Shown here piece after piece: positions 1-64,000 of a DNA stretch of 64,000 nucleotides. The translations under genes and the position numbers were made by a program. This DNA is from Acidobacteriota bacterium. GTDB lineage: Bacteria; Acidobacteriota; Thermoanaerobaculia; Multivoradales; J023. The stretch spans positions 11,117 to 75,116 of the forward strand of contig JBCCVZ010000001.1 of assembly GCA_039194425.1 (NCBI GenBank). Direction: 5' to 3'. How positions within the stretch are numbered: position 1 is the stretch's first letter; each line of letters opens with the position of its first letter. The notes under the pieces were generated by a model. That model was given only the letters and a program-made list of their open reading frames with translations, made no database searches and had not been told where the DNA came from.

Positions 1-1
1 C

Positions 2-3000
2 GTCGCCTGCCTCCTTGTTGTCGGAGCCACCGGCGCGCAGCCCGCCGCCGACAGCACCGACAGCGGCCAGCGCCTGCTGCTCTATCCCGACATCCACCGC
101 GACTTCGTCGTCTTCGTGCACGACGAAGACATCTGGCGCGCACCGAGCGCCGGCGGTACGGCTCGTCGCCTCACTTCGCACGACGGGCTCGAGATCTTTC
201 CCAAGATTTCGCCCGACGGCCGCTGGATCGCCTTCTCGGCCGAGTACAGCGGCTCGCGCCAGATCTGGGTGATGCCGTCCGAGGGCGGTACCCCGCGCCA
301 GCTCACCTTCTACACCGATGTCGGCGCGCTTCCGCCGCGCGGCGGCTGGGACGGCTGGGTGCTCGGCTGGACGCCGGACGGCGAGATCCTGGCGCGGCTG
401 AACCGAACGCCCTTCGGCGAGCGCATGGGACGCTACTTCCGCATCGACCCCGAGGGCGGCCTCGAGACGCCGCTGCCGCTGCCGCACGGCGGCTCGGCCT
501 CGTTCTCCGCCGACGGCACGGCCCTCGCCTATACGCCGATCGACCGCGAGTTCCGCACCTGGAAACGCTCGTTCGGCGGACGCGCCCAGGATCTCTGGAT
601 CTACGATCTCGAGGCCGAGCGCTCGCAGCGCCTGACCGGCTTCCGCGGCACCGACAACTTCCCGATGTGGCACGGCGACACGATCTACTTCCTGTCCGAC
701 CGCGACTACACACTCGAGCTCTTCGCCCTCGACGCCGGAATCGCCCGCGCCGCCGCCGACGGCAGTGGCGCCGACCTCGAGCCCGGGGCCGCGGCGTCCG
801 AAAAGAGCGTGCGCCAGGTGACGGACTTCGACGTCTGGGACGTCCTGTGGCCGAGCCAGGGCCCCGAGAGCATCGTCTTCACCGCTGGCGGCGATCTCTA
901 TCGCCTGGACCTCGACGACGAAACCACGTCGCGGATCGACGTGGCGATCCACGACGATCGCCCGCACGCCGCGCCGCGTTTCGAGACCGTGTCGGACAAC
1001 ATCGACTCGGCCACCCTGTCGCCGCAGGGCCACCGCATCGTCTTCGACGCCCGCGGCGAGCTCTTCTCGGTGCCTGCCGAAAAGGGACCGACGCGCAATC
1101 TGTCGAAAACGCCGGCTGCGCGCGAGCACGAGCCCGCGTTCTCGCCCGACGGCCGCTGGCTCGCCTACCTCTCGGACGCCAGCGGCGAGTACGAGATCTA
1201 CCTGCGTCCAACCGACGGCTCGAGCGCGCCGCGCCAGCTCACCAACGACGCCTCGGTGTGGCGCTTCGCGCCGGAGTGGAGCCCCGACTCCTCCACGCTC
1301 GCGTTCAGCGATCGCAAGCGGCGGCTCTTCGTGATCGACGTCGAGAGCGGCGAGCAGACCCTGGTCGACCGCAGCTTCCGCGGCGACTTCACGGTCTATG
1401 TGTTCTCGCCCGACAGCCGCTGGCTCGCCTACGAGCGCACGCGCGAAGACACGCGCATGACCGGCATCTCGCTCTTCTCCCTCGACTCGGGCGAAGTGAC
1501 CCGCTTCGGCGACGGCCAGGCCAACGACTACTCGCCGGCCTGGAGTGCCGACGGAACGCACTTGATCTATCTCTCGGATCGCGACTTCAACCTGCGCTTC
1601 AGCGCCTTCGAGTTCAACTACGTCTACGACCGGGCGACCCGTCTCTACGCCACGATGCTCGACCCCGCGGCGGACCCGATGGTGCCGCTCGAGAGCGACG
1701 AAGTAGCGGCCACCAAGGAGTCCGACGACGCGGCATCCGCAGAGGGCGCTTCCGACACTCCGTCGACCGAGACCGGGCCGACCGTGCGCCTCGTCACCGA
1801 CGGCCTCGAGGCCCGCACCATCGCGCTGCCTGGCGTCGAGCCGGCGGCCTACACCGGCGTCCGCGCCACAGCCGACGCGGTCTACCTCGCGCGCTTCGGT
1901 GACGGCGCGCCGTCGCTCCATCGCTACGACTTGGCGAAGCACGAGCTGTCGCAGCTGGCGCCGGCGATCACCGACTACGAGCTCTCGGCCGACGGCTCGA
2001 AGCTGCTCTACCAGTCCGGTCCGAACTGGCACCTGATCCCGTCCGCCGGCAACGGCGGCAAAAGCAAGCCGCTCGATCTCTCAGCGCTGCGCGTCAAGCT
2101 CGACCCGCGCGTCGAGTGGCGCCAGATCTTCGACGACGGCTGGCGCATCTCGCGCGACTTCTTCTACGACGAAGCCATGCACGGCATGGACTGGCAGGCG
2201 ATCGGCGAACGCTACCGTTCGCTGCTGCCACGCATCGCCCATCGCTCTGAGCTCGACTTCCTGTTCGGCGAAATGGTCGGCGAGCTCGGCGCGGGGCACA
2301 CCTACGTCCAGCCCGGTGAGAGCGACTCCGTCGAGCGGGTCGAAGGCGGCATGCTCGGCGCCGAGTTCGAAGCCGACGATGAGGCCGGCGTCTACCGCAT
2401 CGCGCGCATCTACGACGGCGAGAACTGGCACGACAACTACCGCTCGCCGCTCACCGAGCCGGGGATCGTGGTCGCCGAGGGCGACTACTTGCTGGCGATC
2501 GACGGCGAGAGCCTGTCGACCGACGACAACCCCTATCGCCTGCTCGAAGGCAAGGCGAACACCCAGGTGACGCTGACGATCAACGACCGGCCGAGCGCCG
2601 ACGGCGCGCGCGAGGTGATCGTGCGGCCGACCGGGAGCGAGCTGAATCTGCGCTACATCGACTGGGTCAAGAGCCGCCTGCGCCTGGTCGACGAGCTCTC
2701 GGACGGCCGGGTCGGCTACATCCACCTGCCGAACACCGCGATCGACGGCAACCGCATGCTGCAGAAGATGTTCTACGCCCAGTCGAACAAGGAGGCGCTG
2801 ATCATCGACGACCGCTACAACGGCGGCGGCTTCATCCCCGACCGCATGATCGAGTACTTCGATCGTCCTCGCCTCGCCTACTGGGCGATGCGTGACATCG
2901 ACAGCATGCGTACGCCGGGCTTCACCCACATCGGTCCGAAAGCGATGCTGATGAACGGCTACTCGTCGTCCGGCGGCGACGCGCTGCCCTATTTCTTCCG

Positions 3001-3355
3001 CCAGCTCGGTCTCGGCAAGCTGGTCGGAACCCGCACCTGGGGCGGACTGATCGGCCTCAACGGCAACCCGGCGTTCGCCGACGGCGGCGCGGTGATCTTG
3101 CCGACCTTCCGCATCTACGACGACGCGGGTGAGTGGGTGGTCGAGAATGAGGGCGTCGAGCCGGACGTCGAGGTCTTCGACCTGCCGGAAGAGCTCGCGC
3201 AGGGCGGCGATCCGTCGATCGAGGCGGCGGTCGAGCTGCTGCTCGACGAGCTCGAGGCCAATCCGGTGACTCTGCCGACGCGCCCCGAGCCGCCCGATCT
3301 GTCGCGCGCCGCGACACCGCGCTGCGCCGCGTCGCCCTCGGACAGGCTCCAATGA
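2..3355 (+). CDS. Tricorn-type protease (WD40/beta-propeller + PDZ + S41 peptidase), 5' partial; the frame is open back to the window start
   Basis: The translation shows the repeated PDG/SPDG beta-propeller motif and a C-terminal S41 tail-specific-protease region (GEMVGELGAGHTYV, LIIDDRYNGGG). There is no stop upstream of the GTG at 116 in the same frame. Confidence 0.8.
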   Translation, partial: VACLLVVGATGAQPAADSTDSGQRLLLYPDIHRDFVVFVHDEDIWRAPSAGGTARRLTSHDGLEIFPKISPDGRWIAFSAEYSGSRQIWVMPSEGGTPRQLTFYTDVGALPPRGGWDGWVLGWTPDGEILARLNRTPFGERMGRYFRIDPEGGLETPLPLPHGGSASFSADGTALAYTPIDREFRTWKRSFGGRAQDLWIYDLEAERSQRLTGFRGTDNFPMWHGDTIYFLSDRDYTLELFALDAGIARAAADGSGADLEPGAAASEKSVRQVTDFDVWDVLWPSQGPESIVFTAGGDLYRLDLDDETTSRIDVAIHDDRPHAAPRFETVSDNIDSATLSPQGHRIVFDARGELFSVPAEKGPTRNLSKTPAAREHEPAFSPDGRWLAYLSDASGEYEIYLRPTDGSSAPRQLTNDASVWRFAPEWSPDSSTLAFSDRKRRLFVIDVESGEQTLVDRSFRGDFTVYVFSPDSRWLAYERTREDTRMTGISLFSLDSGEVTRFGDGQANDYSPAWSADGTHLIYLSDRDFNLRFSAFEFNYVYDRATRLYATMLDPAADPMVPLESDEVAATKESDDAASAEGASDTPSTETGPTVRLVTDGLEARTIALPGVEPAAYTGVRATADAVYLARFGDGAPSLHRYDLAKHELSQLAPAITDYELSADGSKLLYQSGPNWHLIPSAGNGGKSKPLDLSALRVKLDPRVEWRQIFDDGWRISRDFFYDEAMHGMDWQAIGERYRSLLPRIAHRSELDFLFGEMVGELGAGHTYVQPGESDSVERVEGGMLGAEFEADDEAGVYRIARIYDGENWHDNYRSPLTEPGIVVAEGDYLLAIDGESLSTDDNPYRLLEGKANTQVTLTINDRPSADGAREVIVRPTGSELNLRYIDWVKSRLRLVDELSDGRVGYIHLPNTAIDGNRMLQKMFYAQSNKEALIIDDRYNGGGFIPDRMIEYFDRPRLAYWAMRDIDSMRTPGFTHIGPKAMLMNGYSSSGGDALPYFFRQLGLGKLVGTRTWGGLIGLNGNPAFADGGAVILPTFRIYDDAGEWVVENEGVEPDVEVFDLPEELAQGGDPSIEAAVELLLDELEANPVTLPTRPEPPDLSRAATPRCAASPSDRLQ

Positions 3356-3431
3356 AAACGCCCGCCCGTCGGCCGACGGGCGGGCGTTCCTTCGCGTCGG
3401 CGTCGCGCAGCGCCGACCGAGCGACGAGTCG

Positions 3432-4463
3432 TCAGTTCCCTGGGAACGAGCCGACATCGCCGAAGCTGGCGAACTCACCCAGCGGGTTGACGAAGGTGCG
3501 GGTGGTGCCCGTCTGCGTGTCGGTGACGACGATCTCGTAGCCGACATTCGACAGTGAGCCGTAGAAGACCCAGAAGTTGCCGTTGACGCCGAGGCCGTCG
3601 AGCACCTTGATCACCAGCTCCACGTTCTCCTCGTTGAAGAAGTAGAAGTAGCCGGTGTCGTCGGTGAGACCCTGCTGCAGGCCGACGCCGGTGTTGCTGT
3701 CGAAGTCCTCCCACGTGGAGTCGACGCGGAACCGACCGTCCTGGAGGTACAGGGTGCGATCGGCGGCGCCCTGGGCGAGCAGACCCTTGGCGTACGCGGT
3801 GTAGATCTCCCCGGCATCGAGGTCGAGGGTCGGCAGGTTGAGCGCCACGATGTCCGTGCCGGCGACGCGAATCTGCAGATCATAGGAGCCGGCGGGCACC
3901 TCGAGGTAGCCCGAGGCGTTCGGGAAGGTGAGGCCCGGAACCAAGACGGTACCGTCCGTGAGCGTGATGTCGACTGCCGGTGCGTCGGGCGAGCCGTGGA
4001 ACACGCGCACCTTCGCGTTGCCCGCCGCCGGAGGCATCGCGGTCTCGTCGACCAAGACGGTGGGCGCGATCTCCGCCAGCGTGCCGCGCGCGATCACCGT
4101 GTAATAGGTGTCGCCGGCCAGCGTGAGATCGGCTTCGATGACCGTCGTCGCCGTGCCTGCCGCATTGACCTTCACGTTGTAGGTGCCCGGAGGCGCCGCA
4201 AGGTAGTCGGACACTGTGAAGAACGGCACGCCTGCGAGCGCGACCGCGTCGTCGATCAAGATGTCGACGCTCGGAGCGTCCGGCGAGTTGTGGACGACGC
4301 GGAAGCGCGCCAGGCCATCACCATCGACCGTGTCATCGTTGCTCAGGCCGACATCGAGAGGAGTCTGTGCCTGGACGGAGCCGGCCAGGGTGAACGTCAG
4401 AAGCGCGGCGACGACGAGAACGAGAGCGGAACGAAGGCGCGAGGTTTCGGTGGATTGCAGCAT
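3432..4463 (-). CDS. Secreted DUF4397-repeat protein
   Basis: N-terminal signal peptide (LVLVVAALLTFTLAGSVQA). Three repeats of the VRVVHxSPDAPxVDI...Y motif typical of DUF4397. Confidence 0.6.
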   Translation of the reverse strand: MLQSTETSRLRSALVLVVAALLTFTLAGSVQAQTPLDVGLSNDDTVDGDGLARFRVVHNSPDAPSVDILIDDAVALAGVPFFTVSDYLAAPPGTYNVKVNAAGTATTVIEADLTLAGDTYYTVIARGTLAEIAPTVLVDETAMPPAAGNAKVRVFHGSPDAPAVDITLTDGTVLVPGLTFPNASGYLEVPAGSYDLQIRVAGTDIVALNLPTLDLDAGEIYTAYAKGLLAQGAADRTLYLQDGRFRVDSTWEDFDSNTGVGLQQGLTDDTGYFYFFNEENVELVIKVLDGLGVNGNFWVFYGSLSNVGYEIVVTDTQTGTTRTFVNPLGEFASFGDVGSFPGN

Positions 4464-4973
4464 GAGTTCCTCCAGAGCTGAGGGCTGGGCGCACCTCCAC
4501 CGTGCGCTCGGGAGCGAGCGCGCGACGAGGTGGGCGGATCTTCGAGGGGGAGTGGGCCGCCCGCCGCGACGGCGATGCGAACCGGAAGAGAAGGAACGAT
4601 CGCGGGAGGATCGAATCGATCAACGCCAGCAGCGTTGTCGTCGTGGGTTTCGTCCCATTGCCCCCTTTGGATGCTACAGAAACATGGAAATCGCTGATTT
4701 ACCCAATCTTGATGCTAAGAGGCCATCAACAAGCCCGAAGCCCTTCCTCTGAGCCCGGCCGCAAGAAGCCGACGGACCCATCGACGCCCGCTCGAGGCGC
4801 CTGGCCATCGGCCCTGCGAGCGCACTAGCGCCGCCACCACGCGTCACTCGCGTGCGAGGCAGGTCAGCGGCCCGCGCCAACTGACTGCGTCAGCCGACTG
4901 CGTCAGCCGACTGCGTCAGCCGGACGAACGCGTCTGTTGCTCACAGCCCGCCGCTACTCACAGCCCACCGAGG

Positions 4974-5843
4974 TCAGCCGACCTGGGCGAGGGTCACGAT
5001 ACGCTCGCGGCTCGACACCATCACGCCGCCCGGTGGCTCGACGGTGACCGCGAACAGCGCCGGCTCGCGGACCGGGAGAGTGGCCCGAATCGGAACCAGT
5101 ATCGCCCCATCGGCCGACAGCTCCGCCTCGCGGATATCGAACACCCCACCGTCGATCGGGTAGCGATCGTCGCGCGTGGCGTCGAAGATCCAGAGCTGGT
5201 ACTGGAGCTCGCCCGGGTCGTTCACCGGCAGGCCCTGGAAGCGCATGAAGCCGCGCTGCCGCGCCGTGCTCCAAACCACGTCGCCGCGGACTCCGGCCGC
5301 CGCCTCGTCGTCGGTCGCGGTCCACTCGAGGGTCACGACATCGTCGGCCGCCAGCAGCAGATCGCGCTTCTCGTCCAGGCTGGCCAACCGAACCGGCTCG
5401 ACATCCACCGGGCCGACTCCCGGACGCGCCCAGCCAAGCACGGCAGCCACCAGCGCCGCGGCCGCCAAGAGCCAGGGCAACCAGGGTCCTCGCGCCTCCT
5501 GGGACTGGCTCGTCTCAGGCTGCCCCGCGTCGTTCGCGATCGGCGACGGAAGGCCGGATCGATCCTCGCCGGCGCGCCGAAACTCGAGAACGCCGGCGGT
5601 GCCATTGCCGCGAATCCATGCCGAACCCTGCGTTTCGATCTGCGCGCGCAGACTCGCGGGCAGCGGCTCGATCTCGTCGAAACAAGCGATGTCGGTCGCC
5701 GCCGCCGCGAGCTCGAGAGCCTCGCTGCCGCGGCTGCCGTGCTCGGCGATCAGGGCGTCGAGCTCGGCGCGTGCCGCGATTCCCAAGCCGCTCGTGAAGC
5801 GCTCGGCCTGAAGGTCCATGATGCGCTCTGCCGCAGAGCTCAT
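4974..5843 (-). CDS. Anti-sigma factor (RskA-like, single TM)
   Basis: Sits immediately downstream of, and overlaps by 4 nt, the ECF sigma gene. Has a central TM helix (WLPWLLAAAALVAAVLGW) and an N-terminal helical anti-sigma domain. Confidence 0.6.
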   Translation of the reverse strand: MSSAAERIMDLQAERFTSGLGIAARAELDALIAEHGSRGSEALELAAAATDIACFDEIEPLPASLRAQIETQGSAWIRGNGTAGVLEFRRAGEDRSGLPSPIANDAGQPETSQSQEARGPWLPWLLAAAALVAAVLGWARPGVGPVDVEPVRLASLDEKRDLLLAADDVVTLEWTATDDEAAAGVRGDVVWSTARQRGFMRFQGLPVNDPGELQYQLWIFDATRDDRYPIDGGVFDIREAELSADGAILVPIRATLPVREPALFAVTVEPPGGVMVSSRERIVTLAQVG

Positions 5844-6400
5844 GCCTCAGCTCCCGACAGAGTCGCGTTCGGAGGAGTTTCGAGTCGTTCCTTCACGCGC
5901 TGCAGGCCGCGTCGGATGTACGTCTTCACCGTTCCGAGCGGTATGCCAGTGTGCTCCGCGATCTGACCGTGCGACATGCCGTGGTAGGTGGAGAGCAGCA
6001 GAACGCGCCGTTCCTTGGGCTTCAGCTCGGCGAGAGCCTTCGAGGCGAGCGACACTTCGACCACCGCCTCGAGCTGCCGATGCTCGTTGTCGGCCACGTC
6101 GTGCAGCTCTGGAATCATGACCTGTGTCGACGGCCGGCGCTGCTCACGGCGCAGGCGATCGATCAGTCGCCGCCGCGTGATCATGGCGATGAACGCCGTC
6201 TCGGACGCCTTCGACGGATCGAAGCGTTCGGCGCTCTTCCACAAGTCGATGAAGATTTCTTGCACGATGTCTTCCGCATCCTGCTGTGCCAGACCTTTTT
6301 TGCGCGCCATCGACCAGATCAGGCCGCCGTACGCGTCGATGCAATCTTGGACCGCGGTCGCGTCGCCCTGGGCGACACGCTTGAGAATCGATTCCTCCAT
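5840..6400 (-). CDS. ECF (sigma-70 family) RNA polymerase sigma factor
   Basis: Region 2 (DAEDIVQEIFIDLW) and region 4 HTH (HGMSHGQIAEHTGIPLGTVKTYIRRG) are readable in the translation. Confidence 0.85.
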   Translation of the reverse strand: MEESILKRVAQGDATAVQDCIDAYGGLIWSMARKKGLAQQDAEDIVQEIFIDLWKSAERFDPSKASETAFIAMITRRRLIDRLRREQRRPSTQVMIPELHDVADNEHRQLEAVVEVSLASKALAELKPKERRVLLLSTYHGMSHGQIAEHTGIPLGTVKTYIRRGLQRVKERLETPPNATLSGAEA

Positions 6401-6550
6401 AAGGTCCTCGCCTCGTGGCTCCTCTTGCCGTCAGATGCGGATGTCGTCTCGGTCGGTGTGCGCGGGAACAGACCGCATCATAGCGTGTTTCAACAGCAGT
6501 CCAGGGAAAAGGAGCAAGGAATCGTCGGGCCGGGAAGGCGCCGAGTCGGC

Positions 6551-7549
6551 TCACGCATGCCAGTCGGTGTGCGCTTGCTTGTTCTCGATCATCCATCCAT
6601 GCATCATTTCGCGGTAGGTCCGGCTCTGGATGTCGTTGTCGCGGTAGAACGGATGCAGCTTGCGATTGAGATCAGTGAGATTGTAAAACGGGACGCGCTG
6701 GTAGAAGTGGTGCTCGGCGTGGAAGTTCGACCACAGGAAGAGCGTGTGCCAGATGCGGTTGCCATCGACTCGGGTGCTCCATTTCGCCGGATCGCTCGGG
6801 TCGATGTCGTAGTGCTGACCGAGCCGGTTGAGCACGAAGGCCGGCGGGAAGCAGAAGAAGAACGGCACGATGTAGACCCGCAGCAACACCCAGCCGCCGC
6901 CGACGGCGAAGATGCCGCCCGCCACCGCGAGATGCACGAGTGCGGTGAAGATGCGCTCTCCGCGGATACGACTCTGCACGGGCTCCGGATATGTCGCGGC
7001 CTCCTTGCGCGAGGCGCGCGCGTAGATCACGAAGAGTGCCGGCGTCATGTAGAGCATCTTGAGCCAGCGCGAGTTCTTCTTCGGTGACAGGTGCGCGCGC
7101 TTGGGATCGTGCTCGTCGTGGCCGAGCTCGTTGTGATGGTCGATGTGCCAGCGCTCGAACTGGCTGATCGAGATGCCGGTCGGCAGGGCGTACAGCAGGC
7201 CGAGGATGCGCTCGAGAAGGGGACGGCTCTTGGCGAAGATCACCTTGTGCACCTGTTCGTGCACGAGAATCAGGAACCCCAGGCAGTTGAATCCCTGGAG
7301 CATCGCGGCGATCGGCCAAATCCACGGCCAGCGGCTTTGCCAGAGCAGAGCGGCACAGGCGAAGAAGACGGCGACATGCCGCCCGGCGACCAGAAAGTGG
7401 CGCCGCGCGTCGACCTTGTGCAGGTCGCGCAGCTCGTCGCGCGGAATCGCGACTCCGAGGCGCCGCTTCAGGTCACCGAGATGCTTGTAGTAGTACCGTT
7501 GCTTGAGCGGCGCGTCGCCGGGTGGGGCAGCGTGGGCGCTGGAGGTCAT
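6551..7549 (-). CDS. Membrane fatty acid desaturase
   Basis: Three His boxes (HEQVHK, HIDHHNELGH, HAEHHFYQ) and several TM segments. Confidence 0.85.
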   Translation of the reverse strand: MTSSAHAAPPGDAPLKQRYYYKHLGDLKRRLGVAIPRDELRDLHKVDARRHFLVAGRHVAVFFACAALLWQSRWPWIWPIAAMLQGFNCLGFLILVHEQVHKVIFAKSRPLLERILGLLYALPTGISISQFERWHIDHHNELGHDEHDPKRAHLSPKKNSRWLKMLYMTPALFVIYARASRKEAATYPEPVQSRIRGERIFTALVHLAVAGGIFAVGGGWVLLRVYIVPFFFCFPPAFVLNRLGQHYDIDPSDPAKWSTRVDGNRIWHTLFLWSNFHAEHHFYQRVPFYNLTDLNRKLHPFYRDNDIQSRTYREMMHGWMIENKQAHTDWHA

Positions 7550-7692
7550 GAGGTTCTCCGTGTCGATTCACAGGTCGGCGGGATCGCCGCCCACGATCCT
7601 GCGCGACGTTCGTCGACTGTGTGCCTCGATTTGGGAGCACTAGAATTTTTAGTCTAGAGACTGCTTGATTATCCAATCCTTGATACGCTCTA

Positions 7693-9372
7693 ATGTCTCT
7701 GATCAACACGACTATGCCATCGATTGCAACGACTAGCATGCCACCACCCGCACTTACCGACCACCCGCGCTCCCTGATCGGCGCGCCGTCCCTGCGCGGG
7801 CCGGCAGCCCACACGCATTCGCGCTTTCGTGGCAGCGCGGTCATCCCCTTTGACCAGGCCGGCGCGGCGCAGGTCGACGAGATGCTCGAGCAGGCGACCC
7901 ACGCAGGCCTCGAGATTCCGCGCCCGTTCCGGCTCGACGCGATCCAGGTCTTCTACTCGGCCGCGCCGTCGCGGGACTCGGAGATCGAAGAGGTCCGCGT
8001 CGCCGGCTGGGACGGGCGCGGTATCCCGTGGACGGCGCCCGGACGGCGCCCCTTGCTCGCCTGGCGCGGCGACGAGCCGACGCTCCTGCCGTCTGATCGC
8101 GGCCGGCGTCACTTCTCCGCTGTAGCCCTCGACGGCTCCCCGCCGATGCTCGCGCTGCTGTGGGACGTGACCGGGCTCGGCGCCAGCAGCGACGCCGCGA
8201 TTCCGGCGATTGTCCGAACGCCCTCGTCCGCGCTCTACGTGGCGCTGCGCAGCGAGCTCGCACGCGGCAGTGACATCGCGGACGAGTCGGCGGCCGGGCG
8301 TCTCGAGACCAGTCGCTGGACCGGTCGGCTCCGGCGTCGGGCCTCGGTGCCTGTCGACACCGCCGCTGATCCGAACAGCACGAGCTCCGACCTCGATGCC
8401 GACGTCCTCGACGCCACGCTGGCGCTCTGGCTGCAGCGCGCACGGAGCGACGAGCAGACCGTTGCGATCGAGATCGATGAGATTCTGCGCCTGCGCGGTC
8501 TGCAGCCGAAGCGCAACGCCGCCGGCCACGGCGCCGGCTTTCATCCGGCACAGCGACGCCGCATCGTCGAGGCGCTTGAACGCTTGCTGGCGCTCGAGCT
8601 GGTGCCCGACGCCCTGCCCGACGACCCGGACGAGTCGACGGTTCCGACCCGCGACGCGCCCCGCGGACCGGTCCTGATCTCCGCCGGTCGTCACGACCGT
8701 GACGCGAGCGACACGGTCTCCGCCATCGTCCTGCGCCCCGGTCCTCCGCTCCAACCGCTGCTCGGCCGCGGACGCCAGGTCGCCTGGATGGCGCGCCAGG
8801 TGCTCGCCTACGACCCCTACCGACGCAGCATCGAGAAACGCCTCGGCCGCTACCTCGCCTGGCAGTGGCGCATCCGCGCCCGCGCCGGCGACTACCTGCG
8901 TCCTCTGCGCGTCGACACCCTGCTCCGCGCCGTCGACCTCGACGCCGCCCTGTCCCGAGGCCGCCGTCCGGCGGTGGTGCGCGATCGGCTCGAGTCGGCG
9001 CTCGACCAGCTGGTCGACGACGCCGTGCTCGCCGCCTGGCACTACGAGCGTTGGCGCGAGCCCGCCACCGGCCGGCCGCGCTGGCTGGCGCACTGGCGCG
9101 AGGCGCCCGTCGTCCTGGAGCCGCCGCCCGAGATTCCCGACGCCTACCGCTCACTCGAGCGCCGTCGTCGCCGCGGCCCGCGCCCGGTGCCGTCGAGCCT
9201 CGGCCGACGCCTCGCCGTCCGCCGCCGCCGCGACGCTCTCACCCAGGCCGCCGTCGCCGCCCAGCTCGGCGTCTCCCGCGCCCACATAGCGGCCCTCGAA
9301 ACCGGCCGCCGAGCACCCTCCGCCACCCTCGCCGAACGCCTCGAAGCCTGGCTCGACTCCCCCTCGGCCTGA
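7693..9372 (+). CDS. Hypothetical protein with C-terminal XRE-family HTH
   Basis: ATG after an AT-rich promoter-like stretch (7560-7690). C-terminal LTQAAVAAQLGVSRAHIAALETGRRAPS HTH. No recognisable domain upstream of it. Confidence 0.5.
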   Translation: MSLINTTMPSIATTSMPPPALTDHPRSLIGAPSLRGPAAHTHSRFRGSAVIPFDQAGAAQVDEMLEQATHAGLEIPRPFRLDAIQVFYSAAPSRDSEIEEVRVAGWDGRGIPWTAPGRRPLLAWRGDEPTLLPSDRGRRHFSAVALDGSPPMLALLWDVTGLGASSDAAIPAIVRTPSSALYVALRSELARGSDIADESAAGRLETSRWTGRLRRRASVPVDTAADPNSTSSDLDADVLDATLALWLQRARSDEQTVAIEIDEILRLRGLQPKRNAAGHGAGFHPAQRRRIVEALERLLALELVPDALPDDPDESTVPTRDAPRGPVLISAGRHDRDASDTVSAIVLRPGPPLQPLLGRGRQVAWMARQVLAYDPYRRSIEKRLGRYLAWQWRIRARAGDYLRPLRVDTLLRAVDLDAALSRGRRPAVVRDRLESALDQLVDDAVLAAWHYERWREPATGRPRWLAHWREAPVVLEPPPEIPDAYRSLERRRRRGPRPVPSSLGRRLAVRRRRDALTQAAVAAQLGVSRAHIAALETGRRAPSATLAERLEAWLDSPSA

Positions 9373-9427
9373 TCGAGTGCCCGCGCTTGCCATCGCCGGC
9401 CCCTGGCGCTACAATCCCGCCCTCGGA

Positions 9428-9503
9428 GGGGCGGTAGCTCAGTTGGGAGAGCACCACGTTCGCATCGTGGGGGTCGAGGGTTCGAATCCCTTCCGCTCCA
9501 CCA
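9428..9503 (+). tRNA. tRNA-Ala (anticodon CGC)
   Basis: A 76-nt cloverleaf fits: acceptor GGGGCGG/CCGCTCC with the G3:U70 Ala identity pair. D-arm TAGCTCAGTTGGGAGAGC, anticodon loop TTCGCAT, T-loop TTCGAAT, 3' CCA. Confidence 0.85.
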
Positions 9504-10977
9504 CTCCTGACCCTTTCTCGGAATCCCGGTCTAAATCTCTGAAAAGCCTACTAGTTACGGCGGTTCGAAGTCCGGATTCTGGAGAGTATTTTGCGCCTTC
9601 TGGGAACAGCAGGGCCTGAAGCTCACGGCGCTGAGCATCGGTTCCTTGCTCCCAGAGCCGGTCGGCGCTCGTGATCACCTCGGCGGCGAAAGCCACGGCG
9701 CCTTGAATATCGAGCTCATCAAGCTCGAGCTCAGACGCCTGGATCTTCGCCAGCATGAGCTGATCCTTGTACTTCTCGTGCAGACGCTCAAAGGTGGCTT
9801 CGTCGATGCGCTTCTCGACGATATGCGCCTCGACCAAATTGTCGATCTTCTGTTCGAGATCCGTAACGCGACGTCGGATCGCCTTGCGGGACCGGCCCAC
9901 CTTCGAGGCACTTTCCTCCCACGCCGTGATGACGCTGGCCTTCCAAATCGCGAGCAAAGCGTCGTCTGGGCGAAGGCGACGCAGACGACGTAGCCAAGCG
10001 TCGTGCAGCTTGTCAGCCCGAATCCGCCACGCATTGTTGTGCGGGTGGTAGTAGGCATAGGCTCGGCTTCGCCCCTTCGAAAGACTGCCTGTGAGCGGCT
10101 GACCTTCATCGTCGCTCACAAAGCCCTTCAGAGGGAACTCGGGGTGCTCAATCACGTGCGGCTTGGCCGCTCCGACTCCTTGCCGATTCTTGACCAGTTG
10201 GTCCTGCACTCGGCCGAAGAGACGATTCGACACCAAGGGCTCCCAATCGCCATCGGTGTTGAGCCCCATGCGGTCCATGACGCCGCAGTAGACTGGGTGC
10301 GTGAGTATCTTGCGCAGTGTACTGACGTGAAGCTTGCCGCCACGCTGACCACGAAACCCGCGCCCGTCCATGTGTCGTACAAGGCTCTTCAGGGTCCATC
10401 CGCCCGTGGCATACCTCTCGAAGGCATCGACGACGAGAGGCGCCGTCTTGGGGTCTGGCTCGATAGACTTTTGCCTATCCGGACGCTCGAAGTTCCTATA
10501 GCCGACAGGTGCCGGCCAGATCCAGCGCCCCTTCTTGGCGGCTTTGAGCATGTTCTTACGGATCGTCCGCGAACGATCGTCGTTGTTGAACTGCGCGTAG
10601 GCGGCGAGAATACCTCCGAAGAGCTGCCCCTCGGGCGAGTCGTCGACCTGGGGCGAGTCGAGCATGCGAATCGTGATGCCGTACGTGAGCAGCCGGTGGC
10701 GGATCACGTGATGCCCGTACTGGTCGCGGGCGAACCGCATCGCGTCGCGGACGATCAGCATGCTGACGCGCCCCTTGTTCCTGCGACACCAGTCCAGCAT
10801 CTCCTCGAAGACTGGTCGTGCCGTCGTCTTGGCGGACACTCCCGGCTCGATGAAAACGCGAACGAGCTCGATGCCCTGACGCGCGCAGTACGTCCGCGCG
10901 TCTTCCTCTTGCTGCTCCAGCGAGTAGCCTCTTGCTTGCTCTTCGCTGCTGACTCTGGCGTAGACGATCGCCCGCAT
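9439..10977 (-). CDS. Large serine recombinase (resolvase/invertase N-domain + recombinase domain + zinc-ribbon/coiled-coil)
   Basis: MRAIVYARVSSEEQ...YSLEQQ catalytic N-domain with the Ser nucleophile, followed by a large-serine-recombinase C-terminal region. Start taken at the internal ATG (MRAIV). The 3' end overlaps the tRNA-Ala 3' half on the opposite strand. Confidence 0.85.
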   Translation of the reverse strand: MRAIVYARVSSEEQARGYSLEQQEEDARTYCARQGIELVRVFIEPGVSAKTTARPVFEEMLDWCRRNKGRVSMLIVRDAMRFARDQYGHHVIRHRLLTYGITIRMLDSPQVDDSPEGQLFGGILAAYAQFNNDDRSRTIRKNMLKAAKKGRWIWPAPVGYRNFERPDRQKSIEPDPKTAPLVVDAFERYATGGWTLKSLVRHMDGRGFRGQRGGKLHVSTLRKILTHPVYCGVMDRMGLNTDGDWEPLVSNRLFGRVQDQLVKNRQGVGAAKPHVIEHPEFPLKGFVSDDEGQPLTGSLSKGRSRAYAYYHPHNNAWRIRADKLHDAWLRRLRRLRPDDALLAIWKASVITAWEESASKVGRSRKAIRRRVTDLEQKIDNLVEAHIVEKRIDEATFERLHEKYKDQLMLAKIQASELELDELDIQGAVAFAAEVITSADRLWEQGTDAQRRELQALLFPEGAKYSPESGLRTAVTSRLFRDLDRDSEKGSGVVERKGFEPSTPTMRTWCSPN

Positions 10978-10990
10978 AACGGGGCCTAGT

Positions 10991-11176
10991 CTACCTCGCG
11001 GTCGAGTGTGACCGAATGTATCGGCCGACGACCTCGCGGGCCGTGCGCATCGTCCACTCTTCGACCAACTCGACAAAGTCGTCGTCGGCGGTCTTCAGCC
11101 ACGCCTCGACAGCAGCAATCTCGCGCTCCGAGAGGCACGCGACGCGGCGTCTGATCTCTGCAGCGGCGGCGTTCAT
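10991..11176 (-). CDS. Small hypothetical protein (61 aa); possible recombination directionality factor or regulatory protein
   Basis: ATGA overlap with the dnaB stop. Sits directly upstream of the recombinase gene. No recognisable domain. Confidence 0.35.
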   Translation of the reverse strand: MNAAAAEIRRRVACLSEREIAAVEAWLKTADDDFVELVEEWTMRTAREVVGRYIRSHSTAR

Positions 11177-12483
11177 CGGAAGGTGTCGACCTCTTCGAAG
11201 CGGGTCTGCGCGCCGACGTAGCGGACAGGGATGTCGGCGAGGGCGCCATTGCGGTGCTTCAGGATCAGGAGATCGCCGCGCTCGCGTTGGCTGTGGTCGG
11301 CAGCGTGGGGGTCGCGGTGGATCGCGACCACGACGTCGGCGTCCTGCTCGATGGCACCGGAGTCGCGGTGGTCGGCGAGGGTCGGCCGGCGGTTCTGGGC
11401 GTCGCGGGAGAGCTGGCAGAGGGCCAGGACGGGCGCTTCGAGTGAGCGTGCCGCCTGCTTGATCGCGTTCGAGTTGGCGGTGACGACTTCGTAGCGCGTG
11501 ACCTTGCCGATCCCGGCCGGCGCGGGCAGGAGTTGCAGGTAGTCGACGACGACGAGGCCGGGGCGGCCTTGGCGCGCGAAGAATCGCCGGGCGCCCGAGA
11601 CGATCTCGGCCAGACGTGCGTGGTGGTCGGCGATCTCCATCGGGAAAGGGAGCGTCGCGCGTGTGGCGTCGACGAAGCGCTCGACGTCGTCGCCCGCCCA
11701 GCGCGCCGTGCGAATCGAGCGCAGCGGGACGCGCCCGTGGCAGGAGAGGAGGCGTGCCGCGATCTCGGGCGACGACATCTCGAGCGAGCCATAGAAGACG
11801 GGGTGACCGCGCTCGGCGGCGTGCGCTGCGATCTGCACGCCGAGCGCGGTCTTGCCGACGGACGGGCGGGCGCTCAGCACGACCATCTGCCCCGCCTGCA
11901 GGCCGAGGAGGATCCGATCGAGCGACGGGAGGCCGGTCGGGATTCCGAGCAGGTCGCCGGGCCGCGCCTCTTCCCTGCGCTCGATCGACTCGATCACATG
12001 ATCGACGGCGTCGGCGAGCGAGACCGCGCGATGCGGCGCCGCGGCGGTCGAGATCTTGAGAAGCTCGGCGTGCGCCTGGTCGGCTGCGTCAGCAGCGTCC
12101 TCGGCCTCGTGCGCCGCCTGCAGGGTCTCTTCAGCATGAGAGACCAGCTTCCGGCGCGTCCAGCGATCGACGACGATTTCGATCAGCGCGTCGAGCCGGC
12201 CGACGTCGGGCAGCATTTGATCGAGCCCGGCCATGTAGGCGAGTCCGCCAGACCGCTCGAAGGTGCCGCGGCGCTCGAGGACGTCCTGCACTGTGCGGTA
12301 GTTGATGTCGGTGCCGGTGGAGTGCGCGGACAAGATCGCGTCCCAGAGGAGACGGTTGCGCTCGAGGTGGAATGCATCGACGTCGAGCCGCGCGATCATC
12401 TCGTCGACGCGGTGGGGGGTGAGGAAGGCGATCGCGAGCAGAGCTTGCTCGGCCTCTTCGGAGTAGAGATGGCCGGGCTTCAC
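11173..12483 (-). CDS. dnaB: Replicative DNA helicase DnaB
   Basis: DnaB N-terminal domain (EAEQALLAIAFL...), Walker A (LSARPSVGKTALGVQIA), and the H2/H3/H4 motifs (VVVDYLQLL, ALCQLSRD). GTG start with a GAGGTG RBS. GTGA overlap with the upstream gene. Confidence 0.9.
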   Translation of the reverse strand: MKPGHLYSEEAEQALLAIAFLTPHRVDEMIARLDVDAFHLERNRLLWDAILSAHSTGTDINYRTVQDVLERRGTFERSGGLAYMAGLDQMLPDVGRLDALIEIVVDRWTRRKLVSHAEETLQAAHEAEDAADAADQAHAELLKISTAAAPHRAVSLADAVDHVIESIERREEARPGDLLGIPTGLPSLDRILLGLQAGQMVVLSARPSVGKTALGVQIAAHAAERGHPVFYGSLEMSSPEIAARLLSCHGRVPLRSIRTARWAGDDVERFVDATRATLPFPMEIADHHARLAEIVSGARRFFARQGRPGLVVVDYLQLLPAPAGIGKVTRYEVVTANSNAIKQAARSLEAPVLALCQLSRDAQNRRPTLADHRDSGAIEQDADVVVAIHRDPHAADHSQRERGDLLILKHRNGALADIPVRYVGAQTRFEEVDTFR

Positions 12484-13211
12484 GCCGCCACCTCGTAGAC
12501 GACACCCGCGTCCGTCTCGGTCTTCACCACTTCGCCGGCGGCGCGGCGGCGCTCGAGGGCGGTGCGGAGGGAGCGGGTGCGGACGGTGATGCCTTCGGCC
12601 TTGAAGACGGAGACGAGAGAGGCGAGGGAGAGGGGCTCGCCGGCGGCGTGGAGGTGGCGGAGGGCGGTGTCGGCGATCGACTCCGTCGGGGTCTTGGCCG
12701 GCGCGGGGGGTGGGCTGGCCTGGGCGTCGCGTAGTGCGGCCTCGGCGGCGTTGCGCTCGAGGGCGGCCTGCTCGAGCTCCGCCTCGAGCGCGTCGACCTT
12801 GCGGGCGGCGCCGGCTTCGATCGCGCCGACGGCGAGGGCGCCGGCGGCGGCGAGCTCGGGGATGAGCGCCGCGGCGATGACGTAGAGCCACAGACCGCCG
12901 GGGCCGAGGGTCGCCGCGAGGTCCTGCTCGAGGTGGTGCGCCATGAGGTGGCAGGCGCCGAGGTAGACGAGGCACCCGACGAGCACCGTCCAGAGCGCGG
13001 CGAGGCCGATGCGGTGCTCTCGGTGGACGACGGCCGCGCGGCCGATGTAGGCACCGCCGACGGTTCCCGCGAGGGCGATGCCGGCCGCGGCGATGAGGAT
13101 CAGCGCCTCGGCGACCGCCGGCGACGCCTGGTGGCGGTAAAGATCGAGGATCGCCAGGCAGACGACTGGCCACGAGACCGCGAGGGCGGACCACAGGACG
13201 AAGCGGCTCAT
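12480..13211 (-). CDS. Integral membrane protein with C-terminal coiled-coil/winged-helix (phage replication-associated, DUF2637-like)
   Basis: Four predicted TM helices, then an Ala/Glu-rich coiled coil and a wHTH-like tail. ATGA overlap with the loader gene. Confidence 0.5.
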   Translation of the reverse strand: MSRFVLWSALAVSWPVVCLAILDLYRHQASPAVAEALILIAAAGIALAGTVGGAYIGRAAVVHREHRIGLAALWTVLVGCLVYLGACHLMAHHLEQDLAATLGPGGLWLYVIAAALIPELAAAGALAVGAIEAGAARKVDALEAELEQAALERNAAEAALRDAQASPPPAPAKTPTESIADTALRHLHAAGEPLSLASLVSVFKAEGITVRTRSLRTALERRRAAGEVVKTETDAGVVYEVAA

Positions 13212-13885
13212 GACGCGGCCTCCATGCGCAGACTCGGGCGGTCGAAATGGAGCACCAGGCCGCCGACGGCGAGGCGGTCGAGCACGCTCGGATAGATGGC
13301 GTACATCTTCTCGGGCGGGACGGTGCTCGTGACGAGCAGCGGCCGTCCCTGGCCGAAGCGGGGCTGGATGACGCGCTGGCCGAGCTCGCCGACCTGCCAG
13401 GTGGCGAGCTGGGTATTCAGGTCGTCGAGCAGGACGACGCCCGCCTCGCGCAGCTCGCGCGCCGCAGCGGCCGAGGTACGGATCTCTTCGGCCGCGACGC
13501 CGGCTGCGGCGTAGCGGATGCTCTCGCCGCGCTGGTACGCGAGCCACAGCAGTTCGACGAGCGCGCACGTCTTGCCAGCGCCGGGCGGTCCCCAGGCGAA
13601 GACGAACGCGGGGTGGCCGCGCCACGCGGGCGGGTCGATCGCGGCGCGCTCGCCGCCGCGCATGTGGCGCGGCCAGCGCCCGCCGGGGAGCTTGCGCGTC
13701 TCGAAGTGCGTGGCGGCATCGGCGCGGCCGACGCCGGCGCGCACCAGGGCCTCGGCGCGGTCGGCGATGCGCGGCGCGCAGCAGCCATCGCAGCGGAGCT
13801 CGCGCGGCTGGCTGGGCGCCCGCTGCGCGGTGCCGCAGCCCGGGCACGTCCACGACGCCCACTGCTGGAGGTCGAGCGTCCTCAT
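13208..13885 (-). CDS. DnaC/IstB-like AAA+ helicase loader with N-terminal zinc finger
   Basis: CPGCG...CDGC zinc finger. Walker A AWGPPGAGKT. Walker B VVLLDDL. Confidence 0.75.
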   Translation of the reverse strand: MRTLDLQQWASWTCPGCGTAQRAPSQPRELRCDGCCAPRIADRAEALVRAGVGRADAATHFETRKLPGGRWPRHMRGGERAAIDPPAWRGHPAFVFAWGPPGAGKTCALVELLWLAYQRGESIRYAAAGVAAEEIRTSAAAARELREAGVVLLDDLNTQLATWQVGELGQRVIQPRFGQGRPLLVTSTVPPEKMYAIYPSVLDRLAVGGLVLHFDRPSLRMEAAS

Positions 13886-14883
13886 GACGCTCTCGCGAGC
13901 CGTGCAACCGTCGTCGCGTCGACCAGCTCGCCGCCCTTTGCCGGCGGCGATTTGCCGCTCGTGCCGTCGCGGAGCTTGGCGTTCAGGATCTTGAGCAGGT
14001 ACTTGAGCGGGTCCGTCGCCTTGGCCAGGGCCTGGTGCTCGATGCTTTCGAGGTCTCTCCGGAGCGCCTCGGTGCCCGCGTCGTCGCCTTCGTGATGCTT
14101 GCGATACTCCCCCGAGATGCGCGAGAGCGCGCCGTAGTCGAGCCGACCCCCGGCGGCTCGCAGGCGGTCGGCTATTTGCTGGAGACGTACCGTGTGCGGC
14201 GGCGCGGCGGTTGCCGCCGCCTCTGGCTCTGGGGGTTGGGTAGGGACGGTATGGGATGGGACGGAGGCGGACTCAGTCGCCGCCGGGCGCCGTTTGGCGC
14301 CAGGCGGCTCCGACCGGTCTTCCTCCGTTTCTGCGGCGTCGATCTCGGCCTCCGGAAGTCTCCGCGCGGCGACGGCTTCGAGGATCGCCTGAGGCTTCTT
14401 CGCCTCGTCGCCGAGCGCCATGACCAGCTCGAGAATCTCGCGCGCGGCGGCGCCGGATGGGGCGCTGGGCTCCTCGATCGCCAGCACTCCGGCATGGTGC
14501 GCACGGCGCGCGGCGACCTCGGCGGCCGTGTCGCCCTTGAGCCCAGCATCGGCGACCACGTCGCGGAGCATGCGCTTGAACGCGTACTCCGGGGCGTGGT
14601 CGGCGAGATCGTGGATCCAGAGCACGCCGTCGCTGTCGGTCTGCAAGAAGCCTGGGCCGTCGTCGCCGCAGGTGGCGAGCGCATCGACGAGCACGTCGAT
14701 CCCGCCCAGCCAGTCGCAGACGTCCGCGAGGTCTTCGCCGTCGCCGATGCGCGCGCCGTGCTCGTAGCCGTGATGCCACATGAGCTCGAGCATGCCGACG
14801 AGCTGGGCCTTGCCCACATTGTGCTCGCGCAGGCGGCGCAGCGCGCGCCGGAACTTGGGGTGTCGCCAGGCCTGCGGTTTCAT
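13882..14883 (-). CDS. Hypothetical protein (replication-module)
   Basis: Coupled (ATGA) to neighbouring genes. Acidic/Pro-rich linker. No recognised domain. Confidence 0.5.
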   Translation of the reverse strand: MKPQAWRHPKFRRALRRLREHNVGKAQLVGMLELMWHHGYEHGARIGDGEDLADVCDWLGGIDVLVDALATCGDDGPGFLQTDSDGVLWIHDLADHAPEYAFKRMLRDVVADAGLKGDTAAEVAARRAHHAGVLAIEEPSAPSGAAAREILELVMALGDEAKKPQAILEAVAARRLPEAEIDAAETEEDRSEPPGAKRRPAATESASVPSHTVPTQPPEPEAAATAAPPHTVRLQQIADRLRAAGGRLDYGALSRISGEYRKHHEGDDAGTEALRRDLESIEHQALAKATDPLKYLLKILNAKLRDGTSGKSPPAKGGELVDATTVARLARAS

Positions 14884-15233
14884 CTCCCCTCCTCGTCCGC
14901 CTGGCGGCGCTCTCGGTGGATCTCGTGCACGCGGACGATGCTCAGCTGCCCGCCGCGATCACTCACGAAGAAACGCCCGCACCGCGGGCGGAGCGCCCGG
15001 CGGACCAGGCGGTACTCCTCCATGCGCCGCGCGGTGGTCGGGTCGAGCACTCTCCGTGTCTCGCCAACTTCTCGTGTGCCGGCACGATCCGACACGGGCA
15101 CCGTGACGGCACGCGCCGTCCAGCAGATCTGTTCGGGGTGTAGGCTGACGACGTCGGCGACGCTCATGCCGAGGTCGTGGAGGTCGAGGAGGATGCGGTC
15201 GCGGAGCTCGATCGCTCGTCGTCTCTGCGTCAC
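14880..15233 (-). CDS. Small protein resembling the N-terminal half of a tyrosine-recombinase catalytic domain (truncated integrase-like)
   Basis: LRDRILLDL...TREVGETRRVLDP...RFFVSDRGGQLS parallels the integrase box I region. It stops before the H-x-x-R and Tyr motifs. GTGA overlap with the upstream gene. Confidence 0.4.
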   Translation of the reverse strand: MTQRRRAIELRDRILLDLHDLGMSVADVVSLHPEQICWTARAVTVPVSDRAGTREVGETRRVLDPTTARRMEEYRLVRRALRPRCGRFFVSDRGGQLSIVRVHEIHRERRQADEEGR

Positions 15234-15865
15234 GCGGCGTGCTCCTCGGGTCGCAGGATGCGGGCGCCGCGCTGCTCGAGCACTCCGGCCGCGGCGTTGA
15301 CGGGGTCCCACCCGAGCAACAGCTCCCATCCAGGCCCTGCCACGAGGCAGAGCGGTCGATCCCGATACAGCAGCTGGCGGGTCGGCATCGCCTGCAGGCG
15401 GGCGACGTACTCGGCGCGCGACTCACCGCGGCACGGGGCGAGCCGGTCGTCGCCCATGAGGTCGTGGATCGCGCCTCCGGACACCGCAGTGCCGGCGTAG
15501 ACCTCGAGGTCGCGCAGGTCGCGCGCTCTCGGCGTCGAGACGAGGGTGTAGACGAAGGTCGAGCTCGAGCCGTCGCCCGGGTCGAAGCGGAACGACTCGA
15601 TCTCACAGCCGAAGTCGCGCCGCAGGTCGCGCATGCGGCGCGCGCCCGAGGAGCCTCCAGCCCAGGGCTCGCGGAGCACCCAGATCGGCACCGCGCCTGG
15701 CGGGCCGAGGTGTTGGCCGATCGGCCAACGGTAGCCCTCGCGCGCCGAGCGCTGCAGGAGGTGAAAGACGCGCGCCCGCGCGCCTGTTGCACGTCGCTCG
15801 CCGATCTGCGCTGTGTTGGGCAGAGGCGCGCCCCAGGGGTTGCGTTGCTGGTGATGCTCGGGCAT
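15230..15865 (-). CDS. Hypothetical protein
   Basis: ORF in operon context. No recognised domain. Confidence 0.45.
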   Translation of the reverse strand: MPEHHQQRNPWGAPLPNTAQIGERRATGARARVFHLLQRSAREGYRWPIGQHLGPPGAVPIWVLREPWAGGSSGARRMRDLRRDFGCEIESFRFDPGDGSSSTFVYTLVSTPRARDLRDLEVYAGTAVSGGAIHDLMGDDRLAPCRGESRAEYVARLQAMPTRQLLYRDRPLCLVAGPGWELLLGWDPVNAAAGVLEQRGARILRPEEHAA

Positions 15866-15877
15866 CGAGGTCTCCAG

Positions 15878-16234
15878 TCAGTTTGAGACGCCGGTGTCGA
15901 GAGCCGACGCAGTCGACGCCGCGACAGGCGCGTTCCGCTTTTCTGCCGTGGTCAGGTACGCCTTATTGGCCCAGCATCGCGTGGCGCGTTCACGGCGGAG
16001 GCGGTGTGCCACGGACACTGCTTCTTCGGAAAGAAGAACCCAATGGCTCCCGTCCCGACTGAGGTAGTCGGAGGCGATTCGCCCGGACTCGATGAATCCG
16101 GTTTCCGTCCAGCGCTTCAGAATCTGCCAATCGTCGGCATTCATCCGCTGGGTCGCGACTCTTCCCGAGTAGTCGACGGCCCGAGTCTCCAGGAACAGGA
16201 GCAGGCTCTTTTCATCTCGGTTGAGGGTGGTCAT
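15878..16234 (-). CDS. Small winged-helix-like DNA-binding protein (118 aa)
   Basis: Internal ATG (MTTLNRDEKSLLLFLETRAVDYSGRV...) with ATGA overlap to the upstream gene. The long parent ORF N-terminus is high-GC junk. Confidence 0.5.
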   Translation of the reverse strand: MTTLNRDEKSLLLFLETRAVDYSGRVATQRMNADDWQILKRWTETGFIESGRIASDYLSRDGSHWVLLSEEAVSVAHRLRRERATRCWANKAYLTTAEKRNAPVAASTASALDTGVSN

Positions 16235-16977
16235 CCCGCGTCTCCGGCCAGGCTGACCCAGCGAGCCGCGGAGGTGCCGGCGTAGGTGCTGGGGTCGAGG
16301 GGGTACGCGTCGATCACCAGGTAGCCGGCGAGGACGCGGGTGCCGCGGGTGGCGTCGACCAGGTCGAGGACGAGCGGGATGCCGGCGGAGGTGTTCGCCC
16401 AGACGTCGGTCGACGCACCCAGGGTGCCGCCGCTGGGCTGGCTGAAGCCGCGGGTGCCGACCGCGTCGAAGTAGGCCTCCGCGGGGTCGACGAGGGCGTC
16501 GGGGCGGTACGGGTCGAAAGTGCGCAGGAAGCGCACCCGCCACAGGGTGCTGTGGCTGAGCGGTGTGCCGGCGCTGTCGACGAGCTGGATCGTGACGCCG
16601 CCGGCGACGTAGCCGTCGATCGTGCGGGGGCCGAAGGTGACGTCGATCGACGCGGACGGGGCTGCGAGACTCGCGCCGCCGGTGGCGATCGCCTCGACGG
16701 CAGCGTCGATAAGTTCCTCGGTGCCGAGGTCGCGGCCGGTGTGCTGCTCGACCAGGCCGGCGAGGGTCGCGAGCGCGATGCGGGTCTGGATCGGGTCGAG
16801 GCGCGGGGCGGTGAGCTCGGCGGTGGTCGCGCTCGAGCTCGGGACTCCGGCCCACGTGGCCTGGGCCGTCTGAGCGGGCCACAGGGCCCACGATGCGACG
16901 CCGACGGCGGCGAGCGCGACGAGGGCGAGGGCGCCGCGGAGCATGCGGCGGAGGGTGACGCGTTGGATCGTCGTCAT
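16231..16977 (-). CDS. Membrane-anchored hypothetical protein
   Basis: N-terminal TM anchor (ALALVALAAVGVASWALW). Extracytoplasmic Ala/Gly/Thr-rich domain. Confidence 0.5.
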   Translation of the reverse strand: MTTIQRVTLRRMLRGALALVALAAVGVASWALWPAQTAQATWAGVPSSSATTAELTAPRLDPIQTRIALATLAGLVEQHTGRDLGTEELIDAAVEAIATGGASLAAPSASIDVTFGPRTIDGYVAGGVTIQLVDSAGTPLSHSTLWRVRFLRTFDPYRPDALVDPAEAYFDAVGTRGFSQPSGGTLGASTDVWANTSAGIPLVLDLVDATRGTRVLAGYLVIDAYPLDPSTYAGTSAARWVSLAGDAG

Positions 16978-17351
16978 GACGCACTCCCGTCCTCGCAGGT
17001 CTCCGAGAGCGAGATCGTGACGCGTGCCACGCCGCCTGCTTTGTCGAAGACTGAGCCGCGGACCTCGCCGGAGAAGGCGGTGCCGGCGGGGATGGTAATG
17101 CGCACCTGCGGCTCGCTCGGTGTGCCGCGGAGGGCCGGGCTCTCCCAGATGTACTCATAGGGCGGCGTTCCTCCCGACGCCAGGAGCTGTAGGTCGATCG
17201 CGCAGTCGCCGGTGGTGAGCACCGTGTCGGTCTGCTGGATCGTGGCCGTGAGGATCGACGGGAGGGGATTGTTGCTGCTGTCGCTGTCGCAGCCGACGAG
17301 GGGGATCGCCACCAGGGCGGCGAGGCAGAGGGTGAGGATCGTGCGGTGCAT
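16974..17351 (-). CDS. Lipoprotein
   Basis: Signal peptide plus lipobox (PLVGC). Confidence 0.55.
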   Translation of the reverse strand: MHRTILTLCLAALVAIPLVGCDSDSSNNPLPSILTATIQQTDTVLTTGDCAIDLQLLASGGTPPYEYIWESPALRGTPSEPQVRITIPAGTAFSGEVRGSVFDKAGGVARVTISLSETCEDGSAS

Positions 17352-17372
17352 GGTGTGGGTCTCCGTGGGGTG

Positions 17373-17765
17373 TCAGCGGCCGATCGGTCGGTGCGCCTTT
17401 GAGATCTCGAGGTAGAGGCCGTCATGGGACTCGCCGCCGACCTTCACGCGGCCGTTGCGCCAGTGGGCGCGCTGGATCACGAGCGCGTCGCGCTCGCGAA
17501 GGCCGCTGCAGACGTCGGCGTCGTCGCCGATGCAGATGGCGGGAGTGAGCACGCCGCCGCAGTCGACGAGCAGGGCGTGGCCGTGGAGGCGCGAGGACGG
17601 GCCGAGCGGCTCGGCGTCGGCGGCGACGACGGCGCGTTCGCCTTCGAGGACGACGCCGTCGGACCACTCGTCCGCGAGGGCCGAGACGATCGAGGTGACG
17701 GTGCCGCAGCCGGTCGCGGTGAGCGCGGAGAGGACGAGGCCGAGGGTGAGGAGTCGGCGTGTCAT
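17373..17765 (-). CDS. Lipoprotein
   Basis: Internal ATG (MTRRLLTLGLVLSALTATGC) with lipobox. Upstream part of the ORF is shadow sequence. Confidence 0.5.
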   Translation of the reverse strand: MTRRLLTLGLVLSALTATGCGTVTSIVSALADEWSDGVVLEGERAVVAADAEPLGPSSRLHGHALLVDCGGVLTPAICIGDDADVCSGLRERDALVIQRAHWRNGRVKVGGESHDGLYLEISKAHRPIGR

Positions 17766-17776
17766 GTCCGCAGTCC

Positions 17777-18589
17777 TCACGCCACGAACGTCGGCAGTTC
17801 GATCTCGCGCTCTTCGAGCGCTGCGACCAGGTACGCCTTGACCGCGTTCACTGCGGCGATACGCCACAGACCACCGTCGGTCTCGATCAGGCGCGCGCCG
17901 GGCTCCGTGTCGCTCGACGTCCGGACGCGGAGGATGAACGCGGAGGTCGGCTGCTCGACCTCCGGGAACGTGCGGCGCGCGGTGAGCGTGAGCTCGCTCG
18001 GCAGCGCCATCCATGCATCGGAGCTCTCTTTCCCCGCGCTGACGGCGACGCTCTGGCCCGTCCCGTCGTCGCGGATCGTCGTCACCTCTTTGTGGCTGAC
18101 GGTCTTCAACGCCGCGAGGAGGGCCGCGCGGTCCGTGCTGTCTTCAACAAGGCCGAGAACGGCGATCCGAAAGGCTTCCAGCCCGATCCACGCGCCGAAC
18201 TCGAGCGGGGCATAGGGCAGCTTGGCAGAGGCGACCGTGTCGCGGTCGAGCCATTCGGGGTGCGTCTTCGACTGAACCTCAACCCGATCCGGAGCGATGC
18301 GGACGAGCAAGTCTTGCGCGCCGATCTCATCGGCGATCAGCTCGACGAGCCCTTCGAGAGTCGAGAGGTGGACGGTCGAGGCGCGCACTCGCGATTCCTT
18401 CGCTGCGGCATGGGCCGCGTTGAACGGTCGGCCACAGGTGTCGACCATGAACTCGACGCCATCGACGGTGACGCGCCGCAGGTGTTCGGCCTCCGTTCGC
18501 ATGCCGTCGCGCGTCAGGCGTTCGATCTGGGCGGTCACCTCGGCGAGGCCGCCGGTGCTGCTGGCGAGGGTGGTGGTTTCTTCAAGCAT
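17777..18589 (-). CDS. Hypothetical protein (270 aa)
   Basis: Clean ORF with operon coupling. No recognised domain. Confidence 0.5.
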   Translation of the reverse strand: MLEETTTLASSTGGLAEVTAQIERLTRDGMRTEAEHLRRVTVDGVEFMVDTCGRPFNAAHAAAKESRVRASTVHLSTLEGLVELIADEIGAQDLLVRIAPDRVEVQSKTHPEWLDRDTVASAKLPYAPLEFGAWIGLEAFRIAVLGLVEDSTDRAALLAALKTVSHKEVTTIRDDGTGQSVAVSAGKESSDAWMALPSELTLTARRTFPEVEQPTSAFILRVRTSSDTEPGARLIETDGGLWRIAAVNAVKAYLVAALEEREIELPTFVA

Positions 18590-18950
18590 CCTCGTTCCTT
18601 CCGCCCGAGAGGGCGATGACGTTGTCGAACACTTGCTGGCGCGGATCGGCGGTCCCCGTCGCCAGCACGAGCTGGTTGCGGTCGTCGCGGTGCAAGATGC
18701 CGGTGCTGCCCTTCTCCGCAGGGTCGGCGACCCGCGGGACGACGTTCCAGGCGATGGCGCAAATGGAGCGCTCTTCGCCAGTACAGCTGACCTTCACCTT
18801 GAGGGTGAGCGAGCGCTGGGCGTTGTGTTTCTTCGACGGGTCTTCCAGGTCCGGGACGATGACCTCGCGGAGCATCCGGTCGAAGATCTCGGCCGCGGCG
18901 CCGTCGCCGAGGCTGTCGAGCGTGAGTTCCTGGACGGGCATTTGGGCCAT
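18582..18950 (-). CDS. Hypothetical protein (122 aa)
   Basis: Internal ATG with a GGAGG RBS at -6. Confidence 0.45.
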   Translation of the reverse strand: MAQMPVQELTLDSLGDGAAAEIFDRMLREVIVPDLEDPSKKHNAQRSLTLKVKVSCTGEERSICAIAWNVVPRVADPAEKGSTGILHRDDRNQLVLATGTADPRQQVFDNVIALSGGRNEDA

Positions 18951-19143
18951 CCGGTGCCTCCTGTGGAGTTGGGTGTGTCGGTGGGCTCCATCGGGCGCCG
19001 GCTCGGGGGTCCTCGGCTTGTCGATCTCTCGGAGACGACGTGGACGATGGAGCCGGCGCCCGATGCAGGCCACGGCCTGCGTCGTGGTGGGGACCGGCCC
19101 GGCGGGTGCCGGGCCGGGGCTGAATCCCTCGGTCGATCTCTCG

Positions 19144-19869
19144 CTACATCGGTGCGCCTCCTTTCCTCCGGGAGCGGACCGCCGCGAGCCAGCCGCGCAG
19201 CGCGGCCTCGAGTGCGGCGGCGTGGGTGGGTGTGGCGGCCTCGAGGGCCGCGGCGTCGAGAGGGAGGGGCTCGGACTCGGAATCGAGGTGGAGGCGGCAG
19301 GCGTCTGCAGCGGCGACGACGGTGAGCGGTGCGGTCTGCCCAGGCACGTGCAGCGTCATCCACTCGTCGCTCCGCGTGATGCGGGTGCCGCGCGCGAGCT
19401 CGGTGCGCGGGGGCAGCACGACCCCAGGGCCGAGGACGACGCCGCGGCCGAGAGTCGACCCGCGCCCGATGCGGGTGTCGCGGCCGAGGGAGCAGAACGC
19501 GCCGAGGCGGCTGTAGGCGCCGATCTGTGCGCGGCGCCCGATCTGGCCACCGATGCCGACGACGACGTCGTGCTCGAGCGCGGCCTCGAGCGCTAGGGCG
19601 ACGCCGTAGCCGAGGCGCGAGGCGGTGCCGACGCGGACGCTCGCCGAGAGGCGCGCGAGTTGGCCGATGCGCGCCCCGGGCCCGACGACGGCGCCGGGCG
19701 CGATCTGCGCGTCGACGTCGACCAGGGCGCCCTCGAGCAAGCGCACGCGGGGGCCGACGACAGCGCCGTGGCGGATCACGACGTGGCGCTCAGTGACGAC
19801 GTCGCGGTGGATCCGCGCGGTGGCCGCGACCTGGGTGCCGTGGCCGAGGATGGCGGAGACGTGGTGCAT
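19144..19869 (-). CDS. Hexapeptide-repeat (left-handed beta-helix) protein, acyltransferase-like or bactofilin-like
   Basis: Long run of imperfect [LIV]-G-x-x-x-x hexapeptide repeats. Start at the internal ATG (MHHVSAILGHG). Confidence 0.55.
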   Translation of the reverse strand: MHHVSAILGHGTQVAATARIHRDVVTERHVVIRHGAVVGPRVRLLEGALVDVDAQIAPGAVVGPGARIGQLARLSASVRVGTASRLGYGVALALEAALEHDVVVGIGGQIGRRAQIGAYSRLGAFCSLGRDTRIGRGSTLGRGVVLGPGVVLPPRTELARGTRITRSDEWMTLHVPGQTAPLTVVAAADACRLHLDSESEPLPLDAAALEAATPTHAAALEAALRGWLAAVRSRRKGGAPM

Positions 19870-20209
19870 CACGCGGCCTCCGGCGAGAGACGCACCGACC
19901 CGGCCGGAGCCGAGCCGGTGGGGACAGCGCACCCACACGCGTGTCCAGAGAAGCGCGGCCCCGCGGTCGGGTTGAGAGAGCGGGCTGCTGCTTGCGGGGC
20001 CGCGCCTCTCTGCACGCGCGAGCGGGTGCAACCCGGGGCGCCCGCCACGGAGGCGCCCCGGGACCTCATCCTGGGCTCCGCTCCGGCGTCGGCCGCGCGG
20101 GCCGTGGCCCCGCGCGGAGTCGACCGGGGCATCGCGCCGCGGCCGTCCGAGGCATGACCTCGGCCCGGTGCGTGCGGCAGCGCCCTCTGGTGCTCGGTGG
20201 TGAGACAAA

Positions 20210-20246
20210 GGGAGGCGGGGGCGGCTGAAGAGAGGACCGCCCCCGC
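20210..20246 (-). terminator. GC-rich hairpin downstream of the cro-proximal genes (putative intrinsic terminator or attenuator)
   Basis: GGCGGGGGCGG-(13 nt)-CCGCCCCCGCC perfect 11-bp stem just after the stop at 20264. No U-tract, as is common in high-GC genomes. Confidence 0.35.
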
Positions 20247-20263
20247 CGGGAGAGGACTCCAAG

Positions 20264-20818
20264 TCATGACGCGCCTCCGGCATCGAGGCGCGCGAAGTCG
20301 GCGAGACGCCGCGCGGCGGCATCCGAGGCGGGCCCGTCGGCCAGGGCGCGCCCTGCCTCGATGTGCCGGACGGCTGCAGCGTCGAGCGCGGAGAGCCAGG
20401 CCTCGACGACGGAGAGCAGGTCTGCGCGCGCGAACTGCAGGTGGTCGCCGCATCGCGCAGACCGCGACAGCTCCCGGATGGCGTACACGGCCCGCTGGCA
20501 CAGGGTGACGTCGGGAAGGAAGAGCAGCTCGAGTCTCTCTACGAGCGCGGAGGGACGCGTGAGGCTGGACCGATCGGTCGCCTGGGCGGCCAAGCAGGCC
20601 AGCTCGCAGACGGCGGAGCGCACGGCGGCACGCTGGAGGCGCTGGGTGAAGCCGAAGCTCGGCGGGTCGTGCAGGGTGCAGCATGCCGCGAGGTAGAGGG
20701 CTTGATACACGAGGATCTCGAGCTGAGTCGGCGGCCGGTCGGGCGTCGGGGCCTCGAGCGCTCGGCGCAGATCGCGGTACAGGGTCGGCGGAGCGTGGGT
20801 GGGATCGGCACGGGTCAT
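20264..20818 (-). CDS. Hypothetical protein
   Basis: Coupled to the upstream membrane protein gene. Confidence 0.5.
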   Translation of the reverse strand: MTRADPTHAPPTLYRDLRRALEAPTPDRPPTQLEILVYQALYLAACCTLHDPPSFGFTQRLQRAAVRSAVCELACLAAQATDRSSLTRPSALVERLELLFLPDVTLCQRAVYAIRELSRSARCGDHLQFARADLLSVVEAWLSALDAAAVRHIEAGRALADGPASDAAARRLADFARLDAGGAS

Positions 20819-21213
20819 GCCGCCTCCTGTGCGGGGTGCTCGACAGGCGCGGCGGCCGGGGTGGGCTCGGGGTCGAGGCGTCGTCCGCTGGCCAGGGCCT
20901 GGAGCAGGGCGCCTTGCCGCTCGGCGGGTGCCGCAGCGATCTGGCGGATTGCCTTCTGAATGTCGAGCAGGACGCGGCGCCCGCGCTCGGCGTCAGCGCG
21001 GGCCGCGGAGGCGTCGAGCCAGCGCGCGCCCTGGACTGCCGCGACCAGGCCGCCGGGGAGGCCGACGACGGCGAGGACGAGGAGCCACGTGAGCGCCAGC
21101 ACCGCGGCGAGCACCAGGCCGACCGCCAGGGCGGCGAGGGTGGCGACGCCGGCGAGGAGGGTGCTCAAGCCGACGAGGAGCAGGCCGAGCGACTTCATTC
21201 TGCGCTCTTCCAA
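20815..21213 (-). CDS. Small integral membrane protein
   Basis: Two to three TM helices (LLLVGLSTLLAGVATLAALAVGLVLAAVLALTWLLVLAVVGL). Confidence 0.5.
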   Translation of the reverse strand: MEERRMKSLGLLLVGLSTLLAGVATLAALAVGLVLAAVLALTWLLVLAVVGLPGGLVAAVQGARWLDASAARADAERGRRVLLDIQKAIRQIAAAPAERQGALLQALASGRRLDPEPTPAAAPVEHPAQEAA

Positions 21214-21404
21214 AGGTGGTAGAGCTCTTCGACCGTGATTTCGAAGAACGCCGCAATGGCGAGAGCGTCCTCGAGCTTGAGGTCGTCTCGGTGGCCGCGT
21301 TCGATCGCACTCAGCTTCGATTCGCTGATTCCGACCCGTTCGGCCATCTCAGCCAGCTGGAGGTTAATGTCGAGGCGACGTTGGCGAAGAGGGGTGGTGT
21401 CCAT
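21195..21404 (-). CDS. Cro-like XRE-family HTH regulator (69 aa)
   Basis: HTH LQLAEMAERVGISESKLSAIERG. Heads the leftward early operon, divergent from the cI-like gene. Confidence 0.8.
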   Translation of the reverse strand: MDTTPLRQRRLDINLQLAEMAERVGISESKLSAIERGHRDDLKLEDALAIAAFFEITVEELYHLWKSAE

Positions 21405-21504
21405 AGAGGGAAAATACCACGATTGTGGTATTTATCAACCATGAATACCACAATCGAGGTATCTCAATTGCAAAACCGGCCTCTACCCGCGTACCATTTG
21501 GGCA
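21405..21504. promoter_or_regulatory. Divergent promoter/operator region of the cro-like/cI-like switch
   Basis: Two operator-like inverted repeats: ATACCAC-GATT-GTGGTAT at 21414-21431 and ATACCAC-AATC-GAGGTAT at 21446-21463. A third, CCATT-N5-AATGG, overlaps the cI-like start. The region is AT-rich. Confidence 0.55.
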
Positions 21505-21897
21505 ATGGACTTCGCCCGAAAGCTTGGAGCCGAAATCGCGAGAAAGCGCGAGGCCGCGGGGCTAACTCAGCGGGATCTGGCTGACCGCCTCGGTCAGGCC
21601 GCAATCAGTTCGGTTTCAGCTTGGGAGACAGGCTCCCGGGGAATTTCCGTCGAGAACCTGGTTCGCGTCGCTCGGGCCCTTGGGGCGCATCCGGAACGTC
21701 TGCTGGTCGCAGCTTTGGGCCCAGATGGTACTGGCGAGTTCGTCCATGACGAGCTGCGAGAAGAGGTTGAGGACGCCGCAGGCGATGGAGTGTTCGAGAC
21801 CCTCGTTCTCGAGCGGCTAGATCGTCTCGAGGCCAATTTGGCCGACGAGGTTCGACAGATCGTCGAAGCGGTCAAAGCGCTAAGAATTAGCGTTTGA
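21505..21897 (+). CDS. CI-like XRE-family HTH repressor (130 aa)
   Basis: N-terminal HTH (LTQRDLADRLGQAAISSVSAWETG) plus a C-terminal dimerisation-like helix. Confidence 0.8.
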   Translation: MDFARKLGAEIARKREAAGLTQRDLADRLGQAAISSVSAWETGSRGISVENLVRVARALGAHPERLLVAALGPDGTGEFVHDELREEVEDAAGDGVFETLVLERLDRLEANLADEVRQIVEAVKALRISV

Positions 21898-22774
21898 GTA
21901 TTTCCAGGCGGTCTCGTGTCTCCTGGATGGCTGCGGTGTCGAGGCGTCCTCTATCAGCCAGGTTCATCAGTGAGATGAGAACGCGGCGTGCATAAGAGTC
22001 TGCCCCGAGCCGTCCGAGCAGTCTGAAGGCCCAAGCCGCCGTACTGAGGGATTTCTGGCGGCCGGAAGCAACTAGTATTGCTGCCAAATCGGTTGCTGCA
22101 AGCGCCGAGTCAATGGGGAACCCCGCTTCGAGGAAAGAGTCGATTGCGGTCGAAACGGCCTCTTCAGCGCCTTCTAGGGCGTCCGCGGTAGCAAGAATCG
22201 ATCCGACGAGCCAGGAGAGGCGGGCCCTGTCGAGATGCTCGTCGCTAGGTATCTCGCGCTGGGCGGCTGCGAGTCGTGACGTCGCCTCATGCGTGTTGCC
22301 AAGGCGAGCGTGTGCAGCAATGAGGTTGAAGGTGCGAACAATCGAGTATCGTCGCGGAAAGCCGTCTGGCTTGCTCATCTCGGTTGCCTCGATTGCCTCT
22401 TTGGGCCGAGACGCATATAGCAACACTCCGCCGAGGTCCACCAATCGGCGATTCTCGTCGAGCGCTCCGCGCAGTACAGCTCTCCGCGCGAGAACTACGG
22501 CCCGCTCGTAGTCGCCCTTTGCTAGGCGAAGGGACGCAAAGCGGATCAAGAGGTCGCGCTCTTCGTCGGCGCGGCCAGCGGTCAGGTTGCCCGCTGCCGC
22601 GAGAGAGGTCCCAGCTTGGCGGAGTCGTCCAGTTGCTCGGCACGCAGATCCGAACAAGGCGAGCCGCCGACGGAGCGGCTCGCCTGCACTATCGTCTACC
22701 AGGGCAGCTCTCGCTGCATCGTAGGCAGCATGAGGCTGCCACATGATGAGCTCTTCGATCTGCTCTGGGTCCAC
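21887..22774 (-). CDS. TPR-like helical-repeat protein
   Basis: All-alpha with Ala/Leu-rich repeats. Convergent with the cI-like gene. Confidence 0.45.
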   Translation of the reverse strand: MDPEQIEELIMWQPHAAYDAARAALVDDSAGEPLRRRLALFGSACRATGRLRQAGTSLAAAGNLTAGRADEERDLLIRFASLRLAKGDYERAVVLARRAVLRGALDENRRLVDLGGVLLYASRPKEAIEATEMSKPDGFPRRYSIVRTFNLIAAHARLGNTHEATSRLAAAQREIPSDEHLDRARLSWLVGSILATADALEGAEEAVSTAIDSFLEAGFPIDSALAATDLAAILVASGRQKSLSTAAWAFRLLGRLGADSYARRVLISLMNLADRGRLDTAAIQETRDRLEILKR

Positions 22775-22780
22775 CTGTGG

Positions 22781-23005
22781 TCATCCTCCTGGAACGAGCG
22801 CGGGGCCAATCTCGGGGTCCGCGGGGTCATCGTCGCCGTCGATGGACTCGGTGTTGCATTCGCCTCCAGTGACGACCTCGTAGATCTCGCAGAGGACGTC
22901 CATTACGACGTCCTCGACGGTCTGGGCGTCGTCGGCGAAGGCCGACGGCGACATGAAGAGGAGCAAGGCGATGAGGACGATGAGACGCGTCGTGTGGGTG
23001 CGCAT
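22781..23005 (-). CDS. Small secreted acidic protein (74 aa)
   Basis: Signal peptide (LIVLIALLLFMSPSAFA). Acidic Cys-containing mature part. Confidence 0.4.
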   Translation of the reverse strand: MRTHTTRLIVLIALLLFMSPSAFADDAQTVEDVVMDVLCEIYEVVTGGECNTESIDGDDDPADPEIGPALVPGG

Positions 23006-23301
23006 GAGTCTCTCCTGGTGGTCGTAGCCGACCGGGCGGCATGCTCGGTCGCTCGACCGTGCCGGTCAGGAGGCTATCGCCGCATCGTCCTCGACGCTTG
23101 ATCCCGCGATCTGCTGTCAAGACATCTTGCCTGCGCGTCGGCTCCGCGTCAAGGACTGTTGCGGCGATCTCTCCGGCGGTTCTGTTAGGTTCAGACCCCC
23201 ATCCGCACAGAAGGTTGAGAGGGTTCAATGCATCGATCTAAATATCTGTCCGTCCCTGGCTTTCCTCTCTGCGCGCCGAAGCTCGCCGGCGAGGCGCGCC
23301 G

Positions 23302-23745
23302 ATGAAAGGGCGGCGCCTGCTCGTTCTCGTCGGCGGCGCGGCGGCGTTCTCGCTTCTGGTGGTTGCCATGGTGTTGGTCGATGCGTCGTTGCCGTCGAAA
23401 CCGACGCCGTCGAGCGCTGGAGCGGGAGATCTTGGCCCGCCTGGATGGACTCCGCCTCCACCGCCACCGCCTCCACTGCCTGAAGCCACGTTCGACGTCG
23501 AGTTCGACACGTGTGGCCCGCCCATCAAAGGCACGGTGGTGAACACCGGAACCTTCCCCGTCCGGGATGTGTCTGTGCTGGGGTTCGCTCTGGGCGAAGA
23601 CGGGAGCACTCTCGACTTCGGCATGGACCGAACCGCTGAAGGCATGGTTCTCTCGCCGGGCGACCAGGCCCGCTTCTCGATTCCAATTTCGATGAGCGGA
23701 GCGTCCAGCTGTCGCATCGAGGCGGGGGACTACAACGATGCCTAA
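23302..23745 (+). CDS. Membrane-anchored protein with poly-Pro linker
   Basis: N-terminal signal anchor. A PPPPPPPP linker. Immediately precedes the giant pentapeptide-repeat gene. Confidence 0.45.
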   Translation: MKGRRLLVLVGGAAAFSLLVVAMVLVDASLPSKPTPSSAGAGDLGPPGWTPPPPPPPPLPEATFDVEFDTCGPPIKGTVVNTGTFPVRDVSVLGFALGEDGSTLDFGMDRTAEGMVLSPGDQARFSIPISMSGASSCRIEAGDYNDA

Positions 23746-23759
23746 GTGGTGCTGGCGTC

Positions 23760-26009
23760 ATGCTGCCTCCAATGAGGAGCAAGAGGCTGTACTCTCATCG
23801 GTGGGCTCGAGGAGAGCCAGGATTGGGGAGAGATGTCTTGCCGGAACCAAACCCTGAACACTTGGAGAGACTGCAGGAGGGCGCTGAGGCGTGGAACAGC
23901 TGGTGTAGGGAAAAGGTGGTCCTCCGGTTGGATCGGAGGGGCGAGCTTGAGGGCGTCGAGCGCCAGCGCGCCGATCTCCCAGGCGCCAACCTCGCAGGCG
24001 CCAATCTCCACGGCGCCGATCTCGAGGCAGCCAATTTCCAGGGCGCCGATCTCGCAGACGCCAATCTCCAGGGCGCCAACCTCATATGCGCCAATCTCCA
24101 GGGCGCCAACCTCGCAGACGCCAATCTCCACGGCGCCAAGCTCCAGGGCGCCAACCTCGCAGACGCCAATCTCCAGGGCGCAATTCTCACGCGCGCGAAT
24201 CTCCAGGATGCCAACCTCCAGGGCTCCGTGCTCGCGCGCGCCGCGCTCCACGGCGCCAATCTCCACAGCGCCAAGCTCCTAGGCGCTGCGCTCACCGCCG
24301 CCAATCTCCAGGGCGCAATTCTCACGTGCGCAAGTCTCCAGGATGCCGATCTCCAGGGCGCCGAGCTTGCGCGCGCCGACCTCCACTTCGCCAAGCTCCA
24401 GGGCGCCAACCTCGCAGACGCCAATCTCCACGGCGCCAAGCTCGCAGACGCCAATCTCCACGGCGCCAATCTCCAGCGCGCCGAGCTCGCGCGCGCTGAT
24501 CTCCAGGGCGCCAATCTTCAGAGCGCCAAGCTCCAGGGCGCCGAGCTCCAGCGGGCCGAGCTCCAGGGCGCCAACCTCGCAAGCGCCAATCTCCGGAGCG
24601 CCAAGCTCCAGGGCGCTACGCTCGCCGCCGCCAATCTCCAGAGCGCAATTCTCACGCGCGCGAATCTCCAGGATGCCAACCTCCAGGGCTCCGTGCTCGC
24701 GCGCGCCGCGCTCCAGCGCGCCGCGCTCCAGGGCGCCAGGCTCCAGGGCGCCAATCTCCAGGGCGCGACGCTTCAGGGCGCTACGCTGTCCGCCCCTCGC
24801 GAAGGCTTCACTTCCTGGATGACCGAGATCCAGCACATCAATCTCGCGCGCGCCAGGGTCCGGGTCGCTGAGCTCCAGGGCGCCGATCTCCAAGACGCAA
24901 ATCTCGCGCGTGCCAAGCTCCAGGGCGCCAATCTCCAGGGCACCGTTTTCCAGGGCGCCGTTCTCAAAGGCGCCATGCTCCAGGGCGCAGTTCTCCGGGA
25001 CGTCGATCTCCAGGGCGCCGAGCTCTCGAGGGCTGCGCTTCACGACGCCAATCTTCAGAGCGCCAAGCTCCAGGGCGCCTGTCTTCAGGGCACCCAGCTC
25101 CAGGGCGCCAAGCTCCAGGGCGCAGTTCTCACGCGCGCGGATCTTCAAGGCGCAAGTCTCGCGCACGCCAAGCTCCAGGGTGCCCAGCTCCAGGGCACCA
25201 ATCTCGCGCGTGCCGATCTCCACGGCGCAAGTCTCCAGGGCGCAAAGCTCGGAAAGGCCCTTCTTGTCGATGCCAACCTTCGGGACGCTAGGATCGAGAA
25301 GGCAGACCTTCGGGGCGCCCAGCTCGGAGGAGAGCTCGCCGGCGCGAACTTTCGTGGGGCGAACCTTGAGGATGTGAGAGTCAGTAGAAGGCAGGCAGAC
25401 CTTCGACTTGACCGAAACTTCATCCGCGGTGCACGCTTCTCTCCGAAGGCCGCCGATCCGTGGTCTGTGCTGCGTCGGAACTATACAGGTTCGCGGCTAC
25501 TGTTCCACCTTCTCCTCCTTGTGGCTTTTGTGCTGCCGTACATAGCTCGGTCTCTGATGTGGGTGGGCGTGAACCACTCCCAACGGGCAATTGAACACTC
25601 GACGTTGACGCTCAAGGCTGTTGCTAACAATCTCGAAACCACCGCAGATCCAAACGCTCAAGCCGTGGCGCAGATCGCCGAGCGTCTCGGTCAGATGGAA
25701 GCCTGCTTGGCGGAAACATGTAAGGAGTTCTATGTTTGGGAGGTACTCCTTGGCGTGGACCAGGGCGTCGAGCGATGGATGTTGACGGTCGCCGTCCTAC
25801 TCTACAACCTGTTGCGTGGCGTGCTGACCTGGAAGGTGGGACCTTTGCGGGACGAGGAGGAGCGAACGGACACCACGCCAGCGCTCGATTCGTACCTTTG
25901 GCTCTTCTACCTTCACCGAGTGGCGACGGTTCTTCTCGTCGTCGCGGTGGTGGCGTTTGCCTACAGCACCGCTCAGTGGCTGTCCCTGACGGTGTCTCTG
26001 CCTGCCTGA
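23760..26009 (+). CDS. Giant pentapeptide-repeat protein with C-terminal polytopic membrane domain
   Basis: About 100 consecutive A(N/D)LxG pentapeptide repeats. An N-terminal AWNSWCREK motif common to pentapeptide-repeat proteins. The C-terminal 180 aa contains at least four TM helices. Confidence 0.8.
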   Translation: MLPPMRSKRLYSHRWARGEPGLGRDVLPEPNPEHLERLQEGAEAWNSWCREKVVLRLDRRGELEGVERQRADLPGANLAGANLHGADLEAANFQGADLADANLQGANLICANLQGANLADANLHGAKLQGANLADANLQGAILTRANLQDANLQGSVLARAALHGANLHSAKLLGAALTAANLQGAILTCASLQDADLQGAELARADLHFAKLQGANLADANLHGAKLADANLHGANLQRAELARADLQGANLQSAKLQGAELQRAELQGANLASANLRSAKLQGATLAAANLQSAILTRANLQDANLQGSVLARAALQRAALQGARLQGANLQGATLQGATLSAPREGFTSWMTEIQHINLARARVRVAELQGADLQDANLARAKLQGANLQGTVFQGAVLKGAMLQGAVLRDVDLQGAELSRAALHDANLQSAKLQGACLQGTQLQGAKLQGAVLTRADLQGASLAHAKLQGAQLQGTNLARADLHGASLQGAKLGKALLVDANLRDARIEKADLRGAQLGGELAGANFRGANLEDVRVSRRQADLRLDRNFIRGARFSPKAADPWSVLRRNYTGSRLLFHLLLLVAFVLPYIARSLMWVGVNHSQRAIEHSTLTLKAVANNLETTADPNAQAVAQIAERLGQMEACLAETCKEFYVWEVLLGVDQGVERWMLTVAVLLYNLLRGVLTWKVGPLRDEEERTDTTPALDSYLWLFYLHRVATVLLVVAVVAFAYSTAQWLSLTVSLPA
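23940..24800 (+). repeat. DNA-level 15/30-bp periodic tandem repeat (ggcgccaa(c/t)ct(c/g)c(a/g)g...) encoding the pentapeptide repeats
   Basis: Visible in the nucleotide sequence as near-identical ggcgccaacctcgcagacgccaatctccagggcgcc units. Confidence 0.7.
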
Positions 26010-26052
26010 TTCAGGCTCTCAACCATTTCCGCATTCCGGGGTCTCGCCCCGT

Positions 26053-26232
26053 ATGCGGACCCTCCTCCCCCGGCCCCGCCCCCGCCAGCGCCCCGCGCTG
26101 GCAGTCCTTCTCGTGCTCGCTCTCCTCGTCGGTTTCGTGCTCGGCCGCGTCACGGCGCCGGCGCCGGCGGAGCTGGCCGCGCTCGAGGCGCGTGTCGAGG
26201 CTCTGCAAAAAGCTCTCGAGACGATGCCGTGA
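26053..26232 (+). CDS. Unannotated small membrane/coiled-coil protein (59 aa)
   Basis: ATG at 26053 (MRTLLPRPRPRQRPALAVLLVLALLVGFVLGRV...ELAALEARVEALQKALETMP). The stop overlaps the GTG start of the SymE-like gene (GTGA). Below the ORF-track size cutoff. Confidence 0.4.
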   Translation: MRTLLPRPRPRQRPALAVLLVLALLVGFVLGRVTAPAPAELAALEARVEALQKALETMP

Positions 26233-26468
26233 TTCCGAAGAATCTACGTGTCGGGCGAAGAATCTACGAATCCCGAGGGTATGTCTTCGGTCGATCGATT
26301 CCCGGCGGCAGGGAGCGTGCGGTGCCGTACGTGCGCATCTCGGGCGACTGGCTCGTCCGGCTGGGCTTCACGATCGGAGCCGAGCTCGAGGTGGAGGCGC
26401 GGCCGGACGAGGGGGCGCTCGTGCTTCGGACATCACGCGCTACTGGACAGACTCGGACTGTCCAGTAG
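26229..26468 (+). CDS. SymE-like AbrB-fold toxin homolog (type I TA family)
   Basis: VPYVRISGDWLVRLGFTIGAELEVEARPDEGALVL matches the SymE core ([33 protein letters not shown]). Confidence 0.6.
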   Translation: MIPKNLRVGRRIYESRGYVFGRSIPGGRERAVPYVRISGDWLVRLGFTIGAELEVEARPDEGALVLRTSRATGQTRTVQ

Positions 26469-26645
26469 TCGGCGGCGCGCAACGCCCGGGCGCGAATCTT
26501 GCTGCGGCATCAGCGGGATACTATTTGCCGGCGTACGTCGTTTTTTGTGTACACTTCAGACTCTCCCTAATCGGTCCTTGACCTCGCTCTCCAGCTATTT
26601 TCCCTCTAGACTGGAAGAATCGACTGCCGGAATCGGAGAAGGACA

Positions 26646-27341
26646 GTGGCAGATCCAGAGCTTGTCTCTCTCCTGCGATCGAGTCCATGGAGATGGAACG
26701 ACTTCAGGAGGCGGAATCACTCGGCCTGGCAAGCGGACCTTACCGAGGCCGACCTCAGCCTGGCGGCCCTCAGCGACATCAACCTCACGAGAGCCAACCT
26801 CAGCGGCGCGAACCTTACCGACACCGACCTCAGCGGAGCGAATCTTACCGACACCAACCTCAGCGACGCCAACCTGAGCGGAGCGAATCTCAGCGAAGCA
26901 AACCTCAGCGGAGCCTACCTCAGTGGCGCCAACCTCGGCGATGCCAACCTCAGCGACGCCAGTCTCATCGGGTCCAACCTTAGCGACGCGAACCTCAGCA
27001 ACGCCAACCTCTTCGCTGCTCGCGTCATGGGTGCGGACCTCACCAGAGTCAACCTCTCGGGCGCCAAAATCGTCGGCGCAAGCTTTGGTGGCGCCTACAT
27101 CCGGCACGGCATCTTGCGAAACAAGCTCTCCGCCCTCATGCTAGTTCGCGGACACAGGAAGGAGTTTTCTGTCGACCGGCTAGCCGCTGTTCCCGACCTT
27201 GCCGATATTGCGATCATCTCGCCCTCTGGCACCTCAATGGAGATGATTGATCGCATCACTTGGGCGCTTGACCAGCTGGTGCAAGCTATTGAAGAAGACG
27301 AGGGGCGGGGTTCTGGTTCCGCAGCCGGCGGTGCGGCATGA
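26646..27341 (+). CDS. Pentapeptide-repeat protein (231 aa)
   Basis: N-terminal WRWNDFRRRN motif, then about 25 A(N/D)LSG repeats. Confidence 0.8.
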   Translation: MADPELVSLLRSSPWRWNDFRRRNHSAWQADLTEADLSLAALSDINLTRANLSGANLTDTDLSGANLTDTNLSDANLSGANLSEANLSGAYLSGANLGDANLSDASLIGSNLSDANLSNANLFAARVMGADLTRVNLSGAKIVGASFGGAYIRHGILRNKLSALMLVRGHRKEFSVDRLAAVPDLADIAIISPSGTSMEMIDRITWALDQLVQAIEEDEGRGSGSAAGGAA

Positions 27342-27823
27342 GCCCTAAGAATGAGCGCGAGCAGCACGATCGGCAGGAGATAGAGCTCAAGGCTGCACTC
27401 GGATCGATCCGCATAAGCCGAGACCTTCAAGAATCTGCAGGCCCGAGAAGTCTTGCCGATGTCAAGAAACAAGTCTGGCTCGATCTGCTGTCAATAGCCA
27501 CCGCGCCGACCGGTATTGTCGCTACGCTGCTCCAAGGGGTGATTCGGCTCATTGAGGTCATCACCTTTAGTACTGGTGGTTCCAGGCACAATCCTGATTC
27601 TGGCGGTCCAAGCGGAAAACTGTCTGACGGGCGGAGGCGCCTTTCTCGCGCCGAGGCCTTGGCTGAGATTGATCGCCTCGTGGCTTCGACCGGCGGACAG
27701 ATCATCGAAGTGGAAGGCCAGCCATTGATTGTGTTGGGCGACAACAACCCAGCGCAGTTGGGCCAGCCAGAATCGGCCCTGCGACTGGTTGAAAGCGACG
27801 CTGATACAGACGAGTCGGCTTGA
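27338..27823 (+). CDS. Hypothetical protein coupled to the pentapeptide-repeat gene
   Basis: ATGA overlap. No recognised domain. Confidence 0.5.
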   Translation: MSPKNEREQHDRQEIELKAALGSIRISRDLQESAGPRSLADVKKQVWLDLLSIATAPTGIVATLLQGVIRLIEVITFSTGGSRHNPDSGGPSGKLSDGRRRLSRAEALAEIDRLVASTGGQIIEVEGQPLIVLGDNNPAQLGQPESALRLVESDADTDESA

Positions 27824-28109
27824 GAGCCTGCAGGCCGGCTCGGCGTCAGCCCGTGCGCGAGGTGCGGGTGTCGTCGGTCGGAGAGTGTTGATAGCGACGA
27901 AGCGCCTCGCGCACGATCGCCGTCGACGACGACGTGATTCTGTGGTGTAATAGAGGAACGTATGAAGGGAGTCAGTATGAAGCAGAGTGCCATTGAGCCC
28001 AAACCAGGGTTCTCTACTCTTCAGTTAGGAACAGGGATCGAGGCGCGAGCCGAGATCCGGCGCTAGGGTAATCGCGTAGCCGGTCCCCTGGCGTAGGCCG
28101 GGGAATCGG

Positions 28110-28385
28110 ATGGACTCAACCGATGATCGACTCCCTTCTCGCAAATCCGAAACGGCTCCCACATCGGACTCGGGCGAAGCTCGCAGCAGCGAGATTCGAC
28201 TTGAGACCGGATTTGGTCGCCTGTCCGCCAAGGGGCCCGAATTGATCCCGATCGCGACTCTCGTGGCCATGCTGGTTTGGAGCATCGCTAGCGCAGGTGA
28301 AGGACGGTCCCAAGACCTAGTCCTTCTCGGAGCAACTGGGGTGGTGCTCTACCTGATCGCGGTCCTTTCCCGACTCCGGTCTTGA
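28110..28385 (+). CDS. Small membrane protein (91 aa)
   Basis: Two TM helices in the C-terminal half. Confidence 0.35.
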   Translation: MDSTDDRLPSRKSETAPTSDSGEARSSEIRLETGFGRLSAKGPELIPIATLVAMLVWSIASAGEGRSQDLVLLGATGVVLYLIAVLSRLRS

Positions 28386-28399
28386 GCGTCGCGAGGGTC

Positions 28400-29284
28400 T
28401 CAGGCGCGGGTGAGCGTCCGCCGCGGGCGTGGTGACACCCAGCGCCGCGCGGTGGTCGCGCGGACGTAGACGAGTCGACGGAGCGAGCCGCCGGGGCCGT
28501 AGGGCTGGCGGCGGATGTAGCCGGAGACGGGGACCTCGGCAGGGACAAGGCCGTCGGCGCGGGCCGCGCCGCCCGGTGAGCCGAGGCCGGAGGCGACCGA
28601 GTCGTCGAGGTGGATCCGCCGCTCGACCCACTCCGTGAGGGGCGAAGCGGCGCGCCGACGCTTACCCTTCGCTCGCCGCGGGGTGTGCTCGGCCAGCGGC
28701 GTGGACTGCGCCTCGAGGAGCATGGCGTAGACCACGAGCCAGCGCGTGATCTGGCGCATGGTGTCGCGGTGCGCCGAAACGTCGTCGATGAGGGGCGACG
28801 TGTCGAGCGCGACCGTCTCGTCGAGGTCTTCGCCGGTCCAGCGCGGGCGCCAGGTGCCGACGAGGGCGCCGCCGTCGTCGGTAAGGGCGACCACGAAGGA
28901 CTCCTCGCCCTCGCCCGCGTAGAGGCCGAATTCGACGACGGAGCCGACGAGCAGCTGGCGCAGGGGGTGGCGCGCCTGGACGATCACGGGTGCGCGCAGC
29001 AGGCGCGGCGGCTCGGAGGGCAGGGCGTGCAGGTCGGTCGCGTCGACGAGGGCTGCAGCGTCGTGGGTGACGACGTGGACCTCCTGGCGCGTCGCGCGCA
29101 TCGCCTCGGCCAGGGCCGCGATGTTGATCAGCTCCGGGACGGCGAACGCCTTGTTCTTCCACACTCGCTCCGCCGTCGAGGCCGCGCGAAACTTCTGCGG
29201 AAGGGCCGCGGGCGGTGCGGGGACCAGGAGGCAGTCGCTCACCAGGTCGACGAGGCTGGTCCAGCTGGCAGTCGAGCTTCGCAA
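28400..29284 (-). CDS. Hypothetical protein (294 aa)
   Basis: ORF with operon context alongside 29289-29582. Confidence 0.45.
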   Translation of the reverse strand: MRSSTASWTSLVDLVSDCLLVPAPPAALPQKFRAASTAERVWKNKAFAVPELINIAALAEAMRATRQEVHVVTHDAAALVDATDLHALPSEPPRLLRAPVIVQARHPLRQLLVGSVVEFGLYAGEGEESFVVALTDDGGALVGTWRPRWTGEDLDETVALDTSPLIDDVSAHRDTMRQITRWLVVYAMLLEAQSTPLAEHTPRRAKGKRRRAASPLTEWVERRIHLDDSVASGLGSPGGAARADGLVPAEVPVSGYIRRQPYGPGGSLRRLVYVRATTARRWVSPRPRRTLTRA

Positions 29285-29288
29285 CGCG

Positions 29289-29582
29289 TCAAGCGAGACC
29301 GTGCTCGTCCGCGTAGGCTTCGATCCCCTCGAAGACGGCTTTCCATGCGGCGTCGCCGGAGTAGCCGTTCGGCATCTCGTCGAGGCCCTGCGCCTGGGCG
29401 GTCTCTTCGAGGAGCTCGATGTCGCCGGAGAGGGAGACCTCGGTGAGTCGGTCCGTGGCGCCCTGCTCGTGGTGGCCCTGCATGATCTCGCGGCCGGCGG
29501 CGGTGAAGGCGTCGAGCTGGGCGTCGGTGTAGGTGGTGGTCGTCATGGTTGGGTCTCCGTTGGGGTGGTCAGTCGCTATCAA
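29289..29582 (-). CDS. Small acidic hypothetical protein
   Basis: ORF. Probable start at the internal MTTTTYTD. Confidence 0.4.
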   Translation of the reverse strand: MIATDHPNGDPTMTTTTYTDAQLDAFTAAGREIMQGHHEQGATDRLTEVSLSGDIELLEETAQAQGLDEMPNGYSGDAAWKAVFEGIEAYADEHGLA

Positions 29583-29673
29583 TGGGTAATATTGTTGCCC
29601 AATCGGGTTCGAGTGTCAACCTTCGAGGGCAAGAAAGTTGCCTTGTCTTGCTGCGCTGTGGAATGATTCCGCC

Positions 29674-29937
29674 ATGGCCGAGTACCTCCCGATTGATCGA
29701 CTGCTCACCACCGAGGCGCGGGCGTCGCTCGATCCCGCAGCGCAGCTGCGCGCGTGGTACGGCGCCGCCGGACTGACCGCCGCCTCCGTGGCCGATGAGC
29801 TGGAGGTGGGGCGGCCCTTCCTGTCTCGTGTGCTGAATGGAGTGCGGCCGATGCCGCGCGACAAGGCCGAGCGGCTCGAGAAGCTGACGAGCATTCCGGC
29901 CTCGCTGTGGGAGACCCGATCTGTAGGTGATGGTTGA
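29674..29937 (+). CDS. Small HTH DNA-binding protein
   Basis: Start taken at the ATG (MAEYL), not the TTG at 29638. HTH LTAASVADELEVGRPFLSRVLNG. Confidence 0.5.
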   Translation: MAEYLPIDRLLTTEARASLDPAAQLRAWYGAAGLTAASVADELEVGRPFLSRVLNGVRPMPRDKAERLEKLTSIPASLWETRSVGDG

Positions 29938-29946
29938 GGGCACTTG

Positions 29947-30801
29947 TCAGCGTGGATCGTCTGGAGCTGGCGTGCGATCCGAATGATGCTTTTCTTGGGT
30001 CATTTCCTTGGCCAAGCGTGAACGGGCTTCGGCAGCCCGTAGGTAGTCGGTAAGAGACACCAGCTTGGTTCTTAGCCGAGATAGCTCAGGGAACGTGGCA
30101 GCTGCGCTCACCAACTTCGGATCCAAATCAACTCCCGCACGGGCTACTTGCTCCGCCCGGAATCTCAATTCTTCTGTTCTGAGTTGCTCCCCGAGAGGGC
30201 GAAAATAGTCAGGGCCGCTTAGTCTTCTCTGGTTGGCTCGTGCCAACTCCAGCAGTTCCTCCAGGATTGCTTCCAACGAACTTGACGAATCTGATTTTGA
30301 TGCCTCTACCGGAGATTCGCGCTCCCGGAGCGCATCAAGGTTTCCCTCGAGCTCGGGCCACCAGACATCGAATGTCTTCTTCAGCTGCGGATCGGTGAGG
30401 CGCTCCGCCTCGCCGAGGCGCCGGTTGAGCCCCTGGACCAGTTTCAGCACATCGTCGCGATTGAAGACTACAGACTGAAACTGGAGCAAGGGCCCTTGGA
30501 CCTCGGACCGTCTCACTCCGACGAGGAACGGCACGACGTGCGACTTGTCGAGGCTTCTCGACAGGGCACCGGCTTCGAAGTGGACCCAGGGAGCCCTCAG
30601 GTTTTCTTGGGTGACGCAGATGATGCCGTAGCTCGCGTCTTCGAGCTCGGCGGCGATATCTGAGCTCCAGCGAGCGCCTTTGTCGATGTCTTCCGAGGAG
30701 ACGTAGGGTCTCAGGGCTTGGAGCACCGATGGCAGCCAGTCTCGGAGGGTGAGTGCGATCTGATGGCTTTGGGTGCCGGACCAGCTCAGAAAGGTCTTCA
30801 T
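29947..30801 (-). CDS. TIR-domain protein 1 (TIR_2-like N-domain + helical C-domain)
   Basis: MKTFLSWSG (betaA) ... SSEDIDKGARW ... GIICVTQENLRAPWVHFEAGAL follows the bacterial TIR_2 pattern. Start at the internal ATG. GGAG upstream. Confidence 0.7.
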   Translation of the reverse strand: MKTFLSWSGTQSHQIALTLRDWLPSVLQALRPYVSSEDIDKGARWSSDIAAELEDASYGIICVTQENLRAPWVHFEAGALSRSLDKSHVVPFLVGVRRSEVQGPLLQFQSVVFNRDDVLKLVQGLNRRLGEAERLTDPQLKKTFDVWWPELEGNLDALRERESPVEASKSDSSSSLEAILEELLELARANQRRLSGPDYFRPLGEQLRTEELRFRAEQVARAGVDLDPKLVSAAATFPELSRLRTKLVSLTDYLRAAEARSRLAKEMTQEKHHSDRTPAPDDPR

Positions 30802-30809
30802 AGCCGTTT

Positions 30810-31673
30810 TCACTCCGGACCTTCGCTGCGTCTCGGTTGAAGCCAATATAGGTCGGACCGGGGAATACAATTCTCGTTAGAAAGTATTTCTGCAATCCTA
30901 TTGATATCTTTCATGAGTTCCGCGGTCACTGGGGTGAGCGCATCCCGGTCCACTGGGGAATCCATATCTAGAAGGTGCGCAAGATGAAGTGCAAATTCGC
31001 GGAGCCTATCGAGCGTGCGAACAAGGTCTTGGCCATGAACGATAGGTAGTCGCACATAGACTTTTTCTTGGGGAGCGAGCTGCTTTGGGTCGCTCAGGAG
31101 TCTCTGGTTGGCGCGAGTCAGCTCTAAGATTTCCTCCAGGATCGCCTCTGATGACGAGGGTTTCTCTTTGGCCGGCTCAGTAGCTGGCTTGGCTGATGCG
31201 ATGTTCTCAAGGTCGGCCTTGAGTCGAGGCCACCAAACGTCGAAAGAATCCCGCACGCGCTCTTCGGTCAGGCGCTCTTCTTCGCCAAGACGCTGGTTGA
31301 GACTGCGGACCATCTTCAGCACATCGTCGCGATCGAAAATCACGGATTGAAACTGGATCAACGGCCCCGGAACCTCGGACCGCTTCACGCCGAGAAGGAA
31401 CGGTACGACGTGCGACTTGTCGAGGCTCTTCGACAGGGCCCCGGCTTCGAAGTGGACCCATGGGGCCCTCAGGTTCTCTTGGGTGACGCAGATGATGCCG
31501 TAGCTCGCGTCTTCGAGCTCGGCGGCGATATCCGAGCTCCAGCGCGCGCCTTTGTCGATGTCTTCCGAGGAGACGTAGGGTCTCAGGGCTTGGAGCACCG
31601 ACGGCAGCCAGTCTCGGAGTGAGAGTGCGATCTGATGGCTCTGGGTGCCGGACCAGCTCAGAAACGTCTTCAT
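30810..31673 (-). CDS. TIR-domain protein 2 (paralog of protein 1; divergent C-domain)
   Basis: The first ~150 aa are about 90% identical to protein 1. ATGA overlap with the upstream membrane-protein gene. Confidence 0.7.
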   Translation of the reverse strand: MKTFLSWSGTQSHQIALSLRDWLPSVLQALRPYVSSEDIDKGARWSSDIAAELEDASYGIICVTQENLRAPWVHFEAGALSKSLDKSHVVPFLLGVKRSEVPGPLIQFQSVIFDRDDVLKMVRSLNQRLGEEERLTEERVRDSFDVWWPRLKADLENIASAKPATEPAKEKPSSSEAILEEILELTRANQRLLSDPKQLAPQEKVYVRLPIVHGQDLVRTLDRLREFALHLAHLLDMDSPVDRDALTPVTAELMKDINRIAEILSNENCIPRSDLYWLQPRRSEGPE

Positions 31674-32767
31674 TGTTGATCATCCGACAGGAGCTCAAAG
31701 TCAAGAGCCGCCGAAGGGTGCTGGAGAAACCTGACTGCTACACTAATGTCAATCGCCGCCCTCTCGCCAAGTCGGGGGAGAAGCGGCAAGAGATCAACTC
31801 TGTCTGAATTGCACTCCAGATAGGCTCGGCTGTCCCCTCGGATCTCAATTTCTCCAGTAAACTGAATCAGCGCTAAGGTACTGCTTTCTGTGAGCCCGAC
31901 TATCCTATAGCTGCCACGGATACTAGTGGGACCTGGCTCATAGCCAGGAGGGGGCCTGAATCTAGGAGGGGCCCTAAAGGGAGAGTCCAGGTCGCCGCCA
32001 AAAGACCTACGCAACTCCCTATTCACGAAGATTGCGATGTCTGCGTAGGCGGCTGATGTCACGACAATCTCAACGGTGGTACTCGGGCGATCCCACAAAG
32101 TCTTGTGAGCAAAGCACTCGATGTACGTGTCAACTGTTGAAGCTTCTGGAATTCTGATATTTGCATTCTGTGCAGCTCGGCCCAGTCGGAAGGAAAGAGA
32201 CTCTCTCCGGTCTCCGGAAGCCTTGGACGTCTCAAGGAGTGTCGCAATCGCGTTCTCGATCCTTGCGAGTTCCTTTCTCTTCGCCGCGCGGCCTGCCTCT
32301 GATCTAGGCTCAGCAAGACTTTCTAGCTGAACGATATCACTCTCATATTCGGCAATGATGGCTCGGGCCTTCTCCTGGTCTAGAGTCAGTTCATCAACCT
32401 GCCTCTTGAGGATCGCCACTCTGTGCACTTCTTCTCGCTCGCCCAAAGCCCAGGAATGGACTGGATCTCCAGGATCCAGGGTAGCTAGAAGGAAATCCAA
32501 GATATCTTCCTTGTTGTCAATCGACTGCTTAGTACCAATGATCCGCTCAAGGTAACGAATTTGCAGTTCATTCTGCGCCCTCTGATTCTCGACGGCAGTC
32601 TTGAACAGGCCGTTGATGGCGGCGGTCATCGGGCCAATCGCACCGATGACCGCGATCAGGAGCACGATGCTAGTCGACTTCGAGAGCTCTCGAGATCGCG
32701 GCTTCGTCTTGCCGGGGGCTGCGAGGTGTCGCGCACGGACTCTCTTTTTGAGTGCTTTCCGAGTCAT
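31670..32767 (-). CDS. Single-pass membrane protein with coiled-coil and C-terminal domain of unknown function; candidate effector
   Basis: N-terminal TM (IVLLIAVIGAIGPMTAAINGLF). A long coiled coil. A roughly 170-aa C-terminal domain with no recognisable SIR2, Macro or SLOG motifs. Confidence 0.55.
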   Translation of the reverse strand: MTRKALKKRVRARHLAAPGKTKPRSRELSKSTSIVLLIAVIGAIGPMTAAINGLFKTAVENQRAQNELQIRYLERIIGTKQSIDNKEDILDFLLATLDPGDPVHSWALGEREEVHRVAILKRQVDELTLDQEKARAIIAEYESDIVQLESLAEPRSEAGRAAKRKELARIENAIATLLETSKASGDRRESLSFRLGRAAQNANIRIPEASTVDTYIECFAHKTLWDRPSTTVEIVVTSAAYADIAIFVNRELRRSFGGDLDSPFRAPPRFRPPPGYEPGPTSIRGSYRIVGLTESSTLALIQFTGEIEIRGDSRAYLECNSDRVDLLPLLPRLGERAAIDISVAVRFLQHPSAALDFELLSDDQQ

Positions 32768-33168
32768 AGGGCTCTCGACCGACGGTGCTCATTGGTTGAA
32801 AGGGCGACCAACGGAGCAAGGAACGAGCGGGCTCGGCGGCGTCGCTGCATAGTGCGGGGCCGCCGCCTGTCCCGAGCTCACATCTAGTCTCATCATAGAC
32901 TGGCCTGCCCGCCGATTCAACAGACTCGCTGGCTCGCGGCCTCCGCGCATCCCAATTAGGCCCTTGAGTCAGTTGAGGATACTCGGGCATCAGGTGCTGG
33001 CCAGGCATTCCCGTCAGCGGTTCTGCCCAGATGCCTTGATAGAGTCAGGCTCCACCGAGATTCGGGAGGCGTTTGAGCGCTGGGCGGGGATCGGCTGGAT
33101 GTTTTGAGGGCGCCGCATCTGATCGCGGCGAAGAGGCCTTATCTCGAGAGACGTCTTGTGGAGTAGGA

Positions 33169-34500
33169 ATGGGAAGCAAGACTGCCCCGAGGCTGTTCTT
33201 CAGCTATTGCCAAGAGTCGGAATCGCACTCTGCGCGTGTTCGAAACCTGGCACGGCGGCTCGCCGATGACGGATGCGTCTGCATCCTGGATCAATGGACT
33301 GCCCCACCTGAAGTCGGTTGGCCGCAGTGGATGAATTCTCAGATCGAAAAGGCGGAGTTTGTTCTCGTCGTTTGCACAGAAGAGTATCTGCAACGAGCGA
33401 CTGGACAAAGAAAACCCTCTGGCGTGCGGTTCGAGTGTGTTCTCATCATTCAGGACCTCTATGATTCTGCGATGGTCAACAAGAGGTTCATTCCGATCTT
33501 GTTCAGCGATTCGTCGCCAGAGCACATTGTTCGGCCGCTAAAGGGTTTTACCTATTATCGAGTCGACCGTGACCGAAGTTATGAAGATCTCTTGCGACAT
33601 ATCACCAATCAGCCAAGGCACATTCCTCCAACGCGAGGAAGGGTTCCGCATCTGCCACCGGAAAGCCCGCCTGCGGTCTCATCAAAGGCAGCAGTTCGAG
33701 ATCTCGATGCACCTGCCGCAGGCTTTTTACAGTCGCCGGCCTTCATCTATGGAAAGCTCAGCGCTAGGGGTCTTCTAGATTCGAAACTCACCGAGAACCC
33801 TTATCGCTTTTCCGCGGATCCGACCGACGAAACGAGCGTCGGAGTTGAAAAGAATGTCTCTGCCTTCCTCTGGATCCCACACAGCGATTACATGAAGCAG
33901 CCTCAGCCCTTTACCCCATTGGTGGCTCTGTGCACGCTGCGCCCTAAAGAAGTGGTCAATTCTACCAGGGGATTGTTCGGTGACCGAGCGCTCTCAGTTG
34001 CCAAGAGACGTCCTAGCAAGCTTTGGCCCTCCGAGAAAGAACTGCTCTTGTCAATTGCGGCAGAGATCCTCGAAGAGTGCTTCACAGTCGCAGTCACAAC
34101 CCCCGCAGCGCTTCTGAGCGGAGGTAGACGCAGACCGGATCTAGCGTACAGAGTGCTCTTGGACCTGTTTCTCTTCCCTCTGCTCGACATGCATAAACGG
34201 CTTGAAGTTGACCAGTTCCACTTGAAGCTGCAAGGCGGAGATCCCAAGAGAAACAGCTTGCTGAAGACTACCAAGCAAGATATAAAGAGTGTGTTCCCTC
34301 ATAGGTCGAATACGGTGGAACTCGTTGAGGCGACTGAAGAATCCACCATCTTTCTTGAGGTCGGCCGCTATCTTGGGTGGATCCTCAATCGACACTACAA
34401 CGAGGGCAAGCGCGATTGGCTTGACCGACTCAAGACAGCAATTGGCAATGAGTCGAAAGGTTCATTGGATGTAAGAGAAGAGCCCCTCCCGCATGGATGA
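33169..34500 (+). CDS. SEFIR-domain protein with large C-terminal domain of unknown function
   Basis: RLFFSYCQESESHSARVRNLARRLADDGCVCILDQW...VLVVCTEEYLQRA matches the SEFIR consensus. Strong GGAG RBS. Locally low GC. Confidence 0.7.
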   Translation: MGSKTAPRLFFSYCQESESHSARVRNLARRLADDGCVCILDQWTAPPEVGWPQWMNSQIEKAEFVLVVCTEEYLQRATGQRKPSGVRFECVLIIQDLYDSAMVNKRFIPILFSDSSPEHIVRPLKGFTYYRVDRDRSYEDLLRHITNQPRHIPPTRGRVPHLPPESPPAVSSKAAVRDLDAPAAGFLQSPAFIYGKLSARGLLDSKLTENPYRFSADPTDETSVGVEKNVSAFLWIPHSDYMKQPQPFTPLVALCTLRPKEVVNSTRGLFGDRALSVAKRRPSKLWPSEKELLLSIAAEILEECFTVAVTTPAALLSGGRRRPDLAYRVLLDLFLFPLLDMHKRLEVDQFHLKLQGGDPKRNSLLKTTKQDIKSVFPHRSNTVELVEATEESTIFLEVGRYLGWILNRHYNEGKRDWLDRLKTAIGNESKGSLDVREEPLPHG

Positions 34501-34964
34501 GCTCGAATCTCGTGGCGACCCCCCTTCGGGTCTTCAGTTTCTGCGCACCATAACCCGTGGTATGGAACGCATGCGGCGTCCGCTAGGCTAGCCCAACGCT
34601 AGCCTATGGGTGTGCCGAGCTTCATCTGATCTCTATTGGTAATTTCGACGATCGCATTGTTCTCTCCTGTTCTCTCCGGTCGGTTGGTGCGGTCGGTCCT
34701 TGTCACTTCGACAGGGATTCGGGGCGAGCTCGTGCCCAAGGAGCGTCGAATAGTCCAATGTGAAAGTGACGCCGGAGTCTCCGGCTTGGAGCATTCAATG
34801 CCCACATGGCATCGGTTCGGGGGGATCCTTTTTCTCCAAGTGTGAGCCCTGGATCGGCTTGACACACTCATCATGGGAATTGCGACTCCCAGTGGGAACA
34901 TAACTTGCCCTTAGCTCCAATGTATCGCTGCGGACGCAGGTTCGTCAAACTGCGAAGCGCCTTC

Positions 34965-35630
34965 CTAAATCTCGCCGGCGAGGGCGGCCTGGGCGATGGC
35001 GTCGGCGACGGGGTCGAGGCCGGGGATGTCGAGGTCTTTGAGCTTGTCGAGCCGGCGCTCGAGCTCTTGGGCGTTGATCACGCCGTTCTGGAGGTCTTTC
35101 ACGATGCCTTCCAGGATCTGGCGGATGCGGTTGCTGTCGTCGCCAAGGCCGTTCAGGAGGTCGCTGATCGAGGCGGTGCCGCTCTGGAAGTCGGCGAGCA
35201 GGGCCTGAAGCTCCTGCTTGCGGTTCGCGACCTCGACGCCCGCCTGGCGGAGGTTCGTCATCATCTCCGCCAGCGGTCCGGCGACTTGCTCGACGTTGCC
35301 GACCAGCTGGGCGCCGAGCTCGCGAGTGTCGATGAGGCCGGCTTGCACCAGGTCGAGCCCGGCTTGAACGACGGCGTTGTTCTCCTGCGCGATGTGCTGG
35401 ACGGCTTGGAGGCTCTCGCGGTTGCGCTGGATGTGACCTTCGATGGTGCCGAGGTGGAGGCGCTGGAGCTCGATCGAGCGTTCCATCGCCTCGACTCTGC
35501 GCTGCGTCTCGACGTAGACGGCCTGCAGCTCGATGGCTTTGCCCGCGGCGCGCTCGGCCTCCTTTCCGGCGGCCTTGATGTCGCCGCGTGCTTTCTGGGT
35601 GGCCCGGATGAGGCGTTGCAGGGCTCCCAT
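34965..35630 (-). CDS. Coiled-coil phage protein (tail-associated)
   Basis: All-helical heptad-rich sequence directly downstream of the tape-measure gene. Confidence 0.45.
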   Translation of the reverse strand: MGALQRLIRATQKARGDIKAAGKEAERAAGKAIELQAVYVETQRRVEAMERSIELQRLHLGTIEGHIQRNRESLQAVQHIAQENNAVVQAGLDLVQAGLIDTRELGAQLVGNVEQVAGPLAEMMTNLRQAGVEVANRKQELQALLADFQSGTASISDLLNGLGDDSNRIRQILEGIVKDLQNGVINAQELERRLDKLKDLDIPGLDPVADAIAQAALAGEI

Positions 35631-38600
35631 CAGGCGGCTTCCGCGGTGTCGGAATCGCTGAGGTCGACGTCGGCGACTTCGGCGTCGAGCCGCTGCAGGT
35701 CTTCGAGCAGGCCGGCGAGCTCGGTGCGCGCCAGGCCGATGGCGGTGCGTCCCCGTTCGACGCCGCGTTCGATGGCGCTGCCGATCGCTTCTTCGAGCTT
35801 GGGCGCCTGGCCCTCGAGGTCGACCAGGTCGCCGCGCAGCTCGCCGACCTGGGTGCGCAGGGTGTCGGGCAGGCCGAGGCCGGTAAGGGTCGCCTGCAGC
35901 TCCTCTCCGGCGGCCTTGGTTTCGCCGATGAGGGTCTGGACGCGGTCGAGCTCTTCCTCGGCGGCGGCGAGCGCGCCCTCGGCGGCATCGCCGGCGCGGT
36001 CGCTCTCTTCCTTGGCTTTGGCGGCCTCATCGGCCGCGCGCTTGCCTTCCTCGGCGGCCTTGGCGGCCTCGTCGGCCGCGGCCTTGCTGCCGTCGGCCAG
36101 GTCCTTCCCGGCCTCACCTCCGCGGTTGGCCGCGGCCTCCAGTTGGTTCGCAGCCTCGGACGTCGCGTCGGCGCCTTGCTGGATCGCCTGGGCCGCTTCT
36201 TCGACGGTTGGGATGAGGTGTTTTGTGCCGTCCTCGAGCTTGATGTAGTTCTCGGCGGCTCGCTCGACCGCGGCGCCACTCTCTTCGACCTTCGACGAGG
36301 AGTCAGACACCCGCTGTGCGGCGTCCTCGACCTGCTCGGCGGTCGTTTGCGCCTGGGTCCCCAGCTGCTCGATCTCGTTCTTGAGGGTGACGGTGCCGCC
36401 GCCGGCTCCGTCCATCGAGGCGCCCATGTCGGAGGCCGCGGTTCCGGCCGAGAGCAGACCATCGGCGGCGGCGCGGACGCTGCCCTGGAGGCGGGTCATG
36501 GCGGTCGTAGCGCCGTCGGTGGGGGTGACCAGCTCGTTGCCGAGCGCGTTGTTGAGGTTCGCGACTTCCTGGGTGATGACGCCGCCGGCGTCTTGGATGA
36601 TCTGGACCTGCTCTTGCACGACCTCGCCAAGCGCGCGCTGCTTCTCGATCGGCAGCTGCAGGATGGCCGTGTAGTTGTCGGACAAGCGCTGGAGCAGCGC
36701 CTCGGCAGCGGCGGCCTTGTCCTCGAGCATCTCGTCGACGCCGAGCGCGTCGAGGATCGCTTTGCGGGCGCTCTCCCCCGCCTCTTTCTGGCTCTCGGTG
36801 AGCCCGTCCCACAGGCTCCGGATCTGATCGACGCCGTCCTCGACACCGCGGGTCAGGTCGTTCTGGCCCTCCTGGATGTCCCGCATCGCGCCGGTGGTCG
36901 CGTCGCGATTCTGGGTCCAGGTTTCGGCGAGGGCATCGCCAAAACGCTCGAGGCTCTCTTTCCCCTCTTTCGAGCTCTCGACGATGAGGTCGATGCCCTC
37001 TTTGGCCGCACCCTGGAAAGATTCTTTGATGGAGGCCGCGACCTGCTCGACGTTGGTGCCCAGGTCTTCGAGTCCGGGGACCTGGCCGATCAGCTTGCCG
37101 AGCTGTTCGACTCCGGCGCCGACTGCCGTGAGCACTCCGCCCACGAGCGCCTTGATCGCGCCGGTGATGACGCTCGCGCCGGTGCGCACGGCAGCGACGG
37201 TGCCGCCGATCGCGAGGACGATGGTGCCGAGTGCGCGGCCGAGCTCGAAGGCCGCGTTGCCGCCGCGGCGCAGCCCGCCGGTGAGGTCTTGCACGAAGGC
37301 CCGTAGCGCCGGGGTCGCGCCTTCGCCCACCTCGAGCGTGACGCCCTCCCAGGCCGACTTGAGGTTGGTGACGTCGCCTTCGAGGTTGTCGAGTCGCAGC
37401 TCGGCCATCTCGCCGGCGGCGCCGGCGCTGTCTTCGAGCGCCTTCTGCAACTCGCGCAGCGGCCCCGTGGCGCCGGCGGCGGCCAGGATCGAGGCGACAC
37501 CGCGCTTGCCGAAGATCTCGTACGCTTGCCCGGCGTCGATCCCCGCGACGGCGAGTTTCTCGATGACAGGGATGAGGCCATTGGCCTCGGGATTCACGTC
37601 CTCGAGGCTCAGGCCGAGTTCGCTGAGCGCCCGCTTGGCGCCGGCGGTGGGCTCGACCAGGTTGAGGAGCATGTTGCGGAGCGCGGTGCCGCCCTCTTCG
37701 CCCTTGATGCCCGCGTTGGCGAAGGTGCCCAGGGTCGCGATCACCTGCTCGAGCGGGATGCCGAGCGCGGCCGCGACGGGCGCGACCTTGGCCAGGCCTT
37801 CGCCGAGCTGGCTCACGGTCGTCGCCGATTTGGCGCTTCCCGCGGCGAGATTGTCGACCACGCGGCCGAGCTCGGAAACCGGCAAGCCCATGCCTCGCAG
37901 GGCGTCGGACGCGATCTCGGCAGCCTGGCCGAGATCGAGACCTCCGGCGGCGGCGAGCTCGAGCACGCCCTCGACGCCTTCGTAGGTCTCGTTGACGTCG
38001 AACCCCGCGCGCGCCAGGTTCTCCATCGCCTCGGCGGCCTGGGTGGCGCTGAACTGGGTGGTGGAGCCGAGCGCTTTCGCGCGCTCGACGAGGGCATCGA
38101 AGTCCTTAACGCTGGCCTGCAGGATCGACTGCACGGCGCCCATCTGGCCGCTGAACTCGGAGATGGTGCCGAGCGCCGAGCGCATCTGCTGCGCGAAGCC
38201 GGCGAAGCCGAGCGCGGCGATCGCCGTCTTGAGGCCGCCCAGGCTCGCAACCTGCTCGCGGATCCCGGCGGTGAAGGCGCGCGCCGCGCCGGTCGCGCGG
38301 TAGTAGGCCGAGGTGAGCCGGCTCCCGACGGCGGTGGCCGCCGAGCCGGCGGAGGTGGCGATCTGGCGTAACACGCCGAAGAGACCGCGCTTGGCGCCGC
38401 TGGCGGCATTCGCCGCGGCGCCGCTGCGGCGGGTAGCCTGGGCGCTGCGCTCGACGCCGCCCGCGGCGCTCGAGGCGGCCTGCCCGAGCTGCTCCGTTTC
38501 CTGCTCGAGCTTGTCGACGTCTCCGGAGGCGGTCTTCGCCTCGGAGCCGAGCTTCTTGGCGCCCTCGCTCAGCTTGTCGAGCTCGTCTCCGCCGGTGACG

Positions 38601-38638
38601 GAGACTTCGCCGCGGATGCCGAAGCGGCTCTCACTCAT
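35630..38638 (-). CDS. Phage tail tape-measure protein (1002 aa)
   Basis: Ala/Gly-rich helical protein with the conserved TMP core (FSATQAAEAMENLARAGF...GGTALRNMLLNL). Confidence 0.85.
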   Translation of the reverse strand: MSESRFGIRGEVSVTGGDELDKLSEGAKKLGSEAKTASGDVDKLEQETEQLGQAASSAAGGVERSAQATRRSGAAANAASGAKRGLFGVLRQIATSAGSAATAVGSRLTSAYYRATGAARAFTAGIREQVASLGGLKTAIAALGFAGFAQQMRSALGTISEFSGQMGAVQSILQASVKDFDALVERAKALGSTTQFSATQAAEAMENLARAGFDVNETYEGVEGVLELAAAGGLDLGQAAEIASDALRGMGLPVSELGRVVDNLAAGSAKSATTVSQLGEGLAKVAPVAAALGIPLEQVIATLGTFANAGIKGEEGGTALRNMLLNLVEPTAGAKRALSELGLSLEDVNPEANGLIPVIEKLAVAGIDAGQAYEIFGKRGVASILAAAGATGPLRELQKALEDSAGAAGEMAELRLDNLEGDVTNLKSAWEGVTLEVGEGATPALRAFVQDLTGGLRRGGNAAFELGRALGTIVLAIGGTVAAVRTGASVITGAIKALVGGVLTAVGAGVEQLGKLIGQVPGLEDLGTNVEQVAASIKESFQGAAKEGIDLIVESSKEGKESLERFGDALAETWTQNRDATTGAMRDIQEGQNDLTRGVEDGVDQIRSLWDGLTESQKEAGESARKAILDALGVDEMLEDKAAAAEALLQRLSDNYTAILQLPIEKQRALGEVVQEQVQIIQDAGGVITQEVANLNNALGNELVTPTDGATTAMTRLQGSVRAAADGLLSAGTAASDMGASMDGAGGGTVTLKNEIEQLGTQAQTTAEQVEDAAQRVSDSSSKVEESGAAVERAAENYIKLEDGTKHLIPTVEEAAQAIQQGADATSEAANQLEAAANRGGEAGKDLADGSKAAADEAAKAAEEGKRAADEAAKAKEESDRAGDAAEGALAAAEEELDRVQTLIGETKAAGEELQATLTGLGLPDTLRTQVGELRGDLVDLEGQAPKLEEAIGSAIERGVERGRTAIGLARTELAGLLEDLQRLDAEVADVDLSDSDTAEAA

Positions 38639-38641
38639 GGC

Positions 38642-39247
38642 TCAGGCGCGTGCGCGCCGCTCCCAGCCGCGCGCGAAGACGTAAAGGGCGGGACGCCGCT
38701 GGGCGAGGCGCCGCAGGTAGGCGCTCATACGCTCGCGCAGCCGCTCGAGCAGGGCGCCCGGCTCGGCGGCATTGGTCGCGGCGACGGTGAGCGGGCCCAG
38801 CGCGCCGTCGACGGCGAGGGTGGCGCCGAGGTCGTTGCACGCGCGCTGCAGCATGCGGTGCGCGCGGCCGGGACCGCTCCACACCGCGAGATCGAGCACT
38901 TTGCGGGCGACGAGGGGGTCGGCGATCCGGCCGTAGCCGAAGCGCTGCCACCAGTCGGCGTAGTAGAGCGCGCGGGCCTGGGCGCGGGTGAGCCCGCGGA
39001 TGTCGTCGGCATCGACGTCGCCGTCGCCGTCGAGGTCGGTGCCGCGGCGCGCCAGGTAGCGGAGACTGATGCCGTAGTGCGTGATGCCGCCGGGGTCGGC
39101 GGGATGGTCCGCCAGCCCGCCCTCGTGCTCGAGCACCCAGTCGATCGCGGCGTGGGCGCGCAGATCGAGCGCGGCGTCGGCGCAGGCGCATTGCGCGCCG
39201 CAGGCGCCGGCCTCGGGGCAGTCGAGCGAGGGCGGGCGCCCAGTCAC
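38642..39247 (-). CDS. Glycoside hydrolase family 108 / peptidoglycan-binding (PG_binding_3) lysin-like protein
   Basis: WVLEHEGGLADHPADPGGITHYGI matches the GH108 N-terminal motif. GTG start with a GAGGA RBS. GTGA overlap. Confidence 0.7.
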   Translation of the reverse strand: MTGRPPSLDCPEAGACGAQCACADAALDLRAHAAIDWVLEHEGGLADHPADPGGITHYGISLRYLARRGTDLDGDGDVDADDIRGLTRAQARALYYADWWQRFGYGRIADPLVARKVLDLAVWSGPGRAHRMLQRACNDLGATLAVDGALGPLTVAATNAAEPGALLERLRERMSAYLRRLAQRRPALYVFARGWERRARA

Positions 39248-39687
39248 CGTGGATCCTCGAGCACGGCGACGCGGCGCGTCAGCTCGTCGAGCTCGCTCTG
39301 CAGCTGCAGGCGCTCGCGGCGCGCGGCGGTGCGGTCGCGCGACGCCTCGGTCGCGGTGTAGCGGTCTTGTGTCTGCGACTCGAGCGTGACGCGCACGCGC
39401 TCGACCTCTTCCTCGAGCCCGGCCACCTGCTCGGCGACACGGACCAGGGTGTAGGAGTCGGCGTGGGATCGTTTGGTCTGCTGGGTGACGAGGGCCCAGG
39501 AGCCGGCGAGAGTGAGCACCACAGCGACGACGGGCGCCCACTGGCGTACCTGGCGCCACGGGTCGGGCGGCGCGGGGCGTAGGGCGACAGCGGCGAGGGC
39601 GGCCAGGCCGAGGGCGAGCGGCGCGGCGCCGTCGAGGACGGTGTCGGACCTGCGGCGGCGCGGGGTGCGGTATGGGCTGCGGCGCAT
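39244..39687 (-). CDS. Small membrane coiled-coil protein (holin/spanin-like?)
   Basis: Two TM helices, then a coiled coil. Adjacent to the hydrolase. Confidence 0.4.
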   Translation of the reverse strand: MRRSPYRTPRRRRSDTVLDGAAPLALGLAALAAVALRPAPPDPWRQVRQWAPVVAVVLTLAGSWALVTQQTKRSHADSYTLVRVAEQVAGLEEEVERVRVTLESQTQDRYTATEASRDRTAARRERLQLQSELDELTRRVAVLEDPR

Positions 39688-41186
39688 CAGCGTCTCCGGA
39701 GGATGAGCACGAGCTCGAGGTGGCTCGGCGGGGTGTCGGCGTGGGCGACGGTGCGCGCGCTGAGCCGCTGGCCAGGCTCGAGCGAGAGGAGGCCCTCGGG
39801 CCAGGCGTCGCGGTGCAGGGTGGCGCCGCCAGGGGTGATGCGGGGGCGCTCGTCGAAGCTGGCGGCCGAGGGGAAGAGGGAGACGCCGTCGAGGTCGACC
39901 TCGACCACGGTCTCGCCGGCGCCGGCGCCGGAGTCGGCCGCGGCGAGGACGATGCGGTCGAGCGTGTAGCCGGCCTCGGGCACGACGGCCGGGGCGCCCA
40001 GAGGCCCGGGCGCACCGGGCGGCGCCGCGGCGATGCGCAGGTGCAGCGTCTCGCCCGCCCAGGGGCGCAGGTCGACGACGTCGACGACGCCGAGCGCATC
40101 GGTAGTGGCGCGGTAGAGCGCCAGGGCGCCAGGGGTGGGTGGCGCGCCGTCGGTGACGTCGTAGAGCCCCGAGTCGAGCTGCCAGACGGTCGACGTCGTC
40201 TCGGGCGCGAGCGGCAACGGCACGCGGCGCGACCACACGCGCCGCGTCTCGGCGCCGAGCGCCTCGCCGGCGTCGAGGTGGAGGGTGGTCTCGCCGGTGT
40301 CCCATGCCGCCTCGAGGTGCTCGCGCAGCATCCAGTCGTCGACGTCGGCCTCGACGACCTGCGACACGCCGCCCGGCTGGTGGTGCACGCGCACCAGGGC
40401 GAGGGGGATCTCGTCGTCGGGCCAGGCGGGAACGGCGGGCGTGGCGGCGCGCAGGCCCTTCGTGAGGGTGACGCCGCCGGGCGCCTGCGACAGGAGGGCG
40501 AGGTAGTGCTCGCCGGCGGCGAGCGGCTCGGCGGCGCCGTCGGCCTGGTCGAGCGGCTCGTCGTGCCAGGGGAAGCCGCGGGCGGTGCCCTGGTGGACGG
40601 CGATCCGCGGCGGGATGCTGAGTGAGGCGCCGCCGTTGGCGAAGACGCGCAGCTTGGAGCGGACGATCGCCGTCTGCGCGGCGTCGCCGTAGACGGGGAC
40701 GATGCCGCGCCGCGCCGGCGGGCCCGGGAGGGGGATGGTGTGCTCGTCGTAGAGGACGACGAGGCGGATCGGCAGGTGCTGGCCCTGCTGGCTCGAGGGG
40801 GCGCGCAGGCGGCGCTCGATGAGGCGCGCGTCGCCCGGGTAGACGTCGGCGAGGCGCAGGGCGCGCCCGGCGCCGACGGGGGTCCACTCGGAGCGCAGCC
40901 GGCGCTGCTCGGGGCGCGCGTCGGCGATCTGGTCGGTGACGCGCAGCTCGATCCACTGCTGGTCGAGCGCGGGCACGCCGGAGCGTACCCAGCGCCCCTG
41001 GGGGTCCTGGACCTCCGCCACGAGCAGCAGGTCGCGCACCGGCTCGCCGGTGCTCTCGCCGCGGCGGTACCAGAGGGCGAGAGCCTCGGGCGCCGACGGG
41101 GCGCCCGCCTGCAGCCCGGTCCACGGCTCGGGCCCGCCCTGGGCGAGCTCCTGCACGCCGTCGGCAGAGGTCCAGGTGAAGCTCAC
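39687..41186 (-). CDS. Phage structural (tail) protein, 499 aa
   Basis: Large beta-rich ORF within the structural operon. Confidence 0.5.
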   Translation of the reverse strand: MSFTWTSADGVQELAQGGPEPWTGLQAGAPSAPEALALWYRRGESTGEPVRDLLLVAEVQDPQGRWVRSGVPALDQQWIELRVTDQIADARPEQRRLRSEWTPVGAGRALRLADVYPGDARLIERRLRAPSSQQGQHLPIRLVVLYDEHTIPLPGPPARRGIVPVYGDAAQTAIVRSKLRVFANGGASLSIPPRIAVHQGTARGFPWHDEPLDQADGAAEPLAAGEHYLALLSQAPGGVTLTKGLRAATPAVPAWPDDEIPLALVRVHHQPGGVSQVVEADVDDWMLREHLEAAWDTGETTLHLDAGEALGAETRRVWSRRVPLPLAPETTSTVWQLDSGLYDVTDGAPPTPGALALYRATTDALGVVDVVDLRPWAGETLHLRIAAAPPGAPGPLGAPAVVPEAGYTLDRIVLAAADSGAGAGETVVEVDLDGVSLFPSAASFDERPRITPGGATLHRDAWPEGLLSLEPGQRLSARTVAHADTPPSHLELVLILRRR

Positions 41187-41623
41187 GCTGTCGCTCCGGC
41201 CGGATCGCCGCCGGTCGCCTCGTCCTGGATCCGCTCCGGCTTCATCGTCTGCACCGTCGCCGCGGCGGCCTCGGTGCCGTCGGCCAGGCGCTCGAGGAGT
41301 GCGCGCAGGAAGGCCACGAGCTGGTCGTCTCGGGTGTCGGGCGTGGCGCGGGCGTAGGCCTCGGCGGCGTCGAGCAGGCCGTCGGCCGCGGCCAGAATCG
41401 CGCCCTCGTAGGGCCGGATGCGCTCGAGGGCGCGCTGGGTGAGCAGGCCGTCGAAGGCGACGGCGAGGCGGTCGGGCGCATCGCGCCGGGCGGCCTGGCG
41501 CAGGCGCTGGGCGAGCCAGCGTGCGATGTCGTCGCCGTACTCGGTGAAGAGCGCGATGAGAAGCGCGGGGACGCCCTTGCCGAGGCGGGTCGCGAAGGGG
41601 CGGAGAACGGATCTGAGGGTCAT
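41183..41623 (-). CDS. Hypothetical phage protein
   Basis: ORF with coupling. Confidence 0.45.
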   Translation of the reverse strand: MTLRSVLRPFATRLGKGVPALLIALFTEYGDDIARWLAQRLRQAARRDAPDRLAVAFDGLLTQRALERIRPYEGAILAAADGLLDAAEAYARATPDTRDDQLVAFLRALLERLADGTEAAAATVQTMKPERIQDEATGGDPAGATA

Positions 41624-41635
41624 GAGGATCTCCTG

Positions 41636-43110
41636 TCAGGTGGGAAAAACGACCTCGGGCCAGCCGAAGTCGGGGTGGCTCTCGAGCACGAGCTCGGAGG
41701 GAGTGGGCGGCGGCGCGCCGACGTTGGCGGTGACGACGCGGCCGGTGGGCGGGTCGTAGAGCGCCGCGTTGCCGCTCGCCGGGACGGGGGCGCCGCGGCG
41801 GTCGCCGAGGCCGTAGCCGGGGGGCGCCCAGCGCGTCCAGCCGTCGCCGCCTTCGCCGCCGGCTGTTCCGTCCCAGAGGTGGACGCCGTCGACCGCGCCG
41901 CCGACCGAGCGCGGCAGGCCGAGAGCGGAGCCGGCGCCGACGCCGGCGCCGTCGCTGCTCTCGACCTCATCGACGAGGTAGGGCAGAACGCCGAGCGAGG
42001 CGCCGGTGGCGCTGAAGGCGTCGACCCAATCGACGATGAGGCAGGCGGCCTCGGAGCCGAAGCCGACGCCGGAGACGACGGTGTCCCAGGTGTAGGGCCC
42101 GGCGCCGTCGAGCGCCTCGAGGGCGCCGGAGCGCTCGGGGCGGATGTCGCCCAGGACGGCATTGGCGGAGACGAGGCGCAGCGCGCACGTCGGCGCGGAG
42201 CCGGGGGTCCACTCGAGCCACCAGACGCGGCCGGAGCGCCAGACGGCGCCGGCGATGCGGCCGGCGGTGGCGCTCGCCTGGTGGACGACGCCGCCGGCGA
42301 GGTCGGCGAGGTAGACGCGGGAGCCGGAGGCGGCGACCCAGAGGACGGAGTGCGCGCCCACCAGGGCGCCGCCGTCGAGTACGGGCGCCGAGCGCGCCGC
42401 GTGCCAGGAGCTGGCGGAGGCGGCGCCGACTTCGGCCATCAGCGCGCCCGCGGCGTTGTAGGTCCAGGCGCGGAGGGTGGAGTCGGCGGCGACGACGCCG
42501 AGGTAGGCGGCAGGGCCGTCGGCGCCGCCGACCGCCGCGTCGACGACGCTGTAGGCGTTCTCGAGGGTGAGCGGCAGGCGGCGGTCGGGAACCGAGGAGA
42601 TCGGCCTCTGGGTGCCGTAGGCGAGGGGCGCGTCGCGCACGCGGTCGGCATCGGCGGCGACGCGCACGGTGGCGGTGGCGGTGGTGTCGTCTTGCACGTC
42701 GACCACGCCGTCGAGCAGCACGCCGAGGTGGCGGCGCTCGGCGCTGCGCAGGAACTCGGCGTGCAGGCGGTAGCGGCGGAAGCCGCGGCCGGTGAGAGTG
42801 ACGAGGTGGGTGGCATCGCGGGCCAGCTCGCGCGGGGAAACAGCGGTGATCTCGGGCATGTCGACGACGGTGGTGTCGGCCGGCGGCTCGATCCGGAGGC
42901 TGCTGCCGCTCGCGGGCGTCGACCCGAAGCCCGCGCGCGACGGATCGGGGTTCGAGGGGGTGAGGCGCAGCTCGCCGCCGCGTCCCCCGCCGCGCCCGCC
43001 GAGGCGCACGCAGCCGCCGTCGACCGGCTCGAGCTCTTCGAGCCCGTCGGGCCGGCGGCCGACGACGCGGGCAGTGAGCACGGGGCGCGCGGCACGCTCG
43101 CGCCGACTCA
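41636..43110 (-). CDS. Phage structural (tail/baseplate-like) protein
   Basis: Internal ATG (MSRRERAARPVL...). Upstream part of the 795-aa ORF is shadow sequence overlapping the next gene. Confidence 0.5.
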
Positions 43111-43149
43111 TCCAGCGGCGCAACTGGTCGACGGTGTCGCCGCGGCGGG

Positions 43150-45408
43150 TCACGCGTCGCCTCCAGTGGCGCCGAGCGCGGACCCGACGTCGACCACCGG
43201 GGCGCGCAGCGTGTACCGGCCGTCGGCGGTGGGGGTGCCGACGACGTCGACCGTGCACTGCAGCGACCACAGCAGGGCACGGTGCGTGGTGCCGGTGTCG
43301 TCGTCGATGTGGTCGATCGTCTGCCCCGCGCGCGCCTGGGCGAGCAGGCGGCGGGTGCTGATCTCGTGGGCGAGCTGGTCGGTCTCGAGGTCGTGGGCGA
43401 CGAGGGCGCGCAGCTCGCCGAGGGTCTCGGCCTCGTCGTCGGCGCGAGTCTCCTCGCGCGCGCCCCACCAGCGCTCGACGCCGGGGAGCTCCACGACGGT
43501 CTCGAGCGGCTCTTGGCGGAGGCGGGTGTAGGGGCTCGCGCGGTAAGCCGGGAGGGGCGGGCGCCCGCGGTAGACCTCGGGCGGCGCGGCGCGGCCGTCG
43601 ACGCGGCGCTCGACCTGGTAGTGGTCGGCGTCGAGCGTGGTAATCGTCGCCTCTTCGGTGCTGCGGACGGTGTACACCGAGTCCTCGGTGTAGCCCCGAT
43701 CCTCGCCGCCCCAGGGGAACGGGCCGGTGACGCCGACGGGGGCGACGTCGCCGGACTCGACGCGGCGGGTGGAGCCGGCGAGGCCGTCGCGGTCGGGGGT
43801 CTCGTCGAGCACCTCGTCGGCGACGCGGCGCCACCCGTCGACGAAGTCGAAGTGGGTGGTGCCGTCGGCGTTGGTGTAGCCCGGCGAGGTCTCGGCGCGG
43901 CGCGGTGAGTCCCAGCGCCAGGTGGCGGTGAGGGTGCGCACGCGGGCGCCCGTGTCCTCGTCGTACACATACGAGGACTCGCGCTCTTCGATGAGCCCCC
44001 ACGCCTCGATCGTCGTGCCCCACGGTGTGACCTCGGCGGGCTCATAGGAGGCCCCGTCGTGGGCCACGTGAGCCCCGGCGAGGTCGATCGTCGCGGAGCC
44101 CGCGGTGCGCACGGCGCGGCGGCGTCGCCGCCAGCCGTAGACGCGGAGGCGCGCGCCGGTGACGGTGCCGTCGGCGTCGTGGGTGAACTCCTCGACCAGG
44201 CGCTCGTCGCGCAGGAAGGCCTCGCGCGGCAGCACGACGGCGCGTCCCTCGGCGAGCCAGACGGCGCGCGGGTAGAGGCCGTCGGGCCCGGGGCCACCCC
44301 CGGCGGCGCCGGCGCCCTGCGAGGTCTCGTGCACGCCGGTCTCGAGGGTGCGCCAGCGGAACCGCGTGGTCTCGCGCCGGACGACGAGGTCGCCGCGGGC
44401 GACGGTGAGCACCTCGTCGATGGTGAGGGGGGTGTCGAGGAGGGTCGACGTGGACAGGCCGGAGGGCGACGTGGTGCCGTCCGTGGCTTGGAGCTCTGTG
44501 GCGACGGCGGGGGTGTAGGGTCCGCGCGTGGTCTTCGTGTCGACGGTGACGGTGAGGCCGTCGACGGCGGGGGCGACGGCGGTCTGGCCGCGGAGCACGA
44601 GGCGGCTGGCGATCGGGTCCGGCGGGGTCACGCCAGGGCGCTCGAGGGCGTCGCGGTTGTGCCAGGTGTGATCCGCCGCGAGGGGCCAGCGGCGCAGGCG
44701 GACGCGCTCGGCGACGAGGGTGCCGTCGTCGTCGGTGCGCCAGCTCCAGAGGTGGCGGCGGCCGAGGGTCTGCAGGGCCTGGAGCAGGGTGCCGCCGGTG
44801 CTGAACGGGCGGCTGCGCTCGGCGCCGTCGGGGATGTCGGTGGCGGGGACTCCGGCGAGCGCCGCCAGGCTGCGGCAGACGGCGCCGGTGGTGAGCCCGG
44901 CGTGGGGCGCGACCTCGAGGCACGGCGACTGCTCGAGCCACTGCGAGCCTTGGTCGACGGCGTCGAGGGTGACGCCTTCGGGGGTCGAGCGCCCGCGGGC
45001 GACGTGGCCGCGCAGGGCGATCCAGGTGCGGGTGGCGCCGCGCGGGCCGAGGGTGACCTCGATCTCGATCGGCGTGCGGGTCCAGGTCGCGGCGTTGCGC
45101 TCGGGGCGCCAGTGGCGGCCGTGGAGAGGCACGGAGGCGGTGCGGATCGGCGCGTCGACGCTCTCGGTCCAGGTGACGGGGCCGCCGAGGTCGGCGGTGA
45201 CGTCCTCGCCGTCGAGGGTGATGCGCAGGGCGACGACGCGCGCGGTGGCCTCGTGGGCCGCGGCGTCCGTGCGCTCGAGCACCGCGTCGAAGACGGGCGG
45301 GGTCGCGCCTGGCGCGTCGGCGAGCTCGGCGTGCAGCTCGACGGTGGTGCCGCCGAGCGGGCCGGGGTCGAGAAAGGCGTCGAGGTCGAGCCAGGCGCCG
45401 ACGGGCAT
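43150..45408 (-). CDS. Large phage tail protein (host-specificity/central fibre-like), 752 aa
   Basis: Largest structural ORF after the TMP. Beta-rich. Confidence 0.5.
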   Translation of the reverse strand: MPVGAWLDLDAFLDPGPLGGTTVELHAELADAPGATPPVFDAVLERTDAAAHEATARVVALRITLDGEDVTADLGGPVTWTESVDAPIRTASVPLHGRHWRPERNAATWTRTPIEIEVTLGPRGATRTWIALRGHVARGRSTPEGVTLDAVDQGSQWLEQSPCLEVAPHAGLTTGAVCRSLAALAGVPATDIPDGAERSRPFSTGGTLLQALQTLGRRHLWSWRTDDDGTLVAERVRLRRWPLAADHTWHNRDALERPGVTPPDPIASRLVLRGQTAVAPAVDGLTVTVDTKTTRGPYTPAVATELQATDGTTSPSGLSTSTLLDTPLTIDEVLTVARGDLVVRRETTRFRWRTLETGVHETSQGAGAAGGGPGPDGLYPRAVWLAEGRAVVLPREAFLRDERLVEEFTHDADGTVTGARLRVYGWRRRRRAVRTAGSATIDLAGAHVAHDGASYEPAEVTPWGTTIEAWGLIEERESSYVYDEDTGARVRTLTATWRWDSPRRAETSPGYTNADGTTHFDFVDGWRRVADEVLDETPDRDGLAGSTRRVESGDVAPVGVTGPFPWGGEDRGYTEDSVYTVRSTEEATITTLDADHYQVERRVDGRAAPPEVYRGRPPLPAYRASPYTRLRQEPLETVVELPGVERWWGAREETRADDEAETLGELRALVAHDLETDQLAHEISTRRLLAQARAGQTIDHIDDDTGTTHRALLWSLQCTVDVVGTPTADGRYTLRAPVVDVGSALGATGGDA

Positions 45409-45409
45409 G

Positions 45410-46081
45410 TCACATCTCCTCGAGCACGAGCTCGAGGGGCTCGCCGACGGGCTGGGTGAGCTCGACTTCGTCGTCGCGCGATGCCTCCACCACGCGGTAC
45501 TCGGGCACGACGGCGCCGTAGACGACGTCGTCGACGCTCGGCACGCTCGGCAGCCGGAAGGTGTTGCCGCCGTGGAGGATGTGGGCGACGCCGGCGGGAG
45601 GCGGCCCCGCGTCCCAGGTCGCCTGGTCGACGGTCTGGACGTCGAGCGGCGTGCCGTCGTAGCCGATGCGCAGCGCGAGGGTGGTATTCGCGCCCGAGGG
45701 CGGGGCGGCGGTCTCGAGCGCGGCGTGCTGCGCGAGCCGCCAGCCGCGCGGCAGCTCCACCAGGTCGCTCGAGCCGTCGCCCCGCCAGGCCAGGCGGTGG
45801 GTGCGCCAGAGGATGAGGCGGTGCGCGCCGGTGGTGGCGAGCAGCTCGCGGATGCGGGGCAGCGATTTCCCGGCGTTGGCGTAGCGCAGGGCGAAGGTAT
45901 GGACCATCGTCCGCTCGGGCCGACGGCCCACCGGCGCCACCGTCGTCTCGACCAGGCCGAGGCCCTGCGTCCGCGTGAGCGCGCGCGCCTCGAGAGGACG
46001 GACCTTCCAGCTCTCCGCCGGGGCGGAGAGCAGGTAGCCGTCGAGGAACGGCGGCGCGGTGATCGCCGGGCGGTCGGTCAT
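45410..46081 (-). CDS. Phage tail protein (223 aa)
   Basis: ORF in the structural operon. Confidence 0.45.
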   Translation of the reverse strand: MTDRPAITAPPFLDGYLLSAPAESWKVRPLEARALTRTQGLGLVETTVAPVGRRPERTMVHTFALRYANAGKSLPRIRELLATTGAHRLILWRTHRLAWRGDGSSDLVELPRGWRLAQHAALETAAPPSGANTTLALRIGYDGTPLDVQTVDQATWDAGPPPAGVAHILHGGNTFRLPSVPSVDDVVYGAVVPEYRVVEASRDDEVELTQPVGEPLELVLEEM

Positions 46082-46088
46082 CGCGGCG

Positions 46089-47456
46089 TCAGATCCAGCT
46101 CGCGATGTCGATGTTGCGGGTGGTGGTGATCACGGCGATCGCCGACGGCGAGCCGTCCTCGGTGTCTTCCGCCTCGAGCTTGATCGTCTCTTCGACACGG
46201 TCCGCGTTGGCCACCGCGGCGTCGTGCTCATAGAGGCCGACCTTGGGCCAGGTGAGCACCATGCCCTCGCGATAGGTGCCGCTGGTGCCGATCTGCGGAC
46301 CTTCGAAGCGGTGCTCTGCGGTGTATTGGGTCCGTCGCTGCTGGCCGTCGAGGAAATAGTCGCTGACGAGGCCGCGCTTCAGCTCGCAGCTGTGGCCACC
46401 CATGGCCTGGCGCTCGAGATCGTGGGCGTAGCGGCTGCCGCTGCCGCCGCGGCGCTGCATCGCGTCGGTGATGGTGTAGGAGCCGGTTTCGAGCTTGACC
46501 TCGGAGAACGACGGAGCGCCCTGTGCTTGGATCCGGAATCGCCAATGCGCCGAGGTCATGCGCGGCGTCGCGATCTGAGTCGCGGCCGGGAGCTGCCACC
46601 CGCCGATTGGCGCGAAGGTCCAGGTGTCGCCGACCGCGAGATCCGCATGGTCGGCCGCGCGGCCCGGGAAGACCGCCTCGAGCGGGTCTTTGTTCTCGCC
46701 GGAGACGATGCCGAGGTCGAATCCGTCGGGTCCGCGGCACTCGACGAAGAGGCTCTCGCCCGTCTCGTCGTAGAGCTGCTCGTGAGTTGGCCCAGCCCAG
46801 GTCGGGGCGGCTCCCTGCTCGACGCGGAAGGTGAGCGGGCTCGTCGACGCGACCTGCACATGGATCGCACCGCCTGCGCGATCGAGCAGCGGCCCGCGGA
46901 CCACGGGGGTATAGGCGTACGTTCCGGCGTTGCCCACGTCGGCGACGCCGGGGCCAAGCTCGGATCCGTGGAGCTGTTGCCCCTTGGCGCGGACCGGAAT
47001 CTCGTTGTTGTCGCCGATCGACCAGCCGAGCTCTTGGAGCTTGATGCCGTACATCCGCCACCGGCGGATGGGTTCGAGGTCGTAGTAGCCACCAAAGGAC
47101 TGAAGGTGGGTCTTCTGCTTGACGTGGTGCACTACGTACTGAAAGGCGCCCGTCTCGACCTCGGTCTTGGATTCGAGGTGCCCCATGAGGTGGACCATCG
47201 GCTCGATCAAGCGGCCGGCCGAGAACGCAGTCGCCAAGTCGAACGCCTCGCCCGTGACCGGCCCCGGAAGGCCCTTCTTCTTGAAGCCGCCGCGGGTGAT
47301 CTCGGCCGACTCGGACTCGGTGTGCTTGAGCCCGGCGCCGAGCGGTGGGATGAACTGCCATTCGACAGGGGTCGCGGTGTCGTCGGGTTGGCCGAGGGCG
47401 AGCTCGGGGCCGAGCAGGAGGCGCGTCGAGCGTCCGGTGGCGGGTTGTTTGCCCAT
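46089..47456 (-). CDS. Phage major structural protein (tail sheath/major tail candidate), 455 aa
   Basis: ORF in the structural operon. Position after the head-completion genes. Confidence 0.45.
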   Translation of the reverse strand: MGKQPATGRSTRLLLGPELALGQPDDTATPVEWQFIPPLGAGLKHTESESAEITRGGFKKKGLPGPVTGEAFDLATAFSAGRLIEPMVHLMGHLESKTEVETGAFQYVVHHVKQKTHLQSFGGYYDLEPIRRWRMYGIKLQELGWSIGDNNEIPVRAKGQQLHGSELGPGVADVGNAGTYAYTPVVRGPLLDRAGGAIHVQVASTSPLTFRVEQGAAPTWAGPTHEQLYDETGESLFVECRGPDGFDLGIVSGENKDPLEAVFPGRAADHADLAVGDTWTFAPIGGWQLPAATQIATPRMTSAHWRFRIQAQGAPSFSEVKLETGSYTITDAMQRRGGSGSRYAHDLERQAMGGHSCELKRGLVSDYFLDGQQRRTQYTAEHRFEGPQIGTSGTYREGMVLTWPKVGLYEHDAAVANADRVEETIKLEAEDTEDGSPSAIAVITTTRNIDIASWI

Positions 47457-47469
47457 GGGGTAGGTCTCC

Positions 47470-47958
47470 TCAGACGTAGTGGCTGGGCAGCACCGCGCCG
47501 GTGCTGCGCTGGATCTCGGTGTCGTAGACGGCGACGGTCTCGGAGAGCTGGAGGCCGCTGCCGCCGAGCAGGGTCGGCTGCGAGAGGCGCTGAAAATCGG
47601 TGAGCGCGAGGGTGAGCGCGTCGCCGGCGGGATCGACGAGTCGCCCGTTGTCGGTCGAGAGCGCCTGGTAGACGTCCCAGACGGCGCCGACCCAGGGCGG
47701 CGGTGTGCTGCTCAGCGAGTCGCCGGCGGGGGTGAGCACAGCGGTGATCACGTAGACGAGGTGTCCGTCGACGTCGCCCGCCTTCGCTCGGATGTCGAGC
47801 GCATCGGGCACGACGAGGCAGCTCCAGGCCGACAGGCTGCCGCTCTGCAGCACGTCGCGCGAGGGCGCGTAGCCGAAGGTGGTGAAGCGGTCGGCGACAG
47901 CGGGGTCGCTGCGCAGGCGCTCGAGGTGGGCCTCGAGGATGCGATCCCAGGGGGTCAC
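47470..47958 (-). CDS. Phage protein (162 aa)
   Basis: ORF. Confidence 0.45.
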   Translation of the reverse strand: MTPWDRILEAHLERLRSDPAVADRFTTFGYAPSRDVLQSGSLSAWSCLVVPDALDIRAKAGDVDGHLVYVITAVLTPAGDSLSSTPPPWVGAVWDVYQALSTDNGRLVDPAGDALTLALTDFQRLSQPTLLGGSGLQLSETVAVYDTEIQRSTGAVLPSHYV

Positions 47959-48419
47959 CTCGCGCCCTCCACGACGAAGCGCGCGCCGGCGTTGGCCATC
48001 TGGTCGAGGTCGGGCACGGCCGGGACGAGGAAGGGCCGGGCGGGGATCACGACGGTGCCGCGGCCTCCAGGCCCTGGCGCTCTGCCGCCCTCTTGGACGA
48101 GCGCCGCCGCCTCGTGCGCGGCGATCACCTCGACGCCCTCACCGCTGGGTGCGGCGCGAATCGAGTCGAGCAGCGAGCCGTCGCGCAGCAGCGGCGCGAG
48201 ACGCGTGTCGCCATAGCTGCGGCGGATCGCGATCGTCATCGGGTGGAGCGGCGGCCAGCCTGCCGCGTTGCGGCGCCCGGACGACTGGAGGTTGGCGCGC
48301 GCGCCCTGCTCGGCGACGACGGCGATGCGCGAGAGCAGAGGGCGCAGCTGGTGCGTCCGCCGGCTCATGGCGGCGAGGTCGGAGACGATCGGCTCGAGGC
48401 CGTGGACCTCGAGCGTCAT
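47955..48419 (-). CDS. Phage virion morphogenesis protein (Mu gpG / HK97 gp10-like)
   Basis: GWPPLHPMTIAIRRSYGDTRLAPLLRDGSLLDSIR resembles the tail-S/gp10 family. The parent ORF 47955..49079 is shadow sequence upstream. Confidence 0.5.
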   Translation of the reverse strand: MTLEVHGLEPIVSDLAAMSRRTHQLRPLLSRIAVVAEQGARANLQSSGRRNAAGWPPLHPMTIAIRRSYGDTRLAPLLRDGSLLDSIRAAPSGEGVEVIAAHEAAALVQEGGRAPGPGGRGTVVIPARPFLVPAVPDLDQMANAGARFVVEGAR

Positions 48420-48862
48420 GCCAGGTCCTCGGCGCGGAAGACACGGCCGCTCGGCGGCTTGCTGATCAGGATCCGCGGGCGCACCGCATCGCTGGTCTGC
48501 CGCGGCGTGAGCCCCGGGTCGGTCTGTTGGCTGGCGATCCGCTGCAGGTACGCCCGCGCGTCGCGTAGCTGAACAGTGACGTCGTCGGGCACTTGCTCGA
48601 CGACGGACTCGAACAGGCGGTACCAGGCGATCGCCGTGGCCGTGACCAGGATGTGCTCGGGCGTCGTCGCCTCGTCGAGCGCGTCGATTCGCGCGTCGTC
48701 GGGAGAGCGCGCGCGCAGCGCCTGGCGCACCTCGCCGTCGGCGGCGTCGAGGGCGCGGCCGATGGCCGCGTCCTGCTCCGCAGGGTCGAGGTGCTCCAGG
48801 CGTCGGCGCACACGCTCCTCGCCGCCGCGGCGGACGAAGAGGCCCTCGGGCGTGAGGATCAC
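48416..48862 (-). CDS. Phage head-tail connector-like protein (148 aa)
   Basis: ORF with ATGA coupling. Confidence 0.45.
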   Translation of the reverse strand: MILTPEGLFVRRGGEERVRRRLEHLDPAEQDAAIGRALDAADGEVRQALRARSPDDARIDALDEATTPEHILVTATAIAWYRLFESVVEQVPDDVTVQLRDARAYLQRIASQQTDPGLTPRQTSDAVRPRILISKPPSGRVFRAEDLA

Positions 48863-49308
48863 GAGGCTTTCTTCGTCCGACGGCGTTTCGGCGTGGGTTG
48901 CGGGTCAGGCTCCGGCTCGGGTTCGGGGTCCGGGTCCGGCTCGGGGCCCGGGTCCGGCTCGGGATCCGGCTCGGGTTCGGGGTCCCGGTCGGCCGTCTTG
49001 GTCTCTGGGCCGGGGTCCGGGTTCTCCGCCATCTCGCTCTCGAGGCCGAGAACCTGTGCACGCGGAAGGACCTCGACACCCTCGGGCGTCTCGACGCTCA
49101 GGCTGTCGCCGCGCGGGAGCTTCGCGGCGTCGACTGGCCCGGCGACCAGGTGGGGATCGCGCACGATCGGTTGCGGCAGCACGTCACAGTGCAGGATGAC
49201 TGGCCGGGAGCCGAAGACGATCTGTCGGTCCCAGACGGTCCGGCGGCGTGTGCCCGCCTTGGTGCGCAGGATGTGAAGAGAGGCGCGGACGAGGAAGAAC
49301 TCCATCAT
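48859..49308 (-). CDS. Phage protein with C-terminal Pro/Glu/Asp-rich repeat
   Basis: Internal ATG (MMEFFLVRASL...). PEPEPDPEPDPGPEPDPDPEPEPEP tail encoded by hexanucleotide tandem repeats at 48900-48990. Confidence 0.45.
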   Translation of the reverse strand: MMEFFLVRASLHILRTKAGTRRRTVWDRQIVFGSRPVILHCDVLPQPIVRDPHLVAGPVDAAKLPRGDSLSVETPEGVEVLPRAQVLGLESEMAENPDPGPETKTADRDPEPEPDPEPDPGPEPDPDPEPEPEPDPQPTPKRRRTKKAS

Positions 49309-50288
49309 CAGCCTCCCTGGTAGTCGTCGTACTCGACGGCGCCTTGCGGCAGACCGACGCGAATGCCGTAGATCGATTTCAACCCCGTGGCGATCATTCC
49401 GCTCGGAACTTGATCGCCGGTCCACGTATCGGGCCAGGGGTTCCTGTCGCGAACGAAGAAGACCGCCGGGAATCCGCTGTTGCGCGCGAAGACGTGGACC
49501 TTGCGCGCCGGTCCCGGATAGATCGGGCTGTAGAAGAGATCGAACGTGCCGCGATCGCTGTTCTTGATGCGGCCAGTCGGGGTCTCGAGCTCTTCTTCGA
49601 CGAGGACGGTTTGGAACGCCTTCAAGTACTCCTCGTCGTAGACATAGATGGTCAGCTGCGAGCGGCCGACGATCCGGGTCGTTCGCGACCGGAAGTGGGT
49701 GTTGTGGTGGAGGCGGTGGCGGGCGGACTGCAGGAGCCGGCGGACGTCGGACGAGCTCGGCGACGCGACGCTGTCGGTGATCGCCTCGGTGATCTGGATG
49801 GCGTTGCTGTAGCTCTGCCCGTCGGGGTGCTCGTGGTCGGTGTCGAAAAAGTCCTGCCCGTCATAGGCCGTCGGATTGCTGTTCAGCAACTCGATGGTCC
49901 GCTGCAGCTCGTCGCGGCGGAGCTCGGCGCCGATCTGAGGCATCGCGTTGGCGAGTCGGAGCACCGTCTGCTCCCGATCTGCATTGACCTCGTCGATGGC
50001 GATGTAGCTCGACCAGCCGCGCATTGCGACGTCCCATTTCAGGGCGTTGAGCTGTGCGAAGACGGCCACTTGCTCGTCCCAGCTGAAGACCTGCGGGAAG
50101 ACAAAGAAGTCTTCGAGCTGGAGCGGATTCGGTCGCGGGCCTGTCGTGCTGTCGATGTAGTGCACGATGCCCGCCGCGATCAGCGACTCGATGTTCACTT
50201 CCTGGCGGTCGTACCCGTCGAGTCCCAGTAGCCGGAGATTTCGAGACTGCACGAGTCGCTGCAGATTGGTGATTGCACTACTGCTCAT
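49308..50288 (-). CDS. Putative major capsid protein (Mu gpT-like)
   Basis: Position right after the protease/scaffold. About 326 aa. Internal ATG (MSSSAITNLQRLV). Confidence 0.5.
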   Translation of the reverse strand: MSSSAITNLQRLVQSRNLRLLGLDGYDRQEVNIESLIAAGIVHYIDSTTGPRPNPLQLEDFFVFPQVFSWDEQVAVFAQLNALKWDVAMRGWSSYIAIDEVNADREQTVLRLANAMPQIGAELRRDELQRTIELLNSNPTAYDGQDFFDTDHEHPDGQSYSNAIQITEAITDSVASPSSSDVRRLLQSARHRLHHNTHFRSRTTRIVGRSQLTIYVYDEEYLKAFQTVLVEEELETPTGRIKNSDRGTFDLFYSPIYPGPARKVHVFARNSGFPAVFFVRDRNPWPDTWTGDQVPSGMIATGLKSIYGIRVGLPQGAVEYDDYQGG

Positions 50289-50791
50289 CAGGGGACTCCT
50301 TGGGCCGCAGCGGCCACCGGATCGACGTACCACCAGGTCTTGGTGCGGTCGAGACCGCGCGGCAGGTCGACGGTTTCTTGGTAGAGCGCACGGCCCGCCA
50401 CGATCGCGTTCGTGACGCCGGCCGCGTTGAAAGTGAGCTGCTCGTCGTCGACGACGTAGAGCAGGTTTCCGGCCCCGGGAGTCCCTCCGCCCACGACCTC
50501 GGCGAGGAAGACGCGGTCGGTCTCGAAGCGCACCACGCCGGCGTGGGATGGGCCTCCGGTGTTGTTGAAGGCCACGTTGCGGTGGGCGTCGGGGTCGTCG
50601 GGGAAGCGTTGCGGGATGGCGATGCCGCCCCAGCGGTGGCCCGCGAGGTCGGCTCCCGGGCTGGCGAGACCTTGCGCATCGAGGATCACGAAGGCGCCGA
50701 TGTGAAAGAGGGTGTCGGCGGCGACATGGGCATGGGTCGAGCGCATGGCGCGGCCCAGCTGGTACGGCCGTTCGAAGGCTGCTTGGAGCAT
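50288..50791 (-). CDS. Phage head protein (167 aa)
   Basis: ORF between the protease and the capsid gene. Confidence 0.45.
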   Translation of the reverse strand: MLQAAFERPYQLGRAMRSTHAHVAADTLFHIGAFVILDAQGLASPGADLAGHRWGGIAIPQRFPDDPDAHRNVAFNNTGGPSHAGVVRFETDRVFLAEVVGGGTPGAGNLLYVVDDEQLTFNAAGVTNAIVAGRALYQETVDLPRGLDRTKTWWYVDPVAAAAQGVP

Positions 50792-52317
50792 CAGCCGTCC
50801 CCCTTCAGCGGGTATTTCTGGGCGAGCTCAGCGGCCCTCTCGGGCGCCAGGCCGTGGGCGGAGGCGACCGGAGGGGCGTCGTGCTCGGGGCCCGCGAGCG
50901 AGCCAGCGCCCATCGCCTCGAAGGCGGGGGCGGCGTCGAGCGCGGCGACCACCTGGTCCCGGAGCGTCGCGGCGTCGAGGAGGTGGGACGAGTCGCCGGC
51001 GCGCGCGGCGAGCTCGAGCTGATGGAGCAGCTGCGGCACTCCGGCGTCCCGCATCGCTGGCGTGAGCTGATGGCTCGCGGTCAGGCGGTCGACGTGGCCC
51101 TGTGCTGCTGCGTGCGCATCGGCTTGAAGCCAGCCGAAGGGCTCCCGCGCGTTGAGGCGGTCGATCTGCGCGTCTTGGTCGGCAGGGGCCATGCCGCGCA
51201 GCGCGGCACGCATGAACGCGTGCTCGTCCTGGGGCACGCGGGTTGCGAGCGCTTGCTCGAGACGCGCCGAGCCCCGCGGCTCGGGGGGTGGCGGCGCGTG
51301 GTGGTGCCGCGGGGGTGCAGCTTGTGTAGGCGGGGTCGCTGCGGGCGTCTCGGCGGCCGGTGGTTGGGCCGCGGGCGCCGGCGTCGACTCGGGGGACGTC
51401 GTCGGGGTGCTCATGGTGCGGGCTCCTCGGGTCTGTGGCTCCGGGGTGGAGTCGTCGTCGGTGATGGGCTCCTCGGGCGGCGAGGCCGCGCCGGTGAGCT
51501 CGGCGATCAAGCTCGAGTAGGAGGGGACGATGCGGTCGACGAGGCCGGGCGGCGCCGCGGCGGCGGTCCAGTAGCGGCCTTCGAGCGCGTCGACGTCGGC
51601 CTGCGACAGGCCGCGGTGCTGGGTGAGCGCCTGCACCAACTGCGCTTCGGTCTCGTCGACAAAGCGCTGGTAGTTCTCCGTCATCGCGTCCGTAACCGGG
51701 GCACCTTGGACGAAGTCGGCCTTGCGGCGCTGGGTTTGCACGACGACGCGGCGCCATCCGATCGACGCCTCGTGGAGCGAGCTGTCCCAGAAGGCCGAAT
51801 AGGCGCCGAGGCTGCCGACGGTGGCGGTGGGCTCGGCGACGATCTCGGTGCACGGCGAGAGCAGCCAGTAGGCTGCAGACGTCGCCGCGCCGTCGGCGAA
51901 TCCGACGACGGTCTTGGTCGCCGCGAGTTCGGCGACGGCATGGATCGCGCCCCACAGGCCGCTCGTCGAGCCGCCCGGCGAGTCGTCGGACCAGAGCAGG
52001 ACGGTCTCGATCGAGTCGTCGGCGCGGGCGCGCTCGGCGGCCTGGACGATCGCCGGATAGGTGGTCGCGACGCGGGAGGACCACCACGGCGGGTCGCGGC
52101 GGTCGAGCGCGCCGGCGACGCGGATCTGCGCCACGCCCGGGGCGAGCTGGCGGTAGACCTCGAACTCGTCGCGCTCGGGAGGGTCGTCCCACAGGAACGC
52201 ATCGGGGCTCGGGAGGGCCCAGTGGGCGATGGCCATGACCGGCGGCGGTGCGATCGGGCGGGCATTCGGACGCAGGCCGAGCCGCTCCGCGGCGCGGCGG
52301 ACGAGGTTACGCGGCAT
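50791..52317 (-). CDS. Prohead protease (S49/ClpP-fold) fused to scaffold-like C-terminal region
   Basis: VLLWSDDSPGGSTSGLWGAIHAV...GFADGAATSAAYWLLSPCTEIVAEPTATVGSLG matches the SppA/S49 pattern. Pro/Ala-rich linker and a helical C-terminus. Confidence 0.6.
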   Translation of the reverse strand: MPRNLVRRAAERLGLRPNARPIAPPPVMAIAHWALPSPDAFLWDDPPERDEFEVYRQLAPGVAQIRVAGALDRRDPPWWSSRVATTYPAIVQAAERARADDSIETVLLWSDDSPGGSTSGLWGAIHAVAELAATKTVVGFADGAATSAAYWLLSPCTEIVAEPTATVGSLGAYSAFWDSSLHEASIGWRRVVVQTQRRKADFVQGAPVTDAMTENYQRFVDETEAQLVQALTQHRGLSQADVDALEGRYWTAAAAPPGLVDRIVPSYSSLIAELTGAASPPEEPITDDDSTPEPQTRGARTMSTPTTSPESTPAPAAQPPAAETPAATPPTQAAPPRHHHAPPPPEPRGSARLEQALATRVPQDEHAFMRAALRGMAPADQDAQIDRLNAREPFGWLQADAHAAAQGHVDRLTASHQLTPAMRDAGVPQLLHQLELAARAGDSSHLLDAATLRDQVVAALDAAPAFEAMGAGSLAGPEHDAPPVASAHGLAPERAAELAQKYPLKGDG

Positions 52318-53653
52318 CAGCGATCTCCTCGGTGGGTGGCGGGTCGGCGGCGGGAGGGGCGGGGACCACCTGCGAGGCGCCCTCGACGGCGGGCTCGCCG
52401 TCGCGCAGGGCAGGGACGCGCCAGACCTTGCGCGCGTGCCGCTCGGGCACCGCGACACCGTGCGCGAGCGCGGCAGCGATGCCGTTGAAGAGCTGCTCGC
52501 GGTCCTCGAGCTCGAGCGTGTCGAAGGCGAAGTCGGGCACGGCGACCCGCGGGCCGAAGTTGATCCGCACGAGGGGCGCGACGAGGTCGCACTGCAGCGT
52601 CTTCTGCAGGGTCCGCGCGTCGGCGACGATCGCCTCGCTCCTGATCTCGGAGGCGACCTTGTCGGAGGCGAACGCGCCGACGCCCGGGCGAAGGCCGAGC
52701 GTGTTCACCTCGCCGTTGAAGAGGCGGCCAATCTCGCGCCGCAGAGCGTCGCAGAACTCGGCATAGGTGCCGTTGCTCGAGCGCATGGCTTCGAGCAAGA
52801 CGAGTTCGACATCCTCGGGGAGAGCAATGGCTTGCTCGGTCTGGAAGGACTCGGCGGCAGCGAGGACTGCCTGCTGCATTTTCGCGTCGGCAGCTTTCGC
52901 CTCGTCGCCCTGGCCTTTCGCGCGCGGGTACTTGCCAACTGGCGTTGGCTGCGCGTATCTCTCGAGGAAGATTGCCCAGAATGCCCGCGCATGCTTGAGC
53001 ACGAACCAGGACAGATAGCAGCGATCGAGCAGTCCGGGGCCACCCCAGGGAGAGTCGACGCTGCCGGAGCGCATCACGAGGAATTTCAGCTCGGGGGCGC
53101 GCGGTGGCTCGCTCGTCGTGCGGCGGACATGCAAGTCGCGCCGCCGGAAGAGAAAGCGCCGCATCGGCCGGTCGTAGACGCGGAGCGGTGCCCAGCGGCC
53201 CGCCCAGGGGCCGTCGGCGATCTCGCCCCACTCGAGCTCGGTGAAGCTGATGCCGCGCCCGCGCATGTCGACGAGACCTTTGTGCAGCGCCGTGTCGAAG
53301 TCGGGGATCGCCGCGTCTTCGGGATCGATGCCGGTCTCGCCGAGCAGGTGGCGCACGAAGTCGGCGGCTTTGCGGTCGATCGGCCGCGGCCCGCCGGGAG
53401 TCACCAGCCGCGGCAGGCTGAGCACGGCGTCGGCGCGGCGAATCGAGACGGCCGCGATCATCGCGTCGCGCTCCATCTCGTCGTAGAGCCCGCCGAGCGC
53501 TTGCCCGGGCTTCGAGCGCGTCGCCAGGATCTCGGACGGGTGCGGCTCTTCCCACAGGCGTCCGGTGCGCGGTCCCCACAGGCGCCACTCGGTGGTCGAT
53601 TCGGCGTCGGCCATCTGGCGGCCGAGCCATGTGGAGCGGCGCGGGTCAGGCAT
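52307..53653 (-). CDS. Phage portal protein (Mu gp29/DUF935-like)
   Basis: Position between TerL and the protease. About 449 aa. Internal ATG (MPDPRR). Confidence 0.55.
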   Translation of the reverse strand: MPDPRRSTWLGRQMADAESTTEWRLWGPRTGRLWEEPHPSEILATRSKPGQALGGLYDEMERDAMIAAVSIRRADAVLSLPRLVTPGGPRPIDRKAADFVRHLLGETGIDPEDAAIPDFDTALHKGLVDMRGRGISFTELEWGEIADGPWAGRWAPLRVYDRPMRRFLFRRRDLHVRRTTSEPPRAPELKFLVMRSGSVDSPWGGPGLLDRCYLSWFVLKHARAFWAIFLERYAQPTPVGKYPRAKGQGDEAKAADAKMQQAVLAAAESFQTEQAIALPEDVELVLLEAMRSSNGTYAEFCDALRREIGRLFNGEVNTLGLRPGVGAFASDKVASEIRSEAIVADARTLQKTLQCDLVAPLVRINFGPRVAVPDFAFDTLELEDREQLFNGIAAALAHGVAVPERHARKVWRVPALRDGEPAVEGASQVVPAPPAADPPPTEEIADAA

Positions 53654-55691
53654 CGCGGAGCTCCTGAAGCATCCGCGCCGAGGGCCGCATGCGTCGACGC
53701 GTGGCGCCCTGCGTCGCCGCCTGGCGCCATCCGTCGACATCCGGCGCCGTGCGGCGCGCGGTGGCGCCACGCGGCGCCGAGCGGCCGGACTGGAGCAGGG
53801 CGATCAGGCCCCAGGGGTCGTCGTGGCCGCGCATCTGGTCGCGCAGACGCAGGTGCAGCACTTGGAGGGCAACGACCAGGTGGTCGGGAGCCTGGACGGG
53901 GTTGAAGGCGCGGCCGTGGCGCCCCGGGCGGGCGGTGTAGCGCGTCAGCTGCCGCAGCAGCACCGGGTCGGGCGGCAGGCGCAGCCTGCGCGCGGAGATC
54001 GCGCGCTCCATCGCCTGGACGGCGGCTTCTTTGAGGCCGATCTTGAGCGGCTTGCCGTCCTCGTCTTCCAGCGCGCGGCCGTCGTCGCCGAGCGCTTGGG
54101 TCGTGGTGTTGAGCAGGTAGCCGGTGTGCTCGAGCGTGATCGCTGCGCCGTCGACCCTGGCCTGCTCGGAGCTGAGCAGTTGCTCGACGAGGCCAACGCC
54201 GACGCCCCCGGTGCTGTCGAGCCCCCAGCCGAGCGCCGGGCGGAGGATCGACTCGAGCGCGTAGAGCAGGTCGCCTTGGGCGGTATAGCCGAGCGCTCGG
54301 CACTGGATGCGCAGCACGAGGGTGGTGCGAGCACCGTCGACGCGGGCGACGAGGATCTCGGTCGGGTCGCGCTGCACGCCGACATCGACGCCGACGACGA
54401 GTTCGCCCTCGGGCGCTTCGATGTAGCGCTCGAGTAGCTCGATCCAGCCCGCCACGCGCTCGTGGCGCTCGGACTCGGCGACATGGAGGGCGTCGAGCTG
54501 GAGATCCTCGCGGGCGATCGGAATCCGCGGCGTCGTGCTCTCGATCTCGAGCTCCGAGTCGGCGAGGGATGCGCCGATGTGGAGGTGCTCGCGGATCCGG
54601 TGCGCCTCGAGGTAGAGCCGGTCGGCGCCTTCGTCGTGGAGCAGCTCGAGCGAGCGATAGCCGTCGATCGACTCGACGCAGTGCTGCACGGATGACCACG
54701 GATGCACGCTCTCGACCGGGTCACCGTGGAGCCCGAGAACGTTCTGGAGGTAGCCGATTGAGTCGCGCCCGCCGTATTTGGTCGCCAGCTCGGCGTCGCG
54801 CTCGGGCGTCCAGAACGGCGGCGGCATCATGCTCTTCGGCCAGCGCAGCGTGATGAAGCCCGAGGTGGCAGGGATCGCGAGCGGGTCGACTTCGGGGCTG
54901 CGCTCACACAGCTCGACGTACTCGGACGGTTGCCCGTTCGGCACGCCGGAGACGATGGTGCGGCAGCCGGGGAGGCGACGGGCGTAGAAGTCGTCCCACA
55001 CGCGGCGGCTGGTGACGTCGGGCGCTTCGTCGAGCCAGGCGGCGACGCCGATGTGGAGCGACCGAATCGCCTTGGTCGCCGGCCGGAACTTGAGCAGGCA
55101 TTTCGAGGCGCCGTCTCGGCCCGCGATTCCGACGACTTTGTAGGGCGAAAGCTTGGTGTCGCGCTTCAGGATGCGGCGACGTAGCACGTCGGAGCCCTCG
55201 ACCTGCTGCATGAGCGCGTCGTGGAGGCCGCTCACCTGGCTGTCGTAGGCGGCGGCGATCAGCTGCTCGCCGGGGAAGACGGTGGCGAGGTAGACGGCGC
55301 CGAGGACGATCGTGCGGGTCTTTCCGGTCTCTGAGCCGCACTGGAAGACCACCTGGGGCGGTGCGGCCGGCGCAAAGGCGGCGATGTAGTCGATCGCCGT
55401 GCGCTGGTAGTCGAAAAGGCGCCACGGCTTCGGCCGGCCCCACGTGTCGAGCTGGTCGTACTCCCGAAAGAAGACCTCGCCGAAGCGCGACGGCGTGGAC
55501 CAGATCAGGAACTCGAGATAGGCGTCGGCGTCGGGGAAGGCGCCGAGCCCCTTCGAGGCGTCGCCCCACCAGCGATCGCTGGTGATGTCGTCGGGAGCGA
55601 TCCCGCGCGCCGCGGCGTCGTCGGCGATCCACCGCGGCAAGTCCTCGTGGATCGCCTCGAGGCCATTGCCCAGGTCGGCGAAGAGGCTCAT
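53646..55691 (-). CDS. Terminase large subunit
   Basis: Walker A QCGSETGKTRT, an ATPase domain, and a C-terminal RNaseH-like nuclease region. Confidence 0.8.
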   Translation of the reverse strand: MSLFADLGNGLEAIHEDLPRWIADDAAARGIAPDDITSDRWWGDASKGLGAFPDADAYLEFLIWSTPSRFGEVFFREYDQLDTWGRPKPWRLFDYQRTAIDYIAAFAPAAPPQVVFQCGSETGKTRTIVLGAVYLATVFPGEQLIAAAYDSQVSGLHDALMQQVEGSDVLRRRILKRDTKLSPYKVVGIAGRDGASKCLLKFRPATKAIRSLHIGVAAWLDEAPDVTSRRVWDDFYARRLPGCRTIVSGVPNGQPSEYVELCERSPEVDPLAIPATSGFITLRWPKSMMPPPFWTPERDAELATKYGGRDSIGYLQNVLGLHGDPVESVHPWSSVQHCVESIDGYRSLELLHDEGADRLYLEAHRIREHLHIGASLADSELEIESTTPRIPIAREDLQLDALHVAESERHERVAGWIELLERYIEAPEGELVVGVDVGVQRDPTEILVARVDGARTTLVLRIQCRALGYTAQGDLLYALESILRPALGWGLDSTGGVGVGLVEQLLSSEQARVDGAAITLEHTGYLLNTTTQALGDDGRALEDEDGKPLKIGLKEAAVQAMERAISARRLRLPPDPVLLRQLTRYTARPGRHGRAFNPVQAPDHLVVALQVLHLRLRDQMRGHDDPWGLIALLQSGRSAPRGATARRTAPDVDGWRQAATQGATRRRMRPSARMLQELRDA

Positions 55692-56515
55692 GTCGCCTCT
55701 CCTCGGCCCCGTGTCAGGAGCTGGACGAGTGACACCATCTGGCCGTCGCGCTCGGCGTCGCCGCGGGCCTTCGGGGTCAGCATGTAGGCATCCGCGGTGT
55801 ATCCGAGATGGCGCTCGAGCTCGCGCGCCTGGTCAACCGCTGGGTGGGGCACTCGCTTTGTGCCGAGGCGTTCGCCGTCCTTGCCGAGGAGCTCGACCGT
55901 CTCCCAGGGCTTGTCGTCTTCGATGGCCTCGTAGCAGCGCAGCAGGTGGGCGGTCTGCGCTGCAAAGGCTCTAGCAGCTAAGGGGCGTAGGCTGTCGACG
56001 TCGCCGGCGAGCGCCTTGGAGAAGCGCTCGGCGACGGCGTCGTCGACCACGAGCGAGCGTGCACAGACCTCGAGAGCGCCGCCCTGCTCGGTCACCTCTC
56101 GGCGCATGGAGCACGGGAAGCCATCGGCGTTCGGGCAGGCCGAGCGCTTGCACGGTGGCACAGCGCGACGGGCAGCGCTGGTTGCGTGCTCACCGGTCTT
56201 CACTGCGGCCGATCGCCGCTGCGCCGTCGCCGCCGGCGACATCGTGTAGTCGCGGCGCCGTTTTCGCGGCGGTGCGCTCGCCAGGTCGCGGTCGTGCAGG
56301 GCTTCGACGAGTCTTCGCGCGGTGGAGGCGCCGACCCTCGGCACCGAGCACAGGGTGGCGGTGTCCTGGGATCGCAGGGCGCGGACGAGGTCGTCGACGG
56401 GGATCGCGTCGAGGAGGGAGCGCGCCAGCGCCCGGCCGATGCCGGGCACGGTGACCAGGTGGCGGTGCACCTGGTCGCGGTCTGCGCTTGCGCTGGCGGT
56501 CGCCTCGTCCATCAT
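55688..56515 (-). CDS. Putative terminase small subunit / HhH DNA-binding protein
   Basis: Helix-hairpin-helix repeats (VTVPGIGRALARSLL; VPRVGASTARRLV). ATGA overlap with TerL. Confidence 0.4.
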   Translation of the reverse strand: MMDEATASASADRDQVHRHLVTVPGIGRALARSLLDAIPVDDLVRALRSQDTATLCSVPRVGASTARRLVEALHDRDLASAPPRKRRRDYTMSPAATAQRRSAAVKTGEHATSAARRAVPPCKRSACPNADGFPCSMRREVTEQGGALEVCARSLVVDDAVAERFSKALAGDVDSLRPLAARAFAAQTAHLLRCYEAIEDDKPWETVELLGKDGERLGTKRVPHPAVDQARELERHLGYTADAYMLTPKARGDAERDGQMVSLVQLLTRGRGEAT

Positions 56516-56573
56516 GGGTAGAGGGTCGCTGCGAAGAAGTCAACCGCCAAGGCTCCGGAGGCCGCAGAACACC

Positions 56574-57647
56574 ATGCAAAGCGTTGATAGGACACAAGAT
56601 GAACGCCACTTGGCGAATCTGACGAACCATAGGTCGACCTATGGTTCGTCAGATTCGCTCGAGAAGTGGCGGCGCGACCTGCTCTACATCAGCCGCGTGG
56701 CGCCGAGCACAGCGCGGCAGTACGTGCACGCGGTCCGTCGCCTCGAGCGGCAGGCGTCGGCGCCAGCGGTCGAGGTCGACCGCGCGGGGCTCGCCAGGCA
56801 CATGGCCTGGCTCGACCGGAAGGGGTACGCCACGTCGACACAGCGGCAAGCCGTCGCCGCGCTGCGCACGTTCTACAGCTGGGCTGAGCTTGAAGGCCTC
56901 GTCGACCGCAGCCCAGCGTGGCGGCTGCGCGGTCCGAGGGCCAGGCGTCGTGAGGCAGCGCACCTCACGCGCGAGGAGGTCGCCCGTCTGCTCTATGGGC
57001 GTGAGCCCGGAATGATCCCCGCGTCACCCTGGGCTGCGCGGGATCGTGTGCTCCTCGGTGTCGGCTACTACTGCGGGGCGCGAGCTGGCGAGGTCGGCAG
57101 GATCCAGGTCCGCGACTTGCTGCCGACGAATACCGGGGGGTGGTCGGTCGCGGTGCCCGGGGTCAAGGGTGGCGATGTAGTCCGCCGGGTGGTCCTGGAT
57201 CCCCTCGTCTGCGCGCAGATCCAGGGATACCTGGTGCTGCGCGACGAGATCGTGTCGCCCGGTCCGTGGCTCTTCCCGTCGCGTCGTCGTCGTCCGCTTT
57301 CGGCCGATGCAGCCCGGGGGGTCTTCGAGAAAGCGTGGCGCGAGGCAGGGATCCGCAAGCGAGGACGACGCCTCACGTGGCACGTCCTGCGCCACTCGGT
57401 GGCCACGCATCTCGTCGACGACGGTGCGAGCGTCCCGGACGTCCAGCGCTGGCTACGGCACCGGGACATGAGCTCGACGCAGGTCTACGCGCACGCCCGC
57501 GAGGAAGCCACGCTGGCGCGTGGTCTCTTCGGTCGGCGTCGGCTCGACACGTCCCGTCGACCCGTCGGTCTCGTCGAGGAGATCGGCCACCTCTTGGCGT
57601 CAGCTTCAGGCGCGTCGACGCTTGTAAACACGCATTCTCAGGCGTAG
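56574..57647 (+). CDS. Tyrosine recombinase (phage integrase / XerC-D family)
   Basis: N-terminal SAM-like core-binding domain. Catalytic R...HxxR...Y (LRHSVATHL, TQVYAH). The start is uncertain because the ATG at 56574 places the palindrome inside the ORF. Confidence 0.8.
   Translation: MQSVDRTQDERHLANLTNHRSTYGSSDSLEKWRRDLLYISRVAPSTARQYVHAVRRLERQASAPAVEVDRAGLARHMAWLDRKGYATSTQRQAVAALRTFYSWAELEGLVDRSPAWRLRGPRARRREAAHLTREEVARLLYGREPGMIPASPWAARDRVLLGVGYYCGARAGEVGRIQVRDLLPTNTGGWSVAVPGVKGGDVVRRVVLDPLVCAQIQGYLVLRDEIVSPGPWLFPSRRRRPLSADAARGVFEKAWREAGIRKRGRRLTWHVLRHSVATHLVDDGASVPDVQRWLRHRDMSSTQVYAHAREEATLARGLFGRRRLDTSRRPVGLVEEIGHLLASASGASTLVNTHSQA
56613..56658. promoter_or_regulatory. Perfect 46-bp palindrome centred on GTCGAC
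   Basis: gcgaatctgacgaaccataggtc|gacctatggttcgtcagattcgc, located between the divergent TerS-like and integrase genes. Confidence 0.7.
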
Positions 57648-58101
57648 GCGATCCAGTGGATATGTCTACGGCCGGGGGTCCCTCTGGGAACACCTCGTAG
57701 GCGGCTCAAGTCTTGTCGCGTCAGGGTGATAGAGTCCGAGAATTCCTAAAGGCCCGGCCCCTCTCCGAGGCGCATTAGGCTGGCACTCTCCCTGAAGTAT
57801 GGTCTGGAGTGGAAGAACGAAATATTGGTAGTTTCAATCTACGGCGCGTCGTCGCCTAACACCGGAACAGCATGCCTCATCAGCCACTTGATCCCCAGCG
57901 ATCTGCTGTCCGAGCCCTCTGTGAGGCAGAAGGACTGGAGATCCTGGAGGATTGAACGGCTTAGGCCTGAAGCCCTAGTGGTCTACGACCTCTCTCGCCT
58001 TGGCCGAAAGCGGCGAGACCTACCGTGATGGTTGTCGATGCCCGTTATGGAGAAAAGCCTGACGGATTAGAGCAATGAACGAATCAGAGGGGTGAGAATT
58101 C

Positions 58102-59094
58102 ATGAGCGTGGAAGCGAAGGACGTTCTAGACGAGTACGACTGCGAAGCATTTTTCTACAGTGGAGAGATCAATGAGAAAGATTCCATCCGGTTCTTGTGT
58201 GAGGTGCTGAGCCACCGCGAGAGCAGCGGCCAGCGACGTGGTCGCGGCTGCCTCTTCTTGGTTACGTATGGTGGTGACCTCCATGCGGCTGCCCGGATTG
58301 CCAAAGCCATGCAGCAGCGGTTTTCCTTCTTCAGACTTGTCGTGACAGGTCCATGTGCTAGTGCTGGGACTCTTGTTGCGACCGCGGCCGACGAGATCGT
58401 AGTCAGCCCTGTCGGTGAACTTGGTCCCATGGACATTCAGGTTCTCCGACCTGACGAGCTGTCTTTGACCAGGCATTCTGGTCTAGATACGACGGAGGCA
58501 TTCAATGCGCTGAGTCGGCGAACATTCTCAGCATTCGAAAGTTATTTGCTGAGAATTGTACAAAGCGGTGGCGGGTTGATTTCTACCAAGATGGCCGCTG
58601 AGTTGGCGTCTGGTCTAGTCGACGCATTGATCCAACCTATTGCGGCACAGATTGACCCCTATAGGCTGGCCGAAGCCGACCGTATGATGAACATTGCCGC
58701 CCACTACGGAAACTCGCTTGAGCGTGGGAATCCTCGGATGGGCGCAATAGACAGACTCGTTCATGGCTTTCCTGACCACAGGTTTATTATCGACAAGAAG
58801 GAGGCCGAGAAGCTGTTCCACGAGGTTCGCCATCTAAACGAACACGAAGCGACGATTGTGTCGCTACTGGGCGATAGCGCATTTACTCCAGAGCGTGATA
58901 CCGTCTCGGGGGCAGTAGCGTCAATTCTAGAAGAGCTAGGAGGCGAAAATGAAGCAGAATCAGATGTCGCCTCCGGCGAGGACGATTCCGTGGTCGAAGG
59001 CGATGGGGAACAAGAGAAGAAGGCCGGACGACCTCGCCGCACCAGCAAGTCCCGATCTGGTACCTCGAAGGCCAAGACCAAGGCCAAGGGTTGA
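58102..59094 (+). CDS. Clp-fold (ClpP/SppA-like) serine protease-like protein with Lys-rich tail
   Basis: LFLVTYGGDLHAAARIAKAM...VVTGPCASAGTLVATAADEIVV follows the ClpP/crotonase-fold protease pattern. Low-GC gene. Confidence 0.5.
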   Translation: MSVEAKDVLDEYDCEAFFYSGEINEKDSIRFLCEVLSHRESSGQRRGRGCLFLVTYGGDLHAAARIAKAMQQRFSFFRLVVTGPCASAGTLVATAADEIVVSPVGELGPMDIQVLRPDELSLTRHSGLDTTEAFNALSRRTFSAFESYLLRIVQSGGGLISTKMAAELASGLVDALIQPIAAQIDPYRLAEADRMMNIAAHYGNSLERGNPRMGAIDRLVHGFPDHRFIIDKKEAEKLFHEVRHLNEHEATIVSLLGDSAFTPERDTVSGAVASILEELGGENEAESDVASGEDDSVVEGDGEQEKKAGRPRRTSKSRSGTSKAKTKAKG

Positions 59095-59220
59095 ACCGGA
59101 AACGCTCGAGGCCTTGCTCAAGGCCATGGCTGAGGAGCAATAGGCGGGCGGTGCGACCTGGATCGAGGCGTTCCCGGCACGCTAGGCAGCGAGCAGTTGC
59201 TGTGCCGCGAGCAGCTCCCG

Positions 59221-59400
59221 CAGATCAGTTCCGAAGTTTCGAACCTGGGTCTGTTGGGGGTACCAAGAGACTGACTCGAGGCGTCAAAGAGTCACGCAGC
59301 TAGGGTCGAACGGAACGACAAGAGCGCCTCGATCTGAGGCGCCAAAGAGTTCGAACCTGGGCTGAATAGGTCCACCAATCTCGACCTGGAGGACTAGCGC
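59221..59400. repeat. Direct-repeat region with tRNA 3'-end-like fragments (candidate attR/boundary scar)
   Basis: Two agtttcgaacctgggtctg / agagttcgaacctgggctg copies and two gaggcg(t/c)caaagagt copies. A ggtccaccaatctcgacc stretch matches 14 of 18 bases of the tRNA-Ala end gctccaccactcctgacc. Confidence 0.4.
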
Positions 59401-59486
59401 AGCGGCCGGCCGGCGTCGAAACCGACCGACCGCTCGTCATCACGCTGGGGTGCTCAGGATGCCGGAGACAACGCGCCGTCGGCGGC

Positions 59487-62400
59487 TCAAGGGGCCGGCG
59501 GCGGGCTTTGCCGATCCACGGAGAGGGCCGGAGGAGAAGGCTGCCCCGGAGTGCCGTCCTCGTTGATCGGGATGATGACCGAGTAGGCCATCGAGCCGTT
59601 GTCCCGCGTGTTGTAGTGCTGCCTCTGCGTCACGAGGTTGATGTACTGCCAGTTCTGATGGAAGAAGTCTTCGTACTCTCCCGTTTCGTCGATGGCGGCC
59701 TCCTCGTCGTCGGTCAACGCATCGGCGTCGGTGAAGCCATCGTTGAACATCGGGAAGTCGAAGACCAGCGCACCGCTGCTGATCACATGCGGAGGCACCG
59801 AAGTCCCGTTGAAGATGTCGTGGTGGTAGCCCTCGACGACATCGATCCGGGGATGCTTGAATCGCTCTCCGGCCGAGTACATGACGTGGGTCGGGAAGAT
59901 CCGTTGGCGCCACTGCGCGTGGTTGGAACCGTGGCGGCCGGAACCGTGGTGCGAGGCGAGCAGAAGGCGGTGTGAGGCTCCCAAGGCCCAGCTACCGACA
60001 GAGCCCCCGTCGAGCGCGTCGAGCGCGGCTTCTTCGGTCGTACCCAGCGCGTCGCCAGGAAGAATGGCGCGAAAGAAGTCTCCCGGTGACGTCGGGCTCG
60101 GGTATCGAAGCTCGAGCACTGCGCTGGCGCGGTTTCGCCGTACGCTTTGGGAGTTGGGCTCTTCCTCGGTCGTCCCGGCCGGCGTGTTGACGACGACCAC
60201 GTCGAGCTGGGCACCGCCGCAGTTCGCGAACTGATGGATCGTGGAGTCGTCGGCCGGTTCTGGGCTCTGCCATTCGTGGTCTCGGAGCCAGGTCGGCAGA
60301 ATGGGCTCGTTCAAGGTCGCGCCGTTGATGCTCAGACCACGATCGGTCGCTCGATGCAGGAGGTAGGCGGACATCGGTCCGCGTCCACCGCCATTGCCAA
60401 GGGCCCACGTGTACGGCGACGGCGCGACGGGGATCCTCATGGCCTCGGTGACGTCCTCGTTGGTGGCGTAGCGGCCGACATACTCCTCGGGCCAGCCGCC
60501 CAGATACATCCTCTGGATGTCGGTGGCCCACTTCACGGCGCCGGCGCCGGGTTGGAACGCCCATCCACCGAGCAGAAGATTGGGGATGTGGTTGAAGTGG
60601 TCGGAGTCGGCGTGAGTCACCACGACCGTCGGCGCCTGCTCGCTCGAGTAGAAGCCCTTGGCGAAGAGCCTGGCGACGACACCGGCGGTATCGAGCCCGG
60701 TGGCGCCACGGCCGATCGAGCCGCAGTCGACCAAGACATTCTCGTACACCGGCTCTTCGCCCTCGCGGCGCTTCTCGCACTGGACCAGGTGACACGAGCC
60801 GGCGCCGACGTTGATCGAATGCACCCGCAGCGCGTCGAAGTTCTCCGGGTTTTGGGTGGTGGTTGCGGTCGCGACGGCATAGATTGCTTCGCGCTCTCGA
60901 TTGCGGCCCACGGTGTATTCCTCGACCGACGGGGGACCGCCCGGATTCTCGACGTGGTCGGTGATGACGAGATCTTCTTCGCAGGGCCGCTTGGTTCCCC
61001 GCGCGCACTGTTGAGCTCCAGCCCCGACGGTGGTGACCGCTGGGAGGTTGAGATCGAACCGGCCGTCCTCTTTCCATGCTCCGGTCCAGACTTCGGGCCC
61101 GTTCGCTCCGAACTCGAGAGCACAGGCTTCGTCGGCATAGCGCAGCGGGTATTGACCCTCGGTGACTTGGACGACCGCGGAATCGTACGTCGCGTAGACC
61201 GGAGGGCTGACGGAAATCGCCTTCTGGCACAGGATTCGGTACGTGTCGTCGCAGGACTCGACGGCCGCGTCCCACGTGCCGTCGTCGTCCCCGTCCCGGA
61301 ACACGACGCAGTGATCGACCTCTTCGTCCTCGTAGCACGAAGGATTCTCGAAGACTTCGAGAACCTCAGGCTCACAGGAGTCCTGCAGACGGACATGCTG
61401 CGCGAGGCCGTGCTTGGTCTGGTTGGTCGGCGCGAAGACCGCCTCGTATTCTTCGTCGTCGGTCAGCTCCTTGGGAGCCTCCGGAACCTGCATGCAAATC
61501 GGCATGAACGGCTCTGAGCAGCTCTCAAGGGCTTCGCTCAGAAGCATGCGAACGCCGGGCAGTGAGCGGCCTTCGCCCTCGGCGGGGAAGACTCCGAACT
61601 CACCGTGAATCTGATCGATCAGAGTCTCGTTCGACGTAAAGCCCTGTTCATGGACGAGCATGCCGGCGAGCACGTGGGCGACCGAGTCGCGCTTGACGCA
61701 CTCCGGGGTTTGATCGGTCGCCAAAATGTCCGAGAGCTTCACGAAGTGCATGGACACTCCACCGCTCCGGACGCAACGATCGTCGCTTTGCAGCGGACCG
61801 TAAATCGTGTCGTGCAGAGCCTGCCCTACGAGGTACCAGAACTCTCGTGCTTCGACATTGTCGGAGCTCGTGTTGGCCGGTAGCCAATACACCACTTCGT
61901 CGAGCCGCCCGTCGACGACGACGCCCGCCCAGTGGGGCGTGCTTCTCGGCCCCGCGAACCTGAAGGTCGGCGCCGAGAGCCCGTACTCCTGCTCCAAGAA
62001 GGCGAAGAGATCGCCGGCCATGCCACCCTCGGCGAGCAGGCTTTGCACGGCCGAGCGTGTGTAGGTGCCGCGATGCTCGTCTCGGCTCTCGATAACGTGG
62101 ATCGGCGGCATGCTCGACTGCCCGTCGCCCAGAATGGTGATCTGGTCGCCGAGCTCGTAGTGGTCGGGGGACGCGACCGCCTGCACGCGCGAAGGCAGAT
62201 AGGGCACGATGGCTCGAAGCGTCTGCAGGTCGCGCGAGGCGCCCATCGTCATCACCGCGTCGCGGAAACGAGCGCCGGCCGAGCCGCCTGGAGTGGTCGG
62301 GCAGGCCTCGTCCCTCTCTTCGTCCGGCAGTTCGACCGGCGCAGCGGTGAATCGACAGCGCGCCCAGTTCAAGAGATGACCGAGCTGCTCGAGGTAGAGC

Positions 62401-63689
62401 GCCTGCGAGCTCTCGCCGCCGTCGAGATCGTCGATCGGAAGCCCGAGCGCAATCCGTGCCTCCGAGTCGTCGAAGAGGAACGCCGCCGAGCGACCCTCGA
62501 GAAGTGCACTCTCGTAAAGCACCGGCTCGAGCTCCTGTGTGCCGTACACCCCGTCGACGACGCCGAGCAAGCGAGTCGTCATCTCCGTCTTGCTCAGGCT
62601 GTGACCGGCGCCGGCGGGCTGATGGAAATCGTCTCCCATCGCGTGGGCGAAGAGCTCTTCGTAGAACGCCACGTCGTCGGTGTAGCCCGCGGTGAAGAAC
62701 GGATCGAGCCACAGGCTACGCACGGCCTCGATGGCGACCGGCTGTTCCATGAACGAGCAGCCCGCGTAGGTGTCGTCGCCCGGCGACACGGTGCAGTAGC
62801 CACCGCACCCGAGGCCACCCCAGAGCAGCGAACCGTCCTGGCTGACGAGCACACCCGGGCTCTCTCGGACGAAGCCCGTGCCACCGGCAACCTGAGGCAC
62901 GGCGAAGGAAACCCCCGGGGCCGGCGGGTAGGCCGAGTCCTCGAACGCACCGCAGGTCCGATCACCGGCTCGGCTGGTGGTCTCCGGGATCGACCAGGGA
63001 TTCGCCCAGCCGCGCACGGTGAAGACCAGCTCGTCGACGTCGTAGTACCCGTAGCCGTCGCACCGGGTCAGGTAGTTGTTGTCGGCGAGGCGTGCCCGGA
63101 CGCGCTGGACGCCGCCCTCGGGCAGGGTGTAGGTGAACGAACGAGTCTGCATGCCGCGATCAGTGACCGCATAGGTTGCGAGCGGATGCAACGCGGCCGC
63201 GGAATTCGCTCCGTCGCCGGTGTAGGAGAGAATTAGGGTGTCGCTGGAACCCGAGCCGTAAGGGAAGAAGGTGACGTCGACGCGGACTGTGGCGCCGCTG
63301 GCCATGTCGTCGCCATCGAGACTGCTGACCGTAATACGCTCAATCGACTCATCCTTGAGGTGAACGAGGCTCTCGCTTCCGTCCAGACAAGAATCACCGA
63401 CCGTATTTGGATGGTTCGCTTCGGACGGGCTCTGGTGCCCGGAGCGCTCGAGCAGGCTGGTCGAGTCGCAGCTCGGGCCGGCCGTGGCGCAGTGCGGAGC
63501 GCCGAGCGCCGCGTTGTAGACCGCGTTGGCCAGGACCGGCGACGCACCGAAGGCTGTGAGCAGCAGCCCGGCCGTCGCGACCCGGCGCGCGCTCCGGACC
63601 CCGGTCCGAAGAAAGCGATGACGCACACCGGCGAATGGACCGGTCGCGCCGAGGGAGGGCTCGAGCTGAGAGAGCGTTGGGTTCTTCAT
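59487..63689 (-). CDS. Large secreted multidomain protein (~1400 aa) with metallo-beta-lactamase-fold domain
   Basis: Signal peptide (RRVATAGLLLTAFGASPVLANA). MBL motif VVVTHADSDHFNHI in the C-terminal third. ATG with a GAGGT RBS. Confidence 0.55.
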   Translation of the reverse strand: MKNPTLSQLEPSLGATGPFAGVRHRFLRTGVRSARRVATAGLLLTAFGASPVLANAVYNAALGAPHCATAGPSCDSTSLLERSGHQSPSEANHPNTVGDSCLDGSESLVHLKDESIERITVSSLDGDDMASGATVRVDVTFFPYGSGSSDTLILSYTGDGANSAAALHPLATYAVTDRGMQTRSFTYTLPEGGVQRVRARLADNNYLTRCDGYGYYDVDELVFTVRGWANPWSIPETTSRAGDRTCGAFEDSAYPPAPGVSFAVPQVAGGTGFVRESPGVLVSQDGSLLWGGLGCGGYCTVSPGDDTYAGCSFMEQPVAIEAVRSLWLDPFFTAGYTDDVAFYEELFAHAMGDDFHQPAGAGHSLSKTEMTTRLLGVVDGVYGTQELEPVLYESALLEGRSAAFLFDDSEARIALGLPIDDLDGGESSQALYLEQLGHLLNWARCRFTAAPVELPDEERDEACPTTPGGSAGARFRDAVMTMGASRDLQTLRAIVPYLPSRVQAVASPDHYELGDQITILGDGQSSMPPIHVIESRDEHRGTYTRSAVQSLLAEGGMAGDLFAFLEQEYGLSAPTFRFAGPRSTPHWAGVVVDGRLDEVVYWLPANTSSDNVEAREFWYLVGQALHDTIYGPLQSDDRCVRSGGVSMHFVKLSDILATDQTPECVKRDSVAHVLAGMLVHEQGFTSNETLIDQIHGEFGVFPAEGEGRSLPGVRMLLSEALESCSEPFMPICMQVPEAPKELTDDEEYEAVFAPTNQTKHGLAQHVRLQDSCEPEVLEVFENPSCYEDEEVDHCVVFRDGDDDGTWDAAVESCDDTYRILCQKAISVSPPVYATYDSAVVQVTEGQYPLRYADEACALEFGANGPEVWTGAWKEDGRFDLNLPAVTTVGAGAQQCARGTKRPCEEDLVITDHVENPGGPPSVEEYTVGRNREREAIYAVATATTTQNPENFDALRVHSINVGAGSCHLVQCEKRREGEEPVYENVLVDCGSIGRGATGLDTAGVVARLFAKGFYSSEQAPTVVVTHADSDHFNHIPNLLLGGWAFQPGAGAVKWATDIQRMYLGGWPEEYVGRYATNEDVTEAMRIPVAPSPYTWALGNGGGRGPMSAYLLHRATDRGLSINGATLNEPILPTWLRDHEWQSPEPADDSTIHQFANCGGAQLDVVVVNTPAGTTEEEPNSQSVRRNRASAVLELRYPSPTSPGDFFRAILPGDALGTTEEAALDALDGGSVGSWALGASHRLLLASHHGSGRHGSNHAQWRQRIFPTHVMYSAGERFKHPRIDVVEGYHHDIFNGTSVPPHVISSGALVFDFPMFNDGFTDADALTDDEEAAIDETGEYEDFFHQNWQYINLVTQRQHYNTRDNGSMAYSVIIPINEDGTPGQPSPPALSVDRQSPPPAP

Positions 63690-64000
63690 GGTCGACCTCA
63701 TGGGGAGCAAGTTGAACGGGGGCTTCGTCTTGAAGGCTGTCTTGTCCCTGAGGGCGGAAAACACCGAGCCGACCGGATAAAGAACGTTCGACGATCTGCG
63801 CGGCCCATCGCTGGATCGAGCGAAACCCATGGGATAGCCTTGTGTTCATCAGCTCATATGGCCTTCTGCCTCGACGGCGCCAAGCCGTCGCCCCCCGACG
63901 TGGAGCCAGCGAGATGACGACCGAGAACCGCGACGTCCAGCCCACCGACGAGACGCTGCAGCGCCCCTCCGCGCAACCTCGAGAGCCCGCTGTGCGGCCC

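Follow-up and report, generated by a model that had tools for sequence, protein, structure and literature searches.

The three same-strand genes at positions 29947–32767 of the window (the whole 64,000-nucleotide stretch of DNA analysed) comprise two tandem members, TIR-A and TIR-B, of a widespread and normally stand-alone family of TIR proteins, and a membrane-protein gene, MEM. In the reading that we prefer, to which we give a probability of roughly 0.6, the TIR proteins would act autonomously in abortive infection, each combining a sensor tail with a TIR NADase, and MEM would most likely be independent of them. Both proteins have a TIR fold with the invariant residues of their family and a conserved TIR domain followed by a variable tail, and their genes sit in a prophage island. 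As a result for this locus, this is modest: a TIR family already associated with defence gains an example from a prophage of Acidobacteriota. The genes have an unusual tandem form, with two different tails, and lie beside a bSEFIR-like gene.

Organization of the locus

The features of the locus are the following (MEM and TIR-A as given by the ORF listing):

29638–29937, plus strand: gene for a small HTH protein (HTH_31) at the island's edge, in convergent orientation to TIR-B
29947–30801, minus strand: TIR-B, 284 aa, start placed by family alignment
30810–31673, minus strand: TIR-A, 287 aa
31670–32767, minus strand (running from 32767 to 31670): MEM, 365 aa
32768–33168: intergenic region from which MEM and the bSEFIR-like gene diverge, containing a sigma70-like site
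33073–34500, plus strand: bSEFIR-like gene, probable start at ATG 33169 (Pfam SEFIR, 1.7e-11; TIR_2, 7e-14; PADLOC bSEFIR)

TIR-B was listed as a 307-aa ORF with a TTG start at 30870, and alignment with the family led to the ATG at 30801. The MEM stop and the TIR-A start share an ATGA at 31673–31670, read directly in the sequence, and the TGA of TIR-A (30812–30810) is separated from the ATG of TIR-B by 8 nt, without overlap. No terminator was predicted between the three genes. Upstream of MEM, at ~125 nt, a sigma70-like site (32920–32892, minus strand) was recognized by its match to the consensus only. Judging by this operon-like layout, which the preliminary description had correctly noted, MEM is co-transcribed with the TIR genes and translationally coupled to TIR-A.

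The region at 30–35 kb has a GC content of 55–58%, compared with 68–77% in its flanks, and because of this atypical composition the island is best seen as an acquired accessory insert and not as core phage machinery. The surrounding prophage is Mu-like, with a Mu-like portal and gpT, a tape measure gene (35630–38638), tail completion, head protease and terminase genes, and a serine recombinase adjoining a tRNA-Ala. The MEM/TIR genes are located within its structural-gene region, directly downstream of the tape measure gene; embedded among structural and integration genes and of atypical composition, they form a prophage accessory (moron) island, as described earlier. We found no near-identical DNA among known phages, and a search for repeats bounding the island retrieved, apart from the TIR duplication, short chance-level matches only. 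The same low-GC island carries, on the opposite strand, the bSEFIR-like gene, which had escaped the preliminary description. Its SEFIR/TIR_2 domain is N-terminal and followed by an uncharacterised C-terminal region of ~270 aa; with TIR-A, TIR-B and this gene, three members of the TIR superfamily are encoded in a span of 4.5 kb.

A conserved TIR domain followed by a variable tail

Profile searches confirmed the two genes as TIR paralogs. Both proteins exceeded the gathering score of 28 bits of Pfam TIR_2 (34.1 bits for TIR-A, with an E-value of 4e-8, and 35.1 bits for TIR-B) and matched very strongly the PADLOC TIR-TM model (PDLC03016; 1.4e-97 and 1.1e-93, respectively) and PHROG 13899 (1.4e-76 and 3e-75). 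The PADLOC alignments covered profile positions 1–211 of 293; the C-terminal third of the profile (~212–293) remained unaligned, which does not exclude the two proteins from the family since this tail is hypervariable in all of it. The family comprises more than 3,000 clusters from many phyla, with a mean pairwise identity of 71% in the TIR domain, 57% in the helix at 174–203 and only 17% in the tail. We found no solved structure for any of its members, and the only literature on its mechanism that we found was Rousset et al. 2022 and catalogue mentions.

TIR-A consists of a TIR domain (residues 1 to ~130), a helix (137–160), a disordered linker, a conserved helix (174–199) and a three-helix tail (204–287). 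Its motifs include SWS (6–8), DIDKG (38–42), W72 and E76, and both TIR-A and TIR-B carry SWS, DIDxG, W72, F75-E76-x-G-A-L and the post-TIR helix ILEEILEL-R. In an alignment of 72 family sequences, SWS, DIDxG, W72, F75, E76, G78, A79 and L80 were invariant, in agreement with the conserved catalytic-type glutamate proposed earlier. The AF2 model of TIR-A had a pLDDT of 80.9, with values above 90 across most of residues 1–160, and its best Foldseek matches, although weak (E ~3e-4, TM 0.3–0.4), were TIR domains of SPARTA TIR-APAZ. The region of E76 also aligned, in a weak profile match, with the W..YE of the TIR structure 7uxr. Both proteins thus have a TIR fold with invariant catalytic-type residues, and we predict that they are NADases.

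The different helical C-terminal domains previously attributed to the two proteins were also confirmed: they share 75% identity over residues 1–202 and are unrelated beyond. Residues 1–80 are nearly identical, and nucleotide identity goes from 93–98% over the first 240 nt to less than 55% by nt 420. When the 72 family tails were clustered, that of TIR-A appeared as a singleton and that of TIR-B showed a weak relationship to the most common class of tails.

We examined the gene neighbourhoods of the family in 80 genome loci and 78 viral loci (158 in total), as well as those of the four nearest relatives of the TIR genes. Each of the 158 loci contained a single TIR copy. Several TIR genes per locus are therefore not a trait of the family, and the interpretation of the tandem as a Thoeris-type layout does not hold. 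Neither a second TIR nor a MEM-like gene was found in the 158 loci or beside the four nearest relatives, so that the association of the membrane gene with the TIR genes, on which the preliminary proposal of a three-gene system depended, is absent from all of them. Integrase or terminase genes were the only conserved neighbours in the 158 loci. Operonic upstream neighbours with a transmembrane (TM) segment, as detected by rough ORF prediction and a hydropathy cut-off, occurred in 7/80 and 7/72 loci, without excess over a background of 12.6%. The nearest relatives are found alone, beside type I restriction-modification (RM) genes or beside PemK; many other members reside in non-phage defence islands with RM and toxin-antitoxin (TA) genes, and in viral contigs the family often adjoins terminase genes.

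A role in defence, as initially suggested, is probable: the 2TM-1TM-TIR cassette of the E. coli phage P2_AC1, which contains a TIR protein of the same family, protects against lambda, LF82_P8 and P2 when tested as a whole cassette (Rousset et al. 2022, PMC9122126). According to our preferred reading, each TIR protein would be self-contained. The hypervariable helical tail would recognise a phage component, the conserved helices 137–160 and 174–199 would mediate assembly, and the oligomerised TIR domain would cleave NAD+ via E76, aborting the infection. Two copies with different tails would widen the range of phages excluded by the prophage.

The membrane protein MEM

MEM starts with a basic tail (12 K/R and one acidic residue among the first 31), followed by a single hydrophobic TM segment (~31–55), a conserved juxtamembrane module with a coiled coil (~56–190) and a C-terminal domain (~195–365). 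Its AF2 single-sequence model showed long helices between residues 31 and 190, consistent with the single-pass coiled-coil membrane protein described earlier, and a C-terminal part that would be beta-rich according to this poor model, whose pLDDT of 43.6 precluded a fold search. The C-terminal domain has no detectable homolog and, hence, could not be aligned. Searches against Pfam, NCBIfam and PHROG yielded nothing beyond coiled-coil noise, and those against the PADLOC models and PDB sequences no match; in particular, the Pfam, PADLOC and NCBIfam scans contained no SIR2, Macro or SLOG domain, as already anticipated.

No full-length homolog was found among 5.8 billion proteins, where MEM retrieved only itself, or among another set of 1.84 billion. 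The ~50 remote relatives that we detected match only residues ~30–170, corresponding to the N-terminal anchor module, and a scan of viral sequences for relatives of this module found nothing. Some of these relatives have SH3_3, SPOR or Pesticin-lysozyme domains at their C-termini. Because these domains are peptidoglycan-binding or lysozyme-like, the bulk of MEM, including its C-terminal domain, probably faces the periplasm. The positive-inside charge bias is clear for MEM and not for the remote homologs of its module, so that this indication of a periplasmic orientation comes from MEM itself. No TIR gene was seen near the module homologs in four contexts, which were short or uninformative. In our view, the MEM gene is most likely accessory and independent, and its product a membrane-anchored protein facing the periplasm, not an effector activated by a signal. 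Two observations count against this independence: the ATGA overlap without any predicted terminator is what a functional operon would resemble, and in AC1, the sole experimentally tested relative, the TIR gene is likewise preceded by same-strand genes for membrane proteins.

Possible alternative roles

If MEM were a genuine partner of the TIR proteins, the locus would represent a membrane-coupled TIR system of a kind not described before: MEM, facing the periplasm, would sense phage attack on the envelope and switch on the TIR NADases or, alternatively, be the executioner that they switch on, the two tails providing two input/output specificities. We regard such a partnership as unlikely.

A more specific proposal, a three-gene system with Thoeris-like signalling, would have the TIR proteins sense infection and produce an NAD-derived signal that activates MEM to disrupt the membrane. 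The ATGA coupling and the conserved catalytic-type glutamate would fit it, and a scheme of this kind was proposed by Rousset et al. for the TIR and TM proteins of AC1 (PMC9122126). However, we found no ThsA/ThsB match and none of the domains SLOG, Macro, SIR2 and SAVED. MEM is unrelated to the 1TM and 2TM proteins of AC1, and it never occurs beside the overwhelmingly solitary TIR family in the other loci examined, nor do the four contexts of its module homologs contain a TIR gene. Moreover, the C-terminal domain of MEM, to which signal binding had been tentatively attributed, is probably periplasmic, which would leave only a cytoplasmic tail of ~30 aa to respond to a cytosolic signal. As MEM has no conserved link to the TIR genes, a new three-part Thoeris-like system is improbable.

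We give equally little credence to MEM acting as an envelope-facing sensor or anchor, whose periplasmic domain would detect phage adsorption, ejection or cell-wall damage and whose basic tail would recruit or release the TIR proteins, leading to NAD+ depletion. Its probable N-in/C-out topology, the peptidoglycan-related C-terminal domains of its module relatives and the operon layout are compatible with this role, but the MEM-TIR pairing is conserved in no other locus examined and the variable tail of the TIR proteins already fits a built-in sensor.

Finally, it is quite unlikely that the genes serve the phage itself, the TIR proteins manipulating NAD or counteracting host defences during lytic growth and MEM being a lysis or superinfection-exclusion envelope protein: although they lie in the structural region directly behind the tape measure gene, domains of the lysozyme-like, SPOR or SH3 type, such as envelope and lysis proteins typically have, occur in relatives of the MEM module, and the TIR family is often found beside terminase genes in viral contigs, the AC1 relative protects its lysogen (PMC9122126), many family members occur in non-phage defence islands with RM and TA genes, and the atypical GC content indicates an acquired accessory insert.

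Comparison with known systems

The locus resembles Thoeris in having TIR proteins encoded beside another gene and probably in an NAD+-based chemistry; more than one ThsB gene is also present in some Thoeris loci. It differs in that the TIR family found here is normally solitary and possesses its own variable C-terminal tail. We rejected membership in Thoeris: the PADLOC, Pfam and NCBIfam scans revealed no ThsA or ThsB, SIR2, SLOG or Macro, and no PADLOC ThsA/ThsB model matched any protein of the locus at E ≤ 0.1, the TIR proteins matching TIR-TM only. With the effector-type TIR NADases that assembly activates (SPARTA TIR-APAZ, TIR-NLR/Avs-like proteins and SARM1), the TIR proteins share the W-x3-E motif and the combination of an enzymatic TIR domain with a variable non-catalytic part, but partners of the APAZ, Argonaute or STAND NTPase kinds are absent here.

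mEp390_047 is another counterpart, a single prophage accessory gene of the same PHROG 13899 family (36% identity; PADLOC, 1.6e-57), although this isolated single copy has a terminator of its own and lacks a neighbouring membrane gene in the same orientation. The bSEFIR system was reportedly described by Millman and colleagues in 2022. Its PADLOC model (PDLC03957) matches the gene at 33169–34500 in the SEFIR part (6e-45; only profile positions 32–203 of 412), and this gene is separate from the MEM/TIR genes and divergently transcribed.

Another close comparison is with the AC1 cassette, annotated as Rst_2TM_1TM_TIR. The AC1 TIR is 44% identical to TIR-A over residues 1–205 and matches the same PDLC03016 model (2.7e-118). 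In both loci, a TIR gene lies downstream of one or more same-strand membrane-protein genes in a prophage accessory hotspot. Nevertheless, only the TIR component is present here: the 1TM component (PDLC02977) was not found, MEM having no PADLOC or phmmer match, and neither was the 2TM component (PDLC02978), searched for with PADLOC and phmmer at 24–40 kb. AC1 has two small TM proteins and one TIR, whereas here one 365-aa coiled-coil protein accompanies two TIRs, the tails of which differ from that of the AC1 TIR; in AC1, 240 nt lie between 1TM and TIR, in contrast with the ATGA overlap of MEM and TIR-A. A distant homology of MEM with the AC1 1TM or 2TM proteins was discarded (no phmmer match; hhalign probability of 0.15% against 1TM).

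The family to which annotation tools assign a place in the three-gene 2TM-1TM-TIR system is almost always solitary. The AC1 1TM family has 49 clusters, compared with more than 3,000 for the TIR, and prophages of Klebsiella and Plesiomonas have the 2TM+1TM pair but no TIR with it. Given the solitary TIR and the existence of the pair without it, the validated AC1 cassette may be a composite of two adjacent independent systems. If so, this large family would constitute a single-gene TIR defence that has escaped recognition, with its variable sensor tail built in, and its conserved TIR domain with swappable tails would lend itself well to studying the triggering of TIR NADases.

Organization of the locus and its prophage context

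MEM, the gene for a single-pass membrane/coiled-coil protein, and the two tandem TIR paralogs 3' of it, TIR-A and TIR-B, lie in a low-GC island (30-35 kb; 55-58% GC, against 68-77% in the surrounding DNA) that sits within a prophage. The window is part of a 597,531-bp contig of an Acidobacteriota MAG. The preliminary description of the locus was accurate, since its ORFs, the low-GC stretch and the prophage were all recovered.

Features of the locus and the prophage
32767..31670, minus: MEM, ORF of 365 aa
31673..30810, minus: TIR-A, ORF of 287 aa
30801 (ATG)..29947, minus: TIR-B, 284 aa, start set by the family N-terminus
33073-34500, plus, probable start 33169: bSEFIR-like ORF (Pfam SEFIR 1.7e-11, PADLOC bSEFIR 6e-45)
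35630-38638, minus: tape measure, structural gene
9428-9503: tRNA-Ala (CGC)
9439-11076: large serine recombinase, adjoining tRNA-Ala
56322-57647: tyrosine integrase
Further structural genes: tail completion, head protease, large terminase
Further prophage genes: Mu-type portal, gpT head protein, DnaB-type helicase

MEM, TIR-A and TIR-B are consecutive on the minus strand in the ORF listing. The mechanical ORF list starts TIR-B at TTG 30870; we place its true start at ATG 30801 because the family N-terminus reads MKxFLSWSG, with M1 and K2 nearly invariant. Direct sequence reading showed the MEM stop overlapping the TIR-A start in ATGA (31673-31670), but 8 nt separate TIR-A from TIR-B, so that the ATGA coupling proposed for the locus is limited to the MEM/TIR-A junction. 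The three genes initially listed stand, but a bSEFIR-like gene, divergent from MEM and in the same island, had been overlooked. Its N-domain is SEFIR/TIR_2, its PADLOC bSEFIR match spans only profile positions 32-203 of 412, and its C-terminal ~270 aa are uncharacterised. With TIR-A and TIR-B, it makes three TIR-superfamily genes in 4.5 kb of island.

The tRNA-Ala/serine recombinase junction (9428-11076) is likely the prophage attachment end; the tyrosine integrase, near the opposite end, is thus a second recombinase of the element. Within 34965-38638 (minus), the tape-measure ORF (1,002 aa) aligns with longer PHROG tape-measure profiles in their N-terminal and central parts only. A coiled-coil ORF of 221 aa comes next, overlapping it by 1 nt, and the island directly after that; insertion of the island may have interrupted or truncated the tail module.

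Other accessory genes were also observed. Just outside the island, 26646-27823 (plus) encodes a 231-aa pentapeptide-repeat protein, overlapping by 4 nt a 161-aa ORF with no assigned function. A 749-aa protein of many short repeats (23760-26009, plus), on the strand opposite to the structural genes, shows 13 matched stretches to phrog_7713 and a weak tail-fibre PHROG match. The gene for an HTH_3 protein (21505-21897, plus), which in PADLOC weakly resembles control-protein and CapH-type regulators, may form a further accessory module with the ORFs beside it (21887-23228; 63% GC, no database matches). A second low-GC patch (58102-59094, plus; 54%) holds the gene for a 330-aa protein that weakly matches SDH/ClpP-like serine proteases; it adjoins the tyrosine integrase gene and an ORF of 1,447 aa (59487-63830) without matches in Pfam or PADLOC.

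TIR-A and TIR-B belong to a known defence-associated family

Both proteins passed the Pfam TIR_2 threshold and matched phrog_13899 (PHROGs) and PADLOC 'TIR-TM' (PDLC03016; 1.4e-97 for TIR-A and 1.1e-93 for TIR-B, profile positions 1-211 of 293). No other PADLOC model matched either of them, which disagrees with their proposed ThsB-like identity. Among GenBank phages, tblastn matched four records, two copies each of P2_AC1 (44% identity to its TIR over residues 1-205, E 7e-52) and mEp390 (36% identity). In Escherichia phage P2_AC1 (L081, 2803-4948), the TIR gene, matching 'TIR-TM' at 2.7e-118, lies 3' of two small same-strand genes that match the PADLOC models '2TM-TIR' and '1TM-TIR'. This three-gene cassette, which defence-system catalogues name Rst_2TM_1TM_TIR, has been cloned and protects against lambda, LF82_P8 and P2 (Rousset et al. 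2022, PMC9122126). TIR-A and TIR-B therefore extend a known defence-associated family, and are neither a novel TIR type nor ThsB.

Residues invariant in a 72-sequence alignment include S6-W7-S8, D38-I39, K41-G42, W45, W72 and F75-E76-A77-G78-A79-L80. We take W72-x3-E76 to be the catalytic Glu position of NAD-cleaving TIR domains (plant, SARM1, bacterial); it aligned with W..YE of TIR structure 7uxr in a weak profile match. The AF2 model of TIR-A built with this alignment (mean pLDDT 80.9) has a confident TIR fold up to ~residue 130 and then a long helix (137-160). After a linker of low confidence, with no helix predicted at 161-173, come a conserved helix (174-199) and a three-helix tail of lower confidence. 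Foldseek against the PDB ranked the TIR domains of SPARTA TIR-APAZ best and plant/animal TIRs next, all weakly (E ~3e-4); neither this search nor PDB sequence-profile searches found a solved structure of a family member.

Mean pairwise identity across the family falls from 71% (residues 1-135) to 57% (174-203) and 17% (tail). The tails sort into three or more large classes, with others as singletons, among them that of TIR-A; the TIR-B tail shows a weak link to the largest class. A strongly conserved putative enzyme domain with a hypervariable tail is the pattern expected for a one-protein sensor-effector. The DNA of the two paralogs is 93-98% identical in the first 240 nt (30560-30801 versus 31432-31673) and then decays steadily to <55% by nt 420. 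This gradient suggests that gene conversion has acted on the 5' part of two copies that are otherwise diverged.

Family members occur as solitary genes

The 'TIR-TM' family comprises 3,081 clusters (E<=1e-3) in Bacteroidota, Pseudomonadota, Bacillota, Acidobacteriota and other phyla. Its gene neighbourhoods were compared by ORF calling and neighbour clustering in 80 genome and 78 viral-contig loci. Each locus held exactly one family member and none a MEM relative, so that the three-gene layout, initially proposed as a candidate system, recurred in 0 of 158. The AC1 TM pair was present in two viral loci only, both P2-like; apart from integrases (12 genome loci) and phage terminase or HNH genes, no neighbour recurred. 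Upstream neighbours in the same orientation, no more than 150 nt away and carrying a hydrophobic segment (7/80 genome, 7/72 viral), were not enriched over the all-ORF background of 12.6%. The four closest TIR-A relatives (49-63% identity) are solitary genes, for instance with a type I RM system or a PemK toxin as neighbour; mEp390_047, located between Q and the holins, stands isolated and has a terminator of its own. The tandem TIR pair with different tails, unrelated membrane gene and adjacent bSEFIR-like gene is unique among ~160 loci, and comparing these yielded no evidence that the whole arrangement is one system.

MEM carries a membrane-anchor module

In MEM, a strongly basic N-tail is followed by a single TM segment, long helices and a C-terminal part rich in beta structure. 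Among 5.8 billion proteins, a word-indexed search recovered nothing but MEM; exhaustive HMMER on 1.84 billion representatives gave 50 remote matches (best E 3.5e-15), all within residues ~30-170. The shared part consists of a TM helix ending P-x-TAA-I-NG, the motif RLKYLDRAIDP...YRE.VL.FL...DPM..WA and a coiled coil. This apparently undescribed membrane-anchor module (residues ~30-130; homologs P0122-P0171) matches nothing in Pfam. The relatives' C-termini vary; those that can be recognised are SH3_3, SPOR or Pesticin/lysozyme domains, all directed at peptidoglycan and located outside the cytoplasm. These domains and the charge bias of MEM itself (12 K/R and one acidic residue in the 31-residue N-tail; the charge rule was not decisive on the homologs) point to an N-in/C-out topology, which would place both the coiled coil and the C-domain, for which no homolog was found, in the periplasm. 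No TIR gene was near MEM-module relatives in four contexts examined, and no similarity was found between MEM and the AC1 TM proteins. One relative (P0125; L085, 2045-3730) is followed by a gene for a TM plus pentapeptide-repeat protein; that pentapeptide-repeat genes occur near both it and the island (26646-27823) may be coincidence.

Proposed function

We favour, with a probability of about 0.6, TIR-A and TIR-B being autonomous abortive-infection proteins with two tail specificities. The tail would sense a phage component, the conserved helices would drive assembly, and the assembled TIR domains would cleave NAD+ via E76; two different tails would give the prophage two specificities. MEM would be a co-transcribed but functionally separate envelope protein. 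We infer the NADase activity, the trigger and the independence of MEM alike.

MEM might instead be an envelope sensor or anchor for the TIR proteins; the ATGA overlap and the AC1 precedent speak for this, yet we consider it improbable. The same two observations would suit MEM as an effector activated by a TIR-made signal, but its C-domain, the supposed receptor, would lie across the membrane from a TIR product made in the cytosol if the topology is right, and this too seems quite unlikely. There is a similarly small chance that the genes serve the phage's own functions.

Comparison with the AC1 cassette

For the 1TM protein of AC1, the family is limited to 49 clusters, essentially all from Enterobacterales. 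In Klebsiella and Plesiomonas prophages (L094-L098), 2TM+1TM pairs (4-nt overlap and 16-nt spacer, respectively) occur without a TIR gene within 4 kb, between Q and holin or in the lysis region; in AC1, the TIR gene lies 240 nt downstream of the pair. Since the pair occurs without TIR and the TIR gene is usually solitary, the two are separable modules. Among 5,426 complete E. coli genomes, 14 contain the intact cassette, a count that bears neither way on a composite reading. The more useful by-product of this analysis is the solitary behaviour of the 'TIR-TM' family, together with the possibility that the catalogued 2TM-1TM-TIR system is a composite of two neighbouring independent modules.

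Follow-up and report, generated by a model that had tools for sequence, protein, structure and literature searches.

A prophage-borne SEFIR protein of an Acidobacteriota bacterium carries a previously unannotated RNase H2/DUF3800-like domain, a candidate infection sensor

Prophage-encoded defence islets are well known (Rousset et al., 2022, cited in the Millman preprint). SEFIR domains were first proposed as interaction modules (cited in the Millman et al., 2022 preprint). B. subtilis gains protection from phi29 through a single SEFIR gene (Millman et al., 2022), and according to the Osterman preprint it is the N-terminal SEFIR domain that depletes NAD+. EACC1-protease modules have been described experimentally as 'fused to diverse sensors' (Gao-lab 2025 preprint), and DUF3800 is associated with defence too, both as an accessory of type VII retrons and in a Cas12a-associated TPR-DUF3800 protein. 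Here we compare with these systems a gene in a 64,000-nucleotide stretch of Acidobacteriota DNA (the window, to which all coordinates refer) that a preliminary description had put forward as a candidate single-gene abortive-infection defence. That description had cited single-gene SEFIR resistance via NAD+ depletion as reported; the Millman preprint indeed reports the single-gene defence and the Osterman preprint the NAD+ depletion.

The gene, which encodes a SEFIR plus RNase H2-like-domain protein of 443 aa, is complete in the ORF listing and occupies 33169..34500 of the plus strand, from an ATG at 33169 to a stop codon at 34498-34500. A longer ORF with a TTG start at 33073 is an alternative; the 443-aa form is the NCBI-annotated MAG protein P0001 (100% identity, 100% coverage). 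As previously noted, a GGAG Shine-Dalgarno sequence can be read directly at 33160..33163 (+), 5 nt upstream of the ATG. The reading frame is uninterrupted and its architecture recurs in a full-length homologue with 33% identity (P0039), so that nothing points to a pseudogene, the outcome that the preliminary description had said would count against it. The layout is monocistronic. Upstream, the ORF map places a divergent intergenic region (32768..33168, no strand assigned) between the SEFIR gene and a TM-TIR operon, with a promoter-like site for this minus-strand operon at 32920-32892 in a promoter scan; downstream there is a 464-bp gap followed by a convergent gene. A weak terminator-like hairpin was picked up by pattern scan at 34517..34532 (+), 17 nt past the stop codon, and is suggestive at most, since it folds no better than shuffled sequence (z = 0.2).

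The gene is located in an islet within a prophage. Composition profiles and direct GC counts delimit this islet as ~5 kb with four genes (29947..34964, no strand assigned) and 56.1% GC; the SEFIR gene itself has 53.3% GC, compared with 70.1% for the prophage and 68% for the window, and its GC3 is 57% vs 89% in the adjacent tail genes. The gene had been described as lying in a local low-GC patch that pointed to horizontal acquisition. It is AT-richer than the window and its composition supports acquisition, but both observations apply to the four-gene islet inside the prophage rather than to the single gene, and we therefore rejected the low-GC signal as a mark of the SEFIR gene alone. The islet also carries the separate TM + 2xTIR operon (29947-32767, minus strand). 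The prophage, part of an Acidobacteriota MAG, has genes for an integrase, tape-measure protein (TMP), protease and TerL, and the SEFIR gene adjoins the tape-measure gene, directly after the tail tape-measure region. A megablast search with 21 kb around the gene gave no match among INPHARED phages, and close relatives of the SEFIR protein or of the adjacent 221-aa tail-region protein were not found in IMG/VR. The sole Rfam match at the gathering threshold was a tRNA.

The N-terminal part (aa 7-153; 33187..33627, +) is a SEFIR (STIR-clan) domain by Pfam, PADLOC and, in both sequence and fold, PDB entry 5y8e. The preliminary description had assigned this domain from the strings FFSYCQESESH, ILDQW and VLVVCTEEYL, all of which are present, and had named the lack of a PF08357 profile match as grounds for refuting it; the search returned SEFIR (PF08357) well above threshold (E 1.5e-11, 45.2 bits against a cut-off of 23, aa 9-132). 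TIR_2 also scored above threshold (5.8e-14, 53.1 bits, aa 10-141), slightly higher than SEFIR with hmmscan; the selection rule of Millman et al. (2022) was a SEFIR signal greater than the TIR signal in HHsearch against PDB and Pfam. The PADLOC bSEFIR HMM (PDLC03957) matched at 1.7e-44 over aa 6-171. Matches to PDB sequences were limited to SEFIR proteins, namely 5y8e ('Sefir domain protein', 3.8e-15) and Act1 (0.018). The top four fold matches likewise were SEFIR domains, with bacterial 5y8e/5y8f first and then the Act1/IL-17R helical assembly 9ot1; 5y8e, from Bacillus cereus, is the best solved match by both sequence and fold.

Two residues stand out when the domain is aligned with its closest SEFIR relatives: Asp41 (33289-33291; across 8 SEFIR proteins) and Glu89 (33433-33435) are invariant. 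Asp41 lies in the ILDQW motif, which matches ILDRW of BcSEFIR, and Glu89 lies in G-V-x-x-E, which aligns with GVGTE of BcSEFIR. From established TIR enzymology, we take Glu89 to be the putative catalytic glutamate, which STIR-clan NADases conserve after the third strand/helix region. In the validated Bacillus SEFIR protein, a substitution reported as D40A abolished defence (Millman et al., 2022); we assume, by numbering alone and not through an alignment with the Bacillus sp. NIO-1130 protein, that this D40 corresponds to Asp41. The closest SEFIR domains carry other sensor-type C-termini, FGE-sulfatase and NB-ARC.

Beyond the SEFIR domain, the preliminary description had noted a large domain of unknown function. 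This region resolves into a disordered Pro-rich linker (aa 154-188; 33628..33732, +; pLDDT < 50), a fold of ~240 aa (aa 189-425; 33733..34443, +), here called the C-domain, and an 18-aa tail of low pLDDT (aa 426-443; 34444..34497, +) defined by alignment and tail listing. A conserved LxRxLTNQPR...G...LPP motif (aa 141-163) straddles the boundary between the SEFIR segment and the linker, and the alignment also contains it in SEFIR proteins with different C-termini. The tail carries GSLDVREEPLPHG, a version of a motif approximating S-[HR]-L-E-E-P that is present in ~17 of 77 family members.

No sequence match to the C-domain was found in Pfam, NCBIfam, PADLOC or PDB, a search of the PDB sequences with the C-domain profile returned nothing relevant, and when 59 C-domains were compared with related Pfam models including PF12686, none matched even at E <= 5. 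The preliminary description had proposed structure modelling and a structure search for this domain. The AF2 model (pLDDT 88.5, pTM 0.88) predicts an RNase HII/DUF3800-like alpha/beta fold with the RNase H-like order of a beta1-3 meander, helix, beta4, helix and beta5. Its Foldseek matches are of the RNase HII/HIII/H2A type (1eke, 4py5, 3puf), and a BFVD DUF3800 protein also matches (TM 0.52/0.55). The catalytic carboxylates of these enzymes (DEDD, or DE...QxxD in DUF3800) are absent, there being no conserved acid at the ends of beta1 and beta4 or after beta5; D217, in the beta1-beta2 loop, is the sole acidic residue conserved in >=60% of members in the conservation table. The conserved set comprises Y212, D217, C255, K290, Y327, H342, K369, R400, W404 and N411. 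The C-domain is an apparently inactive RNase H-like domain.

An exhaustive HMMER search identified 91 relatives of the C-domain, a rare and mostly metagenomic family. In all but one of 77 aligned relatives the domain is at the C-terminus, the exception being P0058, in which 121 residues follow it. The N-terminal partners are TIR_2/TIR, SEFIR, Metallophos, SIR2_2, DUF4062, trypsin, caspase, CHAT, cyclase and EAD1; one family member has a nucleotide cyclase where others have TIR. In two cases the C-domain is encoded by a gene of its own that overlaps the gene before it, Metallophos in L109 and HD-CE in L107, and an EACC1 gene precedes the caspase-C-domain genes (P0075, and P0066 by context). In all ten family members that we scanned individually, PADLOC matches were confined to the N-terminal part. 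The C-domain pairs promiscuously with many effector domains, and because it is combined elsewhere with at least eleven other killing or signalling domains, it seems to be an exchangeable phage sensor of a new kind. The earlier suggestion that this domain may be a novel sensor gains support, the domain being unannotated in the libraries searched, RNase H2/DUF3800-like without the carboxylates, and shuffled among effectors.

Other searches recovered less of the family. A word-indexed homologue search with the full protein returned relatives of the SEFIR domain and none of the C-domain, and the same type of search with the C-domain alignment recovered the query alone. A degenerate DNA pattern for [AS]YQ....hhh.Phh..H[RK] hit 87 loci in GTDB genomes and 8 in IMG/VR, with 0 true members in either set (the GTDB loci by HMM check). 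Across seven homologue neighbourhoods there was no shared, conserved partner gene, in agreement with the single-gene claim; the neighbours include transposases, integrases and a 1251-aa SIR2 protein, and two homologues (P0038 and P0023) are located among chromosomal genes.

We consider it somewhat better than an even bet that the gene, carried by the prophage, encodes an abortive-infection (superinfection-exclusion) protein of the bSEFIR type that acts on its own and has a C-terminal sensor module. We infer the defence function, the NADase chemistry, the role of the C-domain as a sensor, what triggers it and the oligomerisation; for the NADase activity of this clade we extrapolate from a single Bacillus protein, the C-terminal half of which cannot be aligned to the present one. 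The protein would be latent while the cell is uninfected, with the C-terminal RNase H2/DUF3800-like domain, having lost its nuclease carboxylates, acting as a sensor or regulatory module for an infection cue. This cue most plausibly would be a nucleic-acid structure or a nucleotide-derived ligand, given the fold ancestry and the conserved Lys, Arg, His, Tyr and Asn residues, though it may also be a phage protein. Ligand binding would lead to self-association and head-to-tail SEFIR assemblies; STIR-clan domains need such assemblies to build their composite active site, which is centred on the conserved glutamate (here Glu89). The assembled SEFIR domains would then hydrolyse NAD+, such that phage replication stops and the infected cell is lost. 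A bolder extension, which we regard as possible but doubtful, is that the C-domain founds an undescribed family of catalytically dead, RNase H2/DUF3800-derived sensors of infection nucleic acids that license at least 11 effector types by ligand-induced assembly (SEFIR, TIR, SIR2, NIR/DUF4062, metallophosphatase, HD-CE, caspase + EACC1 pore, trypsin, CHAT, cyclase and EAD1-recruited). Candidate ligands would then be RNA:DNA hybrids, embedded ribonucleotides or replication intermediates, and the optional S-[HR]-L-E-E-P tail would be an autoinhibitory or docking element.

The same fold could be read the other way round, with the C-domain as the effector. It would be an enzyme of RNase H fold whose rearranged active site cuts nucleic acid, and SEFIR would serve only as an oligomerisation or adaptor module as in IL-17 signalling. 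Cys255 and His342 are nearly invariant and may belong to a catalytic site that has escaped recognition, which would make the domain an enzyme and not a sensor; several Lys/Arg residues are nearly invariant as well. The RNase HII/DUF3800-like fold, the literature description of DUF3800 as an RNase H fold 'with a catalytic rearrangement', the original proposal of SEFIR as an interaction module, and the view of Kaur et al. (2020) that the C-terminal domains which vary among EACC1-caspase proteins are effectors and not sensors all fit this reading. We nevertheless judge it unlikely: almost every partner of the C-domain is an enzyme with an established killing or signalling role (TIR, SIR2, DUF4062/NIR, metallophosphatase, caspase + EACC1, cyclase), each such pairing would have the odd architecture of two effectors and no sensor, the RNase H carboxylates are all missing, the putative catalytic Glu89 of SEFIR is conserved, and NAD+ depletion is what has been reported for SEFIR defence.

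If the SEFIR domain instead were a ThsB-like signal generator or co-operating component, it would supply a nucleotide signal to an effector elsewhere, possibly the product of the divergent TM + 2xTIR operon. Some bacterial TIR domains do produce signals, as in Thoeris, the nucleotide cyclase that replaces TIR in one family member is compatible with signalling, and the operon and the SEFIR gene share both a 400-bp divergent control region and the islet. This arrangement is quite improbable, given that a TIR-TM-type or ThsA-type gene is found in 0 of 7 homologue neighbourhoods, that Pfam and PADLOC scans of the neighbours revealed neither ThsA nor any SLOG or Macro protein, and that one gene suffices in published SEFIR defence. 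We assign a similarly small likelihood to non-immune prophage cargo, either an addiction or toxin module that stabilises the prophage or a manipulator of host NAD+ metabolism in the phage lytic cycle. The position of the gene within the prophage, just after the tail tape-measure region, would suit such cargo, no antitoxin or other regulator is evident, and TIR-domain proteins have non-defence roles too (discussed in the literature for TirS). Against it, the homologues, P0038 and P0023 included, are mostly outside recognisable prophages, the domain partners are the canonical anti-phage repertoire, and prophages are well known to carry defence islets. That the gene was acquired horizontally and is now a relic in decay that no longer functions is very improbable indeed. 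The atypical composition, with codon usage that has not been ameliorated, and the rarity of the family would accord with decay, but the ORF is intact, distant homologues can be aligned over the full length of both domains, every family-invariant residue is present, the RBS is good and confidence in the AF2 model is high.

If the C-domain is a sensor, reuse of this module behind almost the whole bacterial immune effector catalogue, fused or as a separate gene, makes it a handle for giving defence-annotation tools a sensor family that they lack and for engineered sensor-effector swaps. It also offers a handle on whether an inactivated RNase H2-type fold became an infection sensor, in parallel with the catalytically dead Argonautes in SPARTA. 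The locus documents prophage-borne TIR/SEFIR cargo, a putative defence, in Acidobacteriota, a phylum that to our knowledge has almost no experimental phage biology.

The architecture does not correspond to that of several other systems with which we compared it: Evangelion has a short AUX tail, Vulcan has HEAT repeats, Vesta has an alkaline-phosphatase partner, and Metis has PUA + metallophosphatase. The locus is unlike Thoeris in having no ThsA (SIR2/SLOG or Macro/TM) among its scanned neighbours or in the homologue contexts. SPARTA, or short pAgo TIR-APAZ, combines a TIR-type NADase with a nucleic-acid-recognising module from a nuclease-fold lineage that lost catalysis, and is activated by oligomerisation. 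The protein described here would follow the same plan, and SPARTA structures are among the fold matches of its N-terminal domain (8qlp, 8i87, 8spo); in contrast to SPARTA, it is small and single, has no Argonaute, APAZ or guide-binding domain, and its nucleic-acid sensing is hypothetical. Type-2 RNase H and DUF3800 (PF12686) provide the best fold matches for the C-domain, which differs from them in having no sequence-profile match and neither the DE...QxxD nor the DEDD motif. The likeness to EACC1-cysteine-protease modules ('System 4' of Kaur et al., 2020; Gao-lab 2025 preprint) comes from paralogous family members in which a caspase-C-domain gene follows EACC1, so that the C-domain fills the slot called variable or sensor in those studies, whereas the SEFIR gene here has neither a protease nor an EACC1 partner.

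DSR1/DSR2 (SIR2) and Vulcan (NIR + HEAT repeats) offer an analogy for how the protein may work, with an N-terminal NAD+-degrading domain latent until the C-terminal part detects a phage cue; here, however, the catalytic domain would be SEFIR, and the putative sensor is a compact, ~240-aa RNase H-like domain and not a large helical-repeat array. The closest relative is bSEFIR of Bacillus sp. NIO-1130 (Millman et al., 2022), which shares the N-terminal SEFIR domain detected by its HMM, a length of ~400-450 aa, the single-gene layout and a mobile or defence-island context. It differs in host, since the present gene, for which defence activity is a prediction, is carried by a prophage in a MAG of the phylum Acidobacteriota, and in its C-terminal half. 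Only profile positions 38-203 of 412 align, with nothing aligning to aa 172-443 of the present protein, and the C-terminal half therefore is a different domain. Single-gene defence of the bSEFIR type was already known, and what this locus adds, on our best reading, is a previously unannotated C-terminal sensor module.

The SEFIR gene extends on the + strand from an ATG at 33169 to a stop at 34500 and encodes 443 aa (ORF listing). The GGAG Shine-Dalgarno sequence proposed in the preliminary description is present at 33160-33163 (+), 5 nt 5´ of the ATG; use of an alternative TTG start at 33073 would add 32 residues. An NCBI protein from a 597-kb contig, titled 'MAG: toll/interleukin-1 receptor domain-containing protein [Acidobacteriota bacterium]', is identical to the 443-aa form over its full length, and the locus also is present in a Logan assembly. 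As had been noted, the gene is AT-rich (53.3% GC, compared to a window mean of 68%), with a GC3 of 57% versus 89% for the adjoining tail genes, but the AT-rich patch is an islet of ~5 kb (29947-34964, 56.1% GC) rather than one gene. With this one correction to its extent, every element of the preliminary description is real. No sign was found that the gene is a pseudogene, the outcome that the preliminary description had named as counting against it. A second SEFIR protein with the same C-terminal domain (C-domain), the 447-aa P0039, shares 33% identity with the query across 440 residues, and retention of this architecture across such deep divergence argues that the window gene is not a pseudogene.

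The SEFIR assignment of the N-terminus was borne out by Pfam (PF08357 on aa 9-132, E 1.5e-11, 45.2 bits, cut-off 23), by the PADLOC model for the single-gene defence system bSEFIR (1.7e-44) and by solved structures. The only structures matched by sequence were the Bacillus cereus 'Sefir domain protein' (BcSEFIR) 5y8e/5y8f (3.8e-15) and, weakly, human Act1; Pfam also reported TIR_2 (PF13676) on aa 10-141 (E 5.8e-14). AlphaFold2 predicts a flavodoxin-like domain at aa 7-153, closest in Foldseek to 5y8e/5y8f (TM 0.67-0.72 on target), ahead of 9ot1, a helical assembly of Act1/IL-17RA/RB SEFIR domains, with bacterial TIR domains ranking after that. In an alignment of the query with its closest sequence relatives (39-44% identical), D41, W51-P52, W54-M55, Q58, V67-V68-C69, E71, G85-V86 and E89 are invariant. 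E89 is a putative catalytic glutamate, lying at what we take, from established TIR enzymology, to be the site of the catalytic glutamate in STIR-clan NADases. D41 falls in the conserved ILD-W motif, and we assume from the numbering that it corresponds to the residue of the validated Bacillus sp. NIO-1130 SEFIR protein whose mutation, reported as D40A, abolishes defence. The closest SEFIR domains carry other C-termini, FGE-sulfatase or NB-ARC/STAND, such that this SEFIR clade behaves as an effector cassette on alternative sensors. Also invariant in the alignment is a motif past the SEFIR domain, LxRxLTNQPR...G...LPP (aa 141-163, window 33589-33660), common to the proteins with FGE-sulfatase and NB-ARC C-termini; this sharing suggests that the linker motif is a functional extension of the cassette.

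A full-length AlphaFold2 model built on a 77-sequence alignment (mean pLDDT 80) places a disordered, Pro-rich linker at aa 154-188 (pLDDT below 50) before a well-defined C-domain (aa 189-425; pLDDT >90 at aa 230-420) and a floppy tail of 18 residues. No model in Pfam, NCBIfam or PADLOC matched aa 172-443, 59 family members scanned singly at E <= 5 gave nothing but scattered noise, and no PDB sequence matched the family profile; the C-domain is described nowhere in the libraries or literature searched. Exhaustive phmmer of aa 170-443 against 1.84 billion cluster representatives found 91 related proteins at E <= 1e-3, and for 72 the E value was <= 1e-10. The family is rare: its 90%-identity clusters contain 1-9 sequences, and nearly every one comes from a short metagenome contig.

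Modelled alone (pLDDT 88.5, pTM 0.88), the C-domain has a predicted topology of beta-beta-beta, helices, beta, helices, beta, helix, beta, two helices. Its top PDB match in Foldseek was RNase HII of M. jannaschii (1eke, E 9.5e-5, TM 0.43/0.48), with 4py5 (RNase HIII) and 3puf (human RNase H2A) ranking next. The one significant match among viral models was a DUF3800 protein (E 9e-4, TM 0.52/0.55), a family whose own model was built on 1eke and 3puf and whose defining motifs are DE and QxxD. The carboxylates of RNase H and DUF3800 were not found in the conservation table of the family. Residues kept in >=60% of members are F192, P211, Y212, D217, T219, W235, P237, T249, C255, K290, P312, Y327, Q328 (Arg in the query), P337, H342, K369, R400, W404, N411 and W417, among which D217, in the beta1-beta2 loop, is the only acidic residue. 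Given the missing carboxylates, we read the C-domain as an RNase H2/DUF3800-like fold, a likeness seen by Foldseek alone, that has lost RNase H chemistry; C255 and H342 may conceivably make up a new catalytic pair. About 17 of the 77 proteins, whatever their N-terminal effector, carry in the C-terminal tail a motif of the form ~[GS]-[PS]-S-[HR]-L-E-E-[PS], which may be regulatory; the query version is GSLDVREEPLPHG (window 34444-34497).

The C-domain is C-terminal in all but one of the 77 aligned relatives, the exception, P0058, continuing for 121 residues beyond it. Pfam scans of these 77 members identified N-terminal TIR_2 in 40 (16 also matching TIR), Metallophos in five, SEFIR in four, SIR2_2 and EAD1 in three each, and Trypsin in two. 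Two more carry Caspase (P0096 and P0075) and two DUF4062, all at E <= 0.001, with a weak DUF4062 match in P0033 (E 0.0056, below the Pfam cut-off); CHAT and a nucleotide cyclase occur once each. PADLOC matches in 10 members scanned singly were all N-terminal and outside the C-domain, and across the family were to effector-type models only (e.g. ThsB, bSEFIR, Aga-TIR, PycC, LmuA). DUF4062 has since been recognised as the NADase NIR, and MisA-type metallophosphatases cleave NAD+. By sequence, then, the C-domain is a constant element behind rotating established immune effectors, a pattern typical of modules for sensing or regulation.

Two loci encode the C-domain as a separate gene. In the complete genome CP147989.1 (5208-6795 of the extracted locus), an HD-CE gene shares 23 nt with a stand-alone C-domain gene of 264 aa downstream, and on a metagenome contig (2-1944) a metallophosphatase gene shares 4 nt with a downstream version of 284 aa. 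The same effector type being both fused and adjacent to the C-domain is classic fusion/fission evidence of functional partnership, and the two-gene versions are useful natural controls for the sensor hypothesis. A small EACC1 gene lies ahead of the caspase-C-domain protein P0075 and another ahead of P0066, which has no Pfam match in its long N-terminal region. EACC1-cysteine-protease pairs are described as pore-forming modules that proteolysis releases and that are 'fused to diverse sensors'; they are 'System 4' of Kaur et al., with about 50 alternative C-terminal domains and an occasional cyclase replacing the caspase, a replacement also seen in the C-domain family. No recurring partner gene was found among the homologue neighbourhoods examined. 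P0038 and P0023, both TIR-C-domain genes, stand as monocistronic units with ~500-bp flanks among unrelated chromosomal genes, and P0023 has a type I R-M fragment and a YhcG-type nuclease nearby. Around P0025, the version with DUF4062, are IS elements, an integrase and a SIR2 protein of 1251 aa, and P0033 follows an integrase gene.

The islet lies within a prophage of ~48 kb (window ~9400-57000). Megablast against INPHARED phages gave no match to it, and no close relatives turned up in IMG/VR. At one end, a large serine recombinase (9439-11076, -) abuts tRNA-Ala(cgc) (9428-9503) and is followed by a DnaB-like helicase, a DnaC-like loader and replication-initiation genes. On the islet's other side are a tape-measure protein (35630-38638, phrog_1533 at 1e-86), an endolysin-domain protein, a neck protein, a head-maturation protease (50791-52458) and the large terminase (53646-55691). 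The tape-measure gene and a gene of 221 aa lie immediately upstream of the islet. The prophage also carries pentapeptide-repeat proteins of 749 aa (23760-26009, +; Pfam Pentapeptide E 1e-109) and 231 aa (26646-27341, +), encoded opposite most prophage genes; these may be additional cargo or may serve in anti-defence. A second low-GC patch (58001-59100, 54% GC), immediately outside the prophage at its terminase end, contains a 330-aa ORF with a ClpP-like SDH-type serine protease domain (58102-59094, +); a 1447-aa ORF at 59487-63830 (-) has a coding-like GC3 of 0.81 and no Pfam matches at E <= 0.001.

The SEFIR gene shares its islet with a three-gene operon (29947-32767, -) from which it diverges across a 400-bp spacer; a weak hairpin and a non-coding stretch of 464 bp follow its 3´ end, indicating that it is monocistronic. 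The operon encodes a 365-aa protein (31670-32767, -) with an N-terminal hydrophobic helix, a coiled coil and no family match, together with two tandem paralogous TIR genes that are 81% identical across 300 nt. The products of both match the PADLOC profile 'TIR-TM' at ~1e-95, but only at positions 1-211 of 293, and therefore lack the TM part. The operon probably constitutes an additional TIR-based defence system, independent of the SEFIR gene, in which a separate protein supplies the membrane component.

A single SEFIR gene is enough for defence, and SEFIR uses its N-terminal domain to deplete NAD+, an activity countered by phage NARP1; SEFIR domains also form a helical assembly (9ot1). Together with the domain architecture and context, these published data make a latent single-chain abortive-infection protein the best-supported model, in which every function is predicted. 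The protein would be latent before infection; the C-domain would detect an infection cue and nucleate self-assembly, and the assembled SEFIR domains would hydrolyse NAD+. We favour a nucleic acid or nucleotide as the cue, based on the modelled fold ancestry and the conserved Lys/Arg/His/Tyr/Asn residues. Since the gene is carried by a prophage, its biological role is likely superinfection exclusion, to the gain of the lysogen. Other readings fit the architecture data less well than this model: that the C-domain is a rearranged nuclease effector for which SEFIR is the adaptor, that SEFIR generates a signal in co-operation with the neighbouring TM/TIR operon, that the gene serves a non-defence prophage function, or that it is a decaying relic.

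Compared at the level of domains, the protein groups with bSEFIR, but it is unlike bSEFIR at full length, the profile aligning only at positions 38-203 of 412. The SEFIR part is expected; the value lies in an unannotated, widely shuffled RNase H2-like module and the testable idea of a new infection sensor. The logic proposed here, NADase and sensor in one chain, is that of DSR1/DSR2 and Vulcan, and there is a conceptual likeness to SPARTA, in which TIR is coupled to a catalytically dead nucleic-acid-binding fold.
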